Source of the DNA: an uncultured Acidimicrobiales bacterium
GTDB lineage: Bacteria; Actinomycetota; Acidimicrobiia; Acidimicrobiales; SZUA-35
Reading direction: 5' to 3'
Length of the DNA: 64,000 nt
Assembly: GCA_963775125.1 (NCBI GenBank)
Contig: CAVZHQ010000001.1
Span: 79,209-143,208 of the forward strand
The position numbers and the translations under genes are program-made. Under the pieces are notes generated by a model. The model worked only from the letters and a program-made list of their open reading frames with translations. It had not been told where the DNA came from and made no database searches. Shown here piece by piece: positions 1 through 64,000 of the stretch. Positions within the stretch are counted from its first letter, which is position 1, and each line of letters begins with the position of its first letter.

Positions 1-961
1 GGAAGAGCGGTTGGCCAGGGTCATGCCCGAGTGGGAGGGCGCCTTCTCGCTCGTCATCATCTCGGGCACGAAGGTCATCGCCGCTCGAGATCCCTGGGGC
101 TTCCGCCCGCTCTCGCTCGGCCGCCTGCCGAGCGGTGGGCATGCGGTCGCCTCGGAGACCGGGGCGCTGCGGACGCTTGGCTGCGATGCCATCAAGGAAA
201 TCGGTCCCGGTCAGATCGTCGTGCTCCAGGGCGATGTCGTCCGGACCTTGCAGGCGGTCTCGCCCAAGGAAAAACAGGCGAGGTGCACGTTCGAGCACAT
301 CTACTTCTCTCGACCCGACGCCGTGTGGGACGGCCTGTCGGTCCACCAGGTTCGCCAGCGTCTCGGCGAGGAACTCGCTCGCCAGCATCCGGTCGAAGCC
401 GACATCGTCGTGCCGGTTCCGGACTCCTCGGTGCCCGCCGCCATCGGCTATTCGGCGGTTTCCGGCATCGCCTACAACGAGGCGTTCGTCAAGAACCGGT
501 ACATCGGCCGCACGTTCATCGAGCCGACCGACGAGCTTCGCCGAAGCGGCGTCGCCCTCAAGTTCAACACGCTCGAGGACAACATTCGGGGCAAGCGTCT
601 GGTCGTCATCGACGATTCCATCGTCCGTGGCACCACGTCGGGTCCGCTGATTCGCATGCTGCGCGACGCGGGAGCCCTCGAGGTGCACGTGCGCATCACC
701 TGCCCCCCCATTGCCCACCCCTGCTTCTTCGGGGTCGACATGGGGACCTACGAGGAACTCATCGCCCATCAACTGTCGGTCGCCGAGATCAACGCGCACA
801 TCGGCTCGGACAGCCTCGGTTTCCTGGAACTCGAGCGCATGATGAAGGCCATTGGTCGCGACGATGGCTACTGCAATGCGTGTTTCACCGGAAGCTATCC
901 GGTGCCGGTTCAGCTTTCGCTGGCCACCAGCAAGCAACGATTCGATGGAGTTCTCGGGTGA
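1..961 (+). CDS. purF: amidophosphoribosyltransferase, C-terminal ~316 aa (5' end outside window)
   Basis: ORF 11..961 has PRTase motifs VVPVPDSS and LVVIDDSIVRGTT, and a C-terminal CFFGVD..CNACFTG. TGA 959-961 overlaps the next start (GTGA). Confidence 0.9.
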   Translation, partial: EERLARVMPEWEGAFSLVIISGTKVIAARDPWGFRPLSLGRLPSGGHAVASETGALRTLGCDAIKEIGPGQIVVLQGDVVRTLQAVSPKEKQARCTFEHIYFSRPDAVWDGLSVHQVRQRLGEELARQHPVEADIVVPVPDSSVPAAIGYSAVSGIAYNEAFVKNRYIGRTFIEPTDELRRSGVALKFNTLEDNIRGKRLVVIDDSIVRGTTSGPLIRMLRDAGALEVHVRITCPPIAHPCFFGVDMGTYEELIAHQLSVAEINAHIGSDSLGFLELERMMKAIGRDDGYCNACFTGSYPVPVQLSLATSKQRFDGVLG

Positions 962-3225
962 ACATTCTGTTGTTGGGCTCGGGCGGCCGCGAGCACGCCA
1001 TCGCGGTGGCGCTGCTGCGTGAACCCGATCGGCGGCTGTTCGTCGCTCCGGGCAACGCGGGAACTGCGGCGCACAACGTCGACCTGGATCTCGACGACCA
1101 TCAGGACATCCTCAACTTCTGCGAAGCCGAGCGCATCGACCTGGTGATCATCGGTCCCGAGGCCCCCCTCGTCGCCGGCCTTGCCGATGATCTGCAGGCA
1201 TCGGGCATCCCCTGCTTCGGGCCCACTGCGGCAGCGGCCCGTCTGGAAGGATCGAAGGCCTTCACCCGACAGTTCGCCAGCAGGCACGGCATTCCCGGCC
1301 CTCGATCGGCCACGTTCACCGACGTCGGCCAAGCCTTGGCCTGGCTCGACGAGGTGGGCAAGCCGGTCGTGGTCAAGGCCGACGGACTGGCATCGGGGAA
1401 AGGCGTCATCGTCCCGGCCGACCGGGTCGAGACCGAACGGGCGATCTTCGAGATGCTGTCGGGCCAGACCCTGGGAGCCGCAGGCAGCACCATCGTCCTC
1501 GAAGAACGCATGGAGGGCGAGGAGATCTCGCTCATCGGGTTCTGCGACGGCCGCACGGTCAAGGCGCTGCCTCCGGCTCAGGACCACAAGCGAGTCGGTG
1601 AGCACGACACCGGCGCCAACACCGGAGGCATGGGTGCCTTCGCTCCCGTGCCCAGTGTGAGCAACGCCCTCTGGCACGAGCTCACCGTGAGCTTTCTCCA
1701 GCGCGCGGTCGATGCCATGGCCAGCGAGGGTACGCCGTACGTAGGCATGCTGTACGCCGGACTCATGCTCACCTCCGCCGGTCCCCGGCTGGTCGAGTAC
1801 AACTGCCGGTTCGGTGATCCCGAGGCCCAGGTCTTGCTCCCGCTGCTTGCGTCCGATCTGCTCGAGGTGATCCAAGCGTGCATCGACGGTCATCTGGCCG
1901 ACGTCGACCTGCTCATCCGACCGGGCACCGCTGCGGCTGTCGTGGTTGCAGCCGAGGGCTATCCCGCCGCGCCACGGGTGGACCTCCTCGTTCCCACGGT
2001 CACGGGGACCGCTGACGCCATGGTGCTGCACGGTTCGACCAAGGTCGATCCCGCAGGCCGCGCCGTGTCGACGGGGGGCCGAGTCCTCAACGTCGTCGGC
2101 ATGGGCCAAGAGCTGGCTGCTGCCCTCGACGCTGCCTACGAGGTGGTGAACCAGATCACGATCGACGGCGCTCACCTGTTCGCCCGCTCCGACATCGGAT
2201 GGAGACACTTGCCCCGCGACCCGTACGAACAAGCCGGCGTGTCCTTGAGCGCAGGGGCGGCCACCACCGCCCGAATCGCGGCGTCGGTGAAGAGCACGCA
2301 CGATGCTCGGGTGGTCGCCGGCCTCGGAAGCTTCGGTGGCGTCTTCGACATCGCCGCGCTGGTGAAGATGGACCAACCGCTCCTGGTGGCTTCCACCGAC
2401 GGGGTGGGGACCAAGACGCTCATTGCCGAGAAGCTCGATCGTTGGGAAGGGTGCGGCGCCGACATCGTGAACCATGGGGTCAACGATGTGCTCGTGCAGG
2501 GGGCGCGGCCGCTCTTCTTCCTCGACACCGTCGCGTCCGCCACGCTGGACCCCGAGATCGTCGGCCGGGTGGTCGACGGCATGGCCGAGGCCTGCAGGAA
2601 CAACGGCGTCGTTCTCCTGGGCGGCGAGACGGCTGAGATGCCCGACGTACTGGTCGCCGGCGCCGTCGACATCTCCGGAACACTGGTCGGCGCGGTCGAA
2701 CGAGGCCGGTTGCTGCCTCGTCCTGGCATCGCGCCCGGACATGTGTTGGTCGGGTTGGCCTCTTCGGGGTTGCACACCAACGGGTACAGCCTTGCCCGCA
2801 AGGTCGTGGCCGAGCTCGACCTTCGCCAACCGCTACCCGGCGGTGACGGTGAGTCCATCGGCGACGCGCTTCTCGCGGTGCACCGAAGCTACCTGGCACC
2901 ACTGAGTGCAGCGCTCGACGCCGACCTCATCGACGGCCTGGCCCACATCACCGGAGGCGGGCTCATCGACAACCTGCCCCGCATTCTGCCCGACGGCTGC
3001 GGGGCCGCCATCGACCGCAACTCCTGGGTCGTGCCACCCCTGTTCCAATTCATCATCGCCCGCAGCGGGCTCGACCCGGTCGAGTCGCTCAATTTCCTCA
3101 ACTGCGGCATCGGCATGGTCGCGGTCGTTGCCCCCGAGAACGTCGATGCGGCCCGCGCCGCGATCCCCGAGGAAACGTGGATCATCGGACACGTGACCGA
3201 AGGCGCCGAGGTGCGCATCGGATGA
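958..3225 (+). CDS. purD-purM: fused phosphoribosylamine-glycine ligase (PurD) / AIR synthetase (PurM), 755 aa
   Basis: One open frame runs from GTG 958 to TGA 3223-3225 (in-frame part of ORF 31..3225). The N-half is PurD (ILLLGSGGREHA, GLASGKGV, tail RSDIGWR). The C-half is PurM (YEQAGVS, STDGVGTK, GGETAEMP, SSGLHTNGYSL). Only HLPRD lies between the halves and there is no stop. Confidence 0.8.
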   Translation: MNILLLGSGGREHAIAVALLREPDRRLFVAPGNAGTAAHNVDLDLDDHQDILNFCEAERIDLVIIGPEAPLVAGLADDLQASGIPCFGPTAAAARLEGSKAFTRQFASRHGIPGPRSATFTDVGQALAWLDEVGKPVVVKADGLASGKGVIVPADRVETERAIFEMLSGQTLGAAGSTIVLEERMEGEEISLIGFCDGRTVKALPPAQDHKRVGEHDTGANTGGMGAFAPVPSVSNALWHELTVSFLQRAVDAMASEGTPYVGMLYAGLMLTSAGPRLVEYNCRFGDPEAQVLLPLLASDLLEVIQACIDGHLADVDLLIRPGTAAAVVVAAEGYPAAPRVDLLVPTVTGTADAMVLHGSTKVDPAGRAVSTGGRVLNVVGMGQELAAALDAAYEVVNQITIDGAHLFARSDIGWRHLPRDPYEQAGVSLSAGAATTARIAASVKSTHDARVVAGLGSFGGVFDIAALVKMDQPLLVASTDGVGTKTLIAEKLDRWEGCGADIVNHGVNDVLVQGARPLFFLDTVASATLDPEIVGRVVDGMAEACRNNGVVLLGGETAEMPDVLVAGAVDISGTLVGAVERGRLLPRPGIAPGHVLVGLASSGLHTNGYSLARKVVAELDLRQPLPGGDGESIGDALLAVHRSYLAPLSAALDADLIDGLAHITGGGLIDNLPRILPDGCGAAIDRNSWVVPPLFQFIIARSGLDPVESLNFLNCGIGMVAVVAPENVDAARAAIPEETWIIGHVTEGAEVRIG

Positions 3226-3917
3226 TCGTCCCGCCGGCGGGTCGGGGCCGGGTGACGGTGTTGGTGTCCGGCAACGGCAGCAACCTGCAAGCCCTCATCG
3301 ACGCGGTGGCCGCCGGAACCCTCGATGCTTCGCTGGTCAGCGTCGTATCCAACCGCCCCGACGCGTTCGGACTGGTCCGAGCCCGTGAGAGCGGCATCCC
3401 GACGACGGTCGTCACGGTCGATGGCGACGACCGGTGCACCTACGATCGGCGTCTCGCCGAGGTCGTCGGCCTGACGGAGCCGGACATCGTCGTGCTGGCG
3501 GGCTGGATGCGCATCCTCACCATGGAGTTCCTCGGCCGCTTCCGCGTCGTCAACCTCCACCCGGCCAAGCCCGGCGCGTTCCCGGGAACGCACGCCATCG
3601 AACGGGCATTTGCCGCTTGGATGGCCGGCGAGATCGACGAATCCGGCGTGATGGTCCACTGGGTCCCCGACGAGGGCGTCGACTCGGGGCCTGTCATCGA
3701 GTCGACTGCGGTTCCCTTCGAGCCCGGCGACAGCCTGGAGGCCTTCGAGGCCCGAATGCACGGCGCCGAACACCGCCTTCTCGTGTCCGCCATCGGTCGC
3801 GCACTCGACACCGTCGCTCACCGGCCGAACACCCTCTGGCCGAACACGCTCTGGCCGAACACCCTCTGGCCTAACCTTTCATCATCCATCACGCCCGAGG
3901 AGACCGGTCTCGCATGA
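3222..3917 (+). CDS. purN: phosphoribosylglycinamide formyltransferase with C-terminal PNTLW x3 tail
   Basis: ATG 3222 overlaps the purD-purM stop (ATGA). Motifs VLVSGNGSNLQALID, LAGWMRIL, NLHPA. The stop overlaps the guaB ATG (ATGA 3914-3917). Confidence 0.85.
   Translation: MIVPPAGRGRVTVLVSGNGSNLQALIDAVAAGTLDASLVSVVSNRPDAFGLVRARESGIPTTVVTVDGDDRCTYDRRLAEVVGLTEPDIVVLAGWMRILTMEFLGRFRVVNLHPAKPGAFPGTHAIERAFAAWMAGEIDESGVMVHWVPDEGVDSGPVIESTAVPFEPGDSLEAFEARMHGAEHRLLVSAIGRALDTVAHRPNTLWPNTLWPNTLWPNLSSSITPEETGLA
3825..3875. repeat. 15-bp tandem repeat CCGAACACCCTCTGG x3 plus a partial copy, in frame in the purN 3' end
   Basis: Read directly. Units at 3825, 3840 and 3855, with one substitution in unit 2. 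Confidence 0.95.
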
Positions 3918-5416
3918 CTGACCAAGACCAGCTACATCCCAACCGGCCCAATCCGAATCATGACCTGTTCGGTCACCACGAGGCCCTGACGTTCGACGAT
4001 GTGCTGGTCGTTCCGGGTTGGAGCGAGGTCCTGCCCACCCAGGTCGACACCACCACCGAGATCGCGGGCCTCGTGCTACGGACACCGTTGCTCTCGGCGG
4101 CCATGGACACCGTCACCGAGGCGCCGTTGGCCATCGCCCTCGCTCGGGAAGGAGGGGTCGGTGTCCTCCACCGGAACCTCAGCATCGAGGATCAGGTCGA
4201 CAACGTCGATCGGGTCAAGCGGGCGCAGTCGGGCATGATCGACCATCCGGTCAGCCTCAATCCCCGAGCAACGTTGGCCGACGCCGAGGCGATGATGGGG
4301 CGCCACAAGATCAGCGGCGTTCCCATCTGCGACGACGACGGCCGCCTGGTCGGCATCCTCACCAATCGCGATGTCCGGTTCTGTGGCGACGACGAATACG
4401 GCCGACCCGTCACCGAGTTCATGACCAGCGATGGTCTGGTGACCGCCCCGGTGGGTACCGGCCTGGATGAAGCAGTGCAGATCCTGCACAAGCATCGCAT
4501 CGAGAAACTGCCCCTGGTCGACGACGCCGGACGTCTGTGCGGCCTCATCACGGTCAAGGACATCGTCAAGCGCATCGAGAAGCCCGAATCGACCCTGGAC
4601 GAGCGCGGACGCCTGTGCGTCGGTGCGGCGGTCGGCGTGACCGATGTTGCGGAACGAACCGAAGCTCTCGTCGGGGCCGATGTCGACTTCCTTGTCATCG
4701 ACACGGCGCACGGACACACGCGAGGCGTCGTCGAAGCGGTGGCCACCATCAAGAAGGGCTGGCCCGATCTGTGCGTGGTCGCCGGCAACGTCGTCACCCG
4801 CGAGGGCGTCGAGGCGCTGGCCGAGGTGGGCGCCGATGTCATCAAGGTCGGCGTCGGTGCCGGGTCGATCTGCACCACCAGGGTCGTTGCGGGAGCGGGA
4901 ATGCCCCAGATGACCGCCATCTTCGAATGCGCGCAGGCAGCGCGGGAGATCGGCCGGCGGTACGGGCGCCATCTGCCGATCATCGCCGACGGCGGTGTGG
5001 TCACTTCTGGCGACATCGTCAAGGCCTTCGTCGGTGGGGCCGACGCCGTCATGGTCGGTAACCTGCTCGCCGGGGTCGACGAGGCACCGGGCGATCTCGA
5101 ACTTGTCGACGGCGCCATGTGGAAGACCTACCGGGGTATGGGGTCGGCCGGAGCCATGCGTGGCCGTGCAGCCGACCGTTACGGAACCGGGCAGGGCGGT
5201 CACAAGCATGTGGCCGAAGGAGTCGAAGCCCGGGTCCGCTACGCCGGGCCGCTGGCCGAGCTGGTGTCCCAGCTCATCGGCGGTCTTCGGTCGGGCATGG
5301 GATATGCCGGTGCTGCCAACTTGTCCGACCTCCAGAACCGCACCCGACTGGTCCGGATCACCGGTGCCGGGCTCCGCGAGAGCCACCCCCACGACGTCGA
5401 CGTCACCCGAGACTGA
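3914..5416 (+). CDS. guaB: IMP dehydrogenase (with CBS pair)
   Basis: ORF 3914..5416, 500 aa. Motifs ALTFDDVLVVPG, CBS region ISGVPI..ILTNRDV, catalytic GVGAGSICTTR, MGSxxAM. Confidence 0.93.
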   Translation: MTDQDQLHPNRPNPNHDLFGHHEALTFDDVLVVPGWSEVLPTQVDTTTEIAGLVLRTPLLSAAMDTVTEAPLAIALAREGGVGVLHRNLSIEDQVDNVDRVKRAQSGMIDHPVSLNPRATLADAEAMMGRHKISGVPICDDDGRLVGILTNRDVRFCGDDEYGRPVTEFMTSDGLVTAPVGTGLDEAVQILHKHRIEKLPLVDDAGRLCGLITVKDIVKRIEKPESTLDERGRLCVGAAVGVTDVAERTEALVGADVDFLVIDTAHGHTRGVVEAVATIKKGWPDLCVVAGNVVTREGVEALAEVGADVIKVGVGAGSICTTRVVAGAGMPQMTAIFECAQAAREIGRRYGRHLPIIADGGVVTSGDIVKAFVGGADAVMVGNLLAGVDEAPGDLELVDGAMWKTYRGMGSAGAMRGRAADRYGTGQGGHKHVAEGVEARVRYAGPLAELVSQLIGGLRSGMGYAGAANLSDLQNRTRLVRITGAGLRESHPHDVDVTRD

Positions 5417-5458
5417 CGGTCACGCAGGACTGACCGTCACGCAGGACTGACCGTCACC
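5411..5458. repeat. 17-bp tandem repeat GACTGAC(G/C)GTCACGCAG x2.8 spanning the stop codons of two convergent genes
   Basis: Read directly. Contains the guaB TGA (5414-5416) and the minus-strand TGA (5439-5437). Confidence 0.9.
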
Positions 5459-7468
5459 CACGTGTCGTGGAACGCGGCGGAACCCCGGCCATCGGCGGGG
5501 ACCGTCGGGTTGGTGAGCGCGTTGACGCTCCGCCCCTGCTCGGTGTGCCGGTTCCACCAACCGAACGGCATCGACGCCAGACCCGGCTGCAGATCAGTGC
5601 TCAGCGCGGCAGTGACCGTGAGCGTGCCCCGCTCGTTGTGCACGACCACCCGAGACCCCTCGAGCACGCCGCGCGCTGTCGCATCGTCGGGATGCAGCTC
5701 GAGCCGAGGTTCGGCCGGGTCGGGCAAATGGGCCGGATCGCCACCGTAGTTGGCGTTCAAGAAGCGGAGATGCTGTTTGCGGCTGATGAGCATGAGCGGC
5801 TCGGACTCGCCCGCGGGGGTCGGCGCGGTCCCGGGACCGGGCGGGCGATGGGTCAGGGCGCCGAGATGGAGGCGGCCGTCGGTGGTCTCGGTCGGCGCAT
5901 CGACGTTGGGGCGGAAGCCGACCGGTACGCGCAGACGCTCCCAGCGGTGGGCGACCAATGATTCGAAAGTGATGCCGTCGAGCCACGGGTGACGGCTGTC
6001 GAGCAGCCCGCGAATGAGCTCCTCGTCGGACCGGGCCAGGAGCGGATCGGTCAGACCGAGTCGCTGGGCGAGAAGTCGGAAGATCTCGGTGTTCGGGCGG
6101 GCATCGCCGACCGGAGCGATTGCGCGGCTGGTTGAGCGAGAGGTAGAGGTGGCCCCACGAGATGCCGAGGTCGAGGTGTTCGAGCTGGGTGGTCGCCGGC
6201 AGGATGACGTCGGCGTAGCGCGCCGTGTCGGTCAGGAATTGCTCGATGACCACCGTGAAGAGGTCGTCCCGTTCGAGTCCGGCGATCACCTGGTTCTGGT
6301 CGGGACAGATGACCGCAGGGTTCGAGTTGTGGACGAACAGCAGATCGATCGGAGGGTCGAGGGTCGAGTTCGTCAGCACCTGGCCGAGCGCGGCCATGTT
6401 GAACCGCCGGCGCTGATCGTCGGTGGGCGGGGGAGCCGGGTAGTTGAGCGCCGTCTCGAAGTAGATCTGGGTGGAACGGGCAAGGCCACCGCCCGGGTCT
6501 CGCCATGCTCCGGTCAGCGCCGGCAGGATGGCGATCGCCCGCATGATCTCTTGACCGTTGGTCCGGTGTTCGGCACCGATGAGCGATCGCACTGCGGCCG
6601 GCCGTTCGGTGGCGAACCGACGGGCCAACCACTCGATCCGTTCCACCGAAATGCCCGTCTCTGCGGCGACTTGGTCGAGTGACAGGACGGCGGCCGACGC
6701 GACGAGTTCTTGCGACCCGGTGGCGTGTCCGTCGAGCCACTCGGGGTCGAGGAGGCCGTCGCGATGCAACACCTGCACCAAGCCGAGCACCAGGGCGACG
6801 TCACTGCCGGGTCGCACCTGGAAGAACTCGTCGGCTCGGGCGGCGGTCGGGGTGCGAACGGGGTCGACCACGATGACGCAAGCGCCACCTGCACGCGCCC
6901 GTTCGATCACGGGCCAGAGGTGCCGATTGGTGTGGTAGGTGTTGGTGCCCCACAGCACGATGGTCCGAGCTCGGTCCAAGTCCCATGGGTCGATCCCGAA
7001 CGGCTGGCCCGAGACCTCGGCCGCGCCGAGCCAGGCGGTGACACCGCAAAGGTGCCGGTGCACGTCGCTGCTCTGGAGTACCGAGAAGAATCGGTCGGCG
7101 ACGATGCCCTTCTGAATCACCCCCTGGGTGCCGTCGAACGAGTACGGCAAGATCCGCTCGGCGCGTCCCTCGTGCCGAAGTCCGTCGATACGGGCCGCCA
7201 CGAGGTCGAGCGCGTGCTCCCACGTGGTCTGCTCGAACCGCGCCGTGCCCTTCGGTCCGACACGGACCAACGGATGGAGGAGACGCTCGGGGTGGTAGAC
7301 CCGGTCGAGGTAGCGGTTGACCTTCGGACAGAGTTGGCCCTGGGTGGTGGGGTGGTCGGGGTCGCCTCTCAGCGAGACCGCTCGCCCGTTGTGGACCGTC
7401 ACGTTCCAGACGCAACTGTCCGGGCAGTCGTGGTGGCAGGATCCGGTGACCGTCAACGCCGGCGTCAA
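5437..7468 (-). pseudogene. molybdopterin (bis-MGD) oxidoreductase, frame broken by an apparent 1-nt insertion near 6118-6130
   Basis: The N-part lies in ORF 5594..7582 (CHHDCPDSC 4Fe-4S motif, ..ADVILPATTQLEH..SLNQP). The continuation AIAPVGDARPNTEIFRLLAQRLG.. is in the next frame and joins ORF 5437..5958 (MGD-binding C-domain). The span is 2032 nt, which is 3n+1. TTG start 7468 overlaps the upstream stop. Confidence 0.75.
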
Positions 7469-8187
7469 CCGAGGTTGCGGCGGAACAAACTGTGCAGCCG
7501 CTCCCAATGCCGTTCTGATGCCTCCTGCACGTACGACGGCCGCTCGGCGAAGGCGAACCCATGCTCGGTCCCGGGGTACCACTCGACTCGGCCGTTCGCG
7601 CCGGCATCAGCGATTGCGGCGCCGAAGGCTTCGACCATTTCCGGTGGAGCCCAGTGGTCGGACTCGGCGCAGCCAATGTAGATCTCGCCCGGGATCTGGC
7701 CCAGCCGGAGATGCGGCGAGTCATCAGCGTCGGTGATGAGCCTCACGCCGTGAATGGAGGCCGCAGCCTTCACCCGATCGGCGTGATCGGCCGCAACGAT
7801 CACGGTGAAGGGCCCACTCATGCAATACCCAACGGTGCCGCAGCGGCTTGCGTCCGCTGCTGGATCGGAGTCGGCGTACTCGAAGCACGCGCCGGCATCG
7901 GCCGATGCACGGGCGTTCGTCAGGTTCTCCATCAGTTCGAACATGCGATCGCGGTCGCCCGTCTCGAAGAGGTTGTACTCGCGCACATCGCGGTAGTAGA
8001 GCATCGGCAGCATCACGTAGTAGCCGGCACTCGCCAACCGCCGGCTCATGTTCCGCAGCTCTTCGCGCATGCCCGGCGCGTCCATCTGAAACAGCACCAC
8101 GGGGTGCGGGCCGTCCTCCTCGGGATGGACGATGAAGAGGGGCATGTCGCCATCGGGCGTCGTGAGGTCGAGGTGCTTTTCGATCAT
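7465..8187 (-). CDS. dienelactone hydrolase family protein
   Basis: ORF 7465..8187, 240 aa. Nucleophile motif VGYCMSG and C-terminal GTEHGF. Confidence 0.8.
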   Translation of the reverse strand: MIEKHLDLTTPDGDMPLFIVHPEEDGPHPVVLFQMDAPGMREELRNMSRRLASAGYYVMLPMLYYRDVREYNLFETGDRDRMFELMENLTNARASADAGACFEYADSDPAADASRCGTVGYCMSGPFTVIVAADHADRVKAAASIHGVRLITDADDSPHLRLGQIPGEIYIGCAESDHWAPPEMVEAFGAAIADAGANGRVEWYPGTEHGFAFAERPSYVQEASERHWERLHSLFRRNLG

Positions 8188-9265
8188 GGCCAGACTCTCT
8201 CCTATTTCGCGCGGGTTCGCCAGCTTCGCAGGGTCGGCCGGTCATACTGTGGGCGTGCCTGCTCGATCGAGCGAACCTGTCGTCCTCCTGCCCGACGAAC
8301 GCGCCGCGATCCGGGCCTTCCTGCAGCGTTGCGAAGTCCGGTTGTCCACCCTGCACCGCACCGCCACCGCGTTGCTCTCCGGGGCCGGCCTGCTCGTCGT
8401 CCTCCCCATCGTCGCCAAGGACTCCATGACCGGGATCGTCCGGTCGCTCCTCATCGGTGAACGGTCCCTGTTCGATGGCCTGCTCCTGCTCGCCGTCGGG
8501 GCGGTGCTGCTCGTTCCCGGCGTTGCGTTGTGGCTGGTCTTCCGGGATCTCACCCGCTTCTACTTCCACGCCAACCATGTCGGCGACCAGAGTGACGCGA
8601 CCTTCACCTTGCGGTTCACGCTCACGTCACTTCGGTTGCCCGTCGATGAGCTCGCCGCGTCATCGGCGTCGGCCCTGGCGACCGCTCGTTCCGCCGATGG
8701 GGCGATCGAACTCCTCGTCCCAGCCAATGACGCGGCACGACGACGCATCGACCGTCAGCTTCACGTCTACGACGCCGGACGGTCGCGGGTCATGGCCACC
8801 GACGCCGATCGGGCCGAGGCGATGTTCGAACTTGCGGCAGCCCACTCGCGCTCCCTGGTCGAAGAGGTTGCCAAGGTGGAGCACGGGATGGCCCGACACA
8901 CCCTCCGGCTCCAGGGCATCGTGCTGCGCTACGTGAAGGCGTTGCTGGCGTTGTTGGTCACCGCAGCCGCGGTCTACGCCGGGGACGCTGCCGTGGCCGG
9001 CGCGCTCGCCACCGGCGACGGCGTGCATGCCATCGAGGCCATCTGGCTCTCGGCGATCCTATTGCTCTGGGCCCCGGCCGTCGTGCTGGCCGTCAAGTCA
9101 CCCGTTCGGTGGATCGAGCAACTGGCTCGGTCGGAGGCCTCATCGTCCACCGCGGTTGCCAACGATCCGGAGTTCACCTTCGTCGAGCGAGTGACCTTGC
9201 GCATCGTCGGCGTGGCCGGAGTCGCCTCGGCCGCAGCGCTTGCTGCCGCCATCGTTCAGTACTGA
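8186..9265 (+). CDS. hypothetical multi-pass membrane protein
   Basis: In-frame part of ORF 8132..9265 beyond the divergent gene start. Several hydrophobic segments. No family recognised and the start is uncertain (GTG ~8251 also possible). Confidence 0.45.
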   Translation: MARLSPISRGFASFAGSAGHTVGVPARSSEPVVLLPDERAAIRAFLQRCEVRLSTLHRTATALLSGAGLLVVLPIVAKDSMTGIVRSLLIGERSLFDGLLLLAVGAVLLVPGVALWLVFRDLTRFYFHANHVGDQSDATFTLRFTLTSLRLPVDELAASSASALATARSADGAIELLVPANDAARRRIDRQLHVYDAGRSRVMATDADRAEAMFELAAAHSRSLVEEVAKVEHGMARHTLRLQGIVLRYVKALLALLVTAAAVYAGDAAVAGALATGDGVHAIEAIWLSAILLLWAPAVVLAVKSPVRWIEQLARSEASSSTAVANDPEFTFVERVTLRIVGVAGVASAAALAAAIVQY

Positions 9266-9330
9266 CCATAACCGACTGAGCTGTCCGATTTCCGCTAGCG
9301 AGAGCGGGACTCGTCGGTCAGACTGCGAGC

Positions 9331-10908
9331 ATGAACCGTTCGTCGCCAACCGCTCCCAACAACATCGAGGCGTGGGCCCGGGCTGTCGAGAGTCGCGACA
9401 GCCGGTTCGACGGATGGGTGATTGTCGGCGTGACCTCCACGGGCATCTACTGCCGGCCGAGCTGTCCGACGCCAGTGCGACCCAAACGAGCGAACATGCG
9501 ATTCTTCGCCACTCCGGCCTCGGCGCAGATGGAAGGCTTTCGGGCCTGCAAGCGGTGCCTCCCCGACGCCGCTCCCGGATCACCCGAGTGGAACCGTCGT
9601 GATGATCTGGTCGGACGTGCGATTCGGGCCATCGATGATGGGCTGATCGATCGGGTGGGCGTGAACGGGCTCGCTGGGCATCTGTCGGTGAGCGCCCGTC
9701 ACCTGAACCGCCTGCTGGCCGCCGAGGTCGGGGCCACGCCGGTGGCCCTCGCCCGAGCCCGCAGAGCCCGGGCCGCCCGCGTGTTGATCGAGACGACCGA
9801 CCTGCCGTTCTCCGAGGTGGCCTTCGCCGCCGGATTCGACAGCATCCGCCAGTTCAACGACACCGTGAGCGAGGTGTTCGCCTGCACACCGACGACGTTG
9901 CGGGAAAAGGCGACCCGCGCCGCGCCCAATCGGTTCCGGCATCGCCAAGCGGTCCCCGACTCGATCCCGACCGGGGCCATCTCGTTGCGGTTGCCGTTCC
10001 GCGTTCCCTACAACCGTGATCAGGTGCTGGCCTGGCTGGGATCGCACGCCATCCCCGGTGTCGAGGCCCGCAGCGGTCGGAGGTACGCCAGAAGCCTGCG
10101 CCTGCCTCACGGCCCGGCCGTCGCGCTCCTCGACTTCGAACCGGAGACGCACATCGAAGCGTCGATCTGGTTGTCGTCGCTTGCCGACCTGCAGACGGCG
10201 CTGCATCGATGTCGGAGGATGCTCGACCTCGATGCCGATCCCGGAGTCGTCGACCAGGCGCTCGCTGCCGACCCTCTCCTGGCCTCCAGTGTCTCGGCCC
10301 ATCCAGGCACCCGCTCGCCTGCAGACGTCGACGGGTTCGACGCGCTGCTGCGGGCCATCATCCATCAGCAGGTCTCGGTTGCCAGCGCCGTCGGCGTGCT
10401 CGCTCGACTGACTGCCGTCCACGGTCACCGCATCGAGCAGGCCTTCTCGTTCGCCGCGCTCGGGGACGGCCTCGCCGAGGTCACCACGGTCATTCCCGGC
10501 CCTGAGGTCTGGGCTGCGTTGGATCCGAACGACCTCGGGCTGCCGGCCTCTCGGGCAAGAACCGTCGTCGCTGCGGCTCTCGCTGTGGCTGACGGGACCG
10601 TCGACCTGTCACCAGGTGCCGACCGCGAACTGGCTCGACAGCGGCTTCGCACGATCAAGGGCATCGGACCCTGGACCGCGGCCATCACCTCGTTGCGAGG
10701 CCTGTCCGATCCCGATGTCTTCGTGCCGGGTGACCTCGCCCTCCAGCGCTCGGCGGACTTCGTGGCCCGATCGAATCGACTCGAGGACACCCTCTCGCTT
10801 GACGAACGATCGCTTCGCTGGAGGCCATGGAGGTCCTACGCCATGCATCACCTGTGGCGTTCGTATCAACCGAAATCCCGCGCCGACAAGACTGGAACGA
10901 CACGATGA
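9331..10908 (+). CDS. alkA: Ada (Zn methylphosphotriester sensor + AraC HTH) fused to AlkA DNA-3-methyladenine glycosylase
   Basis: ORF 9331..10908. Ada Cys4 motif CRPSC..CKRC, an AraC-type HTH, and a C-terminal HhH-GPD (IKGIGPWTA..D). Confidence 0.85.
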   Translation: MNRSSPTAPNNIEAWARAVESRDSRFDGWVIVGVTSTGIYCRPSCPTPVRPKRANMRFFATPASAQMEGFRACKRCLPDAAPGSPEWNRRDDLVGRAIRAIDDGLIDRVGVNGLAGHLSVSARHLNRLLAAEVGATPVALARARRARAARVLIETTDLPFSEVAFAAGFDSIRQFNDTVSEVFACTPTTLREKATRAAPNRFRHRQAVPDSIPTGAISLRLPFRVPYNRDQVLAWLGSHAIPGVEARSGRRYARSLRLPHGPAVALLDFEPETHIEASIWLSSLADLQTALHRCRRMLDLDADPGVVDQALAADPLLASSVSAHPGTRSPADVDGFDALLRAIIHQQVSVASAVGVLARLTAVHGHRIEQAFSFAALGDGLAEVTTVIPGPEVWAALDPNDLGLPASRARTVVAAALAVADGTVDLSPGADRELARQRLRTIKGIGPWTAAITSLRGLSDPDVFVPGDLALQRSADFVARSNRLEDTLSLDERSLRWRPWRSYAMHHLWRSYQPKSRADKTGTTR

Positions 10909-10964
10909 CCTGGAACGACACGATGACCGGGAACGACACGATGACCGGGAACGACACGATGACC
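10893..10964. repeat. 18-bp tandem repeat (T/G)GGAACGACACGATGACC x4 covering the alkA stop / ogt start junction
   Basis: Read directly. Units at 10893, 10911, 10929 and 10947. Each carries ATGA. Confidence 0.95.
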
Positions 10965-11495
10965 CACGAACCACGAACACTCCTCCGCCACCGATTCGAG
11001 GTACCTGAAGGGCTCGACTGCCCGGTTGATCACCTGCTGTTGGTTGCCAGTCCCTCCGGCCTGCGGGCCGTGCTGTGGCCCAATGACCTCGATGGCTCCC
11101 GAGCCAAGCATCGTGTGCCCCTCGAGGCCACGACCGAAGGTGTCAACGAAGCAATCGAACGGGCGGAGGATCAGTTGGGTGAGTACTTCTCGGGTCGACG
11201 AACCGAGTTCGACCTGCCGCTCGACCCTGTCGGAACAGCGTTTCAGAAGGAGGTCTGGTTCGGCCTTGCCCGCATTCCGTTCGGGCAGACGACGTCGTAC
11301 GGCAAGCAGGCCGTCGAGTTGGGGCGCCCCACCGCAGTTCGTGCGGTGGCAGCGGCCAATGGCCGGAACCCGATCTCGATCGTCCTGCCGTGCCACCGCA
11401 TCATCGGTGCCGACGGCTCGTTGACCGGATTCGCGGCAGGCCTCGAAGCCAAGGCGTGGTTGCTGAAACACGAGGGCGCGGCCCTGTTCAGCTGA
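10905..11495 (+). CDS. ogt: methylated-DNA-protein-cysteine methyltransferase; four alternative in-frame ATGs (10905, 10923, 10941, 10959)
   Basis: In-frame part of ORF 10827..11495. Active site PCHRII and TTSYG motif. ATG 10905 overlaps the alkA TGA. Confidence 0.85.
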   Translation: MTWNDTMTGNDTMTGNDTMTHEPRTLLRHRFEVPEGLDCPVDHLLLVASPSGLRAVLWPNDLDGSRAKHRVPLEATTEGVNEAIERAEDQLGEYFSGRRTEFDLPLDPVGTAFQKEVWFGLARIPFGQTTSYGKQAVELGRPTAVRAVAAANGRNPISIVLPCHRIIGADGSLTGFAAGLEAKAWLLKHEGAALFS

Positions 11496-11523
11496 CGGCC
11501 GCAGGGTTGGTTGCAATCGGGCG

Positions 11524-12012
11524 TCAGGTGTCGAACGCCGGGCACGCAGTCGCGGTGTCCGCCACGGCCTCGAAGAAGCCCTCGTAAGCGATCGGGTCAG
11601 CTCCGACGACGACCGCCCCGATCGTTCGGTTGCTGAAGGTGTCGGACACGTGCTCCGCGATGCACGACGCGTGGTCGGACGCATAGACGTCGCCGAGCAC
11701 CTCGATGACCACCCGCTCGGTGTCGGCGCATGAGGTGGCGGCCTGACCGATCACGGCTAGCTCCTCGTCGCCGAAGACGACGTCGGGGAGCGGCACCGAC
11801 GGATCCATCTCGATGGCGTTCACGACCGCGTTGGCGACGCATTCGGCGGCATCGGCGTCGGCCAGCGGGCTCGCTTCGACCGCGAGGAGCTGGGGAAGCA
11901 ATGCGTCGGCGGCGCGGTCGTCGCCGGCACATCCGGCGAGCACGGCAGCGACACAGACCGCTCGGCCGAGGCCGACGCCGTTCACGATGTGGCCGATCAG
12001 TTCACGCCACAA
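11524..12012 (-). CDS. putative lipoprotein, acidic, Cys-containing
   Basis: ORF 11524..12012 has a lipobox-like AVLAGC after a hydrophobic N-terminus. No family recognised. Confidence 0.5.
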   Translation of the reverse strand: MWRELIGHIVNGVGLGRAVCVAAVLAGCAGDDRAADALLPQLLAVEASPLADADAAECVANAVVNAIEMDPSVPLPDVVFGDEELAVIGQAATSCADTERVVIEVLGDVYASDHASCIAEHVSDTFSNRTIGAVVVGADPIAYEGFFEAVADTATACPAFDT

Positions 12013-12584
12013 CTGGAGGTAGCGGTGATCATGTTCTCGAGGAACGCACTGTCGGTTGTCGGGTCGACGCCACCGAGCCCGGCGGCCATGGCCTCCTCGG
12101 CGAAGTCCTGGCCGAGCTTGTCCATCATGCAGCCTGCGGCTTCCTCGCCGAACTGGGTGGCCAGCTGCGTGGTCATGAAGGCGATCATGTCCGTGCAGTC
12201 GCTGAACGTGCCGACAACCATGTCGATTTCCTCATCGGTGAGGTCGAGCGTGTCGAGTCCACCGGTGGCGGTGCTCGCGGCCTTCAGCTCGGCCAGGCGG
12301 TCGGCGCCGATTCCGTCGACGATGCTCGATGCCGCACAGGTGGCCTCGTCCTCGTCGGCGAACGGAGAGTCGGCGTCGCCGGTGAGGTCGGCGACGATCT
12401 CGTCGACCAGGGCCGAGTCTTCAGAGCCGGCCCCGCCGACGTCTGCGCCTCCGTCGGAAGAACTGTCGGAGGACGATCCGGCCGCATCATCGGAGCCACT
12501 CGAGCTGCAGGCCGAGAACAACAGGGTCGACGCGGCAAGAATGGCAAGCAACGGCAAGGCGAACGGGGTAGCGGGGCGGCGCAT
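11997..12584 (-). CDS. putative lipoprotein, acidic, Ser/Asp-rich linker
   Basis: ORF 11997..12611. The likely start is MRRPATPFALPLLAILAASTLLFSAC (signal peptide plus lipobox). Overlaps the downstream lipoprotein gene by 16 nt. Confidence 0.5.
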   Translation of the reverse strand: MRRPATPFALPLLAILAASTLLFSACSSSGSDDAAGSSSDSSSDGGADVGGAGSEDSALVDEIVADLTGDADSPFADEDEATCAASSIVDGIGADRLAELKAASTATGGLDTLDLTDEEIDMVVGTFSDCTDMIAFMTTQLATQFGEEAAGCMMDKLGQDFAEEAMAAGLGGVDPTTDSAFLENMITATSSCGVN

Positions 12585-12657
12585 GGGTTTTCTCCAGTGA
12601 TTCGAGGTCAATGCATCATCGGCCGCGCTCAGAGCGTAATGAGCCTACGTTGGTGGC

Positions 12658-13476
12658 ATGGAATCCTTTCGTCATCTGCATCAGCCGGGAAATCCCTTCG
12701 TGCTGGCCAATGCCTGGGATCGGGGCAGCGCTCAGGTCTTGGCCGCGCTGGGAGCCGAAGCCATCGGAACGACCTCGGCCGGGTTCGCCTTCACTCGTGG
12801 GGTTCCTGACGGTGGCCGAGTGTCGCTGGACGAAGCGCTCGATCACGCCGCCGACCTCGGATCGGTCACCGGCCTGCCCATCTCGGCCGACCTGGAGAAC
12901 GGCTACGGCAGCACGCCGGAGGAGGTGGCCGACACCATTCGTCGGGCCGCTGCGGCGGGACTTGCCGGCTGTTCGATCGAGGACACGATCCTGGGTACCG
13001 GCGACTCCTTCGACCTGGCCGAGGCACTCGAGCGAGTGTCCTCAGCGGTTCAAGCGGCACGGGGGTTGGGGGGCGACTTCGTGCTGGTGGCTCGGGCCGA
13101 TGGCCTGCTGCATCGCAACTACACCGTCGATGACGCCATCGAACGGGTCAAAGCCTTCGCCTCGGTCGGGGCTGACTGTGTCTACATCCCGCTGCTGCCC
13201 GACCTTTCGACGGTCGAACGGGTGTGCGCGGCAGTGGACGTTCCGGTCAACGTGCTGGTCGTCGGGCCGATGACCGCGCATCGGAGGGAGGCGTTCGGAG
13301 CGGCCGGAGTGGCGCGGCTGTCGCTGGGGTCAGCGCTCGCTCGGGTGACCCATCGGGCGCTGATCGATGCAGCGGCGGCGGTACTGGACGGCGGCGACTT
13401 CTCGATGCTGTCTGCGGGTGCGTCGGGAACTGCGGTCGACGCACTCCTGCTTGCCGGGTGCCGGTCGACGACTTGA
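12658..13476 (+). CDS. isocitrate lyase / PEP mutase superfamily protein (2-methylisocitrate lyase-like)
   Basis: ORF 12658..13476. Motifs NAWDxxSA, TSAGFA, ADLENGYG, CSIED. Confidence 0.8.
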   Translation: MESFRHLHQPGNPFVLANAWDRGSAQVLAALGAEAIGTTSAGFAFTRGVPDGGRVSLDEALDHAADLGSVTGLPISADLENGYGSTPEEVADTIRRAAAAGLAGCSIEDTILGTGDSFDLAEALERVSSAVQAARGLGGDFVLVARADGLLHRNYTVDDAIERVKAFASVGADCVYIPLLPDLSTVERVCAAVDVPVNVLVVGPMTAHRREAFGAAGVARLSLGSALARVTHRALIDAAAAVLDGGDFSMLSAGASGTAVDALLLAGCRSTT

Positions 13477-13967
13477 GGCAGTGCGCATTCCACGCCTGCT
13501 GATTCAGAGAGCGTGGCGATGGCCGCGGTGTACTGGTCGAGTTGGCGGGGCTGGCCCAGGCCGCCGCTGTCGAAGATCTCACGGATCTTGCCGTCGGTTC
13601 CGATGACAACGGTTCGGCGCGTTGCGCAGCCAAGGTCGGCATTGAAGCACTCGTAGGCGGTGGACACGGCACCGTGGGGCCAGCCATCGGACAGGAGCGG
13701 AAAAGTGAAGCCCTGCTGGTCGGCCCACGCCTTGAGCGAGAACTGCCGGTCGCAGGTGATGCCGAACAGCTGGACGCCGGCACGGTTGAACGATTCGAGG
13801 TTCTCACTCAACTCGCAGAACTCCCCCTGGCACACACCGGTGAAGGCGAAGGGAACGAAGACGAGGACGACCGGCTTGTCGCCTTGGAAGGTCGAGAGCG
13901 TGTACTCGGTGCCGACCTGGTCCCTGAGGGTGAAGTCTGGAGCGGTGTCGCCGACGGACAGAGCCAT
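13182..13967 (-). CDS. peroxiredoxin (AhpE/Bcp-like); the conserved domain ends near 13504, and the remaining ~100 codons are an unconserved-looking extension antisense to the neighbouring gene
   Basis: ORF 13182..13967. Motifs GDTAPDF, VLVFVPFAFTGVCQGE, LLSDxWPHG. A TGA sits one frame off at 13506-13504. Confidence 0.8.
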   Translation of the reverse strand: MALSVGDTAPDFTLRDQVGTEYTLSTFQGDKPVVLVFVPFAFTGVCQGEFCELSENLESFNRAGVQLFGITCDRQFSLKAWADQQGFTFPLLSDGWPHGAVSTAYECFNADLGCATRRTVVIGTDGKIREIFDSGGLGQPRQLDQYTAAIATLSESAGVECALPQVVDRHPASRSASTAVPDAPADSIEKSPPSSTAAAASISARWVTRASADPSDSRATPAAPNASLRCAVIGPTTSTLTGTSTAAHTRSTVERSGSSGM

Positions 13968-14031
13968 GATGATTTTCCTGTCAGAGAGGGTGGACGGCCC
14001 ACACGGCCGGAGCGCAGTCTAGGGTTCGCCG

Positions 14032-15027
14032 GTGTCTGACGTACCGGCGGTTGATCACTGGGCTCGCGAGGTCGATGCGCTGGTCGACGTGCTCCGGCTC
14101 GAACTCGGTTCGTTGCCCTTCGATGCCACGCCTGATGCCCTGTACTGCGCCGACGATCTGTACGCCGGGATCGACCTGGGGTTCGCCGCCACCGTCGACC
14201 AACAGATCTACGTGCGGGCCCACCGGGCGGGTCGACCGCCGCTCGCCCCTGCCGAGGAACTGGCGCAGCGTCTGCACGATCATGGCATCACCGCAGCACT
14301 GAACCAGTTCAGGGTGGGGCGGACGCTCGTCGGAGTGATGGGAGGCCACGCCATGCTCCGCGGCTCGGTCGGTTATCGCCAGATCGTCTCCTTGGGGCGA
14401 TCGTTGACCCTCGCCGGGTTCTGCGTGACGACGGGAGGTGGTCCGGGCGCGATGGAGGCAGCGAACCTCGGAGCCATGACCTCGCTCACTCCATGGGACA
14501 CCGTGGAGGCCATCGTCGACGACCTCGCCCGGTTCCCGAGTTTCCGGGACGATGCCGACGGGTTCATCCGAGCCGGTCTGCGGGCGGCGAGATCCATCGA
14601 GGACCCTCGGGTGTCCTTGTCGGTCCCGACGTGGTTCTACGGTCACGAGCCGAGCAACCCCTTTGCCCTTGCCATCGCCAAGTACTTCTCCAACAGCGAA
14701 CGCGAGGCCGGACTTCTCGCCATCGCCGACGGTGGCATCGTGTTCGCCCCCGGCGGGCCAGGCACGCTGCAGGAGGTGTTTCAAGACGCGGCACAGAATG
14801 CGTACGAGACCTTCGGCCCCGCCAGTCCGATGGTCTTCCTCGAGCATCCCGACGACCCCGAATGGTGGCAGCGATCGGGGGTACTCGCAGCATTGCAGAC
14901 GGTATTCGTCGATTACTCGGGCAGGGCGCGGCCGGGCAAGGCGCTGATTGGTCGTGCGTCGTCGGTGGCGAATGCCGTCGAGTTGCTGCAAGCGGGTAGG
15001 GTCAGAAATCCATCGAACAGCGCGTGA
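14032..15027 (+). CDS. LOG-family (TIGR00730-type Rossmann) protein
   Basis: ORF 14032..15027. Motifs TGGGPGAMEAAN and PGGPGTLQE. Ends 13 nt before selD. Confidence 0.65.
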   Translation: MSDVPAVDHWAREVDALVDVLRLELGSLPFDATPDALYCADDLYAGIDLGFAATVDQQIYVRAHRAGRPPLAPAEELAQRLHDHGITAALNQFRVGRTLVGVMGGHAMLRGSVGYRQIVSLGRSLTLAGFCVTTGGGPGAMEAANLGAMTSLTPWDTVEAIVDDLARFPSFRDDADGFIRAGLRAARSIEDPRVSLSVPTWFYGHEPSNPFALAIAKYFSNSEREAGLLAIADGGIVFAPGGPGTLQEVFQDAAQNAYETFGPASPMVFLEHPDDPEWWQRSGVLAALQTVFVDYSGRARPGKALIGRASSVANAVELLQAGRVRNPSNSA

Positions 15028-15040
15028 GCGGGAGGTGAGC

Positions 15041-16074
15041 ATGACCCGACGACTGACCCAGTTCAGCCACGGCGCTGGTTGAGCCTGCAAGCTCGCCCCC
15101 GGCGACCTGGCGCACGTGCTGCGCCGTCTGACTCCGTCGAACGATCGTCGACTTCTGGTCGATGCAACCACTGGTGACGACGCTGCCGTCTGGCAGATCG
15201 ACGACGACCGCGCGCTTGTTGTCACCGCCGACTTCATCACCCCCCTGGTCGACGACGCCTACACGTGGGGTCGCATCGCCGCGGCCAACTCGGTGTCCGA
15301 CGTCTACGCCATGGGCGGCAGGCCGTTGCTGGCTCTGAATCTGGTCGGCTGGAACACCGAGGAACTGTCGAACGAGCTCCTCGGTGAGGTCCTGGCCGGT
15401 GCGGCTTCGATCGCGGCCGCCGCCGGCTTCGTCATTGCGGGCGGCCACACCGTCGACGATCCCGAACCCAAGTTCGGGCTGGCGGTCGTCGGTGAGGTCC
15501 ACCCGGCCCGGATCCTCACCAACGCGGGTCTGAAGCCCGGGCAGTCCCTGGTGCTCACCAAGCCGTTGGGTATCGGGATCATCTCCACTGCGCTCAAGCG
15601 AGGGCACGAGTTTGCCGCCGAGACCTTCGAGCAGGCCGTCGTCGAGATGACGCGCGCTCAACGATCATGCCGCTCGTATCGCTCTGGCCGCCGGAGCCAC
15701 CGGTGCAACCGACGTCACCGGCTTCGGGTTGCTCGGGTCATCTCGGCCGAGCCGTCCTCGAGTCACATGTCGACGCCGACCTTGACCTCGCGTCGGTGCC
15801 CTTCCTCCCAGGAGTGCGCCAACTGGCCGAGGACGGTTTCATCCCCGGCGGGTCCCAACGGAACCTGGCCCACATCAGCCCCCAGCTCGATGCCGGCCCG
15901 ATCGACGAACTGTTCCAGGTCATGCTGGCCGACGCGCAGACGTCGGGTGGTCTGGTGTTCGGCGTCGATTCGGTCGACGCCGACGCCGTGGTGGCCGAAC
16001 TCGTTGCGCTCGGTCATACGGCCGCCGTCATCGGCCGCACCCGCGTCGGATCGGGTCGGATCGTGGTCCGATGA
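15041..16074 (+). CDS. selD: selenide, water dikinase (selenophosphate synthetase); Sec (UGA) at codon 14; frame broken twice by apparent 1-nt insertions (~15655, ~15736)
   Basis: SD GGAGGTG then ATG 15041. MTRRLTQFSHGAG-TGA-ACKLAPGDL continues in frame into ORF 15116... The middle segment LNDHAARIALAAGATGATDVTGFGLLG is in a second frame, and the C-part is ORF 15667..16074 (HLGRAV..VIGRT). The span is 1034 nt, which is 3n+2. Confidence 0.85.
15080..15125 (+). promoter_or_regulatory. selD UGA-Sec codon plus candidate SECIS hairpin GGCGCA-CGUGC-UGCGCC (15109-15125)
   Basis: Read directly. The hairpin assignment is tentative. Confidence 0.5.
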
Positions 16075-16490
16075 TGACGCCTTCCGACGTTCACGTTTCC
16101 ACCATTGCCGTCCGTTTCAACGAGCTCGACCCGTACGCCCACGTGAACCACGCGGTGTATGCGACCTATTGCGAGGTTGCGCGCACGGAAGCGCTCGCCG
16201 CCATTGGGCTGTCGATCGAGGAGCTGGCGCGCCAGGGCTTCCAGTTCGTCGTCACCGAGTTGAGCCTGCGGTTCCGCAAACCAGCCGTCGCCGGAGACAT
16301 CCTGTCGGTCGACACGTGGCTGTCGGAGATCGGCCGTGCCAGTACGCGCTGGTCGCAACGCATCCGGCGGGGCGACGAACTGTTGGTCGAAGCCGAGTTG
16401 AAGGTCGGTGTCGCCAATGGCCTCGGCCGGCCGACGCGGCCGACGCCCGAGATGGTGGCCACGCTCGAGGCACTTCACCGATCGCGGTGA
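16071..16490 (+). CDS. acyl-CoA thioesterase, 4HBT/YbgC-like hotdog fold
   Basis: ORF 16071..16490. Motif VRFNELDPYAHVNHAVY. The ATG overlaps the selD stop (ATGA). Confidence 0.8.
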   Translation: MMTPSDVHVSTIAVRFNELDPYAHVNHAVYATYCEVARTEALAAIGLSIEELARQGFQFVVTELSLRFRKPAVAGDILSVDTWLSEIGRASTRWSQRIRRGDELLVEAELKVGVANGLGRPTRPTPEMVATLEALHRSR

Positions 16491-16501
16491 GGTAGGCCAC
16501 G

Positions 16502-16774
16502 ATGAGCTTCATCGGCGTCGGGGGCGAGGACTGGGTCGAACTCGACATGGACCTCTTCGACCGGCAGCGGCTCAGTCGCCTGCGTGGTGCGCTGACCGAC
16601 GCTGAGGAACGGCGGGCGATCGGCCTGGCGATCGGCACCGACTACGAAGTCGAGTTCGATGATGTCGGGAACGCGTTCCTGCTCGTCGGCGGGGTTCGCC
16701 GGTTCCAGGCCGAGATCACCAACAGCGACCGATTGATGCTCACGGGAATTCTCGATCCCGACGGACCCCTGTAA
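16502..16774 (+). CDS. hypothetical small protein (90 aa)
   Basis: ORF 16502..16774 fills the gap between flanking same-strand genes. No family recognised. Confidence 0.4.
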   Translation: MSFIGVGGEDWVELDMDLFDRQRLSRLRGALTDAEERRAIGLAIGTDYEVEFDDVGNAFLLVGGVRRFQAEITNSDRLMLTGILDPDGPL

Positions 16775-16784
16775 GAATCTGCCG

Positions 16785-17784
16785 ATGGCCATCTCGTTCT
16801 ACAAAGACTTCGATCCGGTGTACGGCGAAGTCACCCAGCTTGCTCCGCTCGTCCGTCGCGTCGTCGCCAAGAACGCCAACCCGTTCACCTGGAAGGGCAC
16901 CGGTGTCTACCTCGTGGGGCGCGGTGACGTCGCCGTGATCGACCCGGGCCCGACGCTCGACGAACACCTCGATGCCATCCAGGCCGCCCTCGGATCCAGA
17001 CGAACAGATCAACCACATCGTCATCACCCACACGCACACCGATCACACCGCCGGTGTACCGAAGCTTCTCGACCGCACAGGCGCCAGGACCTACGGCTTC
17101 GGCCCCCACGGCGAGGTTCCCGACAAGGACCCGCTCGAGTCCATCAGCTTCGACGAGTACTTCACCCCGGACGAGAAGGCCAAGATCGACAAGGAATGGG
17201 CCGACATGCCCGATGAGCTGAAGCGGGAAGGTCCCGACATCGAGTTCCGGCCCGACGTCCCGTTGGCCCACGGCGAATCCATCAACGGCGACGGCTGGAG
17301 CCTCGAAGCCGTGCACACGCCCGGCCACACCTCCAACCATCTCTGCTTCGCCCTGAGCGACGACGGTGACGGTCAGCGGGTGCTGTTCACCGGCGACCAC
17401 GTCATGGGCTGGGCGACCTCGGTCATCTCGCCCCCCGACGGTGACCTCTACGACTACCTGAGCAGTCTCGAGGTCCTCCTCGGTCGCGAGGACGATCGCT
17501 ACTGGCCAACGCACGGCACAGCCATCACCGACCCGAAGCCGTTCGTCCGTTCCTTCATCGAACATCGGCGCGGCCGGGAACAGCAGATCATCGCCGGGCT
17601 GGCCGACAAGAAGTCGGCGACGATCAAGGACCTCGTGCCCGCCATGTACGCCGACGTCGACAAACGACTCTGGCGCGTGGCGGCCAACTCGGTCTACTCC
17701 CATCTGCTCGCCCTGCACCGTGAAGACCGAGCCCACCCGGTCGAAGGCGACCCGTCGCTCAGCGCAACGTGGCAGCTCGTGTGA
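16785..17784 (+). pseudogene. MBL-fold metallo-hydrolase, frame broken by an apparent 1-nt insertion near 16990
   Basis: ORF 16785..17216 (..LDAIQAALG) continues as DPDEQINHIVITHTHTDH in ORF 16972..17784. The span is 1000 nt, which is 3n+1. Confidence 0.75.
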
Positions 17785-18562
17785 AGGCCATGCCAACGAT
17801 CGGGTAGTCGAACAACAACTCGGCTCCCTCGAAGCGGGCATTGACGCCGAGCCCGTGGCCCTCGTCGATCGAGCGCACGAACGCCTGGCGGAAACCGTCG
17901 TGATCGGTTCCGTGCGATCGACTCAGCACCGCGTCGACCGATGCGCGCAGTCGGTAGGACACCTCGTCGACGACGTTCCAGCCCTGCGTTTCGAGAAGGT
18001 CGCGCTGCTCGGTCGATCGCAGGTTTCGGACGTGCGACGGATCGCGGAGTCGTTCGGCGTCGTCGTAGGCCGAGGCGATCGCTGCGGTTTCGGGAGCGGC
18101 GAAATCGACGATGACCACTCGCCCGTCAGGCTTCGTGACCCGGATCAGCTCCCGCACCACGTGCTCTGGGTCCGAAGCGTGATGGAGCGCGTAGCGACTG
18201 ACCGCCACATCGAATGTCCCATCCTCGAAATCGAGCGCCGTCATACGACCGTGCACGAACGTGGTCCGATCAGCGACGCCCTCGGCCGCTGCTCGCTCCT
18301 CGGCCAGGAGGAGGACCGCAGGAGTCAGATCGACACCGGTCACCCGTGCCCCTCGTCGGGCGAGGTCGACCGAGACGATGCCCGGACCGCACGCCACGTC
18401 GATGACACCCACGCCGGGTGCGATCGCTGCCAACCGAGCAAGGGCGTCGAGGGCGCCTTCGTCGTTCATCAGAGGAGCCGACGCATACGAGGAGCCGTGG
18501 GCCGTGAACTGTTCGACTGCCGCCCGCTCGACCTCGCTCGAATGCAACGGTGATGCGCTCAT
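17759..18562 (-). CDS. class I SAM-dependent methyltransferase
   Basis: In ORF 17759..18724 from MSASPLH (ATG 18562, SD GGAGGGG upstream). Motif VIDVACGPG. The region upstream of 18562 is repeat DNA. Confidence 0.85.
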   Translation of the reverse strand: MSASPLHSSEVERAAVEQFTAHGSSYASAPLMNDEGALDALARLAAIAPGVGVIDVACGPGIVSVDLARRGARVTGVDLTPAVLLLAEERAAAEGVADRTTFVHGRMTALDFEDGTFDVAVSRYALHHASDPEHVVRELIRVTKPDGRVVIVDFAAPETAAIASAYDDAERLRDPSHVRNLRSTEQRDLLETQGWNVVDEVSYRLRASVDAVLSRSHGTDHDGFRQAFVRSIDEGHGLGVNARFEGAELLFDYPIVGMAFTRAATLR

Positions 18563-18609
18563 ACCCCTCCGATGGTAGTAGCGACCCAAGCAGACGGCCG
18601 TTGGCTTTT

Positions 18610-18677
18610 CGCAACCGCTCCAAACTCGCAACCGCTCCAAACTCGCAACCGCTCCAAACTCGCAACCGCTCCAAACT
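18610..18677. repeat. 17-bp tandem repeat CGCAACCGCTCCAAACT x4
   Basis: Read directly. It abuts the hairpin element, and the unit shares CGCAACCG with the hairpin 5' arm. Confidence 0.95.
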
Positions 18678-18731
18678 CGCAACCGTGTGCAGTGCGCACC
18701 TCTGGGAGGGGCAGAACTGCACACGGTTGCG
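18678..18731. repeat. dispersed hairpin element, copy 1: 16-bp perfect stem CGCAACCGTGTGCAGT / ACTGCACACGGTTGCG, loop containing CCTCTGGGAGGGG
   Basis: Read directly. A near-identical copy lies at 43876-43936. Confidence 0.85.
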
Positions 18732-18736
18732 ATTGT

Positions 18737-18800
18737 TCATGCCGGGTCGGCGGCGTCCGCCGCCTCGATCATGCCGGGTCGGCGGCGTCCGCCGCCTCGA
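18737..18800. repeat. 32-bp tandem duplication x2 of the serB 3' end including its stop codon
   Basis: GCCGGGTCGGCGGCGTCCGCCGCCTCGATCAT occurs twice (18741 and 18773). Both minus-strand ORFs end ..IEAADAADPA. Confidence 0.9.
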
Positions 18801-19965
18801 TGTCCTCCCGGCGGACGCCGAGAATGAAGAGGATGGCGTCGAGGTAGGGGACGTTCACCGAGGTGTCCGCCGCCAATCTGACCACCGCCTTGGCGTTGAA
18901 GGCGATGCCGAGCCCGGCCGCGCTCAACATGTCGAGATCGTTGGCACCGTCGCCGACGGCCACGGTCTGATCGAGCGAGATTCCTTCGTACTCCGCGATC
19001 CTCGACATGATGCGGGCCTTGGCCTCGCGGTCGACGACCTCGCCGATCACGCGGCCCGTGAGCCGACCCTCGACGATTTCGAGGGTGTTGGCGTAGGCGT
19101 GCCGCAACCCGAGTTCGGCGGCCAGGTACTCGGTCACGTTGGTGAAACCGCCGGAGACGAGTGCGACGTGGTAGCCCAACCGTTTGAGGGTTCGGACGAA
19201 CGTGCGCGCCCCGGGAGTGAACTGGACGTTGGCTTTCGCTCGGTCGATGGCTGCCTCCTCGAGCCCGGCGAGCAGGCTCACCCGGGCGTCGAGCGACGAT
19301 CGAAAGTCGAGTTCGCCGGCCATTGCCCGTTCGGTGATGGCAGCGACCGCGTCGAGCTGGCCGGCCTCGGCTGCCAACAGGTCGATGATCTCGTTCTGGA
19401 TCAGTGTCGAGTCGACGTCGAGCACGATCAGTCGGGCGGCTCGCCGACCGAGCCCCTCGCGTTGGACGGCGACATCGCAGACGAGTTCGTGGGCGAGGTC
19501 GAGCAGCGCGACGCGAAGCTCCTCGATGTCCGGCCCTGAGACCAGCAGCTCGTAGGCCCACACGGGGTACTTCGCCAGACGGATGATGCGTTCGATGTTG
19601 CCGTGGTGGGCGGCGACGACGCTGGCGACGGCGCCGAACTCCTGCGGATCGACCTGCCTGCCGATGACGGTGACCACCAGCCCCAGCTGACGGGTGATGC
19701 CATCCGCAGCCTCCACGACATCGAAATCGACCTCGACCTTCTGCTGCCAGGCAAAGAGCAGCAGCTCCTTGATGAGATCCTTTCCCCGAGGCACGGTGAT
19801 GACGAGGCTGAGGTTCAGGCGCCCTCGGATGATGATCTGCTCGACGTCGTGCATGCCGGCGCCGGTGGTGGCCAGCAGGTCCATGAGGCGAGCGGTGATG
19901 CCAGGACGATCGGGCCCCGAGATCGTGACCAGTATGTTCTCGGCGGTTGAAGGCACGGCCCTCAC
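18769..19965 (-). CDS. serB: phosphoserine phosphatase with two N-terminal ACT domains
   Basis: ORF 18769..19965. HAD motifs LDVDSTLI and GDGANDL. ACT-like N-terminus (ILVTISGPDRPGI). Confidence 0.9.
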   Translation of the reverse strand: MRAVPSTAENILVTISGPDRPGITARLMDLLATTGAGMHDVEQIIIRGRLNLSLVITVPRGKDLIKELLLFAWQQKVEVDFDVVEAADGITRQLGLVVTVIGRQVDPQEFGAVASVVAAHHGNIERIIRLAKYPVWAYELLVSGPDIEELRVALLDLAHELVCDVAVQREGLGRRAARLIVLDVDSTLIQNEIIDLLAAEAGQLDAVAAITERAMAGELDFRSSLDARVSLLAGLEEAAIDRAKANVQFTPGARTFVRTLKRLGYHVALVSGGFTNVTEYLAAELGLRHAYANTLEIVEGRLTGRVIGEVVDREAKARIMSRIAEYEGISLDQTVAVGDGANDLDMLSAAGLGIAFNAKAVVRLAADTSVNVPYLDAILFILGVRREDIEAADAADPA

Positions 19966-19980
19966 CGTACCGTCGCTCGA

Positions 19981-22900
19981 TCAGCCACCGGAAAAGTTGA
20001 ACCGGCCAACCGACGCGAATCGCAGGTCTCCGGCCTCCTCGTTCTTGACCACGGTGGGCTGCGCCCCGAGACATCGGCCGACGGCAACTCCCGACCCCGT
20101 CCATTCCCAGCACGCGGACAGATCGGTGGAGGTATTCGGTACGGCCATCGACAGGGAGGTGCCGGCGGGTGCACCCGTCAGCTGGGCCTCGAAACCGTCG
20201 TCCCATTGGCCGAGCGCCGCCGGGGGTCGGGTCCGTGCTTCGCCGAACACGTCGGACGAGTCGTCCCACGCCATGAAGTCGATCACGTCTCCATCGGTGT
20301 CGAGGAGCCACAGGTCGTCGCCGAAAGCATCGAGGACCGCCCAGGGTCGATTCGCCTCGTACGAAACGACACTCCCGGGTGCCGCGGGGAACGGCCCGCC
20401 GCCTGCGCTGCTGTCGGGATTGGTTGTCCAGACGATCACCGACTGTCCCGGGCCCAACATCACCGGGTCGAACGAGACCTGGAACGAGGTGTCGAAGGGG
20501 ATGATGGTGACCCAGAAGATGTCGTGGAGGCCGTCGACCGGGTCGAAGTCCTGGAGGCGTAGACCGTCGAGGGAGACGGGATCGCTGCTCACGTTGGTCA
20601 CCTCGATGAACTCATCGATCACGACGAACTGCTCGGACTCGGCGTACAACACCTCGGTGATGGCCAACGCGCCCGACAGACCCGATCGCCCGTACTCCGA
20701 GATCGTGAAGAGGAAGCTCGTGCTCGCCTCCGCGCCGGACGGATCGGCTACCACCAGGGTCACGGTGGACGAACTCCCCTTGGTCGACGGGTCGGCGTCA
20801 CCGGAGATGATTCCGGTGACGCCGTCGATCGAGAGCCCCGCCGGCAAACCGGTGGCGGTGAAGGTCAGCGTGTCGCCGTCTGAGTCAGAGGCCAACACCG
20901 CCAGCGAGAAGGGCACCCCGGCAGCGCCGGCCTGATCCGCCACGGCCTGGAGGACCGGTGTGTCGTTGACCCCGATGACCGTGACCGTGCCGGCACCGGC
21001 GCCGCAGAGCCCACCGGGATCGCACACCGTGTAGGTGAACGCTGCGGTCCCTACGAAGTCCGGTGGTGGCGTCCAAGTAGCCTCGGTCGTGCCGAACGTG
21101 ATCGTGCCGACAGCAAAGGTGATCCCGGTTGCCGTGAGTGGATCACCGTCGACATCGACGTCGTTGGCGGCCAACGATGCGTGGCCGATCGTCAGCGGCG
21201 TGTCCTCCAACGTGGCGAACGCGTCGGTTGCGGCCACCGGGGCGTCGTTCACCGGCGAGACGCTGATCACCCCAGTGGCCGAGGTACACAGTCCGAGTGG
21301 ATCACACGCGTCGTAGACGAAGGTGGCCGGGCCATGGAAGTTCGGCGGCGGAGTCCACACGAACGCGTCGGAATCGACGGTCAACGTCCCTGTGCCGAAC
21401 CTGAGGTCGGCAACGGTCAAGGCATCTCCGTCCGGGTCGCTGTCGTTGGCCGGCAGCGTGGCCAACAAGACGGTCACCGGCGTGTCCTCGGTTCCGGCCA
21501 CGAGGTCGTCCGCCGGAGTCGGCGGGTCGTTGACGGGAACAACCGCAATGGTGGCAACGGCAGGGCTGCAGGCAAGTGAGGGGTCACAGACTTCGTAGCC
21601 AACCGTCGCCGGGCCGTCGTAGTCGGTCGGCGGTGTCCACAAGTACCCGTCGGGGGTGGTGCGGCCGGTTCCGATACTGGAGGTCAGCCAGCGGATCGAC
21701 GGTCGGTCGCCGTCGGGATCCACGTCGTTTGCCAAAACCTGGGCGGTCAGCAGAACGAGGTCGACGTCCTCGTTGACCGAGTAGCTCTCGCCTGCAGCGA
21801 CGGGTGTGTCGTTGACGGCCAACACCGTAATGGTTGCGACGGCGGGGTCCGAACAGCCGACGGAAGGGTCACAGACGGTGTATTCGAACGTATCGGTTCC
21901 GTTGGCGTTCGGGTTCGAGGTGTAGATCGCAACCCGTTGGTGGCCGAGAGGGGCGCCGGCGGTTTCGCCTTGTCCGCTTGTCGCTGCGTCGCCCGGCGCC
22001 GCAGTCGCAGTGGCCGCGGTGAATCGGACCGAACCAAAGGATGGAGCTCGAGTAATGCTGAACACCGCCAGCCCTCCGTCGGTGGTCGCCTCGAGCGTGA
22101 CGGCGAGAGTGCTGTCCTCTGCGGTCGTGGCACGAACTGCGAACGCGGTCGGCCGAATGGGGGCGGCGGTGGTCGTCGTGGTCGAGGAGACCGTCGTTGG
22201 CGGGGTGGTCGTGCGGGGAATGGTGGTTGGTCCCACGCTCGTCGCGGGCCGTGCCGCCGTGGATGCTGTTGGCGGAAGGCTCGGAGCCGTCGTGGTCGGA
22301 GCCTGGGTCGTCGATGGTCCCTCGATGGTGATGACGGTGGTCGTTGGCTCTCCAAGCTCACCGCTCGTGGTGCTGGTGGTTGCGTTGCCGGTCGAGTTGA
22401 CGGAGGTCGTGGTCTCCTCGACGAAGGCCAGGGCCGGTGGCGGTTCCTCGGGCAGCAGGGCTCCCCCGAAGCCGCCGGTGACGAACGCCGCTCCGGCCGT
22501 CACCAGAGCGGTCACACCTGTGGCAAGCGGCGTGGCGACGGGGGCGAGGGGGACCTGGGACACGGCCGGCAGATTGGCGGCCCACGACAACGGTCCGATG
22601 GCCAGCCGGAGCCGGCCGATTCCGATGTTGAGGAAGGCGCGGGCGACGCGGGGGTCGAACTGGGTCCCGGCGCAGCGGGCAATCTCGGCTCGAGCGACAT
22701 CGGCCGGCATTGGCTTCTTGTAGGAACGGACCGACGTCATCACGTCGAAGGCGTCGGCCACGGCGACGATGCGGGCACCGAGGTGGATGTCATTGCCGGA
22801 CAACCCGAACGGATAGCCGTCGCCGTCCCATCGCTCGTGGTGCTGCGACACCGCGTTGTGCCACTCGCCGAGCCAGGGTTTCAGCGGGGCGATGAGCTTG

Positions 22901-23535
22901 TCTCCGGCCATCGGGTGAGTCTTGAGGATCTCCCATTCCGCGTCGGTTGGCCGACCGGTCTTGGTGAGGATCTCCTGGGGGACCATCAGCTTGCCGACGT
23001 CGTGCAGCAGCGACGACCAGCGGAGCTTGCTGGCCGACCGATCGTCCAGGCCCATCTCCTCGACGATGAGATCGGTGTAGGCCCGCACCCGTTCGCAGTG
23101 GCCGCGGGTCAGGCGATCGTGCACGCTGAGCGCGGCCACCATCTCGAGCATCGTGGTCGCGTAGTTGGCGTTCTGATTGAGCCGCCCTGACGCTTGGGCC
23201 TCCGCGACCCGTCGCTGGAGCTGACGGGTCGTCCCGGTCCGCAGCGCGGTCGAGAAGCGGTTCGGCGCCTGATCGGGGAAGATCAGAGACAGCTTGAACA
23301 AGGCCACGAGCGGGAGCATCCGCCGAGCGAGCGAATCCGAGGCGAGAAGCACGATCAGGCCGACGGCGAAGAGGCCGATCCACCACACGAAGACGTTGAG
23401 ACCCAGGGCGTGGGGCGGAAGCTTGCGGGCCAGAACGAAGGTGGCGACGAACGAAACCACCGTCGGAGCCAGGGTGATGAGTGCGCGGAATCGTCCAGGC
23501 CAGCGCGGGTCGGCTGGTCCAGTGAGATTCCTCAC
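19981..23535 (-). CDS. membrane HD-GYP domain protein with large extracellular cadherin-like / Ig-like / lamin-tail-like region (1184 aa)
   Basis: ORF 19981..23535. TM helices, then HDVGK..HHERWDGDGYP, another TM segment, a T/P-rich linker, about 4 repeats with NDxPVA..ANDxDxDGD, then FTATGLPAGLSIDGVTGIISG and ITEVLY..EFIEVTN. Confidence 0.8.
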   Translation of the reverse strand: MRNLTGPADPRWPGRFRALITLAPTVVSFVATFVLARKLPPHALGLNVFVWWIGLFAVGLIVLLASDSLARRMLPLVALFKLSLIFPDQAPNRFSTALRTGTTRQLQRRVAEAQASGRLNQNANYATTMLEMVAALSVHDRLTRGHCERVRAYTDLIVEEMGLDDRSASKLRWSSLLHDVGKLMVPQEILTKTGRPTDAEWEILKTHPMAGDKLIAPLKPWLGEWHNAVSQHHERWDGDGYPFGLSGNDIHLGARIVAVADAFDVMTSVRSYKKPMPADVARAEIARCAGTQFDPRVARAFLNIGIGRLRLAIGPLSWAANLPAVSQVPLAPVATPLATGVTALVTAGAAFVTGGFGGALLPEEPPPALAFVEETTTSVNSTGNATTSTTSGELGEPTTTVITIEGPSTTQAPTTTAPSLPPTASTAARPATSVGPTTIPRTTTPPTTVSSTTTTTAAPIRPTAFAVRATTAEDSTLAVTLEATTDGGLAVFSITRAPSFGSVRFTAATATAAPGDAATSGQGETAGAPLGHQRVAIYTSNPNANGTDTFEYTVCDPSVGCSDPAVATITVLAVNDTPVAAGESYSVNEDVDLVLLTAQVLANDVDPDGDRPSIRWLTSSIGTGRTTPDGYLWTPPTDYDGPATVGYEVCDPSLACSPAVATIAVVPVNDPPTPADDLVAGTEDTPVTVLLATLPANDSDPDGDALTVADLRFGTGTLTVDSDAFVWTPPPNFHGPATFVYDACDPLGLCTSATGVISVSPVNDAPVAATDAFATLEDTPLTIGHASLAANDVDVDGDPLTATGITFAVGTITFGTTEATWTPPPDFVGTAAFTYTVCDPGGLCGAGAGTVTVIGVNDTPVLQAVADQAGAAGVPFSLAVLASDSDGDTLTFTATGLPAGLSIDGVTGIISGDADPSTKGSSSTVTLVVADPSGAEASTSFLFTISEYGRSGLSGALAITEVLYAESEQFVVIDEFIEVTNVSSDPVSLDGLRLQDFDPVDGLHDIFWVTIIPFDTSFQVSFDPVMLGPGQSVIVWTTNPDSSAGGGPFPAAPGSVVSYEANRPWAVLDAFGDDLWLLDTDGDVIDFMAWDDSSDVFGEARTRPPAALGQWDDGFEAQLTGAPAGTSLSMAVPNTSTDLSACWEWTGSGVAVGRCLGAQPTVVKNEEAGDLRFASVGRFNFSGG

Positions 23536-23705
23536 TGGGGCGCCTTGTTGTAGAGGTGCCCCGTCCGGGCATGGCTACTCCCATAGTCGGTTCTTCGGTC
23601 GGAAAGCGAGCGGAGGTGAGAAGTCGGGGAGAACGACTCCCACACCCCCGGCGAGAAGGCACAAAAGGCCCATGCAAGGGCCGACGTGGCCAGTAAGTTC
23701 GACGC

Positions 23706-25067
23706 ATGATTCGGCTCTACGACACCGCCCGTCAGGAAGTGCGCGCCTTGGAGCTGCGTGACCCCGAGAAGGTCTCGATCTACGTGTGTGGGCCGACCGT
23801 CTATGCGCCCCCGCATCTCGGTCACGGCCGAATGGCACTGGTCTACGACATCCTGCGTCGCTTCCTCACGTGGTCAGGTCTCGAGGTGACCTTCGTGTCG
23901 AACATCACCGACATCGACGACAAGATCATTCAGCGGGCCGAAGAGGAGGGTCGTGATTGGAAGGAGATCACGACCAAATGCGAGAACATCTGGTTCCGGG
24001 CCATGGATCGCATCAACGTCCAGCGACCTGACCTCACGCCGCACGCCACCGAGTACGTGGACGCAATGGTCGACCTCATCGCCGATCTGATGGCGAGAGA
24101 CGCGGCCTATCGCACGTCCGATGGTGTGTACCTGTCGGTGTCGGTCGTTCCCGACTACGGGTTGCTGGCGCACCAGTCACTCGACGATCTCGTCGAGGGC
24201 GGTGGGGACCGAACGTTGGTCGGGTCGGCCGAGAAGCGGCATCCCGCCGACTTCGCACTCTGGAAGCTGGCCAAGCCGGGTGAACCGTCGTGGCCGTCAC
24301 CCTGGGGCGAAGGCCGGCCGGGTTGGCACACCGAGTGCGTGGTCATGAGCCTCGACTTGCTCGGCGAAGGGTTCGACCTCCACACCGGCGGGCTGGACCT
24401 TTGCTTTCCCCATCACGAGAACGAGCGGGCCCAAGCGGTTGCCATGGGTTACACGTTCGCCCAGCACTGGATGCACAACGGCTTCGTCGAACTCGGCGGG
24501 GAGAAGATGTCCAAGTCGTTGGGCAACACCATGAACCTCCTCGACCTGACCGACACGTATGACCAGCGCGCCTACCGACTTCTCGTCCTCCAGGCGCATT
24601 ACCGGTCACCGATCGAGGTCACCGATGGCACGTTGGTCGCCGCCGGCGCCGCGCTCGAACGCCTCGATGCCTTCGCCCGTCGTTGCGCATCGCTGCCTGC
24701 AGCGGCCGCCGGCGCCCCACTGCTCGAGCAGTTCACCGAGACCATGAACAACGACCTCGACACCGCCGGGGCCGTCGATCTGCTCTTCCGGCAGGTTCGG
24801 GAGGCCAACGCCGCGCTCGACGCAGGTGACACCGAGCGAGCAGCGGTCGCAGCGTCGACCGCCTCGGTCATCGCCGAGGTGCTCGGTCTGGTTCTGAACT
24901 CGTCGGCCGAGGCGGTTCCGGCGGAGATCCAGGCCTTGGCCGAACAGCGGCATGCCGCTCGAAGCGCTCGGGACTTTGCCACCGCTGACCGACTGCGGGA
25001 CGAGCTGACCGCTGCAGGTTGGTTGGTCGAGGACTCGGCCGACGGGCCGATCGTCCGGCCGGTCTGA
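23706..25067 (+). CDS. cysS: cysteine-tRNA ligase
   Basis: ORF 23706..25067. Motifs [13 protein letters not shown] and KMSKSLGN. Confidence 0.93.
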
Positions 25068-25074
25068 GCGTCGC

Positions 25075-25557
25075 TCAGGCGGCAGCGATCGGGGCCACCG
25101 CGGCGTCGAGCACCCGGATGAGGTCTTCGGGGGAGAGCGAGATCTCGAGCCCTCGTCGGCCGGCGCTCACGTGCACGACGTCCAACAGTTCCACGGTCTC
25201 ATCGACGTAGGTCGCAAGTTTCTTCTTCTGGCCGAACGGCGAGATGCCGCCGACGACGTAGCCCGTCGTGCGCTCGGCGAGGGCCGGCGGAGCCATCTCG
25301 GCCTTCTTGGCGCCGGCAGCGCGGGCGAGTGCTTTGAGGTCGAGCTTCCCGGTGACCGGAACGAGCGCGACGACGAGGCTCCCTCCGGTGGACGTGCCGG
25401 AGAGTCGGGCGAGCAGCGTCTTGAAGACCGAATCAGGATCGAGCCCCAACGCAACGGCTGCCTCGGTTCCGTAGCTTTCCGAAGCGGGGTCGTGCCGGTA
25501 GCTGAGCATCCGGTGGGGGACGGCGAGCGCAGTGAGTTGGTCCACAGCGGGAGTCAT
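25075..25557 (-). CDS. ybaK: Cys-tRNA(Pro)/Cys-tRNA(Cys) deacylase YbaK family
   Basis: C-terminal 160 aa of ORF 25075..26160, starting at MTPAVDQL (ATG 25557). Motifs GYVVGGISPFG and VHVSAG. Confidence 0.85.
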   Translation of the reverse strand: MTPAVDQLTALAVPHRMLSYRHDPASESYGTEAAVALGLDPDSVFKTLLARLSGTSTGGSLVVALVPVTGKLDLKALARAAGAKKAEMAPPALAERTTGYVVGGISPFGQKKKLATYVDETVELLDVVHVSAGRRGLEISLSPEDLIRVLDAAVAPIAAA

Positions 25558-25579
25558 AGGGGTATCATGCCGTGACAAC

Positions 25580-25695
25580 AAACGCCGGGGAGCTCGAGGC
25601 AGTCGGGCTGAGAGGGTCGTCAGGGGTCGGCATCGCCGGCGGCCGGCGCGGCCGACCCGAGAACCTGCTCTGGATAATTCCAGCGAAGGAAGGCC
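25580..25695 (+). promoter_or_regulatory. TPP (THI-box) riboswitch upstream of thiB
   Basis: GGGCTGAGAGGGTCG...CGACCCGAGAACCTGCTCTGGATAATTCCAGCGAAGGAAGG matches the conserved CUGAGA and ACCUGAUCUGGAUAAUACCAGCG cores. It ends 5 nt before ATG 25700. Confidence 0.85.
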
Positions 25696-25699
25696 AACC

Positions 25700-26818
25700 A
25701 TGATGTACCCGTTCGGGGATTCCTCCGACAGGACGCCCCTCCCGACAGTTCGTCCCTCGTCAGTCCCTCTCGCGAGAAGCGGCGTCATCCGGGCGGCCGC
25801 ACTCGCGTGCTCCGTGGGACTCGCGGCCGTTTCCTGTGGCGGCAGTTCCGACTCGGCAGCGCCGGGACCGGTGACGCTGACCCTCGTCACCCACGAGTCG
25901 TTCACCGTCTCGGACGGGATCTTCGATTCGTTCACCGCCGAAACCGGGATCACGGTCGAAACCGTCGGCGCCGGCGATGCGGGTGAGATGGTCTCCCGTG
26001 CGATCCTGTCGAAGGGCCAGCCCGAAGGCGACGTTCTGTTCGGGATCGACAACACGTTCCTCCAGCGAGGCCTCGATGCGGAGATTTTCGTGGCGCACGA
26101 ATCGCCGATGCTCGAGTCGGTCCCCGAAGCATTGCGGCTCGACCCCGAGCACCGAGTCACGCCGATCGACTACGGGGACGTTTGCGTCAACTACTGGATC
26201 GATGCCCTGCCGGGAGATCCGCCGACGTCCCTGGACGACCTGGCCGAGCCCGAGCTGGCATCGTCGTTCGTCACCGAGAATCCGGAGACGTCCTCGCCCG
26301 GGTTCGCGTTCCTGCTCGCCACCATCGCTACCTACGGCGAAGACGGCTGGGAGGACTACTGGCAGCGCCTGGCCGACGGCGGGGTCACCATCGAGGCCGG
26401 CTGGGAAGAGGCGTACTACGCCCAGTTCGCCGCTGGGGGTGGTGACAAAGCGTTGGTCACCAGCTACGCCTCGAGCCCGGTGGCGGAGGTTCTCTTCGCC
26501 GATCCACCGGTCGACACTGCGCCCACCGGTGTGCTGACCGATTCGTGCTTCCGGCAGATCGAGTTCGCCGGGATCCTCGAGGGCACCGACCATCCGGACG
26601 AGGCGGGCAAGCTCATCGACTTCCTGCTGTCGCCCGAGTTCCAGGCAGACATTCCGCTCAAGATGTTCGTTGCGCCGGCGAACGCCGACGTCGCCCTGCC
26701 CGCTGCGTTCATCGAGCACGGCGTGACGGTCGAGAACCCGCTGACGCTGACGCCACAGGAGATCGAAGAGCATCGTTTGGCTTGGACGGAGCGGTGGACC
26801 GACATCGTTCTGCGCTGA
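25700..26818 (+). CDS. thiB: thiamine ABC transporter substrate-binding lipoprotein
   Basis: In-frame part of ORF 25532..26818 from ATG 25700. Signal/lipobox AAVSCGG. Type-II SBP resembling ThiB/TbpA, and the riboswitch context supports the call. Confidence 0.8.
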   Translation: MMYPFGDSSDRTPLPTVRPSSVPLARSGVIRAAALACSVGLAAVSCGGSSDSAAPGPVTLTLVTHESFTVSDGIFDSFTAETGITVETVGAGDAGEMVSRAILSKGQPEGDVLFGIDNTFLQRGLDAEIFVAHESPMLESVPEALRLDPEHRVTPIDYGDVCVNYWIDALPGDPPTSLDDLAEPELASSFVTENPETSSPGFAFLLATIATYGEDGWEDYWQRLADGGVTIEAGWEEAYYAQFAAGGGDKALVTSYASSPVAEVLFADPPVDTAPTGVLTDSCFRQIEFAGILEGTDHPDEAGKLIDFLLSPEFQADIPLKMFVAPANADVALPAAFIEHGVTVENPLTLTPQEIEEHRLAWTERWTDIVLR

Positions 26819-28401
26819 ACAACCTCCGGTCCGCCGCTCCGCCAACCTTGGCGCTGGTCTTCTTGGGGGCGCTGGTGGTGTGGCCGATCGTTGCCATTCT
26901 GCTGCGCAGCCTGGGTGGCGTCGGCCTCGGGCGGCTGACGGACATCTTGGGGAGGCAAGCTGTCTGGAGCGTGGTCGGTTTCACCGTTGGTCAGGCTGCG
27001 CTGTCGATGGTGCTGACTCTGGCGATCGGTTTGCCGGTGGCGCTGGGTCTCGCTCGCTACGAACTTCCCGGTCGCCAAGTGATCCGATCGCTCGTCGTGG
27101 TTCCCTTCGTGTTGCCGACGGTGGTGGTGGCCGCGGCGTTTCGGGCGGTGTTCGGGGTGTTCGGTGTCTTCGAGCAGTCGTTGTTCGCCATTCTCTCGGC
27201 CCATGTGTTCTTCAACCTGGCCGTCGTCGTCCGGGTCGTCGGAGGAGCGTGGGCCCGGATCGACGCTCGCCAGACCGATGCGGCGCGTGTCCTCGGAGCA
27301 TCCGGTTGGCAGGCATTTCGCCGGGTCACGCTGCCGATGCTGCGGGGCCCGATTGCGGCCAGTGGAACGCTCGTGTTCCTCTTCTGCTTCACCAGCTACG
27401 GCGTCATCCTCATGCTGGGCGGGCCGACGAGGGCGACTCTGGAGACAGAAATTCAGCGCTACGCCGTCTTTCGCCAGGAGTTCGACGTCGCGGGCGTGCT
27501 CGCGTTGCTGCAGATGATCGTCGTTGCGTTGCTGGCAATCGTCGGCGGGAGGCTCCAGCGCCGAATTCCCACCGGCGGCCTGGTCTCACAACAAGCGCTT
27601 CGTCGTCGACGCCTGCCCATCGACTCCGGATCGCGTGGCGTGTTCACGGCGTTGGTGCTGGTCATCGTGACGGTCGTGATCGTGGTGCCGATGGCCGCAT
27701 TGGTCGAACGATCGCTGCGAGTAGGCGACGGTCATGGCTTCGACCATTTCGCCCGACTGATGGAGCGTTCCGACGTACTGCCGGTCTCGCCGGCCCGAGC
27801 GCTGCTGCACTCGTTGTCGTTCGCGCTGGCGGCAGCCGTGATTGCTGTGGTCTGCGCGGTGGTGACCGCCCGCTCGATCGCCCATGGAGGTCGGCTGGGG
27901 AGGCTGGTCGGTTTGATCTCGCTGGTCCCGTTGGGAGTCTCGGCGGTGACGCTCGGCTTCGGGTACCTCGTCGGGTTCGCCCGGTTCGATCTGCGCCGGA
28001 GCTTGTGGCTGATTCCTGCCGCCCACGCAGTCATTGGGCTTCCGTTCGTCCTGGCCACGATCTTGCCGGCCATCACGTCGATCCCGGAGCGTCTTCGCAA
28101 CGCAGCGGCCAGCCTCGGCGCCTCGCCGCGGGAAGTGGTTCGCCGAATTGAGCGGCCGATCGTCCGCCGAGCAATGCTCAACGGAGCCGGCTTCGCAGTG
28201 GCCGTGAGCGTCGGAGAGTTCGGCGCCACCTCGTTTCTGGCGCGGGGCTCCTCCGGATTCACCGCGCCCCTCGCCGTGTTCCGCCTGCTCTCTCGCCCCG
28301 GCGACACGCTGCGAGGCCAGGCCTTGGCCCTGTCGGTGGTCATCGGCCTGATCGTCGGTTCACTCGCCTTCGTCCTCGACCGAGTCGGCGACGCCGAATG
28401 A
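26794..28401 (+). CDS. thiP: thiamine ABC transporter permease (duplicated 6-TM)
   Basis: In-frame part of ORF 26545..28401. Two ABC permease halves. The start is uncertain (GTG 26794 or later). Confidence 0.78.
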   Translation: MDRHRSALNNLRSAAPPTLALVFLGALVVWPIVAILLRSLGGVGLGRLTDILGRQAVWSVVGFTVGQAALSMVLTLAIGLPVALGLARYELPGRQVIRSLVVVPFVLPTVVVAAAFRAVFGVFGVFEQSLFAILSAHVFFNLAVVVRVVGGAWARIDARQTDAARVLGASGWQAFRRVTLPMLRGPIAASGTLVFLFCFTSYGVILMLGGPTRATLETEIQRYAVFRQEFDVAGVLALLQMIVVALLAIVGGRLQRRIPTGGLVSQQALRRRRLPIDSGSRGVFTALVLVIVTVVIVVPMAALVERSLRVGDGHGFDHFARLMERSDVLPVSPARALLHSLSFALAAAVIAVVCAVVTARSIAHGGRLGRLVGLISLVPLGVSAVTLGFGYLVGFARFDLRRSLWLIPAAHAVIGLPFVLATILPAITSIPERLRNAAASLGASPREVVRRIERPIVRRAMLNGAGFAVAVSVGEFGATSFLARGSSGFTAPLAVFRLLSRPGDTLRGQALALSVVIGLIVGSLAFVLDRVGDAE

Positions 28402-29465
28402 CTTTCCCCGAGAGCAGCGGCGACGGACTGGGCGACTCTGGACTGGGCGACTCTGGACTGGGCGACTCTGGACTGAAGGTGTCGAAGCTCACCGTTCGCT
28501 ACGGCGAGACGTTGGCGCTCGACGGCGTCGATCTGCACGTACCCGCCGGTTCGATCGTCGCCGTCATCGGCCCGAGCGGTTGCGGCAAGAGCACCCTGCT
28601 GCGAGCGGTCGCCGGGATCGAGAAGCCGACTGCCGGGTCGGTCGAGCTCAACCGACGCGTGCTGGATCGGGTGCCAACGCACCTGCGTGGCGTCGGGCTC
28701 ATGTTCCAGGAGCACGCACTGTTCCCCCATCTCACCGTGGGGGAGAACGTGGGCTTCGGCCTCCAGTACGCCGGGCTGGCCGATCACCTGCGCGTGGATC
28801 GGGTACGCGAGTTGCTCGCACTCGTCGGTCTGGAGGGAACCGCCGACCGTGCGATCGATGAGCTGTCCGGCGGCGAAGCTCAGCGGGTTGCATTGGCGCG
28901 CGCCCTCGCTCCGTCGCCGGGACTCTTGATGCTGGACGAGCCACTCGGTTCTCTGGATCGGATGTTGCGGGAGCAGTTGGTGGGGGAACTGGGCCGAGTC
29001 ATTCGCCGGCAGGGCATGACGGCGGTGCACGTCACCCACGACCAGGCCGAAGCCTTTGCGTTGGCCGATGAGGTCGTCGTGCTCCGGGAGGGCCGCGTGC
29101 AGCAGGTCGGGACACCCGAGGAACTCTGGTGCCGGCCCGTGTCGCCGTTCGTCGCCGACTTCCTCGGGCATCCCAATCTCTGGGCCCGAGGCGACGAGAC
29201 GGTGCTCGTGCCCGTTGGCGGTCTGTGCCCTGCAACCCCCGGCCCGACCGGCGTGGCCCGCCGCGGGACGGTCGAGGCCTCGACGTTTCGGGAGGGGCAC
29301 TACCGGGTGACGGCCACGAGCACCGACGATCACGCAGGAGAGTCGTTGGTGTTCGATTCTGCAACCGCGCTGTCGGCCGGGTCCGACGTCGAACTGGTCA
29401 TCGACACCGCTCAGCTGTGGACCATGCCGACCGAGCGGCCGTTGGGCCCGACTCAGACGTCGTAA
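28398..29465 (+). CDS. thiQ: thiamine ABC transporter ATP-binding protein with N-terminal GLGDS x3 repeat
   Basis: ORF 28398..29465. The ATG overlaps the thiP stop (ATGA). Walker A GPSGCGKST, signature LSGGEAQR, Walker B LLMLDEP. Confidence 0.85.
   Translation: MTFPESSGDGLGDSGLGDSGLGDSGLKVSKLTVRYGETLALDGVDLHVPAGSIVAVIGPSGCGKSTLLRAVAGIEKPTAGSVELNRRVLDRVPTHLRGVGLMFQEHALFPHLTVGENVGFGLQYAGLADHLRVDRVRELLALVGLEGTADRAIDELSGGEAQRVALARALAPSPGLLMLDEPLGSLDRMLREQLVGELGRVIRRQGMTAVHVTHDQAEAFALADEVVVLREGRVQQVGTPEELWCRPVSPFVADFLGHPNLWARGDETVLVPVGGLCPATPGPTGVARRGTVEASTFREGHYRVTATSTDDHAGESLVFDSATALSAGSDVELVIDTAQLWTMPTERPLGPTQTS
28425..28475. repeat. 15-bp tandem repeat GGACTGGGCGACTCT x3 plus a partial copy, in frame in the thiQ 5' end
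   Basis: Read directly. Perfect copies at 28425, 28440 and 28455. Confidence 0.95.
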
Positions 29466-30313
29466 CGCCAGCCGCCGCCCTCGGCGACGAGCCGCCCCGC
29501 CCCCGGCCCGGCGAAGTGTGTGCCGATGACCAGCACATCGTCGGCCTCCCACCGGGCGAACGCCGCACGACGGCTGGCGATGGCGCCTGCCGAGTCGGTG
29601 TCGGCGCTCGAGGCCAGCTCGGGGTGGGGGAACTGGACCGGATGGTGGATCATGTCGCCGGTGATGACGGCTTGTTGCCCGTCGGACGCGATGCGGACGC
29701 TGTGGTGCCCCGGCGTGTGACCGGGCGTCGGTTCGAGCCGCACCGACGGGGTGAGCACGTGATCGGATTCGACGATCTCTGCCAGCCCGGCGTCGAAGAC
29801 GGGCTTGACCGAGTCGCCCATCACATCACCGAAGACCGCTGACTCGTCGGTGACCTTCCAATGGTCGTACTCGACCCGGCCGAACAGGTGCCGGGCGTTG
29901 GGAAAGGTGGGCACCCATGCGCCATCGACCAGCCGGGTGTTCCAGCCGACGTGATCGACGTGCATGTGGGTACAGACCACTTGGTCGATGGAATCCGGGG
30001 CGAACCCGGCTCCTTCGAGGTCGCTGAGAAAGGTGGTGTCGAGCATGTCGAACAAGGGAGTGGGCCGGGGCTTCTGGTTACCGACACAGGTGTCGACGAT
30101 GATCCGCTGACCGTCGGATTCGACGACGAGCGCCTGGATCCGCAGGACGAGCTTGCCCACCTCGTCCACGAAATGAGGCTTCATCCACGGAATCGACGCG
30201 ATGAGTTCGTCGGTGACGGTCGGGAGCAGCCAAGCGAAGCGCCAATGCTGCTCCGTCTCGATGATGCTGGTGATGGTGACATCACCAATGGTCCAGGTCG
30301 GTCCGAGAGGCAT
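29453..30313 (-). CDS. MBL-fold metallo-hydrolase (lactonase-like)
   Basis: ORF 29453..30313. Motif CTHMHVDHVGW. Confidence 0.8.
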   Translation of the reverse strand: MPLGPTWTIGDVTITSIIETEQHWRFAWLLPTVTDELIASIPWMKPHFVDEVGKLVLRIQALVVESDGQRIIVDTCVGNQKPRPTPLFDMLDTTFLSDLEGAGFAPDSIDQVVCTHMHVDHVGWNTRLVDGAWVPTFPNARHLFGRVEYDHWKVTDESAVFGDVMGDSVKPVFDAGLAEIVESDHVLTPSVRLEPTPGHTPGHHSVRIASDGQQAVITGDMIHHPVQFPHPELASSADTDSAGAIASRRAAFARWEADDVLVIGTHFAGPGAGRLVAEGGGWRYDV

Positions 30314-30371
30314 GCGTCATCTTGGCCCCGCCCGGCGAGCCGTGTCGACTCGGTCTGTAGAGTGATGGTCC

Positions 30372-31103
30372 GTGGCCTCCTATCCTTCTCGACGATCTGC
30401 GTTTGAACCGACAGCTTTTCCTCCGACAGCCTTTCATCCAACAGCATTTCATCCAACAGCAGAGCACGAACGATTCCAGTGGACCGGGCGGTGGTTTACG
30501 CGGCTGACTCGGACGCTGGCACACCTGGAGCTTCCCGAGGTGTTGCCGCTGCCCGACAACCGGCCGGTCATTCTCGCAGCCAATCACCGCAGTCTGCTCG
30601 ACCTCGCGATCGCGATGGCGGTCTTCAGCCGGTTCGGCCTTTCGAGCCGGATCCAGATCAGGGCCGATCTCATGGAACGAGGGCCTGGGGCCAAGCTGCT
30701 GCACGGCATCGGAGCGATCCCCACGTCGACCAAGCTTCGAGAGTCCTCGGAGCGGGCATCGATCGAGGCCGTTGCTGCCGGTCACCTTCTGTCGCTGATG
30801 CCCGAGGGGCGCCTCTGCAAACCCGAGGAGTGGGTGCGTGGCGTGGGGCCTGGTCGGCCGGGGGTGTCCCGAATCGCGTTGGCCACCGAGGCCGTCGTCG
30901 TGCCGATCGGGTTCAGCGGGACCGAACGGGTCTGGCCACGCGGCCGGCCGCCGAGGTTCCAGGTACCTCGGCCCCAGATCCGCGTCGGCGTCGGCCCTCC
31001 CGTCGAGCTGGCCAGCACGAGTCACGCCGACAACAGTCGGCAGGTGATGGAAGCCATCGCTGATGTGCTGGTCGCGCTCGAGGACCCGCACGCGGTGGCC
31101 TGA
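30372..31103 (+). CDS. lysophospholipid (1-acyl-glycerol-3-phosphate type) acyltransferase with N-terminal PTAF-repeat
   Basis: ORF 30372..31103. HX4D motif NHRSLLD and PEGR motif. The start is uncertain. Confidence 0.72.
   Translation: MASYPSRRSAFEPTAFPPTAFHPTAFHPTAEHERFQWTGRWFTRLTRTLAHLELPEVLPLPDNRPVILAANHRSLLDLAIAMAVFSRFGLSSRIQIRADLMERGPGAKLLHGIGAIPTSTKLRESSERASIEAVAAGHLLSLMPEGRLCKPEEWVRGVGPGRPGVSRIALATEAVVVPIGFSGTERVWPRGRPPRFQVPRPQIRVGVGPPVELASTSHADNSRQVMEAIADVLVALEDPHAVA
30408..30467. repeat. degenerate 15-bp tandem repeat CC(G/A)ACAGC(N)TTTCAT x4
   Basis: Read directly. Units at 30408, 30423, 30438 and 30453. Confidence 0.8.
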
Positions 31104-31137
31104 CTCATATCCGCAGGGCGTTTGCCGATGGTGAGCG

Positions 31138-32268
31138 ATGGCTCTTCCGCGCGGGCATCGACCTCAGCTCGATGGACTGCGTGCTCTGGCGGTGCTGTCG
31201 GTCGCCCTCCACCACTGGGAGCACCCGGAGGTGGCCGGGCGATCCTTGGCGCTCGGCTACTTGGGTGTCGGCCTGTTCTTCGTCCTGAGCGGCTACCTGA
31301 TCACCGGCGTGCTGATCGGTGTCCGAAGCGAGGCCGAACAGCGGGGCCTTCCTCGCCGCCGGGCAATGCTTCCTTTCTACGTGCGGCGGCTGCTGCGACT
31401 CGCGCCGGCGTTGTACGCGTACCTCCTGGTCGTGTGGGCCCTCGGCATCATCAGCAGCGCGGCCGACTTGCCTTGGTACTTCCTGTACGCCGGCAACCTC
31501 AAGGCCACGATCGATGAGGAGTGGTTCGCCGGCACCGCGCATTTGTGGAGCTTGGCCGTCGAGGAGCAGTTCTATGCGGTGATGCCCCTGGTCGTCCTGC
31601 TGCTGAAGCGCCGGGTGCAGGTCGCCACGTTCCTGGGGATCATCGGTCTCGGCGTCCTCATCCCGGTCCGTTTCGTGCTGCTTCCACCGACTGCGTTCAT
31701 GGGCTTGTCGGTCGGGTGTCTGCTGGCGCTGGCGGCCGCATCCTTCGAGGTGAAGCGTCTCGATCTTCTGTCCAGACTGAGCCTGCCGGGGATGGTTCTT
31801 TGGTTCGTCTCGGCCCATTTCCTCCTGGAGTCGAGAGACATCGCGGCCGCTGACCGCATGGTCGACCTGCTCGGCTACGTCTCGATGGCCGGCGTCGTCT
31901 GGTACGCGGCGAAGGGTGGCGCCTCGGCTGTCGGTCGACTGCTCGAAGCCCGGATCATGGTTTGGCTCGGCGGCATCAGCTACGGCCTGTATCTCTGGCA
32001 CGAGGCGGCGGCCGCCATGTTGAGGGTCGCAACCGACGGCAGCATCCTCGAGCTTCCCGCGTTGTTGTCGGTGCCGCTGCTGGGCGCGCTGACCGTAGGC
32101 CTGGCCGCGCTGAGTGCCCGACTGATCGAGTCGGCGCCCATGCAGCTGAAGGACCGGTTCCCCTATCTGCCCAAACCCGACGTTGTTCGCTCAGCTCCGG
32201 TCGCCCGGAATCATGATGGGCACGACATCGACCCCGTCCCGACCCTGGACGACAAGTACCTGGTCTGA
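31138..32268 (+). CDS. acyltransferase family 3 membrane protein
   Basis: ORF 31138..32268. Motif QLDGLRALAVLSV..HH..GYLGVGLFFVLSGYLIT. Confidence 0.8.
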   Translation: MALPRGHRPQLDGLRALAVLSVALHHWEHPEVAGRSLALGYLGVGLFFVLSGYLITGVLIGVRSEAEQRGLPRRRAMLPFYVRRLLRLAPALYAYLLVVWALGIISSAADLPWYFLYAGNLKATIDEEWFAGTAHLWSLAVEEQFYAVMPLVVLLLKRRVQVATFLGIIGLGVLIPVRFVLLPPTAFMGLSVGCLLALAAASFEVKRLDLLSRLSLPGMVLWFVSAHFLLESRDIAAADRMVDLLGYVSMAGVVWYAAKGGASAVGRLLEARIMVWLGGISYGLYLWHEAAAAMLRVATDGSILELPALLSVPLLGALTVGLAALSARLIESAPMQLKDRFPYLPKPDVVRSAPVARNHDGHDIDPVPTLDDKYLV

Positions 32269-33972
32269 CGCACAGGCGTCGATGCGGGCTTGTACCTCGG
32301 CGGGGTCGACCGCAGCGACATCGGTCAGGTCGGTGCGGATGAGCCGGGTCAACCGGCCTGGGAGACCGCCGGCCAGCGGGGATCCGGCGGGCGTGACCAG
32401 CCAACCGGTCCGCTGATGGGTGACGACAGGCGGAGGGGGCAGCAACGCATCGATTGCGTGCCGGTCACGACGGAAGACGTTGAAGTGATACCAAGCCACC
32501 CCGGTGACCGTGGCGATCAACGCGATGCCGAAGCGGTTCTCGTCGAGGGTGGAGCGGCCGATGATGCCTTCGATGAGATCTCGAAGGGTCGACGTGATCG
32601 CGCCGATCAAGGAGACGATCACGACGAGCCCGCCCACACCGAACAGTCCGATGAGGTAGATCCGGCGAATCGGTGATCTGAGTTCCGATGCTGAACGGTC
32701 CGTTTCCTCCCTGACTCGGGCTTCCAGCCGGCTCCAGGCCCACCACCACAACGGGCCACCGATCACCAAGAGGATGACGGCCAGGATGACCCGGTTGACG
32801 ACACTGACGTCGCCCGACACGACTCGGACGGAGAGCGCTTCGAGCAAGCCGACGAGGAGCATCGTCGCCCCAGCCATTGCGGTGATCAGACTCGCTCCGC
32901 TGAGGACGTAGTCGCGAACCCGTACCGGGTCGCTGCGAACCTCGGGGTGCTGGGCCGAGCGTTCATCGAGCACGAGTTGGTGGTGCCACCACGAACCTGC
33001 CCCGACGAGGAGCGCCCCGACCAAGATCGGGACACCGTCGAAGTGGCTGCGGGCCGCGTCCTCGGCCGGCTCGCCGACGAACCAGACCAACACGAGGTAG
33101 AGACCCCCGGCTGCGGATACCACGGTCATGATCAGGCCGAGGAGCGTCCCGGGGAAGAGGACGACGACGCTCCACAGGTCGGTTTGGGGGGAGCGCCGGT
33201 AACGCGCCAACCAGAAGAAGGCCCAGACCCCGGCACCCAGGACGAAGGTGATGACCCACGTCCAGGTGGTCGGTCCGTCGTCGACGTCGGGACCCTCCGA
33301 CAAGGTGACGGTCATCAAGCGGTCGAGCACGTTGTCGCCGGCCTGTTGGAACAGCCCGACCGAAGCAATGAGGGTGACGACCAAGCCGGCGACCGACCCG
33401 GCAGCCAGGTGGAGATCACCGTTGATGCCGTAGCGGGGGAGGAGCCAGAGCCAGTGTCCAGCCCAGACTGCCGACCAGATGATCACTGCGACCAGCGCGC
33501 CACGGTCGAACGAGTCATCGTTGGCCCATGCCCGGAGGAACTTGTGGGCTTGGAACATGCTGACAGCCAACGAGACGGCCAGCGAAAGATTGAGGTAAGC
33601 GGACCAGCTGGCCGACCGGCGTTCGACCGGATGCGTGTCCAACTGCTTCATGCCGTAGCGGCCGAGCAGCACGAAGGCCGGAGCCCCCACGATGATGAAG
33701 GCAAGGGACTGAGCGACGGCCTCGGCCCGGTCGGAGGCGAGCGTCTCGCCCTCGATCAGTTGGCCCAGAGCACTGGCGAGGCCCGAGCTGAGCAGGACGA
33801 GGGAGAGGAAGGTCAGGCCGTAGAGCACCAACCTTCGGATCGACGCCGCCATGTCGATCTCTCCAGGTTCGTCGGTGTCAGCGACGTGCGGCCCACGGTT
33901 CTTGAGGGCGCTCACGACCAACCAAAGGAGCAGACCGAGCACGATGAGGGGAATGAAGCCGGCAATCACCAT
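32191..33972 (-). CDS. hypothetical polytopic membrane protein (593 aa)
   Basis: ORF 32191..33972. Many hydrophobic segments with a soluble C-terminal tail. Overlaps the convergent gene by 78 nt. No family recognised. Confidence 0.5.
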   Translation of the reverse strand: MVIAGFIPLIVLGLLLWLVVSALKNRGPHVADTDEPGEIDMAASIRRLVLYGLTFLSLVLLSSGLASALGQLIEGETLASDRAEAVAQSLAFIIVGAPAFVLLGRYGMKQLDTHPVERRSASWSAYLNLSLAVSLAVSMFQAHKFLRAWANDDSFDRGALVAVIIWSAVWAGHWLWLLPRYGINGDLHLAAGSVAGLVVTLIASVGLFQQAGDNVLDRLMTVTLSEGPDVDDGPTTWTWVITFVLGAGVWAFFWLARYRRSPQTDLWSVVVLFPGTLLGLIMTVVSAAGGLYLVLVWFVGEPAEDAARSHFDGVPILVGALLVGAGSWWHHQLVLDERSAQHPEVRSDPVRVRDYVLSGASLITAMAGATMLLVGLLEALSVRVVSGDVSVVNRVILAVILLVIGGPLWWWAWSRLEARVREETDRSASELRSPIRRIYLIGLFGVGGLVVIVSLIGAITSTLRDLIEGIIGRSTLDENRFGIALIATVTGVAWYHFNVFRRDRHAIDALLPPPPVVTHQRTGWLVTPAGSPLAGGLPGRLTRLIRTDLTDVAAVDPAEVQARIDACASDQVLVVQGRDGVDVVPIMIPGDRS

Positions 33973-34037
33973 CGGTCACGACCTTCTTTCGCGCCGAGCG
34001 GGTCTCTCGGGCTGTACGGGGTATTCGAACGGGACGG

Positions 34038-34472
34038 TCATCGATCGCACGGCGCAGCAGGCCACGGGTCTTCGGCGATGTGCCATTGGTCGTCGAGCAG
34101 TTCGAGGAAGAACCGTTCTTCCATGTTGTAGCCGCCGGATCCGAACGGGCTCTCGTCGCCGAAGGTCAGCCGTACCTCGATCGTCGCACGGTCGTCCTCG
34201 ACGCGTTCATCGATGAGGACCGCTCGAACCGTGTCGGCCACGACGTTACGGCGGAGCGGGCGCTCACATCGGTTGGCGGTTTCTCGATCGAGGAACGTCC
34301 CGGCCAGATCCGGGTCGCCGTCGAATACGGCGTCGAGGTAGCGCTGAAGGGTGGCCTGGGGCGATCCCTCGTCGAAGGACTGGCGCCGGCTCCGACCCGC
34401 GAGGAGGGTGATCGCGACGACGGCCGCCAACACCGCCACCAACACCATCAAGACCGGTCGACTGGGTTTCAT
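34038..34472 (-). CDS. hypothetical membrane-anchored protein
   Basis: ORF 34038..34514. The likely start is MKPSRPVLMVLVAVLAAVVAI, with a single N-terminal TM. Confidence 0.42.
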   Translation of the reverse strand: MKPSRPVLMVLVAVLAAVVAITLLAGRSRRQSFDEGSPQATLQRYLDAVFDGDPDLAGTFLDRETANRCERPLRRNVVADTVRAVLIDERVEDDRATIEVRLTFGDESPFGSGGYNMEERFFLELLDDQWHIAEDPWPAAPCDR

Positions 34473-34579
34473 TGCGGAAGTATGACCTGGTCTGGTCCAA
34501 TCGGCCCCTGCCAAAGGTCACAAGGTTGACCGGCGAGCAGTGCACGGTGGCGATTCGTCGGGCGCGCTAGCGTCCAGGG

Positions 34580-35467
34580 GTGACCTCCCCGCAATCACCC
34601 GCGCCACCCCCGCAGCAGCAGCCGTCGGCGTACCCCGCCAACTGGTATCCCGATCCAGCCGGTCGGCACGAGCTGCGCTTCTGGGACGGCGAGCGATGGA
34701 CCGACCACGTCAGCTCGCAGGGTCGCCAAGGCGTCGATCCGCTCCAGTCGCCACCGCCGCCGGTTCAGATTGGGCACAGCCCGGAGCAGATCCAGCAGCA
34801 GGTGGCCAATCACCAGGCCCAGGCGGCCAAGCGCGGTGGGCAGGTCGATGCGGCGTTCGTCGGCGACGGCACACTGTTCGGCGAACCGGTGCTCGTCGTG
34901 AACCAGAAGGCGAAGCTGATCGAGATCAACAACGAGTACGCCATCTTCGATCAGGGCGGACGCCAGATAGGCGCCGTGCGTCAGGTCGGTCAGTCCACCC
35001 TCAAGAAGGTCATGCGGGTCGCCACCAACCTCGACCAGTTCATGACCCACACCTTCCAGATCGTGGATGCCGCAGGAACCGTGGTCATGCAGGTCACCCG
35101 ACCGGCGAAGTTCGTGAAATCCAAGGTGCTCATCGCCGATGGTGCAGGTCGTCCCATCGGGGAGATCCGCCAGGAGAACGCCATCGGCAAGATCCGCTTC
35201 GGGCTCTTCTCCGGCGACTTTCGGCTCGGCTCCATCCGCGCCGAGAACTGGCGGGCCTGGAACTTCTCGATCCAGGACGCCGACGACAACGAGGTGGCTC
35301 GTATCACCAAGACCTGGGAGGGCTTGGCCAAGACCTTGTTCACCACGGCCGACAACTATGTCCTGCAGATCCACCGACCATTGCCCGACCCGCTTCGGGC
35401 ATTGGTCGTCGCTTCAGCGCTCACCGTCGACACGGCACTGAAACAGGATTCTCGCGGTCTCGGCTGA
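34580..35467 (+). CDS. DUF2510-type N-terminal module fused to a phospholipid-scramblase/LURP1-like domain
   Basis: ORF 34580..35467. NWYPDPAGRHELRFWDGERWTDHV, then a beta-rich scramblase-like region (FQIVDAAG..FSIQDADDNEVARI). Confidence 0.6.
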   Translation: MTSPQSPAPPPQQQPSAYPANWYPDPAGRHELRFWDGERWTDHVSSQGRQGVDPLQSPPPPVQIGHSPEQIQQQVANHQAQAAKRGGQVDAAFVGDGTLFGEPVLVVNQKAKLIEINNEYAIFDQGGRQIGAVRQVGQSTLKKVMRVATNLDQFMTHTFQIVDAAGTVVMQVTRPAKFVKSKVLIADGAGRPIGEIRQENAIGKIRFGLFSGDFRLGSIRAENWRAWNFSIQDADDNEVARITKTWEGLAKTLFTTADNYVLQIHRPLPDPLRALVVASALTVDTALKQDSRGLG

Positions 35468-35890
35468 TCAGATGCGGCCCGTTCGAGTGAGCGCCAGCAC
35501 CGGGATGACCCGGTCGCCGGCCTTCTCTTCGTACTCGCCGAACTGGGGCATCAGCGCCACCTGCTTGGCGTACAGCTCCGAACGTTCATCGCCGGTGAGC
35601 TCGGTGACCGCGACCTTGAAGGTCTCGGTGCCGTACTCGACGTCGATCTGCGGGTTGGCCTTGAGGTTGTGGTACCACGCCGGGTTGTTCGGAGCGCCCG
35701 CCTTCGAGGCGAACACGATGAAACGGTCGCCGTCGAGGTAACACACGAGGGGCTTCTCTCGCACCTCGCCGGTCTTGGCGCCGACGGTGTGCAGGATCAC
35801 CAACGGAGCGTCGCCGAATTGCGCGACCTTCCCGCCGTTTGCCCTGAACTCTTCCATGACTTGTCTGTTCCAGTCGTTCACGGAGAGCAC
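35468..35890 (-). CDS. deazaflavin (F420H2)-dependent nitroreductase family protein (Ddn-like)
   Basis: C-terminal part of ORF 35468..36322 from VLSVNDWNRQVMEEFRANGG. Motif NPAWYHNL. The start is GTG 35890 or 35881. Confidence 0.75.
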   Translation of the reverse strand: MLSVNDWNRQVMEEFRANGGKVAQFGDAPLVILHTVGAKTGEVREKPLVCYLDGDRFIVFASKAGAPNNPAWYHNLKANPQIDVEYGTETFKVAVTELTGDERSELYAKQVALMPQFGEYEEKAGDRVIPVLALTRTGRI

Positions 35891-35904
35891 CCTACCCTTC
35901 TCGT

Positions 35905-37548
35905 TCAGGTGAGCTTCTTGACCAGCTTCACCTTGGCGATGTCGGCGGGGGCGGCAAGGGCGGTCATGGCCAGCTCGTAGTCGGGGATCGCATGCACCTC
36001 GCCGTCGTCGCCGATCATGACGAAGCGGTCGAGGCTGGCCAGGAACGTGCGGTCGTGGCTGACGGCGACCACGGTTCCCAGGAAGCCGTCGAGGGCCTTC
36101 TCCAGCGCCTCGGACGACTCGATGTCGAGGTTGTCGGTCGGCTCGTCGAGGAGCAGGACGTTGTGGCCTTCGAGCTCGAGACACAGGACCTCGAGGCGCG
36201 CCTTCTGGCCGCCGGAGAGGGTCTCGAACTCCTGTCGGGCGTGCTGGGCCAGGCCATAGCGGGCCAGGGACTTCATCGCCTTCTCGTCCTCCTGGGTGCG
36301 GTCTCGGACGATGTCGAAGCAATCACGGCCGAGGAAGTCCGGCCGGTCGTTGATCTGGGTGAACGTCCCCACCGAGGTTCTCGGCCCGAACGAGACGCTG
36401 CCCTCGTCGGCCTCGATCGTGCCGGCCAACGCGCCGAGGAGGTGGCTCTTGCCTGTGCCGTTCGGCCCGATCAACCCGACGCGCTCGCCGAAGTAGATCT
36501 CTTCGGAGAAGGGGAAGAACAAGTCGCCGACGGAGAGTTGGTCGAGCACCACCACACGACGGGCCGAATCGGCGCCGCGCAGGTTGACCGAGATGAACTG
36601 GTCGGGCACGGGAGGGGGCGGCGGGCCGATGGCGACGAACTTCTCCCAACGGGTCTCGGCGGCGTTGGCCTTCGTGGCGTTCTTGAAGTTCTGGGCGGCC
36701 CGCTGCTTCATGATCTTCATGTGGTGGAACAGCCGACGTTCCTCGTCGTTCCAGCGCTTGAGCGCGTCGCCGAGCAGCTCCTGGCGTCGGGCTCGGGCGT
36801 CGGGGAAGGTCTTGTACGAACCACCGTGGACCCAGCAGCCTGACCCCTCGATGACCACGATCTTGGTGGCCACCGACTCGAGCAGGGCGCGGTCGTGGCT
36901 GACCATCAGGATGGTCGACTTGCACGCTTTGATCTGTTCCTCGAGCCACACGCGCGTCGGGATGTCGAGGTAGTTGTCCGGCTCGTCGATGAGGAGCACG
37001 TCGGCGCCCGAGGTCAGCAACAGGTCGAGCACGAGGCGTTTGCGTTCGCCGCCCGACAGCTCGGAAACGAGCCGGGTGCCGAAGTCCTCCACCGGCGTCT
37101 TGACGCTGCGGCGGGCGGCTGCGGCCCACTGGGCCTCGAGTTCGTAGCCGCCGAGATCGCCCCAGTCGGTGAGCGCAGTGGCGAAGGCCATGCCGTCGTC
37201 CTCGCCCGAGAGCATGGCGGCTTCGGCCGCCACCATGGCCCGGCCCGCGGTGCGAAGCTCGAACGGGGCGACCTCGATGAGCATCTGCCGGAGCGAGTCG
37301 GTCGGTCGAGCCATGCCGACGTCCTGGGTCATCGACAGGAAGCTTCCGCCGATGGCGAAGTCTCCGTCGTCGGGGACGAGCTCGCCCGCCAGGATCCGCA
37401 GGATCGTCGACTTGCCGACCCCGTTGGCTCCGACGAGGGCGGCGTGCTCTCCAGGGCTCACCCCGAAACTCACCTCGAAGAACAGCGAGTCGGCCCCGGG
37501 AGGCGCGTATTCGAGTTCGGAGACGACGATGCTGGACACGACGCCCAT
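35905..37548 (-). CDS. ABC-F family ATPase (two ABC domains, no TMD)
   Basis: ORF 35905..37821 from MGVVSS (ATG 37548). Walker A motifs GANGVGKST and GPNGTGKSH, with signatures LSGGERKR and LSGGQKAR. Confidence 0.88.
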   Translation of the reverse strand: MGVVSSIVVSELEYAPPGADSLFFEVSFGVSPGEHAALVGANGVGKSTILRILAGELVPDDGDFAIGGSFLSMTQDVGMARPTDSLRQMLIEVAPFELRTAGRAMVAAEAAMLSGEDDGMAFATALTDWGDLGGYELEAQWAAAARRSVKTPVEDFGTRLVSELSGGERKRLVLDLLLTSGADVLLIDEPDNYLDIPTRVWLEEQIKACKSTILMVSHDRALLESVATKIVVIEGSGCWVHGGSYKTFPDARARRQELLGDALKRWNDEERRLFHHMKIMKQRAAQNFKNATKANAAETRWEKFVAIGPPPPPVPDQFISVNLRGADSARRVVVLDQLSVGDLFFPFSEEIYFGERVGLIGPNGTGKSHLLGALAGTIEADEGSVSFGPRTSVGTFTQINDRPDFLGRDCFDIVRDRTQEDEKAMKSLARYGLAQHARQEFETLSGGQKARLEVLCLELEGHNVLLLDEPTDNLDIESSEALEKALDGFLGTVVAVSHDRTFLASLDRFVMIGDDGEVHAIPDYELAMTALAAPADIAKVKLVKKLT

Positions 37549-37608
37549 CCTGCCAGCGAGAGGCGAATCTCCGACGGTTCGCCGCGAGCTTTGCCGTAGG
37601 GTTGGTCG

Positions 37609-39255
37609 ATGCGCGCTCCTGAACCGATCAGCTTGCAGCACGAGCTCGCAGTCCTGGAGCAGGCGCGGGTGGCGGTGCAAGCGAAGCTCCAGCGGCTGAA
37701 GGACATCAAGGCCGATGGAGCCGATGCCGTGACCGCTGACTACATCGCGTCCGTCATCGCCGGCACGGTCGAGAAGCTCACGCAGGAGCTGGTGGTGTTC
37801 GGCCGGATCGACGACGAGCACGCGTGGCGGATCGGGCTCTACGGCATCGACGATGGGTCCAACCAGCTCGTGGTCGACTGGCGGGCGCCCTTCGCCGCGA
37901 ACTTCTACCAGGCCCGATTCGACGAGCCGCTGGGACTCGAACGGAGGGTCAGCTACGTCGGCAGCATCGTCGACCTGATGGTCGAAGAGTTTTCGACAGG
38001 AGAGGTCACCGGGTCATCTCCGCTCCTCACCGAGCTGTCGCGCTCCCGTGGGGACGTGATGCGCACGGCGGTGGCGACCCTGCAGTCCGAACAGGACGAG
38101 TTGGTCCGGCTCTCGCCCGAGGCCACGCTGGTCATTCGGGGCGGGCCGGGCACCGGCAAGACGGTGGTCGGCCTGCATCGTGCCGCCTGGTTGGTCTACA
38201 ACGACACCCGGCTCACCGCCGATCGTCTCCTGGTCGTCGGCCCTTCGGACCGTTTCCTGACCTATGTTGCCAGCGTGCTTCCCACGTTGGGAGAAGCACG
38301 CATTCATCAGACGACCTTCGAACGTCTGCTCGGTCCATCGTCGGTGCCCGGAAGCGACGAGCGCTGGATCGAAGCGCTCGATCGCTTCGAGGCGGGGCTG
38401 TTGCAACCGGCCGAGTTCAAGGTGGGTGCGCGCACGATCCCCGAATACGAGGTGGTCGAAGCCGTCGAGCGGGTCTCCAAGCTGAACCTGCCGTGGCGAG
38501 ATCGGCGCAAGCTGTTCGTCGACGGTCTGGCTCGAGCGCGGAACCTTCCGGCCAAGGACGTCAACAGAGCGGCGTCGTCGGTGTTCCCCGCGGTGACCCC
38601 GGCACAGGCCATGAAGGCGCTGCGGCGTCGGCCGACCCTCGAATCGATCGGGCTCTCGTCGGACTTCATCGATGCCTGGCTGGCGGTCGATCACGGCTCA
38701 CGATTTGAAGGGCCGCTGGCCGATGAGGTCCAGGCCCGGTTCGCCGGGGTGCCGGCCCGTTACTCGCATGTGATCGTCGACGAAGCGCAGGACCTCTCGT
38801 TGCTGCAGCTTCGTGCGGTGCTCCGCCGTTCCAAGGGCGTGACGGTCGTCGGCGACGACGCGCAGCGTTCGGCACCCAACAGCCTGGGGCTGCGGCGAGT
38901 GGCCGATCTGTTGGACAGCGAGTTGATCGAGATGCGCACGGCGTATCGGATGTCGGCCGAGATCGCCGACTGGCTCAACGAACACGCCGAGCGGTACTCG
39001 CTCGACGCCGTACACCTCGACGGTGTGCGCCCGACAGGCACGGACGTGCGCTCCGTGACGGCGGTCGGATCCGTCGGACCGGTTCTGGCCGACCTCCACG
39101 AACGATGGGGAACCGTCGCCCACATTCGGGCGGGTGAAGTGTGGCAGCACAAGGGCGTCGAGTACGACGCCGTGGTGGTCGACCGCAGCGGGATGTCGGC
39201 CGGCGAGATCTACCTGGCTGCCTCGCGCGCGGCCCACGAGCTGGTGTTGGCCTGA
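37609..39255 (+). CDS. helD: HelD-like UvrD-family helicase / RNAP-associated ATPase (short form)
   Basis: ORF 37609..39255. N-terminal DWRAPFAANFY, Walker A GGPGTGKT, and DEAQD. Confidence 0.68.
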   Translation: MRAPEPISLQHELAVLEQARVAVQAKLQRLKDIKADGADAVTADYIASVIAGTVEKLTQELVVFGRIDDEHAWRIGLYGIDDGSNQLVVDWRAPFAANFYQARFDEPLGLERRVSYVGSIVDLMVEEFSTGEVTGSSPLLTELSRSRGDVMRTAVATLQSEQDELVRLSPEATLVIRGGPGTGKTVVGLHRAAWLVYNDTRLTADRLLVVGPSDRFLTYVASVLPTLGEARIHQTTFERLLGPSSVPGSDERWIEALDRFEAGLLQPAEFKVGARTIPEYEVVEAVERVSKLNLPWRDRRKLFVDGLARARNLPAKDVNRAASSVFPAVTPAQAMKALRRRPTLESIGLSSDFIDAWLAVDHGSRFEGPLADEVQARFAGVPARYSHVIVDEAQDLSLLQLRAVLRRSKGVTVVGDDAQRSAPNSLGLRRVADLLDSELIEMRTAYRMSAEIADWLNEHAERYSLDAVHLDGVRPTGTDVRSVTAVGSVGPVLADLHERWGTVAHIRAGEVWQHKGVEYDAVVVDRSGMSAGEIYLAASRAAHELVLA

Positions 39256-40457
39256 GGGTCGGTCGCCGCTTCGCGAACGGCATGCACGAGCCGATCGGCC
39301 GCGGTGCACAGTTCGCCGGGAGCCAGGGATGCGAAGGACAGTCGGACCTGTCGAGCGAACCGATCGGAGCCGGTCCGGCCGCAGGTGGCGAACGCAGCGC
39401 CCGGCACGAAGCCCACGCCATGCTCCACCGCTCGGGGGAGGAGCGCGCTGGTGTCGGCGGTCGGGACAGTGACCCACAGGAACATGCCGCCCTCGGGCTC
39501 GTGGAAGGAGAAGTCGGCGTGTGCGCGAAGCGCTTCGGCCAGGGCGTTGCGACGTGTCCGGTAGGTGTGGATGAGGTGGCGCCGGTGGTGTTCGAAGAAC
39601 GGCTGGTCGTCGAGGAGGTCGGCCACCACCAGTTGGTTCAGCGATGCCGTGTGGAGGTCGACGGCTTGCTTCAGCCTGACGATCGGCTCGACCAACCATG
39701 GGGGTGCCACGATCCACCCGACCCGCAGTCCGGGCGCGATGGTCTTGCTGGCCGACCCGAGGCGGATGACGCGGTCGGATCTGGCGCCCAGCGACGTGAG
39801 ATCGGAACCGTCGTAGCGGAGCATGCGGTAGGGGTCGTCCTCGACGATCAGGAACCCGTAGTGCTCGGCCAGTCGGAGGAGATGCTTGCGTCGAGGCTCG
39901 GACAGCGTGGCCCCGGTCGGGTTCTGAAAGTTGGGTGTCACGTAACACAGCCGGACCTTGTTGCCGGCGAACAGGGAGGCCTCGAGCTGGTCGGTGTCCA
40001 GACCGTCGTGGTCGACCTCGATCGGGAGGAATCGTGGCTGCGAACCGCTGAGGGCTTGGACGGCGCCGACGTACGCCGGGCGTTCGATGGCGACGACATC
40101 GCCGGGGTCGAGCAGCGCTCGAGCCACGAGATCGAGGCCTTGCTGCGAACCCGAGGTGATGATGATCTGATCGGGTTCACACGATGTCGGCCCGTCGAGG
40201 GATCGTTCGGCGAGGGTTTGGCGCAGAACCGCCAGACCTTGCGTCGGTCCGTACTGCAGTGCGGCGGGTCCGTACCTTCCGGCGGGCCCGTCGGACGACA
40301 GGACTCGCTCCGTCGCCCGTCGAATGCGCTCGATGGGGAACGCCTCGGCTGCCGGTAGTCCGCCGGCCAGCGAAACCACATCGGGGCGATCCACCAGCGC
40401 CAACAGATCGCGGATGGCCGAGCCGGCGACGGCATGGGAACGTTGGCTGAGGTGCAT
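39210..40457 (-). CDS. PLP-dependent aminotransferase, class I/II (aminoadipate/MocR-type catalytic domain)
   Basis: ORF 39210..41003 from MHLSQRS (ATG 40457). Motifs LAGGLP, NFQNPTG and SASKTIAPGLRVGW. Confidence 0.8.
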   Translation of the reverse strand: MHLSQRSHAVAGSAIRDLLALVDRPDVVSLAGGLPAAEAFPIERIRRATERVLSSDGPAGRYGPAALQYGPTQGLAVLRQTLAERSLDGPTSCEPDQIIITSGSQQGLDLVARALLDPGDVVAIERPAYVGAVQALSGSQPRFLPIEVDHDGLDTDQLEASLFAGNKVRLCYVTPNFQNPTGATLSEPRRKHLLRLAEHYGFLIVEDDPYRMLRYDGSDLTSLGARSDRVIRLGSASKTIAPGLRVGWIVAPPWLVEPIVRLKQAVDLHTASLNQLVVADLLDDQPFFEHHRRHLIHTYRTRRNALAEALRAHADFSFHEPEGGMFLWVTVPTADTSALLPRAVEHGVGFVPGAAFATCGRTGSDRFARQVRLSFASLAPGELCTAADRLVHAVREAATDPQANTSSWAAREAAR

Positions 40458-40595
40458 GCTGTCCAGCGAACGCCCAACAACCGCCGGGCGGAAGAGTCGT
40501 GCTACTGCTAGGACTGATGATTGGTGGGACCGGTAGTCCCTGGTTGCGGGCTCGAAACCGTGACCGCAGCGAGTGGAGCCGTGGCAGAGTGAGGA

Positions 40596-41402
40596 ATGGC
40601 CGGACGAGCCGATCTTGCACACTTCCTGCGCTCCCGGCGCGAGCTTCTCCATCCGACCGATGTCGGTCTCGCTGTCGGCGCACGAAGGCGGGCCAAAGGG
40701 TTGCGGCGAGAAGAGGTGGCCATGCTTGCCGGCGTGTCCGTCAGTTGGTACACCTGGTTGGAGCAGGGCCGAGCGATCAACGCGTCGGTGGACGTGCTTG
40801 AATCGCTGGCGCGCACGCTGCGGCTCGACGAGATCGAGCGCTCGCACTTGTTGTCCTTGGCCGGACACGCGCCTCGTCCTCGTTCGTCGTCGGGGCGGCG
40901 CGAGGTGCCACCGGGCATCGCCCTGCTTCTCCGATCGCTCGATCCGTGTCCGGCCTATGTGCTCGACCCGATGTGGAATGTCCTTGCGTGGAATCGGTCG
41001 CAACAGCGGCTGTTTCCCCGGTTCGCATCGATTCCGGTGGAACAGCGAAACCTGGTGTGGATCATGTTCTGCGACGATGACGCTCGGGCGTTGATCGGCG
41101 ACTGGGATGCGGAGGCCCGACGCGTGCTCTCGCAGTTCCGGGCCGAGACCACGGCGCTACGCGACGAGCCCGAGTTCGTGGATTTCGTCGAGCGGCTGGT
41201 GGCATCGAGTGATGACTTCGCCCGATGGTGGCCGGCCCACGATGTCGGGGGATTCGTGGAACGCGAGCGCACGTTCCATCACCCCCAGGCGGGCGATCTG
41301 CGGTTCGTGACCGAGCAGCTGGTCCCGGTCGGCGATCCCGACCTCCGATTGATCGTGCATCTGGGCATCGACGGGGATTCCAGCATCGCCCGCCTGGCCT
41401 GA
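40596..41402 (+). CDS. MmyB-like helix-turn-helix transcriptional regulator
   Basis: ORF 40596..41402. XRE HTH (GLRREEVAMLAGVSVSWYTWLEQGR) plus an MmyB C-domain. Confidence 0.8.
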   Translation: MAGRADLAHFLRSRRELLHPTDVGLAVGARRRAKGLRREEVAMLAGVSVSWYTWLEQGRAINASVDVLESLARTLRLDEIERSHLLSLAGHAPRPRSSSGRREVPPGIALLLRSLDPCPAYVLDPMWNVLAWNRSQQRLFPRFASIPVEQRNLVWIMFCDDDARALIGDWDAEARRVLSQFRAETTALRDEPEFVDFVERLVASSDDFARWWPAHDVGGFVERERTFHHPQAGDLRFVTEQLVPVGDPDLRLIVHLGIDGDSSIARLA

Positions 41403-41410
41403 CCGTCGTC

Positions 41411-41466
41411 GGGCTGTGCTGTCGTTTCGGGGTGTGCTGTCGTTGGGGTGCAGTACTGTCGGTGGG
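41411..41466. repeat. degenerate ~18-bp tandem repeat GGG(C/G)TGTGCTGTCGTT.. x3
   Basis: Read directly, between the mmyB-like stop and the rhodanese SD. Confidence 0.7.
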
Positions 41467-41511
41467 TGATCCGGCGATCGGCGTCGGGACCGTGAAACAG
41501 AAGGAGGAACC

Positions 41512-41919
41512 ATGGCCATCAAGTCCGTCGAGGAGATGATTGCGGCTGCTCGAGCCGAGATCGACAATCACACGCCGGCCGAAGCCAAGCGGCGAGTGGA
41601 CGAGGAAGGGGCGTTGTTGGTCGACATTCGCGACGTCCGCGAACTCGAACGAGAAGGGGTCGTGCCCGGTGCGTTCCATGCGCCGCGTGGCATGCTCGAG
41701 TTCTGGATCGATCCGGCATCGCCGTACTTCAAACCGGTGTTCGCTGAGGATCGAGAGTTCGTCCTCTATTGAGCGGGGGGCGGGCGGACAAGTTTGTCCG
41801 CAAAGGCTCTCAAGGACATGGGACTTCCCCGGGTGTCCCATATCGTCACCGGCTTCGGTGGATGGAAAGCCGATGGCCTGCCGGTCGTCGACTACCCCAC
41901 GTGGAAGGCCGCCAAGTAG
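41512..41919 (+). CDS. single-domain rhodanese sulfurtransferase with UGA (selenocysteine) at the catalytic Cys position (135 aa)
   Basis: SD AAGGAGGA then ATG 41512. ORF 41512..41772 ends ..REFVLY-TGA. The same frame continues AGGGRTSLSAKALKDMGLPRVSHIVTGFGGWKADGLPVV.. to TAG 41917-41919. Confidence 0.8.
41770..41801 (+). promoter_or_regulatory. UGA-Sec codon plus candidate SECIS hairpin GCGGACA-AGUU-UGUCCGC (41784-41801)
   Basis: Read directly. The hairpin starts 11 nt after the UGA and has G/U in the apical loop. Confidence 0.6.
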
Positions 41920-41971
41920 CACCTTGGTCGACAGCCACCCGGATCTTGACCTGTAGGAGAAGCGAGAACGT

Positions 41972-42850
41972 ATGACCATCAAGTTCGGGTGGCTGTCGCC
42001 GGTCATCGGCAACAGCGGTAGCGACTATCAACCCATCGCCATGTACCAGCAGGAGCACATCCTGCCCACGGCATTGCCCCACTTCGATTCGCTCTGGATC
42101 GCCGACCACTTCTATGGCTTCGACGCCAAGACCGACCCGTTCCTCGAGGGCTGGACCACGCTCACGTGGCTGGCTGCGAAGTTCCCCGGCGTACTGCTGT
42201 GCCATCACGTGCTCGGTCACGGCTATCGACCGCCGGCGCTGACCGCCAAGATGGCGGCCACCCTGCAGACGTTGTCCGGCGGGCGTTTCATCCTCGGTAT
42301 CGGTGCCGGCTGGCGCGAGAAGGAATACCTCGCCTACGGATATGACTTCCCGCGGCCGGCGGTCCGATTCGCGCAGCTCGAGGAGGTCGTGAAGATCTGC
42401 CGACTCATGTGGACCGAGGACGAGCCCAGCTTCCAGGGCAAGTACTTCTCGATCTCGGGAGCGTCGGCCCCGCCCCTGCCTTCGGTGGTGCCGCCCATCT
42501 GTATCGGGGCATCGGGCGAGCAGATCGGGTTGCCGCTCGTTGGCCGTTTGGCCGACATGTGGAACGGTTTCCCCAAGGGTTCCGACGACGACTGGCTACG
42601 CAAGGTCGACATCGTGCACCGCTCGGCCGTCGATGCCGGGCGCCAACCGTCCGACATCGAGATCAGCCAAACCATCGAAAAGGCGTTGCCCGAAACCGAC
42701 GCCCAGTCGGCCGAACTACTGAACCTCTTGGCCCACAAGGTCGAGCTGGGCGTCCGTCATTTCGTCATGGACTTCGGTCATCCCCGTACCCCGGAACACG
42801 TCAGCCGATTCGTCGAGCAGGTCATGCAACCGCTTCGTCAGGGGGCGTAG
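41972..42850 (+). CDS. LLM-class (luciferase-like) F420/flavin-dependent oxidoreductase
   Basis: ORF 41972..42850. Motifs LWIADHF, GRFILGIGAGW and PPICIGASG. Confidence 0.8.
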   Translation: MTIKFGWLSPVIGNSGSDYQPIAMYQQEHILPTALPHFDSLWIADHFYGFDAKTDPFLEGWTTLTWLAAKFPGVLLCHHVLGHGYRPPALTAKMAATLQTLSGGRFILGIGAGWREKEYLAYGYDFPRPAVRFAQLEEVVKICRLMWTEDEPSFQGKYFSISGASAPPLPSVVPPICIGASGEQIGLPLVGRLADMWNGFPKGSDDDWLRKVDIVHRSAVDAGRQPSDIEISQTIEKALPETDAQSAELLNLLAHKVELGVRHFVMDFGHPRTPEHVSRFVEQVMQPLRQGA

Positions 42851-43809
42851 CACACCGGTGTCCACACCAGGATGTCGTCGCCGACCGCGCCTTCGTCGTT
42901 GACGACGCCGGCACGGATCTCGAAACGCAGCAGACGGCCACTGGCCAACGGGAGCTCCTCCACCAGCTTGTGACGGAAGGCCAGGAGGTCGGCCTCGAAC
43001 GCGGGGCCGACGTGGTCGCAGCCGTCCCAGGCCACGATGGTGGCCAGGCCGGGGAGCACCCGGCTGAGCGACGACTGGGCCAGCCCTTGGACGTGGCCGC
43101 CGTAGACCAGGCGCTTCCCGTAGATCGACACGGTCTTGTCGCGGTGGACGAACGCCTGGTTGAACGTCATGCGGGCGAGCGACGGCGCCAGGTCGACGTG
43201 GTCACGCATGGCGTCTGACCGTTCCTCACCCACGTTCCACTCGGTGGCGGGAAGATGGCTGAGGTCCCACGCTGGAGCGAGCTCGGCGACCTCGTCGAGC
43301 GGCACGGGATCCGATGGGCCGGGGATCTCGTCGGCGTGGCCGGGAACGGGGCCGCGGCTGGCCACCAGCGCGCATCGTTCGTAACGCACGATGGGGCCGT
43401 TGTCGCCGGTGGTCTCGATACCCAGCCAGACCTTGCCCCGGTGCTGGTCGCCCTTCGGTTTGCCGTCGGCCAGCCCGAGCACGGTGGTGGTGGTGCGTAG
43501 GGTCTCGCCCAACTCGACCGGGCGCAGGATGCGGACCGACCGGTAGTAGAGGTTGGCGATGGCCTTGCGGGTGGCGTTGGTGGTCTGGCCGATCGAGTAC
43601 TGCATGGCCAGCGCCGGGTAGACGAGCCCGCGGTCCGAGCCGCTGACGGCGGCGTACTTGCGACGGTCGGCTGACGGGAGGTGCTGGTCGCCGGTGATCA
43701 TGCGATAGGCGACGTTGTCGGCCTCGGTGACCGTCACCGGCGGCAGCGGGGGAATGGTCATCCCCTTGGTGAACTCGTCGTAGTAGGGACCGTCGTTGTT
43801 GGCGCTCAT
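42838..43809 (-). CDS. MaoC-family (double hotdog) dehydratase
   Basis: ORF 42838..44526 from MSANNDGPYY (ATG 43809; an alternative ATG lies 36 nt upstream). Hotdog-fold hydratase-like sequence. Confidence 0.72.
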   Translation of the reverse strand: MSANNDGPYYDEFTKGMTIPPLPPVTVTEADNVAYRMITGDQHLPSADRRKYAAVSGSDRGLVYPALAMQYSIGQTTNATRKAIANLYYRSVRILRPVELGETLRTTTTVLGLADGKPKGDQHRGKVWLGIETTGDNGPIVRYERCALVASRGPVPGHADEIPGPSDPVPLDEVAELAPAWDLSHLPATEWNVGEERSDAMRDHVDLAPSLARMTFNQAFVHRDKTVSIYGKRLVYGGHVQGLAQSSLSRVLPGLATIVAWDGCDHVGPAFEADLLAFRHKLVEELPLASGRLLRFEIRAGVVNDEGAVGDDILVWTPVCYAP

Positions 43810-43875
43810 GGCCCGAAGTGTAGGAGCGGGCCGAGACGCCGACATCGCCCGGTGTCGTCGAGCCGGATACCGGGC

Positions 43876-43936
43876 GAACTCGCAACTGCGTGCAGTGCGC
43901 CCCTCTGGGAGGGGTGGAAGCGCACACGGTTGCGAA
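43876..43936. repeat. dispersed hairpin element, copy 2
   Basis: AACTCGCAACTGCGTGCAGTGCGCCCCTCTGGGAGGGGTGGAAGCGCACACGGTTGCGAATT aligns with 18672-18735 with about 10 differences. Confidence 0.85.
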
Positions 43937-43941
43937 TTAGC

Positions 43942-45340
43942 GTGCGCGCGGTGACCGCCGCCGTGAACACCATCGCTGCCCTGGCCGCCGATCTTGCGTC
44001 GGGGGCCACCACGGCCCGCCGCCTGGTCGAGGACGCACTCGATCGGATCGAAGATCCGGCCGGCGAGGGCGCTCGCCGCGTTCTTGTCGGTCGCAGCCGA
44101 ACGGGCACGGGCCACGGCCGACGGCATCGATGCCATCCGGGCGGCCGGGGGAGCAGCGCCGCGTTTCGCCGGCATCCCGTTCGCGGTCAAGGATCTCTGC
44201 GACGTCGCGGGCGAGGTGACGACTGCCGGATCGACGGTGCTGGCCGACCAGGCTCCGGCCACCGCCAACGCGCCGGCGCTCGAGCGGGTCACTCGGGCCG
44301 GGTTCATCGTCATGGGTCGTACCAACATGACCGAGTTCGCGTTCAGCGGACTTGGCCTCAACAGCCACTTCCCGGCGCCGGCCAGCGCCTGGGATCGGCC
44401 GACCCGGCGTATCCCTGGCGGGTCGTCGTCGGGAACCGGCGTGGCTGTTGCCGATGGCATGGCGGTGGCCGGGCTGGGCACCGACACCGGAGGATCGTGC
44501 CGTATCCCCGCCTCGTTCAACGGCATCGTGGGCTACAAGCCCACGGCTCGCCGGGTCCCGCTCGACAACATCGTCCCGCTGTCGTCGTCGCTCGACTCGG
44601 TCGGTCCGCTGGCTCGCAGCGTCGAATGCTGCGCCATCGTCGATGACCTGTTCGCCGGTGGCGACGGATCGAGTGTCCCCGTCGCCCGAACAGCCGGGAC
44701 CATCAGGCTCGGGGTGCTCACGGACTTCGTGCTCGACGGGCTCGATCGCCCGACCGCTTCCGGCTTCGAGGCCGCGCTCTCCCGTCTGTCGCGGGCAGGG
44801 GTGTCTGTCGCCGAGGTCGGCTTCCCCGAACTGTACGAAGTGCCCACGATCAACGGCAAGGGCGGGCTGGCCACCGCCGAGGCCTATCACTGGCACCGGC
44901 AATTGCTGAACGAACGAGGCGACGAGTACGACCAGCGGGTCCGAGTCAGGATCGCGGCGGGGGCGGCGATGTCGGCGTCCGACTATCTCGACGTCGTCGC
45001 AGCTCGTCGACGCCTGATCGGGCTCGCGGCCGAGCGCCTTGCCGGCTTCGATGCCTTCGTGCTTCCGTCGGTCGCCATCGTCCCACCAGCGATCGAGTCG
45101 TTCGATCGTCCACCCGATGGCCAGTCGGTGGACGACTACTACCGGGTCACCAACTTGTTGTGTCTTCGGAACACCGCGGTCGGCAACTTCCTCGACGCAT
45201 GCAGCATCAGCGTGCCGTCGACCCCCGAGGGCGAAGCGCCGGTGGGTTTCCTGCTCATGGGAGCACCCCTCGAGGACAAGGCGCTGTTCGGGGTCGCCCG
45301 GACCGTCGAGCAGCTCCTGGCCACGAAGCAGACGAACTGA
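43942..45340 (+). pseudogene. amidase (amidase-signature family), frame broken by an apparent 1-nt insertion near 44075
   Basis: The N-terminus VRAVTAAVNTIAALAADLASGATTARRLVEDALDRIEDPAGEGAR lies in the frame of ORF 43681... It continues AFLSVAAERA.. in ORF 43994..45340 (GGSSSG signature). The span is 1399 nt, which is 3n+1. Confidence 0.78.
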
Positions 45341-45341
45341 G

Positions 45342-46175
45342 TCAGGCCGTTGGCGCTTCGGGCTCCCAGGGAAGGTAGGCCGAGAGCTGGCGGGCTTGCG
45401 CCAACAGACGACCGTCGGGGGCCCAGGCTTCGGTTTCGGTGTTCACGTAGCCGTCGTTGGCAACGTTGCTCACGTTGCTCACGGCCACCCAGTCGTTGAG
45501 CGGCTCGAGGAGGGGGTCGAACAGGTGCACGGTCAGGTCGATGGTTGCGGCCAGCATCGGCGGCCCGGCCAGCATCATCACCGGTGGCGCCCACCCGTCG
45601 CACATGGCCACCAGCAGGGCAAGGTCCACCGGGGCATGATCCTCGGTGCGGCACCAGCCGGACGACTCGGCGGTCGGGAGGTTCTGGGGTGGGCTGTCGC
45701 CGACGACGTAGCGGGTGTCGTAGCGGGCCCGAACGGTCTCGGATTGCTGGATGACCTCGCGCGGCAGCGTGAGCGGCTCGGGGTAGTTCGGTGGCGTGCG
45801 GTGGTTGAAGACCGGTGCCGGTCGGGCTGCGGCGATGACGGCCCGAGCGGTGACCGTCAATCGACCGTGGGAATGCAGGCCGAGATCGAGCACCGAGGCC
45901 GAGCGACCCTGGCGCAACACATCGACCGAAACCTCGGCCGGCCCCGGCTGGGTGGGGAGGAGATAGTGGACGACGATGGATCGCAGTCGACGCTCGTGAT
46001 CACCGGCCGCCACCATGGCTGCGTTGGCGAGAAGCCCTGCCTGGTAACCACCGTTCGCCCCGAAACCGACGGTCCATTGGTCAGAGACGGTGGTCCGCCA
46101 GCGGCTCGATCCACTGGGAATGCCGGCAGGGGATGGAGCGGGTTCGAGATGGACAGCGTCATGGAAATTCGACAT
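45342..46175 (-). CDS. acyl-CoA thioesterase, TesB-like double hotdog family
   Basis: ORF 45342..46175, 277 aa. The family assignment rests on overall sequence character only. Confidence 0.6.
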   Translation of the reverse strand: MSNFHDAVHLEPAPSPAGIPSGSSRWRTTVSDQWTVGFGANGGYQAGLLANAAMVAAGDHERRLRSIVVHYLLPTQPGPAEVSVDVLRQGRSASVLDLGLHSHGRLTVTARAVIAAARPAPVFNHRTPPNYPEPLTLPREVIQQSETVRARYDTRYVVGDSPPQNLPTAESSGWCRTEDHAPVDLALLVAMCDGWAPPVMMLAGPPMLAATIDLTVHLFDPLLEPLNDWVAVSNVSNVANDGYVNTETEAWAPDGRLLAQARQLSAYLPWEPEAPTA

Positions 46176-46193
46176 GGGTTCCTGTGGTTCGGA

Positions 46194-47114
46194 TCAGAGC
46201 CAGCCGGCGCCGAGGGCGATGCATGATGCCAGGCCGATGGCGATGCGATACCAACCGAAGACGGCGAGGCCCCGGTGCTGGAGCCAGTCGACCATCCACT
46301 TGATGGCCAAGACCGCCGAGACGAAGGCGACGACGAGACCGACGAGCGGGGCGACGACGCCGAACTGGTCGATGAGGTTGGAGCCTCCGCTCACTCCTTC
46401 GTAGAAGGTGGCTGCGGCCAGGGTCACGACGCCCAGCAGGAAGCTGAACTCGACCGATGACCTCAGATTCATACCGACCAAGACGCCGGCAACGATGGTG
46501 ACCAGGCTGCGGCTGACCCCCGGCCAGATGGCGATGGCTTGGAGCAGCCCGATGATTGCGGCTTGCTTCGGGGCGAGCAGGCTGAGTTCGTGCCCGGCCC
46601 GGTTGAGGAACCCGCTGCGGACGATGGCCAGAATGGCAATGCCGCCGACCAGCCAGGCGGCTGCGATGGGGGCGATGCCGTTGCCGAAGACCCTCTCCTG
46701 GACGACGGGGAAGATGACGCCGGCGATGATGGCCGTGGGAACGAAGGCCGTGACGACCGAGATGAGGACGCGGCGTCCTTCGTCACTACGGCCGAGCAGC
46801 CCGTCGACCATCTGCCAGACCCGCGCCTTGTAGAGGAAGAGCACCGCGAGGATCGCCCCCGACTGGATACAGATGGCGTAGGTCTCGAGGGCATCGTCGG
46901 CCGCTTCGGTGCCGCCGAGATCGAGCAGCTTGTTGGTGGCCAGGAGGTGCCCGGTCGAGCTGACCGGAAGGTACTCGGTGATGCCCTCGACCAGACCGAG
47001 GATGACTGCGTGCACGATCGACAGATCGACGGTGCCGGCCGCCGCGGCGGTGGTCGTGGCTGTTGCGGCGGTGGCAATGAGGGCGAACGGCGAGAAGAAG
47101 GGCGCTGGACTCAT
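46194..47114 (-). CDS. uppP: undecaprenyl-diphosphate phosphatase
   Basis: ORF 46194..47114. Motif GLVEGITEYLPVSSTGHL. The N-terminal ~30 aa may not be translated. Confidence 0.88.
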   Translation of the reverse strand: MSPAPFFSPFALIATAATATTTAAAAGTVDLSIVHAVILGLVEGITEYLPVSSTGHLLATNKLLDLGGTEAADDALETYAICIQSGAILAVLFLYKARVWQMVDGLLGRSDEGRRVLISVVTAFVPTAIIAGVIFPVVQERVFGNGIAPIAAAWLVGGIAILAIVRSGFLNRAGHELSLLAPKQAAIIGLLQAIAIWPGVSRSLVTIVAGVLVGMNLRSSVEFSFLLGVVTLAAATFYEGVSGGSNLIDQFGVVAPLVGLVVAFVSAVLAIKWMVDWLQHRGLAVFGWYRIAIGLASCIALGAGWL

Positions 47115-47184
47115 GGTGGACTCACGTTAGAGACTCGCGGGACCAAGACGTGGAATGAGGTGCGCCGATGAGTGACGAGGCAAC

Positions 47185-47226
47185 GGTGAAGAGGCAGCGG
47201 TGAAGAGGCAGCGGTGAAAAGGCAAG
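47185..47226. repeat. 14-bp tandem repeat GGTGAAGAGGCAGC x3 (third copy degenerate)
   Basis: Read directly. It overlaps the predicted GTG start at 47214. Confidence 0.85.
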
Positions 47227-47738
47227 AGCGTGCACCGAAGTCGGCGTCGGGCGCGGCGCGGCGATTTGCCGTCGGGCTTCTGGCGTGGAGCGCGGCGGAG
47301 TATGCCGTGCATCGCTGGATCATGCACGGCCCGATCGAGAAGGCAGGTCGGGCCATCGGACGATTGATCGACCCGATCGTGGCCGAACACCTCGATCATC
47401 ACCGACACCCGGGCTCGACGGTGGCACTACGTCTCGATCGTCACAACGTCGGCTACAAGGCGGGGGCGTTCGCCGCCGCAACAACCCTGGCCGGCACCGA
47501 ATTCGGGGCCGGGTTCACGGTCGGATACGCCGCTTACACGCGGCTACACGATCGGATCCATCATCAGCGGCCGCACGGCAGGATCGCCAAGGCCGTTTGG
47601 AATCACCACCTCGAGCACCACCGGTTGGGTCGACAGGGGGTGGGTGCGAACTTCGGCGTGTCGTCGCCACTCTGGGACGTGGTCGTGGGGAGGTTGTCCT
47701 CCGACGTCGCCCCTGCCAGCCCAAAGCCGACCCGGTAG
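47214..47738 (+). CDS. fatty-acid hydroxylase / sterol desaturase superfamily small membrane protein
   Basis: ORF 47214..47738. His boxes HRWIMH, HLDHH, HDRIHH and NHHLEHH. Confidence 0.6.
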   Translation: MKRQERAPKSASGAARRFAVGLLAWSAAEYAVHRWIMHGPIEKAGRAIGRLIDPIVAEHLDHHRHPGSTVALRLDRHNVGYKAGAFAAATTLAGTEFGAGFTVGYAAYTRLHDRIHHQRPHGRIAKAVWNHHLEHHRLGRQGVGANFGVSSPLWDVVVGRLSSDVAPASPKPTR

Positions 47739-47765
47739 CGTGCTCACGTGCCCCCGCCTTCCTCC

Positions 47766-47825
47766 TCAGACCAGCCATCCTCCGACCAGCCGGCGTCAGA
47801 CCAGCGATCCTCAGCCCAGCCATCG
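47766..47825. repeat. degenerate 15-bp tandem repeat TCAGACCAGCCATCC x4
   Basis: Read directly. It encodes SDQPS-type repeats only if ATG/GTG 47748 is used. Confidence 0.75.
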
Positions 47826-47873
47826 TCGCTGAACCCGACCGCATTCTCCCGGACCGCCGGCGGAGCAGTGCTC

Positions 47874-48704
47874 ATGGACGGTAACCACCTGCGGGACACG
47901 CTGTTGGCCCGGCTGAAAGCGAAGGTCGAGGCCGCCGGATCGCCCGAGGTCTGCCTGGCTACCGTCTTGGTAGGTGAAGACAAGCCGAGCCAGATGTACG
48001 TGCGCATGAAGCAAAAGAAGGCGGTCGAGGCCGGCCTCACCTCTCGTCACGTCAGCATCGCGGGTGATGCCGGCCAGGCCGACATCGAAGCCGCCGTGCA
48101 AGGTCTGGTCGACGATCCAATGGTGCACGGCATTCTCGTTCAGCTGCCGTTGCCCGATGGCTTCGACGCGGAGGCAGTCCTCGCGTTGATCCCGCCGGAG
48201 AAGGACGTCGACGGTCTGACCGAGCGATCGCTCGGTCGGCTGGTGCGGGGGTTACCTGGCCATGCGCCGTGTACGCCGGTCGGCGTGATGCGACTGCTCG
48301 CGTACTACGGCATCCCGACCGTCGGCCGGCGCGCGGTCGTGGTCGGGCGCTCGACCCTGGTCGGTCTGCCCCAGGTTCTGCTGCTCGGGGCGAAGGGGGT
48401 CGATGCCACGGTGACGCTGGCGCACTCTCGGACCGTCGATCTGGCCGCGGTCACCAGGGAGGCCGACATTCTGGTGGCGGCTGCCGGCATGGGCGGGCTG
48501 ATCACCGCTCAGCACGTCAAGCCGGGCGCTGCAGTGTTCGACGTCGGTGTGTCTCGGACCGAGGCAGGTGTCGTTGGTGATGTCTGCTTCGACGAGGTCC
48601 AGGCGGTTGCCGGTGCCATCACCCCCATGCCGGGCGGCACCGGGCCGATGACGGTCGCCTGTTTGATGGAGAACACCTGGGCCGCGGCGCTGATGTTGGC
48701 GTGA
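47874..48704 (+). CDS. folD: bifunctional methylenetetrahydrofolate dehydrogenase / methenyl-THF cyclohydrolase
   Basis: ORF 47748..48704. The conserved domain starts at MDGNHL (ATG 47874). Motifs VLVGEDKPSQMYVRMK, VQLPLP and PMPGGTGPMT. An upstream start at 47748 would add 42 repeat-rich residues. Confidence 0.88.
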   Translation: MDGNHLRDTLLARLKAKVEAAGSPEVCLATVLVGEDKPSQMYVRMKQKKAVEAGLTSRHVSIAGDAGQADIEAAVQGLVDDPMVHGILVQLPLPDGFDAEAVLALIPPEKDVDGLTERSLGRLVRGLPGHAPCTPVGVMRLLAYYGIPTVGRRAVVVGRSTLVGLPQVLLLGAKGVDATVTLAHSRTVDLAAVTREADILVAAAGMGGLITAQHVKPGAAVFDVGVSRTEAGVVGDVCFDEVQAVAGAITPMPGGTGPMTVACLMENTWAAALMLA

Positions 48705-48732
48705 CCTGATCCGGCCCGATCCTGACCTGAGT

Positions 48733-49317
48733 TCAGTCCCGAGTCTGAAGGATCGGCAGGGCGGTCATGGCGGCGATCGCCCGATCGACCGTGGTCTCGA
48801 TGTCGATCTGGCCGAGAGCCAGTGGGTCATGCAGCCAGCGGGTGGTGAACGGCCCCTCCAAGAAGTCGAACGCGACATCGAAGGTGAGGGCCGATGGCAA
48901 CTCGCCGCGTGATCGAGCCGCCTCGATGACTGCTCGCAACGGCCCCTTTCGCTCGTGCATCATCGCCCGGTGGATGCGATCGAGCTCGTCGTCACCCGCA
49001 GCCATGCTGATGACACCGAGCAGCAGACGCCGCAGGTTCAGGTCGGCAAAGATCGGCACCGCGGTCGCCGCCAACTCGAGGAGGTCCGATCGTAGGGCAC
49101 CGGTGTCGGGCACGGGGAACGATACGACGAGCTGGTCGAGCGTGGCGATGAGCAGCTCGTTGGTGCTGTCGAAGTGCCGGTAGATGGTGGTCTTGGCCAC
49201 GCCCGAACGGGCTGCGATCTCGTCGACCGTGAACGCAGCGAGCCCGGAATCGAGCAGCAGTTCGCGGCTGCTCGTCAGAATCCGCTCGCGTGCTTCGGTA
49301 CTCAGCGGTCTCGCCAC
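48733..49317 (-). CDS. TetR-family transcriptional regulator
   Basis: ORF 48733..49713 from VARPLSTEARERIL (GTG 49317). HTH FTVDEIAARSGVAKTTIYRHF. Divergent from the MMPL gene. Confidence 0.85.
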   Translation of the reverse strand: MARPLSTEARERILTSSRELLLDSGLAAFTVDEIAARSGVAKTTIYRHFDSTNELLIATLDQLVVSFPVPDTGALRSDLLELAATAVPIFADLNLRRLLLGVISMAAGDDELDRIHRAMMHERKGPLRAVIEAARSRGELPSALTFDVAFDFLEGPFTTRWLHDPLALGQIDIETTVDRAIAAMTALPILQTRD

Positions 49318-49374
49318 AAAATGGATCGTACCAGTGCGCGTCAGTTCCGCTACGGCGGAGTAGCGTAACCAACC

Positions 49375-51711
49375 ATGTATCGCACACTGGGTCGTTGGTG
49401 TTTCGAGAACCGGGTGAAGGTGCTCGTCTTCTGGTTGGTGGCGCTCTTCGGCGTACAAGGCCTGGCGGGCGCCATCGGAGGGGAGTTCAACGGCGAGTTC
49501 GAGATTCCTGACTCGGAAAGCGCCGATGGCCTGAAGCTCCTGGAGGAGTACTTCCCCGGGACCGGCGGCAGTTCCTTCGGTGGTTCGATCGTGTTCCAGG
49601 CCGAGCAGGGCATCGCCGATCCTGCGGTTCAAGGGCCGCTGGAGAAACTGTTCGCCGAGGTCGAGGAGATCGACGGCGTCGCCGTGGTCAGCCCGTACAC
49701 CGAGTTCGGTCAACAGCAGATCAACGCCGATGGGACCGTTGCCTTCGCCAGCGTCAACCTCGATCTCGACATCGATCAGACCGAGTCGGCGCTGATTGGC
49801 GAGAAGATCGCCGAGTCCATGCCGAAGATCGACGGCGTTCGAACCGAGATCGGCGGTGCGGCCCTGGCCGCGTTCGAACCTCCCGAGTCGGAGCTCATCG
49901 GCATTGCTTTTGCCATCGTCGTTCTCATCCTGTCATTCGGTTCGGTTCTGGCCATGGGTCTGCCGATCGCTGTCGCGCTCGCTGGTGTCGGCACTGGCGT
50001 CGGTCTGGTCACCCTCAGCGCCGGTGTCATCGCCGTCCCCGACTTCGCAACCATCATCGGGGCCATGATCGGCCTGGGTGTCGGTATCGACTACGCGTTG
50101 TTCATCGTCACCCGTTACCGGGAGGTCCATCGCGAGGGGGCAACGCCACTCGAAGCGACCATGCGAGCCATGGACAGCGCCGGCAGAGCGGTGGTCTTCG
50201 CGGGGCTGACCGTCGTGGTCTCCTTGTTGGGCATGCTGTTGATCGGGTTGAAGTTCATCTCCGGACTGGGCATGAGCGCCGCCCTCACCGTCGCCGTCAC
50301 CATGATCGCCTCGGTCACGCTGCTTCCCGCCCTGATCGGATTCGCGCAAGAGCGGATCGAGGTCACTCGGTGGCGGGGCTTGGCCATGGCGACGATGATC
50401 GCACTGGGGCTCCTGGGGCTCGGACTTGGGCAGCCGTTGGTCTTCTTCGTCGCCTTGGTGATCGCCATCCTGATCCTGCTGGCCTCCTTCGTCGTCGAGC
50501 CGCTTCGGCAGCAGGTTCCCGCCCGGGCCCACAAGCCCCTGCGCGACACCTTGGCCTACCGCTGGAGCCGCCTGATCCAAGCTCGACCGTGGTTGTTCCT
50601 TCTGGTCGGAACCGGCCTGCTCTGCCTGCTCGCCGCTCCGGTCCTCGGACTGCGGCTTGGCTTCTCCGACGAGGGTAACTACTCCGAGGAGACCACCACC
50701 CGACGGGCCTACGACCTCATCTCCGAAGGCTTCGGACCCGGATTCAACGGCCCACTCATCGTGGTGATGAAGTCCGAAGCTCCCAGCGACGCATCCGTTG
50801 TCGACGCTGTCGCCGCGGCCATCGCCCAAGACCCGGGCGTTGCCTCCGTGTCTCCGCCCTTCCCCAACAACACCGAAGACCCGACAAAGGCCGAGGCGTT
50901 CCTGCTGCGAGTGGTTCCAACCACCTCGCCGCAGGACGTGGCAACCGAAGACTTGGTCAAGCGCCTCCGCGAAGACGTGATCGCCCCCGCCGTCGAAGGC
51001 ACCACCCTGCAGGCGAACGTGGCCGGAGCGGTGGCGGCCAATATCGACTTCACCGGCTACCTTTCCCGGCGGTTGCTGGTCTTCCTCGGCGCCGTGCTGG
51101 CGTTGTCGTTCCTGCTGTTGATGGCGGTGTTCCGCTCGCTGCTCGTGCCGCTGAAGGCCGTCATCATGAACATGCTGTCCATCGCGGCTGCATACGGTGT
51201 GGTGGTGGCGGTGTTCCAGTGGGGTTGGTTCGGTTCGATCTCGGGTGTCGAAGCGGCGCCCATCGAACCGTTCATCCCGATGATGCTGTTCGCCATCGTG
51301 TTCGGCCTGTCGATGGACTACGAGGTCTTCCTGCTGTCACGGGTCAAGGAAGAGTTCGACCGGACCGGTGATCCCCGAAACTCGGTGGCCGATGGTCTGG
51401 CCGCTACGGCCCGGGTCATCACCGCTGCGGCGGCCATCATGGTCGTGGTGTTCGGCAGCTTCCTCTTCGAGGACGATCGCATCATCAAGCTCTTCGGCCT
51501 CGGTTTGTCGATGGCGGTGCTTCTCGACGCCACCCTTGTCCGCATGCTCTTGGTCCCGGCCACGATGGAACTGCTCGGTGCCAAGAACTGGTGGCTCCCG
51601 GGGTGGCTCGACCGTATCCTGCCCAACCTCAACGTCGAGGGTTCACACGAGCCGGTCGTCGCCGAGACCCTCGGCAGTGAAGCCAACGAACCGGTGAAGG
51701 TGGGCCAATGA
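49375..51711 (+). CDS. MMPL-family (RND superfamily) transporter
   Basis: ORF 49375..51711, 778 aa. Two 6-TM bundles with periplasmic loops. Motif GVGIDYALFIVTRYRE. Confidence 0.88.
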   Translation: MYRTLGRWCFENRVKVLVFWLVALFGVQGLAGAIGGEFNGEFEIPDSESADGLKLLEEYFPGTGGSSFGGSIVFQAEQGIADPAVQGPLEKLFAEVEEIDGVAVVSPYTEFGQQQINADGTVAFASVNLDLDIDQTESALIGEKIAESMPKIDGVRTEIGGAALAAFEPPESELIGIAFAIVVLILSFGSVLAMGLPIAVALAGVGTGVGLVTLSAGVIAVPDFATIIGAMIGLGVGIDYALFIVTRYREVHREGATPLEATMRAMDSAGRAVVFAGLTVVVSLLGMLLIGLKFISGLGMSAALTVAVTMIASVTLLPALIGFAQERIEVTRWRGLAMATMIALGLLGLGLGQPLVFFVALVIAILILLASFVVEPLRQQVPARAHKPLRDTLAYRWSRLIQARPWLFLLVGTGLLCLLAAPVLGLRLGFSDEGNYSEETTTRRAYDLISEGFGPGFNGPLIVVMKSEAPSDASVVDAVAAAIAQDPGVASVSPPFPNNTEDPTKAEAFLLRVVPTTSPQDVATEDLVKRLREDVIAPAVEGTTLQANVAGAVAANIDFTGYLSRRLLVFLGAVLALSFLLLMAVFRSLLVPLKAVIMNMLSIAAAYGVVVAVFQWGWFGSISGVEAAPIEPFIPMMLFAIVFGLSMDYEVFLLSRVKEEFDRTGDPRNSVADGLAATARVITAAAAIMVVVFGSFLFEDDRIIKLFGLGLSMAVLLDATLVRMLLVPATMELLGAKNWWLPGWLDRILPNLNVEGSHEPVVAETLGSEANEPVKVGQ

Positions 51712-52046
51712 GCGTCAAGGTCGAACTGCACGAGTTGCCCGAGGCCGTTGGGCTGGTGGGACCAACCGTCTTCCTGCTCACGACCAACGCCGATGCTTCA
51801 CCGCACCCGGCCCACGTCAGTGTGACGTTCGCCGATGGGGTGTTCACCCTCTCGGCCGGGCGGCGGAGCTGTGCCAACAGCACCGACCGTCCCGCCATCA
51901 CGTTGTTGTGGCCGGCGAGCGAAGCCGATGCCATGAACCTCATCGTCGATGGGGTCGCTGAGACCGTTGTGACCGATGCCGGCGTGGTGACGGTGGCTCC
52001 CACCAGCGCCATGTGGCACCGGCAACCGGATCACCCGCCGCACTGA
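51708..52046 (+). CDS. small hypothetical protein, possibly PNPOx-like split-barrel
   Basis: ORF 51708..52046. The ATG overlaps the MMPL stop (ATGA). The family call is weak. Confidence 0.45.
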   Translation: MSVKVELHELPEAVGLVGPTVFLLTTNADASPHPAHVSVTFADGVFTLSAGRRSCANSTDRPAITLLWPASEADAMNLIVDGVAETVVTDAGVVTVAPTSAMWHRQPDHPPH

Positions 52047-52078
52047 TCACCCGCCATCACTGATCACCCGTCAACCCT
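52029..52078. repeat. ~16-17-bp tandem repeat GATCACCCGCC(N)CACT x3 including the stop codon region
   Basis: Read directly. CACTGA recurs at 52041 and 52058. Confidence 0.75.
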
Positions 52079-52099
52079 GAGCCGAGTTCTTCGCACCCC

Positions 52100-53224
52100 A
52101 TGCAGCCGTTGCCAGCTCCACCCATGACACCGACTGCCGGCTGGTACCCGGACCCGTGGGCCAAGGCGGCCTGGCGTTGGTGGGATGGTCAGGCGTGGAC
52201 GGCCCATGTCGCTCACCGCGAACAGCGCAAGCCACGACTGCCGGCGTGGCTGAGCCTCCCCGTCATTCCCTGCTTGGTCCTGGTCGTCCTGGCCGTCGGG
52301 GTGCTCGGTGTCCAGGCGCCGGTGGCCATCGCCCTGGGACTGGTTCCGCTGGTCATCGTGGCGCCAGTTCTGCAATGGCTCGACCGGGTCGAGCCGGAAC
52401 CACGCTCGGCCCGCATCCACGCCCTGCTGTGGGGGGCAACAGTGGCGGTGGTCATCTCGAGCCTGGTGAACGGGATCGTCGCCGGCGCTGCAGGAGAGAC
52501 CGTGGCCGCGGTGTTCTCGGCTCCGTTGATCGAGGAGGCGACGAAGGCGGGCGGCATCTGGTACGCCGTGCGTCGACGAGAGCTCGACGGAGTCATGGAC
52601 GGCGTGATCTACGCCGGGTGGACCGCGTTGGGCTTCGCTGTCGTCGAGGACTTCCTGTATTTCACCGACGCCTCAGCCGACGGACAACTGGCCGAGCTCT
52701 TCGTCATTCGTGCCCTGCTCACCCCCTTCGCCCACCCGCTGTTCACGGCGTGGACCGGGCTCGCCATCGGGTCAGCCGTAGCGCAAGGCAAGCGCCTCTT
52801 CCCTCGGGTGCTCGTCGGTTACGGTCTGGCCGTGGCCAGCCACATGGCCTGGAACGGATCCCTGAGCGCGGGCGAAGACAGTGGCGCCCTGCTTCCGATT
52901 GCCATCCTGCTCTTCGTCGGCCTCTTCGTCGCCGGTGCCATCGCCCTCTTCGTCGTTCGTCGGAACGAGCAAGCGCACTTCGTGTCACTCGTACCCTGGT
53001 TGGCCCAGCGTTATGGCCTCACGCCCCGCGAAGTTGCGGTCTTCGGCGACTGGAAGGGCATGCTTTCGGCCCGTCGGGCCCTCCCCAAGGACCAACGAAA
53101 ACACTTCGACCAATTGCATGCCGCCCTCGCCCGCCTCGCCCATCTCCACCAGCAGCCCGGGGAAACGGATCGGACGATCGAGGAAGTCCTCGCCGCCCAA
53201 CTCCACCGCGCCCGCCACCCCTGA
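52100..53224 (+). CDS. prsW: PrsW-family intramembrane metalloprotease with N-terminal DUF2510-type module
   Basis: ORF 52100..53224. GWYPDPWAKAAWRWWDGQAWTAHV, then EEATK and GFAVVEDFLY motifs. Confidence 0.8.
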   Translation: MQPLPAPPMTPTAGWYPDPWAKAAWRWWDGQAWTAHVAHREQRKPRLPAWLSLPVIPCLVLVVLAVGVLGVQAPVAIALGLVPLVIVAPVLQWLDRVEPEPRSARIHALLWGATVAVVISSLVNGIVAGAAGETVAAVFSAPLIEEATKAGGIWYAVRRRELDGVMDGVIYAGWTALGFAVVEDFLYFTDASADGQLAELFVIRALLTPFAHPLFTAWTGLAIGSAVAQGKRLFPRVLVGYGLAVASHMAWNGSLSAGEDSGALLPIAILLFVGLFVAGAIALFVVRRNEQAHFVSLVPWLAQRYGLTPREVAVFGDWKGMLSARRALPKDQRKHFDQLHAALARLAHLHQQPGETDRTIEEVLAAQLHRARHP

Positions 53225-53257
53225 CCCAACCTCCGGCTGGAGGCGTCGGTCACCCCC

Positions 53258-53304
53258 AACCTCCGGCCACAGGCGTCGGAAACCGACGCCTGTGGCCGGA
53301 GGTT
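53258..53304. terminator. 22-bp perfect palindrome (loop AAA) between convergent prsW and proS; likely bidirectional terminator
   Basis: AACCTCCGGCCACAGGCGTCGG AAA CCGACGCCTGTGGCCGGAGGTT, read directly. Flanked by partial direct copies of each arm. Confidence 0.55.
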
Positions 53305-53364
53305 CGGTGGTGGTGACGCTTGGGGCCGGAGGTTCGGCGGTGGGCGGGGTGGTCTCGGTCGGCG

Positions 53365-55075
53365 TTAGGACTTGGCTTCGGTGACCAGTCGGGTGACGTG
53401 GGCCGCAAGGTCGTCGAGGGGGACGTTGGTGGTTTCGCCGTTGCGGCGTTCGGTGACCTCGACCTCGCCGTTGGCCAGACCCTTGGGGCCGACGGTGACT
53501 CGGAACGGGATGCCCACCAGTTCGGCGTCGGCGAACTTGACGCCGGGGCGGGCGTCACGGTCGTCGAGGATCACGTCGACGCGGGCTTGACGGAGCTCGC
53601 TGATAGAGCCGCTCGCCGACGGCCATGCTCTCGTCGTCGACTCGCATGAGGGTGATGACCACCTCGAACGGGGCGATGGACGTGGGCCAGATGATGCCCT
53701 TGTCATCGTGGTTGGCCTCGACCGAGGCCGCCATGTTGCGACCGACGCCGATGCCGTAGCTGCCCATCACCACTGGGATCTGCTTGCCGTCGGGAGAGAG
53801 GACCATGACGCCGAACTTCTCGGCATACCCCGTACCGAGCTTGAAGATGTGGCCGATCTCGATGCAGCGAACGATGTCGATGGGGGTCTGGCAGTTGGGG
53901 CAGGCCTCGCCGGCCGAGACCTCGCGGAGGTCGGCCCACTGGGTGACCTGGAGGTCACGATCGACGTCGACGCCCCGCAGGTGCCAGTCGTCGTCGTTGG
54001 CACCCGTGGTCATGTTGGTCCGGCCCCGTAGGGCCTCGTCGATGATGACGGGGTGGTTGGTGACCCCGACAGCGCCGAGGCTGCCGGGGTTGGCGCCGAG
54101 CGCGGCAAGGGCTTCTTCGGGTTCGCCGGCGCGGACCTGGACGGCCCCTGTTGCGTCGAGGAGCTTCTGGATGTTCAGCTGATGGTCACCCCGGACGACC
54201 GCCAAGGTGATGGTCCCGTCGACCACCATGACGAGCGTCTTGAGCTGGCGATCGGCCGAAGCTCCGCCGTCGAAGGTCTCGAGGGCAGCGATGGTACGAA
54301 CGCCGGGGGTGGCGAACCGTTCGGGTGCCGCGGGGCCGGTCTCATCGACCACTGCGGGCAGGTACGAGGTGGCCTTCTCGATGTTGGCGGCGTAGCCACA
54401 TGATGGGCACATGGCGACGTCGTCTTCGCCGGCGTCGGACGGGGTCATGAACTCGACCGAGGAGTTGCCGCCCATGGCGCCCGAGCTGGCCTCGACGCCG
54501 AACGACGGAACGCCGATGCGTTCGAAAATTCTCCGGTAGGCACGGTCGTGGTTGTCGAACTGGACGTCGAGGCCGGCCCAATCGACGTCGAAGCTGTAGG
54601 AGTCCTTCATGGCGAACTCTCGCACCCGGAGCAGCCCGGACTTGGGCCGAGCTTCGTCGCGGAATTTGGTCTGGATGTGGTACCAGAGCTGCGGGAGTTG
54701 CTTGTACGACGACAACTCGGCGGCGACGGTGGCGAAGATCTCCTCGTGAGTGATGCCCAGTGCGTTGTCGTTGCCCTTGCGGTCGACCAGGCGGAACATG
54801 ATCTCGCCCATCGTGTCCCAGCGCCCCGACTGCTGCCAGATCTCGGCGGGATGCATGGTCGGAAGAGAGAACTCCTGCCCGCCGATGGCGTCGATCTCTT
54901 CGCGGATGATCTGGGAGATCTTCTGATGGACTCGCCAACCCATCGGCAGCATCGAGTAGTGCCCCGCGTGGAGCTGGCGGATGAATCCGCCACGCACGAG
55001 CAGCCGGTGGCTGGCCGCGACCGCGTCGTTGGGGGCATCGCGGAGAGTGGGGACGAACATCTGGGACCAACGCAT
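53365..55075 (-). CDS. proS: proline-tRNA ligase (bacterial type with INS editing domain); frame broken by an apparent 1-nt insertion near 53599-53605
   Basis: ORF 53555..55075 (..[13 protein letters not shown]) continues as [32 protein letters not shown].. in ORF 53365..53706. The span is 1711 nt, which is 3n+1. Confidence 0.9.
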
Positions 55076-55136
55076 GCCGAGAGGTTACCAACGGCGGCGG
55101 GCGCCAAAGTTGGCTGTGAGCTGCGACAATCGAGCC

Positions 55137-57090
55137 ATGGCCACCTCGTCTCTTCCCCGGAACCGCCTCTCCACCGTCCGGCCGCGACTCACCACCCCGC
55201 TGCTCCGCGTCGACGGTGAACTTCGGCCGGCGTCGTGGGACGCGGCGCTCAGTCGGGTCGCCGACGGCTTCACCGCCGTCAAGGAACAGCACGGGCCGTC
55301 TGCGTTCGCCTTGTTCTCCTGTTCCAAGAGCACCAACGAGATGAACTACGCGGCCCAGAAGTTCAGCCGTCTGGCGTTGGGGTCGAACAACATCGACTCC
55401 TGCAACCGCACTTGACACGCTCCCAGCGTCGTCGGTCTGGCGACAGTGTTCGGTGCCGGTGGCGGTACCTGCTCCTATGAGGAGGTGGAGGAGGCTGACG
55501 TCATCCTCCTGTGGGGGTCCAACGCCCGCGAGGCCCACCCCATCTACTTCCACCATGTACTGAAAGCGCTCGACAAGGGCGGCCGGATGTACGCGGTCGA
55601 TCCTCGGCGCACCTCGTCGGCCAAGTTCGCCGACGTCTGGTTGGGACTGAACCTCGGGGCCGACGTCGCGTTGGCCAACACCATGGCCAATCACATCATC
55701 GGCCAGGGCCTGGTGAACCAGGCGTTCATCGATCACTCCACGGCTGGTTACGAGGCGTTCAAAGCAGCGGTCGCCCGCTACACCCTCGAGCGCGGCGCCG
55801 AGCTCACCGGGCTGCCGGCGTCGGTCATCGCCGAGATGGCCGAGGCCTATGCCACCGCCGGCTCGGCCCAGATCCTGTGGACCCTGGGCATCACCGAGCA
55901 CCACAACGCGGTCGACAACGTCGTTGCCCTGTGCAACCTGGCGCTGCTCACGGGCCATGTCGGCCGGTGGGGAAGCGGGCTGGTTCCGCTCCGGGGCCAG
56001 AACAACGTGCAGGGCGGCGGCGACATGGGCGCTCTGCCCAACAAGCTTCCGGGCTTCGCCGACATCGATGATCCGTCGGCTCGCGCCCGGTTCGCCGCGG
56101 TGTGGGGCGCGGAGGTTCCGCCCGACCCGGGCCTGCACCTCACGCTCATGTTCGAGGCCATGGAGGCCGGAACCATCCGGGCGGCCTACATCCTGGGGGA
56201 GAACCCCGCGGACTCCGAGGCCGACGTCGCCCATGCCCGCAAGCTGCTGGCCGGACTCGACCTCCTCGTCGTCCAGGACATCTTCCTCACCCGCACCGCC
56301 GAGCTGGCCGACGTGGTGCTTCCCGCGTCGGTGGGCTGGGCCGAGTGCGAGGGCACGGTCACCTCGTCGGAACGGCGGGTACAACGGGTGCGCCCGGCGG
56401 TTCCTCCGCCGGGCGAGGCTCGCCACGACCACGAGATTCTCGGCGAGTTGGCGCGCCGCATGGGCGTCGACTGGGGAGACCCCTCGCCCCAGGACCTCTG
56501 GAACGAAGTGCGATCGTTGTCTCCCCTCCACGCGGGGATGTCCTACGAACGACTCGAGACCGAGGGAGGGCTGCAGTGGCCGTGCCCCGATCTCGATCAT
56601 CCCGGATCCCCCTTCCTGCATGGCTGGCTGTGGGAGGCCGATCTCGGCGGTCGGCCCCCGGCACCGTTCTCGGTGGTCGAGCACGCGGGCCCGAAGGAAG
56701 AGCTCTCCGAGCAGTTCCCCCTGCGACTCACCACCGGCCGGGCCCTCGACTCGTACAACACCGGCGTCCAGTCCGGCTCGCTCGACGCCCCGATCCGCTA
56801 CGGCGATGCCATCGACGTGAACCCCCTCGACGCGTCCGCCCTCCAGGTGGTCGACGGGGAGCGCGTGCGGGTCAGCTCGCCCCGGGGCTCGGTCGAGATG
56901 CCGGTACGCGTGCAACCGGACCTGCCGGTCGGCCTCACCTTCACCACGTTCCACTTCCCCGAACTCGTCGACCTCAACGTGCTCACCAATCCCGGAATGG
57001 GATCCTCGATCCGGAACCTCGGAGTTCAAGGCTGCCGCCATTCGGATCGACAAGTTGGATCCGTCCATCGCAGGCGTGCCCCGTGTCTGA
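55137..57090 (+). CDS. fdhA: formate dehydrogenase catalytic (Mo/W-bisPGD) subunit lacking the N-terminal Fe-S domains; Sec (UGA) at 55413-55415; apparent 1-nt insertion near 56996
   Basis: ATG 55137. ..NIDSCNRT-TGA-HAPSVVGLATVFGAGG.. joins ORF 54981..55415 to ORF 55446..57137 in frame. The C-terminus WDPRSGTSEFKAAAIRIDKL..V-TGA (57088-57090) is in the next frame. The span is 1954 nt, which is 3n+1. Confidence 0.85.
55413..55444 (+). promoter_or_regulatory. UGA-Sec codon plus candidate SECIS hairpin GUCGUC-GGUCU-GGCGAC (55428-55444)
   Basis: Read directly. There are 12 nt between the UGA and the stem, and the apical GGUCU is formed by the conserved Gly-Leu codons. Confidence 0.7.
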
Positions 57091-58852
57091 CCTGCACTTC
57101 ACCGCCGATCAGGCGTCGCCGGACGAGCAGGCGGTGATCGATGCCGTCCTGGCCGGGCTCGGAACCGACCCCGCCACCAGCGCAGAGGGCGAACGGGTCG
57201 TGCGGGGCGGAGTTCGCCGCCGAAACGAGCGTCGCCACGTGCTGTTGCCGGGGTTGCACGGATTGCAGCGAGCCTCGGGCTGGATCACGCCCGGAGGGCT
57301 CAACTACCTCTGCGCCCAGCTCGGGGTTCCACCGGCGGAGGCGTACGGGGTCGCCTCGTTCTACGACCTGTTCCGCACCGAGGACCCTGGTCACACCGAT
57401 TCGGTCCACCACGTCTGCATCGACGCGGCGTGCCAGATTGCCGGCGCCGACGACCGAATCGCCGAACTGGAAGCGGCCGGCCATCACGTGCATCGCAGCC
57501 CGTGCCTCGGCCAGTGCGAGCGGCCGGTCGCAGTCTTCGTCCAAGGGCGAGGTCGTGAGGACGCGGTCCCGATCGATGAGTCGGAGCCCACGGGATCAGG
57601 CAGTATTCCGCAGCGGTACGATCCCTCGCTCGTCCTGCTGGCTCGGGTCGGACGGGTCGAACCCACCTCGCTCGAGTCCTACGTCGGCGCCGGTGGCTAC
57701 AAGGCCCTGGCCAAGGCATTCACGCGGGGCGCCGGCGGCGTGATCGACGAGATCCTCGCGTCGGGCCTCAGCGGGCGTGGCGGCGCTGCATTCCCGACCG
57801 GCGTCAAACTGCGGGCGGTCGCCGCCGAGCCTGGCCCCCGCTACGTGGTGGCCAACGCCGACGAGTCCGAGCCGGGAACCTTCAAGGACCGGATCGTGAT
57901 GGAGAACGATCCGTTCGCCGTGATCGAGGCCCTGACCATCGCCGGCTTTGCCGTGGGCGCAAGCAAGGGCTGGATCTACATCCGGGGCGAGTACCCGCTG
58001 GCGACCCGGCGGCTGCAGGGAGCAATCGACGCTGCCCGCGAGGCGGGCTTTCTCGGTGAACGCATCGCCCGGTCGTCGTTCTCGTTCGACATCGAGATCC
58101 GTCGGGGGGCCGGCGCCTACATCTGTGGCGAGGAGACGGCGCTGTTCAACTCACTCGAGGGTTTCCGGGGCGAGCCTCGCCAGAAACCTCCGTTCCCGAC
58201 GACCCACGGTCTGTTCGGTCGTCCGACTGCGGTGAACAACCCGGAGACACTGCTCAACCTGCTCGAGATCGTCACCAACGGTGGAGACGCCTACGCGGCC
58301 ATCGGGACCGAGGGATCGAAGGGGCGCAAGCTGTTCTGCGTGTCGGGCAACGTGAAGACGCCGGGACTCTACGAAGTGCCGTTCGGGCCCACCCTCCGAG
58401 ACATCCTCGACCTCGCCGGCGGGGTCGACGGCGAGTTGCAGGCGGTTCTGCTCGGCGGTGCCGCCGGCTCGTTCGTCACGCCCGACCAACTCGACGTCCC
58501 CTTGACCTTCGAGGGCACCCGGGCGGCGGGACTCTCGCTGGGTTCAGGCGTCGTCATGGCCTTCAACCGATCGGTCGATCTGGCCGCGGTGGTGACCCGC
58601 ATCGCCGAGTTCTTCCGGGACGAATCCTGCGGACAATGCGTGCCATGCCGAGTCGGTGCGGTCCGCCAACACGAGCTCCTCGTCCGAACCGGCACCCGAC
58701 TCACCCCACCCGACCTCGTGCTGCTCGACGACATGGACCGGGCCATGAAGGACGCGTCCATCTGTGGTCTCGGCCACACGGCGTGCACCGCCGTCCGTTC
58801 GGCGTTGTCGCTCGGGCTCCTCGAAACACCTGCCAACGGAGGCCCGCAATGA
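57083..58852 (+). CDS. NuoE-like (2Fe-2S) fused to NuoF-like (FMN/NAD, 4Fe-4S) diaphorase subunit of NAD-dependent formate dehydrogenase
   Basis: In-frame part of ORF 56102..58852 from GTG 57083. NuoE Cys motif region (CIDAAC..CLGQC). NuoF motifs GRGGAAFPTG, ESEPGTFKDR and ESCGQCVPCR. Confidence 0.85.
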   Translation: MSDLHFTADQASPDEQAVIDAVLAGLGTDPATSAEGERVVRGGVRRRNERRHVLLPGLHGLQRASGWITPGGLNYLCAQLGVPPAEAYGVASFYDLFRTEDPGHTDSVHHVCIDAACQIAGADDRIAELEAAGHHVHRSPCLGQCERPVAVFVQGRGREDAVPIDESEPTGSGSIPQRYDPSLVLLARVGRVEPTSLESYVGAGGYKALAKAFTRGAGGVIDEILASGLSGRGGAAFPTGVKLRAVAAEPGPRYVVANADESEPGTFKDRIVMENDPFAVIEALTIAGFAVGASKGWIYIRGEYPLATRRLQGAIDAAREAGFLGERIARSSFSFDIEIRRGAGAYICGEETALFNSLEGFRGEPRQKPPFPTTHGLFGRPTAVNNPETLLNLLEIVTNGGDAYAAIGTEGSKGRKLFCVSGNVKTPGLYEVPFGPTLRDILDLAGGVDGELQAVLLGGAAGSFVTPDQLDVPLTFEGTRAAGLSLGSGVVMAFNRSVDLAAVVTRIAEFFRDESCGQCVPCRVGAVRQHELLVRTGTRLTPPDLVLLDDMDRAMKDASICGLGHTACTAVRSALSLGLLETPANGGPQ

Positions 58853-59676
58853 CCGACATCACCCTCACGGTCGACGGCCGAACGGTCACCGCCGAACCGG
58901 GTCAGACGATCCTCGAGGCGTGCAACAACGAGGGCATCGAGACCCCGACGCTCTGCTGGGCCGCCAACCTCACCCCGGTGAACGTCTGCCGGGTCTGCGT
59001 GGTCGAAGTCGCGGGCTCGCGAACCCTCGTCCCTGCATGCTCCCGTCCGGTCGAGGAGGGCATGGAGGTCCTCACCGACTCCGACCGGGTTCGTCACAGC
59101 CGCAAGATGGTGCTCGAGTTCCTCGGTTCGGGTGTCGATCTGTCGCAGGCAGAAGCACTCCAGGGGTGGGCCGACCACTACGGCGCCGAACCCGGCCGCT
59201 ACGTCGAGCCGCAGACCATGAACGAGGAGGTGAAGATCCAGGACAACCTCTACATCCGTGACTACGACAAGTGCGTGCTGTGTTACAAGTGCGTCGAGGC
59301 GTGTGGCGACGACGCGCAGCACACCTTCGCGATCGCCGTGTCCGGTCGAGGGTTCGGGGCAAGGATCTCCACCGAGTTCGATGTCGCCCTGCCCGAATCG
59401 GCCTGCGTCTACTGCGGCAACTGCGTGGGTGTCTGCCCGACGGGAGCGCTGCAGTTCACGACCGAGTTCGATCTGCGAACGGCCGGCAACTGGCGGCCGG
59501 AGACACAAACGGTCACCCGGACGGTGTGTTCCTATTGCGGCGTCGGCTGCAACCTGGAGCTGCACGTCCAGGACGAGACGATCGTGAAGGTGACCTCGCC
59601 CGCAGATCACTCGGTGACGTCGGGGCACCTGTGCATCAAGGGACGCTTCGGCTGGAACTACGTCCAGCCGATGTGA
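58849..59676 (+). CDS. NuoG/FdhA N-terminal Fe-S module (2Fe-2S, 4Fe-4S ferredoxins, Mo-enzyme 4Fe-4S domain) encoded as a separate protein
   Basis: In-frame part of ORF 58636..59676 from ATG 58849 (ATGA overlap). Motifs CRVCVVEV, CVLCYKCVEAC, CVYCGNCVGVCP and CSYCGVGC..HLCIKGRFGWNYVQ. Confidence 0.85.
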   Translation: MTDITLTVDGRTVTAEPGQTILEACNNEGIETPTLCWAANLTPVNVCRVCVVEVAGSRTLVPACSRPVEEGMEVLTDSDRVRHSRKMVLEFLGSGVDLSQAEALQGWADHYGAEPGRYVEPQTMNEEVKIQDNLYIRDYDKCVLCYKCVEACGDDAQHTFAIAVSGRGFGARISTEFDVALPESACVYCGNCVGVCPTGALQFTTEFDLRTAGNWRPETQTVTRTVCSYCGVGCNLELHVQDETIVKVTSPADHSVTSGHLCIKGRFGWNYVQPM

Positions 59677-59731
59677 TCCGCAGTACACGGTGTACTTGCG
59701 TTCGAGGTCACCGGCGGCAACCATCGGCGAC

Positions 59732-60571
59732 ATGGCATTCACTTTGGCAAATGTGGACGGACGAGCGGCGCTGGTGCGCAGCGGTGAATGGTTCGACGTG
59801 GAGCGAGCCAGCGAAGGGGCCATCAGCGCCGACCCGATGCTCGCCCTCGGTGACGCCGAGGCACTTCACCAGTTGGACGCGCGCCTCGGCCAGCTCACCG
59901 CCGACGGTTCCGTCGCTGACATCGAACTCGGTCCGCCGGTTCCGCGACCCCGGAACAGCTACGGCATCGGGCTGAACTATCGCAGTCACGCGGCCGAGTC
60001 CAACATGGAGCTGCCGGAGAATCCTCTGGTGTTCACGAAGTTCCCCAGCTGCATCGTCGGCCCCGACAGCGACGTCGAGTTGCGAACCGAGACCGGTGAC
60101 TACGAGGTCGAACTCGTGGTCGTCATTGGCAAAGGGGGCCGCGACATTCCCGAAAGCGAGGCGTGGGACCACATCGTCGGCGTGACGTGCGGACAGGACA
60201 TCTCCGATCGCCGCCTGCAGTTCTCGGCCAAACCGCCGCACTTCGATCTCGGCAAGTCACGGGACACCTACGGCCCCATCGGCCCGGTGCTGGTCTCGAC
60301 CGACCAGTTCGACGACCCGACGCAGATCGACTTGTCCTGCACGGTCAACGGCGAGCCTCGGCAGAGTGACAACACCCGCAACCTGATCTTCACCGTGGCG
60401 CAGCTCGTGGCCTACCTCTCGTCCATCAGCACCCTCGCCACCGGCGACCTGATCTTCACCGGAACCCCCGAGGGAGTCGGCGCCGCTTCGAAGAACTACC
60501 TCAAGCCGGGCGACGTCATCGTCAGCACCCTGCAGGGTGTCGGCACCATGACCAACCACTGTCTCGCCTGA
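59732..60571 (+). CDS. fumarylacetoacetate hydrolase family protein
   Basis: ORF 59690..60571 from MAFTLANV. Motifs GIGLNYRSH, EVELVVVIG and GDLIFTGTPEGVG. Confidence 0.85.
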   Translation: MAFTLANVDGRAALVRSGEWFDVERASEGAISADPMLALGDAEALHQLDARLGQLTADGSVADIELGPPVPRPRNSYGIGLNYRSHAAESNMELPENPLVFTKFPSCIVGPDSDVELRTETGDYEVELVVVIGKGGRDIPESEAWDHIVGVTCGQDISDRRLQFSAKPPHFDLGKSRDTYGPIGPVLVSTDQFDDPTQIDLSCTVNGEPRQSDNTRNLIFTVAQLVAYLSSISTLATGDLIFTGTPEGVGAASKNYLKPGDVIVSTLQGVGTMTNHCLA

Positions 60572-60586
60572 GCGGGGGCCGATCAC

Positions 60587-61333
60587 ATGGACTTGGGAAT
60601 CAACGGCCGGGTTGCACTGGTCACCGGTAGCTACCGCGGAACCGGCTCGGCCATCGCGGCGTCACTGGCCGCCGAGGGAGCGCACGTCCTGGTGCACGGT
60701 TTCGAACCGGGCCAGCCCGAACCGGTGGTCGAGACCATCGTCGCCCGCGGTGGGTCGGCCCGGGGGATCGTCGGCGACCTCTCGTCGGACGAGGGTGCAA
60801 GGGCCGTGCTCGACGCGGCCGGCGAACTCGACATCGTGGTCTGCAACTACGGCGTCGCCCAGGGCGGTCGCTGGAGCCAGGTCTCGACCGACGCCTGGGT
60901 CGACGCCTACGACCGCAACGTCCTCACCGCCGTGCGCGTCGCCGCCGGGGCCGCCCCCGCGCTCGTCGAGCGCGGCTGGGGACGCATCGTGCTGCTGGGG
61001 ACCGTCGGAACCATCCGACCGGCCGCCGTCCGGCCGCAGTACTACGGGGCCAAGGCGGCGTTGCCTGCCCTCACCGTCAGCTTGGCCAAGGAACTGGCCG
61101 GAAGCGGCGTGACGGTCAATCTGGTCAGCCCGGGCCTCATCGCGACCCCCGAGGTCCTGGAACGACTGGGCGATCGGCCGGTCGGTGACGCCTTCCCCGG
61201 CATGAGCGGCCGTATCGCCCTTCCTTCCGAGGTCGCCGATCTGGTCACCTACGTCTGCAGCGAGCAAGCCGGCGCCATCACCGGAAGCAACTTCCGTATC
61301 GACGGCGGTAGCGCCGAGGCCGTTCAACCGTGA
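60587..61333 (+). CDS. SDR-family oxidoreductase
   Basis: ORF 60587..61333. Motifs TGSYRGTGSAIA and YxxxK (YYGAKAA). Confidence 0.85.
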   Translation: MDLGINGRVALVTGSYRGTGSAIAASLAAEGAHVLVHGFEPGQPEPVVETIVARGGSARGIVGDLSSDEGARAVLDAAGELDIVVCNYGVAQGGRWSQVSTDAWVDAYDRNVLTAVRVAAGAAPALVERGWGRIVLLGTVGTIRPAAVRPQYYGAKAALPALTVSLAKELAGSGVTVNLVSPGLIATPEVLERLGDRPVGDAFPGMSGRIALPSEVADLVTYVCSEQAGAITGSNFRIDGGSAEAVQP

Positions 61334-61343
61334 CCGTCCGACC

Positions 61344-62159
61344 ATGACCGGACCCTTCGTGCTGCCGGTCGACGAGGTCACCGCAATGGTGCAAGCCGCC
61401 GGCCAGTTGGCCTTGGGCTGGTTCCGTCGCGCCGGTTCCGAGCCGTTGACGGTCGAGAACAAGCTGGCGGCCGAGGGCCGTTTCGACCCGGTGACGGTGG
61501 CCGACCGCGCCGTCGAGGATGCCTTACGTCATGCCCTGCTCGAGCGATTCCCCGACCACCTGGTCTTCGGCGAGGAGCGAGGGGTCAGCGGCAACCCGGC
61601 CAGCGAGTACCGGTGGGTCATCGATCCGATCGACGGCACGAGGGCGTTCGTCACCGGACAACCCCAGTGGGGCACGTTGCTCGGCCTCCAACACGGTGAC
61701 GAGGTGATCGCGGGTTGGTTGCACCAACCGACGCTCGGCCACACCTATGTGGGGGCCGACGGCCGCGCGGCGCTGCACGAGGGAGCATCGAGCTCGCCGT
61801 TGCGTGTCAGCGGTCAGACCGAGCTCGCCGACAGCATCCTTCTCTGCACCCATCCCGACATGTTCTCGCCGGGAGAGGAGGCTGCAGCCTTCGCCCGAGT
61901 CCAAGGGGCGGTTCGGCTCAGCCGCTTCAGCGGGGACTGCCTGAACTACGGGTACGTCGCCACCGGGTACGCAGATCTCGTGATCGAGGCCCAGCTCCAG
62001 CCCTACGACGTCATTCCGCTCATTCCGATCATCGAGCACGCCGGGGGCGTGATCACCGACCGTGACGGCAACCGCCCACTCGCCGGTGGCTGGGCCATTG
62101 CGGCCGCCTCACCCGAACTGCATCGAACGGCGCTGGAGCTGCTGAACCAGCAGCGCTGA
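61344..62159 (+). CDS. inositol monophosphatase / histidinol-phosphatase (HisN-like) family protein
   Basis: ORF 61344..62159. Motifs FGEE, WVIDPIDGT and GDC..YGYVATG. Confidence 0.78.
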   Translation: MTGPFVLPVDEVTAMVQAAGQLALGWFRRAGSEPLTVENKLAAEGRFDPVTVADRAVEDALRHALLERFPDHLVFGEERGVSGNPASEYRWVIDPIDGTRAFVTGQPQWGTLLGLQHGDEVIAGWLHQPTLGHTYVGADGRAALHEGASSSPLRVSGQTELADSILLCTHPDMFSPGEEAAAFARVQGAVRLSRFSGDCLNYGYVATGYADLVIEAQLQPYDVIPLIPIIEHAGGVITDRDGNRPLAGGWAIAAASPELHRTALELLNQQR

Positions 62160-62781
62160 GGACCCCGGGTCGACGAGGGCGGGCAGGGTCAGTCAGGGTG
62201 CAGCCCGCGGAGTCCCCCCAGGCCAACGTCGTGAGGTCTCTGGCCAATTCGGCTCGGTCGAGCGCGGGACTGCGCTTCCAGAACCGAACCATCCCTTCGG
62301 CCATCCCGACCATGCCGTGTGCCAGCGCCTGGCGGTGGGCCTCGCTCATTCCCTCGACAACGATGAGGTCGGCGATGCCGTTGGCCACCGACTGTTCGAC
62401 GGCGGCCGCGATGCCTGCCCACTCCTCGTCCTCGCGGCTGGCTCCTCCGAACAGCACCCGGAAACCGTCGGGATCGGCCTCGACGAAGGCCAGATACGCC
62501 TCGAAGCCGGTCTTGACCTGTTCGCGCGGCGAACCCGCACTCGCTGCAGCCTTGATGACGTTCTCCCGGAGGCGGTCCCCGACGTCCTCGAGCACGGCCT
62601 GATAGAGGTCGCGTTTGGACGCGAAATGCTGATAGAGCACCGGCTTGGTGACGCCGGCTTCCAGGGCGACGTCGTTCATGGACGTCTCGTGGAAGCCCCG
62701 GCGGGCGAAGACCTCGCGGGCGACTTCGATGAGCTGTGTTCGTCGCTGGCCTGCAGGCAACCGCCCGGAAATGGCGGACAT
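62053..62781 (-). CDS. TetR-family transcriptional regulator; the C-terminus probably ends at 62189 if a C/G homopolymer (62214-62219) is one base short
   Basis: ORF 62053..62784. HTH FHETSMNDVALEAGVTKPVLYQHF. After ..TTLAW the +1 frame gives GGLRGLHPD-stop. The present frame runs 107 nt into the convergent gene. Confidence 0.8.
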   Translation of the reverse strand: MSAISGRLPAGQRRTQLIEVAREVFARRGFHETSMNDVALEAGVTKPVLYQHFASKRDLYQAVLEDVGDRLRENVIKAAASAGSPREQVKTGFEAYLAFVEADPDGFRVLFGGASREDEEWAGIAAAVEQSVANGIADLIVVEGMSEAHRQALAHGMVGMAEGMVRFWKRSPALDRAELARDLTTLAWGDSAGCTLTDPARPRRPGVLSAAGSAAPAPFDAVRVRRPQWPSHRRVGGCRHGR

Positions 62782-63059
62782 CACCAGGTTCCGTCGCGGT
62801 CCGCCCGGTTGGCGGCCTTGACCCCGTACTTGAAGACCAAGGCCGGGGCAAGGAGGGCGGAACCGACGACGATGAGGACGATGACCAGAACCGAGATGGT
62901 CTTGGTGAATCCAGTCATGAAACCGATGAAGAAGACGACGCTGGCCGTGACGTACAGTGCGCTCCCGAGACGGAGCCCCTTCGACACCAGATCGGCGACC
63001 TTCGCTCGCTGGGCCAGTACCGGGTCCTTGGAGGTCCTGGCCCGGTGGGATTCAGCCAT
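62781..63059 (-). CDS. small 2-TM membrane protein (92 aa)
   Basis: ORF 62781..63059. Two hydrophobic helices. The stop overlaps the TetR start. Confidence 0.5.
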   Translation of the reverse strand: MAESHRARTSKDPVLAQRAKVADLVSKGLRLGSALYVTASVVFFIGFMTGFTKTISVLVIVLIVVGSALLAPALVFKYGVKAANRADRDGTW

Positions 63060-63858
63060 GGTCGGACTCGATGATGGTCACATTGCCGCCTTGGACGGTC
63101 CCGACAGGGGAGGGAGAGGGGTTCGGGAGGGACGAGGGATACGGGGTATCGTCGACCTGGTCGAGGACGATCCGGGTGTCTCGCAGATCGAGGGAACTCG
63201 ATGAAGCGGCTACCGAGCCGTCGGCCGACATCGCCTCTGGAACCGCGGTGGTGACCTCGTCGGGGAAGAGGTCGTCGATGGTCACGGTGCGCCGCGGCTG
63301 ACGCAGAAGCAGGTGCATGGTGAGTACCACGAGGCCGGCAAGCATGACGAGGTCGCCGAAGGAGATGACATCGTCGAGGACCGGAACGGGGACGATGTCG
63401 CCGAGCGGACGAAGGAGGGTGTTGGAGTCCTCGAACCGCCAGAGTCCGTTCAGGGCGTAGTCGGCGGGATCGCCGTCGAGCGGCATGCCGCCGACTGCCT
63501 TCAGCGATTCGACGCGGAGTGGAACGTACCCGTTGACCAGCACGGCCATGAGGTTCAGGGTGAGTCCGAAGCCGGTGATGGCAGCGCCCTTGAGGTGCAC
63601 GTTGAGCATGGTGACGCCAACGAGCAGGGCGACCCCGACGAGGTAGAGCGAAAGACGGGCGGGAAGGTCGCCCCACTGCTCGGCCGACTGCAGCACAACG
63701 CCAACCAACAACAGCGGCCAATAGCGGACCTGGACGGACTTGACGGCGGACAACGAGCCGCCTCGAATCAGACCGAGGGCCACGCCGAGTGCGATAGCGA
63801 GCGGTGTGAGGAGCATGATCAGCGCGAATGCTAGCGACCAAACGCCCCCGGTTCTCAT
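63052..63858 (-). CDS. hypothetical polytopic membrane protein
   Basis: ORF 63052..63939. The likely start is MRTGGVWSLAF (ATG 63858), which overlaps the upstream stop (ATGA). Confidence 0.5.
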   Translation of the reverse strand: MRTGGVWSLAFALIMLLTPLAIALGVALGLIRGGSLSAVKSVQVRYWPLLLVGVVLQSAEQWGDLPARLSLYLVGVALLVGVTMLNVHLKGAAITGFGLTLNLMAVLVNGYVPLRVESLKAVGGMPLDGDPADYALNGLWRFEDSNTLLRPLGDIVPVPVLDDVISFGDLVMLAGLVVLTMHLLLRQPRRTVTIDDLFPDEVTTAVPEAMSADGSVAASSSSLDLRDTRIVLDQVDDTPYPSSLPNPSPSPVGTVQGGNVTIIESDHG

Positions 63859-64000
63859 TCGGTGGGTTGCTCGGTCGTGGTGGTCGGAGGCGGCGGTTCC
63901 ACGGAGTGGCAGACCACCCGGCGATCGCCGCGGTTCCACACGCCCTCGGTCGGTACGAACTCCTGGGCGACCCGGGTTGCGATCGAGTACGGCTGCTTGA
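63855..64000 (-). CDS. 3' end of an unidentified gene (5' part outside window)
   Basis: An open minus-strand frame ..KQPYSIATRVAQEFVPTEGVWNRGDRRVVCHSVEPPPPTTTTEQPTE ends at TGA 63857-63855. Confidence 0.3.
   Translation of the reverse strand, partial: KQPYSIATRVAQEFVPTEGVWNRGDRRVVCHSVEPPPPTTTTEQPTE

Follow-up and report, generated by a model that had tools for sequence, protein, structure and literature searches.

A probable NAD(H)-linked formate dehydrogenase with a split alpha subunit and a conserved three-gene layout

Domain matches and alignments indicate that three adjoining genes in the 64-kb stretch of DNA analysed here (the window) encode a formate dehydrogenase with a split alpha subunit and a shuffled gene order, and that this arrangement is real and not an assembly error. 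Shared by at least 80 bacterial species, it is a conserved enzyme variant, of which no description was found in the literature. The enzyme is, by its predicted proteins, of the kind of FdsABG and Methylorubrum extorquens FDH1, but made of three polypeptides in place of an unsplit alpha subunit plus diaphorase. The locus probably encodes an FDH1-like cytoplasmic NAD(H)-linked, selenocysteine (Sec)-dependent Mo/W-bisPGD enzyme, with the features collected in Table 1.

Table 1. Features of the three-gene operon and their positions in the window.
Feature	Position	Strand	Description
Catalytic subunit gene	55137..57090	+	Mo/W-bisPGD formate dehydrogenase domains I-IV, without FS0 4Fe-4S domain
In-frame UGA, read as Sec93, beside His94	55413..55415	+	Motif CNRT-TGA-HAPSVVGL
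SECIS apical hairpin	55428..55444	+	Stems 55428-55433 / 55439-55444, loop GGUCU 55434-55438
Frameshift site, one extra G	56994..56995	+	MAFFT alignment to L001, three-frame translation
NuoE-NuoF fusion, diaphorase subunit, 589 aa	57083..58852	+	[2Fe-2S] thioredoxin-like domain, FMN/NAD(H) site, [4Fe-4S]
Fe-S subunit, 275 aa	58849..59676	+	[2Fe-2S], two ferredoxin-type [4Fe-4S], Mo-enzyme FS0 [4Fe-4S] domain

Gene order, domains and site of the cut

The operon runs from the catalytic gene through the NuoE-NuoF fusion to the Fe-S gene, with an overlap of 8 nt (GTGTCTGA, 57083-57090) between the first two and of 4 nt (ATGA, 58849-58852) between the last two. The initial annotation had described a NAD-type, NuoEFG-related formate dehydrogenase with this order and with coupling by overlapping stop and start codons; the Pfam and NCBIfam domains with the alignments to solved chains, the positions with the Pfam domains, and the two overlaps, respectively, bear these claims out.

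In the Fe-S protein, Pfam places Fer2_4 at residues 3-78, ferredoxin-type Fer4 motifs (Fer4_7) at 136-201 and Molybdop_Fe4S4 at 221-273, with the conserved Lys of the FS0 domain found in CIKGRFG. The closest solved matches are 9wxb_B (8.4e-42) and 6tg9_A (2.7e-39). Residues 4-272 align to Rhodobacter capsulatus FdsA 25-303 and residues 13-637 of the catalytic protein to FdsA 304-931, which puts the cut at FdsA 303/304, directly past the Mo-enzyme 4Fe-4S domain as had been proposed; the cut is seamless, with the two alpha pieces collinear with unsplit FdsA and zero residues lost. A His-ligated 4Fe-4S cluster domain (NADH-G_4Fe-4S_3) had also been expected in this protein, but neither Pfam nor the alignment recovered it, and GSGVDLSQ stands where HPLDCxxCxxxGxC would be expected; the other domains proposed for profile searching, namely Fer2_4, Molybdop_Fe4S4, Molybdopterin and Molydop_binding, were all found. 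All 81 Fe-S orthologues have 16-19 Cys and are without the His-cluster motif. The missing cluster would be dispensable, since cluster A4 of the R. capsulatus enzyme (His117/Cys121/124/130) is off-pathway, at the dimer interface (PMC7171172), and the M. extorquens FDH1 (MeFDH1) alpha subunit contains only three 4Fe-4S and one 2Fe-2S (PMC10869683).

The fusion protein contains 2Fe-2S_thioredx, Complex1_51K, SLBB and NADH_4Fe-4S in Pfam and nuoF_fam (4e-124) in NCBIfam, and carries the motifs CxxxxC...CxxxC, GRGGAAFPTG, ADESEPGTFKDR and CGQCVPC...C, with residues 18-574 matching the whole length of the beta subunit of MeFDH1 (7e5z_B) in the alignment. The catalytic protein, about 650 aa long with the TGA translated as Sec and one G removed, matches Molybdopterin (17-440, 2.2e-70) and Molydop_binding (529-633, 1.1e-22), while Pfam found no Fe4S4 domain in it; it carries the Sec-His...Arg active-site motifs and the bisPGD domains. 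Its TIGR01591 (Fdh-alpha) match reaches 631.6 bits over profile positions 51-672, the score being shared between the two alpha pieces (631.6 + 55.3 bits, cutoff 666.25), and its closest solved chains are HDCR FdhF 7qv7_S, E. coli FdhH 1aa6, MeFDH1 7vw6_A and, over 304-931, R. capsulatus FdsA 6tg9_A. The assignment of 55137..57090 as the catalytic part therefore stands as regards its domains but not as an intact reading frame, with an in-frame TGA and a 1-nt insertion in its 1954 nt, which are not a multiple of 3.

The inserted base is one of two G at 56994-56995; the window reads CCCGGAATGG there, whereas the relative L001, at 89% identity, has CCC-GAGTGG. Past the insertion the true catalytic C-terminus (EWDPRSGTSEFKAAAIRIDKL...) falls in another frame; none of 80 related loci is broken at this site. 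The extra G is most likely an assembly indel and not biology, judging from the window's ProRS gene and second MopB (molybdoenzyme) gene, which are frameshifted as well; L001 has both ProRS and the catalytic C-terminus intact. It is unlikely that the locus in this genome is a decaying pseudogene with a real extra G, whose catalytic subunit would lose its last ~35 residues and with them the conserved C-terminal strand of the cap domain, PEFK...R(I/V). Besides the frameshift itself, the absence of the catalytic product from the protein database, beside a 100%-identical entry for the adjoining Fe-S protein, fits a depositor pipeline flagging a pseudogene. However, two more genes in the 64 kb are frame-broken, including the essential ProRS, which points to assembly indels; the remaining operon is intact, with cofactor ligands, UGA and SECIS conserved, and the coding alignment to L001 has no gaps outside the one inserted G.

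Comparison with known enzymes and proposed electron path

The tungsten enzyme FDH1 (FoDH1) of M. extorquens AM1 (PDB 7E5Z, 7VW6, 8J83) resembles the window enzyme in its bisPGD, its three [4Fe-4S] and one [2Fe-2S] on the alpha side without a His-ligated cluster, and its single NuoE-NuoF fusion beta subunit with FMN, [4Fe-4S] and off-path [2Fe-2S] (PMC10869683), with 7vw6_A aligning to the window's catalytic and Fe-S proteins over 372-979 and 70-340, respectively. However, FDH1 alpha is one 989-aa chain with an active-site Cys, whereas the window has two chains cut past FS0 and a predicted Sec; the window operon differs in starting with the catalytic gene, and its metal would be Mo or W. The NAD+-dependent Mo-formate dehydrogenases FdsABG(D) of R. 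capsulatus and Cupriavidus necator (PDB 6TG9, 6TGA, 9WXB) provide the closest solved Fe-S match, are collinear and share the NuoEFG-like wire to FMN and NAD, but their FdsA is unsplit, uses Cys386 and holds the His117-ligated A4 cluster that is deleted here, FdsG and FdsB are separate where E and F are fused in the window, and the gene order also differs. FdsD is required in that system, and no gene resembling it was seen beside the window operon.

E. coli FdhF (FDH-H) has the same Sec-His motif and SECIS loop, and the window catalytic protein aligns to FdhH 57-688, but FdhF has an FS0 domain of its own (residues 1-56) and passes its electrons to hydrogenase 3, whereas the window catalytic protein has no FS0 and is predicted to feed a NuoEF-type diaphorase. 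In the HoxFU diaphorase module of NAD+-reducing [NiFe] hydrogenases, a NuoE-NuoF fusion and a small HoxU-type Fe-S protein apart from the catalytic subunit occur as in the window. Among the NCBIfam matches of the Fe-S protein, HoxU ranks second (1.1e-42, residues 3-202), but at 146 bits it lies far below the cutoff of 333; in addition, the window protein adds Molybdop_Fe4S4 and is without the His-ligated cluster, and its partner is a molybdoenzyme instead of a hydrogenase. Formylmethanofuran dehydrogenase FwdB/FwdD offers an earlier case of a MopB enzyme, similar to formate dehydrogenases, that is built from two polypeptides; in M. wolfeii an additional subunit takes the place of the FdsA C-terminus (Radon et al.), though that split takes off the C-terminal cap (Molydop_binding), whereas the cut here takes off the N-terminal FS0 and everything upstream.

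The Fe-S protein would dock onto the catalytic protein and rebuild the alpha fold within a three-protein complex. Electrons would then pass from Mo/W through FS0, two 4Fe-4S clusters and the 2Fe-2S to the NuoF 4Fe-4S, FMN and NAD+, with the separate HoxU/NuoG-N-terminal-like protein holding the proximal FS0 [4Fe-4S], the two ferredoxin-type [4Fe-4S] and the [2Fe-2S], and the fusion holding [4Fe-4S], FMN, the NAD site and the off-path [2Fe-2S]. The probable role is the conversion of formate to CO2 with NADH formation, and it may be tied to folate C1 metabolism, given that relatives have FTHFS, FolD and FdhD beside the operon (FdhD in 19 loci, FTHFS in 9); in the window, FolD lies at 47868-48701.

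Another partner or direction appears improbable, whether specificity for NADP, CO2 reduction to supply a reductive folate/glycine route, or flavin-based electron bifurcation of the Bfu type that also draws on ferredoxin. Among solved structures, Bfu-type HydB/NfnB subunits score best against the NuoF part, and the nearest relatives with a fused alpha subunit (L083), whose 637-aa NuoF has additional Fer4 domains, adjoin FolD-FTHFS-FdhD; the FTHFS genes beside the split operon are compatible with either direction. However, the fusion protein stops directly past the N3-type 4Fe-4S motif, with no Fer4 domain in Pfam, and does not have the additional ferredoxin clusters seen in NuoF of the L083 type; over its full length it matches the beta subunit of MeFDH1, an enzyme that does not bifurcate, and most carriers belong to lineages of aerobic heterotrophs.

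The selenocysteine codon and its SECIS element

From comparison of related loci, the UGA at 55413 is a selenocysteine codon and the catalytic gene a selenoprotein gene with an fdhF-type SECIS, because 63 of 64 loci have TGA here and one, in Streptomyces sp. NBS 14/10, has TGC (Cys), and a hairpin with an invariant GGUCU loop follows at the fdhF distance. The codon, never TAA or TAG in these loci, corresponds in the alignment to Sec140 in E. coli FdhF. Across 62 distinct sequences, 99.5% of cells in the two stems are paired, with a CG-to-GC compensatory change via synonymous sites in 4 sequences, and the loop and its fourfold-degenerate sites are invariant; counted from the U of UGA, the loop occupies nt 22-26, the identical spacing in E. 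coli fdhF. The Cys homologue has lost two of the six stem pairs. Rfam gave no SECIS match, the permissive threshold included, neither selA, selB, selC, selD and fdhD nor any tRNA was found in the window, and tRNA-Sec was not found within 8 kb of 60 related loci.

It is highly improbable that the UGA is a true stop and that the catalytic part consists of two peptides (92 aa and ~547 aa), the reading given by public gene callers. Such callers regularly give ~540-560 aa products beginning past the UGA, and no Sec machinery was found in the window, but the UGA falls exactly at the catalytic Cys/Sec position, the reading frame is preserved on both sides of it, and the codon counts, the canonically spaced SECIS with its compensatory changes and the missing stem pairs of the Cys homologue all argue against termination.

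Conservation of the layout across species

The split Fe-S protein was present in 80 of 80 species-level loci from species-representative genomes, thus in at least 80 bacterial species of many phyla, although the phylum labels of some MAG loci may be binning errors. The order of catalytic, fusion and Fe-S genes, scored only where the locus was long enough, recurred in every related locus with enough upstream sequence, and in the 80 loci the Fe-S protein ends 5-49 residues past its CxKGRF motif. By this comparison the arrangement is far beyond chance, since it is present in every related locus examined. No unsplit fdsGBA-type locus was found among the 80 relatives, in support of the split; the clean fission and changed order are real, but they are shared by a widespread family and do not reflect an event particular to this genome.

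A misassembly or recent rearrangement that joined unrelated pieces at 57090 and 58849, with the small indel errors of the window as its sole support, is practically ruled out by the independent assemblies of the 80 species, among them closed chromosomes (OY759762.1, OZ252099.1) and cultured strains, and by the identical 8-nt and 4-nt overlaps in L001. The simplest reading is a single origin of the split layout, for example through tandem duplication of an EF-alpha operon and subsequent loss of its outer parts, after which the layout would have spread together with the cassette. In the protein database, the Fe-S protein matches more than 120 clusters, with lengths of 275-320 aa and identities of 75-100%.

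Domain organization of the three-gene operon

Three genes, all running in one direction, were found at 55137-59676, and the table provides their coordinates and domains together with those of the other genes of the window mentioned in this study.

Genes of the formate dehydrogenase (FDH) operon and other genes of the window
Gene or product	Position	Strand	Domains
Catalytic gene	55137-57090	+	Molybdopterin, Molydop_binding (Pfam); Fe4S4 domain absent
NuoE-NuoF fusion, 589 aa	57083-58852	+	2Fe-2S_thioredx, Complex1_51K, SLBB, NADH_4Fe-4S (Pfam)
Fe-S protein, 275 aa	58849-59676	+	Fer2_4, ferredoxin-type 4Fe-4S motifs, Molybdop_Fe4S4 (Pfam)
PurD-PurM, one 755-aa ORF	958-3914	+	TIGR00877 (residues 1-417), TIGR00878 (residues 423-748)
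Second molybdopterin oxidoreductase	5437-7582	-	Fe4S4 and Molybdopterin in frame 5597-7582, Molydop_binding in overlapping frame 5440-6231
1159-aa protein	19984-23460	-	HD/HD_5 phosphohydrolase, cadherin-like, Big_9 and lamin-tail domains
FolD (methylene-THF dehydrogenase/cyclohydrolase)	47868-48701	+	
Prolyl-tRNA synthetase	53365-55075	-	

Pfam and NCBIfam searches placed the catalytic, NuoE-NuoF and Fe-S domains on three separate products, in agreement with the division described in the initial annotation. The catalytic protein (PF00384, E-value 2.2e-70; PF01568, 1.1e-22) contains both the active-site motif CNRT-U-HAPSV, aligned with U140-H141 of E. coli FdhF, and the conserved Arg motif LRGQNNVQG. 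It matches the NCBIfam profile TIGR01591 (formate dehydrogenase alpha) from profile position 51 on with 631.6 bits, while positions 1-49 correspond to the last 49 residues of the Fe-S protein (55.3 bits). Alone, the catalytic protein stays below the curated equivalog cutoff of 666.25 bits, which the two scores together would exceed, though only as a rough addition. The Mo-enzyme [4Fe-4S] domain nearest the bisPGD active site (FS0, CxxCxxxC...C) and its conserved Lys are not on the bisPGD polypeptide, as Molybdop_Fe4S4 and the motif CIKGRFG sit on the 275-aa Fe-S protein. The alpha subunit is not one polypeptide but two ORFs with the NuoE-NuoF gene between them. We know of no other Mo/W-bisPGD enzyme in which FS0 is supplied in trans.

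Alignment to solved structures revealed that residues 4-272 of the Fe-S protein correspond to residues 25-303 of FdsA, the unsplit alpha subunit of the NAD-linked FDH of Rhodobacter capsulatus, and residues 13-637 of the catalytic protein to residues 304-931. The two parts are collinear with FdsA and cut seamlessly at 303/304, and therefore the central observation made earlier, that the alpha subunit is divided at a domain boundary, is correct. The proposed coupling of the genes through overlapping stop and start codons was likewise found, as GTGTCTGA at 57083-57090 between the catalytic and NuoE-NuoF genes, and as ATGA at 58849-58852 between the latter and the Fe-S gene.

The Fe-S protein resembles the N-terminal part of NuoG, with Fer2_4, Fer4_7 / Fer4_Nqo3 and Molybdop_Fe4S4, so that one [2Fe-2S] cluster and two [4Fe-4S] clusters of ferredoxin type lead up to FS0; it missed the HoxU (NF005745) cutoff with 146.1 against 333 bits. 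NADH-G_4Fe-4S_3 (PF10588) had also been expected in this protein, but no Pfam match to it was obtained, and GSGVDLSQ stands in place of the FdsA segment HPLDCxxCxxxGxC. The NuoE-NuoF fusion contains PF01512, PF10589 and PF01257, with visible ligand motifs for the FMN/NAD sites, an N3-type [4Fe-4S] and a NuoE-like [2Fe-2S], and aligns over its full length to 7e5z_B. No Fer4 domain was detected on it by Pfam.

Distribution of the split family and frame breaks in the window

At least 600 relatives were recovered when one genome was scanned for each species, and the best 80 of these (56-77% identity) were analysed. They include Acidimicrobiia, Actinomycetes, Acidobacteriota (closed Bryobacterales chromosomes among them), Chloroflexota, Planctomycetota, Gemmatimonadota, Eremiobacterota and others, with some phylum labels, such as 'Micrarchaeaceae archaeon', probably being binning errors. 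Cultured carriers occur among the Actinomycetes, namely Actinomycetospora rhizophila and Streptomyces sp. NBS 14/10, the latter with a Cys form. Among these best 80 of at least 600 relatives, every locus with sufficient upstream sequence has the order catalytic gene, NuoE-NuoF, Fe-S gene, so that the gene order reported in the initial annotation recurs wherever the locus is long enough, and comparison with relatives, where an unsplit fdsGBA-type order had been named as the contrary outcome, revealed the split in all 81 copies. In 81/81 copies, the Fe-S ORF ends 5-49 residues past CxKGRF and encodes 16-19 Cys, and the His-cluster motif is absent from all 81 orthologues. The split is not peculiar to this genome, and misassembly as the source of the split or of the order is excluded by the same end of the Fe-S ORF in all copies and the same order wherever visible.

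Database clusters of the Fe-S protein itself with 75-100% identity number more than 120, almost all measuring 275-320 aa and one 392 aa. In a 50%-identity representative library, complete full-coverage matches of the split type were found at 50-64% identity, most rows in this range being fragments. The next tier, at ≤44% identity, comprises unsplit alphas (770-1400 aa) or N-terminal fragments of such alphas ending at the Sec codon; L083, the locus checked as a case of the unsplit tier, is arranged FolD-FTHFS-FdhD-NuoE-NuoF-alpha, FTHFS being formate-tetrahydrofolate ligase. The cut and the new order could have arisen in one step, by tandem duplication of an operon of NuoE-NuoF and alpha followed by loss of the outer NuoE-NuoF-FeS and catalytic parts. 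Searches of the flanks (E≤1) recovered no Fe-S fragments upstream of the catalytic gene and no catalytic fragments downstream of the Fe-S gene as relics of such a duplication.

Three related loci showed separate peculiarities. The alpha gene of L082 (P0260; 1202-3942), which is of the Cys type, also lacks the His-ligated cluster and appears as two ORFs in unpermuted order, was considered as an unpermuted split and rejected, as a three-frame reading revealed a fused Cys-type alpha in which the frame changes directly after RLTVPL. A frameshift in a fused gene is the probable explanation. In the Streptomyces sp. NBS 14/10 locus (L061, 6028-8001), the only one of Cys type, the NuoE-NuoF gene matches that of the window over residues 3-154 only, at 38% identity, suggesting a replacement or a far stronger divergence of its diaphorase subunit. 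On an Eremiobacterota chromosome (L043, 3156-3255), some 1 kb upstream of its catalytic gene, ARAGORN reported a 'tRNA-Pro(tgg)' of 100 nt, an unusual length for a tRNA.

The catalytic gene of the window had been placed at 55137-57090, but this span of 1954 nt is indivisible by three and contains an in-frame TGA as well as a frame change. The latter occurs near 56994, from where the +1 frame encodes the conserved C-terminus (EWDPRSGTSEFKAAAIRIDKLDPS...) and holds the stop at 57088-57090, and alignment with the 89%-identical relative L001 (GCA_038256755.1) revealed one extra G in the window (CCCGGAATGG vs CCC-GAGTGG). The same alignment revealed a 1-nt insertion near 53603 in the prolyl-tRNA synthetase gene, the anticodon-binding C-terminus of which lies in another frame; the L001 gene is intact (564 aa). 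A third apparent frameshift is found in the second molybdopterin oxidoreductase, whose best NCBIfam matches are far under the cutoffs. A genuine extra G at 56994-56995 would make the catalytic gene a pseudogene in this strain, while an assembly error would imply a true sequence of CCCGAATGG within 56985-57000. With three frame breaks in the 64 kb, including one in an essential gene, assembly indels are a more likely cause than decay, and the FDH locus is a normal member of the family, its one defect probably being an assembly indel. The GC3 threshold of >0.80 applied in the frameshift census loses many genes, including the NuoE-NuoF and Fe-S genes.

Selenocysteine codon and SECIS hairpin

The in-frame TGA at 55413-55415 lies within CNRT-TGA-HAPSVVGL, at the active-site Cys/Sec position. 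This codon is TGA in 63 of the 64 related loci covering the site and TGC in one (L061), and the reading frame is kept downstream, as tblastn HSPs span the site. Complete genomes with the TGA form include OY759762.1, OZ252099.1 and NZ_JBHSKG01. A SECIS hairpin was identified with a 6-bp stem, pairing nt 16-21 with nt 27-32 (numbered with the U of the UGA as nt 1), and an invariant GGUCU loop. GGUCU likewise occupies nt 22-26 in E. coli fdhF, counted from the UGA, with loop and spacing identical to those of the family.

Across 62 distinct sequences, 99.5% of the hairpin cells are paired; the helix was derived from the same sequences on which it was scored, and the slide control is therefore favourable by construction. 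In four sequences, one stem pair is G-C instead of C-G as a result of compensatory changes that are synonymous, and two more pairs change on one side only and remain standard (U-A/U-G and U-G/C-G/U-A). No variation is seen at the fourfold-degenerate sites of the loop and the closing pair, while other third positions in the alignment vary freely, and two of the six stem pairs are lost in the Cys homologue. The hairpin is evident only in the 63-sequence comparison: as a single sequence, the 68 nt following the UGA gave an MFE that did not surpass that of shuffled sequences (z = -0.06). Rfam returned no SECIS or other family for the whole window at the gathering threshold or for 55380-55520 at E≤10. 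ARAGORN detected no tRNA-Sec in either the window or 60 related loci, and no selA, selB, selC or selD was found in the 64-kb window or within 8 kb of the 60 loci.

Predicted enzyme, its setting and other genes of the window

The operon is predicted from its domains to encode a formate:NAD+ oxidoreductase of the FdsABG / MeFDH1 type. In FDH1 of Methylorubrum extorquens (MeFDH1; 7e5z, 7vw6), the alpha side carries bisPGD, three 4Fe-4S and one 2Fe-2S, the same cofactor set as the window enzyme, and the beta subunit is a fused NuoE-NuoF with FMN, one 4Fe-4S and an off-path 2Fe-2S, with which the window fusion aligns end to end; the His-ligated cluster is absent there too (PMC10869683). FdsA differs from the window family in being unsplit and in having this His-ligated cluster, A4, which in the R. 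capsulatus enzyme is located at the dimer interface and is not part of the Mo-to-FMN path (PMC7171172). Since A4 is also missing in MeFDH1, it defines the Fds subtype only. The FDH1-like cofactor set, the end-to-end match of the fusion and the off-path position of A4 point to a heterotrimer, where docking of the Fe-S protein on the catalytic protein would restore the alpha fold and electrons would pass from Mo/W through FS0, two 4Fe-4S, the 2Fe-2S, the NuoF 4Fe-4S and FMN to NAD+. The division may let the Sec- and Moco-containing subunit mature before docking. FwdB/FwdD provide a precedent for a divided FDH-like MopB enzyme (PMC7171172), but there the split is at the opposite end of the polypeptide.

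The reverse direction of catalysis may also occur, and NAD-linked Sec-containing enzymes of aerobes are candidates for CO2-to-formate catalysis. An electron-bifurcating enzyme is unlikely, because the fusion lacks the extra ferredoxin-type clusters that bifurcating Bfu-type, HydABC-like enzymes carry on the NuoF-like subunit, and which are present as Fer4 domains on the 637-aa NuoF of L083, the nearest fused-alpha relative checked. Oxidation of formate made by folate C1 metabolism fits as the role of the enzyme. FdhD adjoins the operon in 19 related loci and FTHFS in nine. The operons of relatives are flanked directly by FolD, FTHFS and FdhD; FolD of the window lies 6.4 kb upstream of the operon, and neither FdhD nor FTHFS was found within the 64-kb window.

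Public gene callers break the catalytic gene at the UGA and report a product of ~545 aa, and databases name the products only generically ('formate dehydrogenase subunit alpha', '2Fe-2S iron-sulfur cluster-binding protein'). The family is thus systematically mis-annotated, and metagenomic surveys are likely to miss or mis-score FDH in abundant soil, freshwater and marine lineages, so that the capacity of Acidimicrobiia, Acidobacteriota, Chloroflexota and further soil and marine groups to oxidize formate may be under-counted. Literature searches on split, HoxU-like or NuoG-like FDH, on Acidimicrobiia FDH and on FdsABG fission did not find this architecture, which is weak evidence with subscription journals mostly outside the coverage. 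We tentatively propose, at somewhat less than even confidence, that the family is a widespread, apparently undescribed class of Sec-dependent NAD-linked FDH of aerobic lineages, with FS0 and the conserved Lys in trans from a HoxU-like subunit. If the three proteins form one enzyme, the FS0 domain may sit on another polypeptide than the cofactor it serves, which would bear on the folding, Moco receipt and wiring of Mo/W-bisPGD enzymes; the family is a natural split system with cultured carriers, of interest mainly to enzymology and the annotation of environmental genomes.

Elsewhere in the window, the PurD-PurM ORF is coupled to a following PurN gene by overlapping stop and start codons at 3222, and may represent either a true fusion or an artefact of an indel in this error-prone assembly. 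The same order, GARS-AIRS(-GART), is known in eukaryotes.
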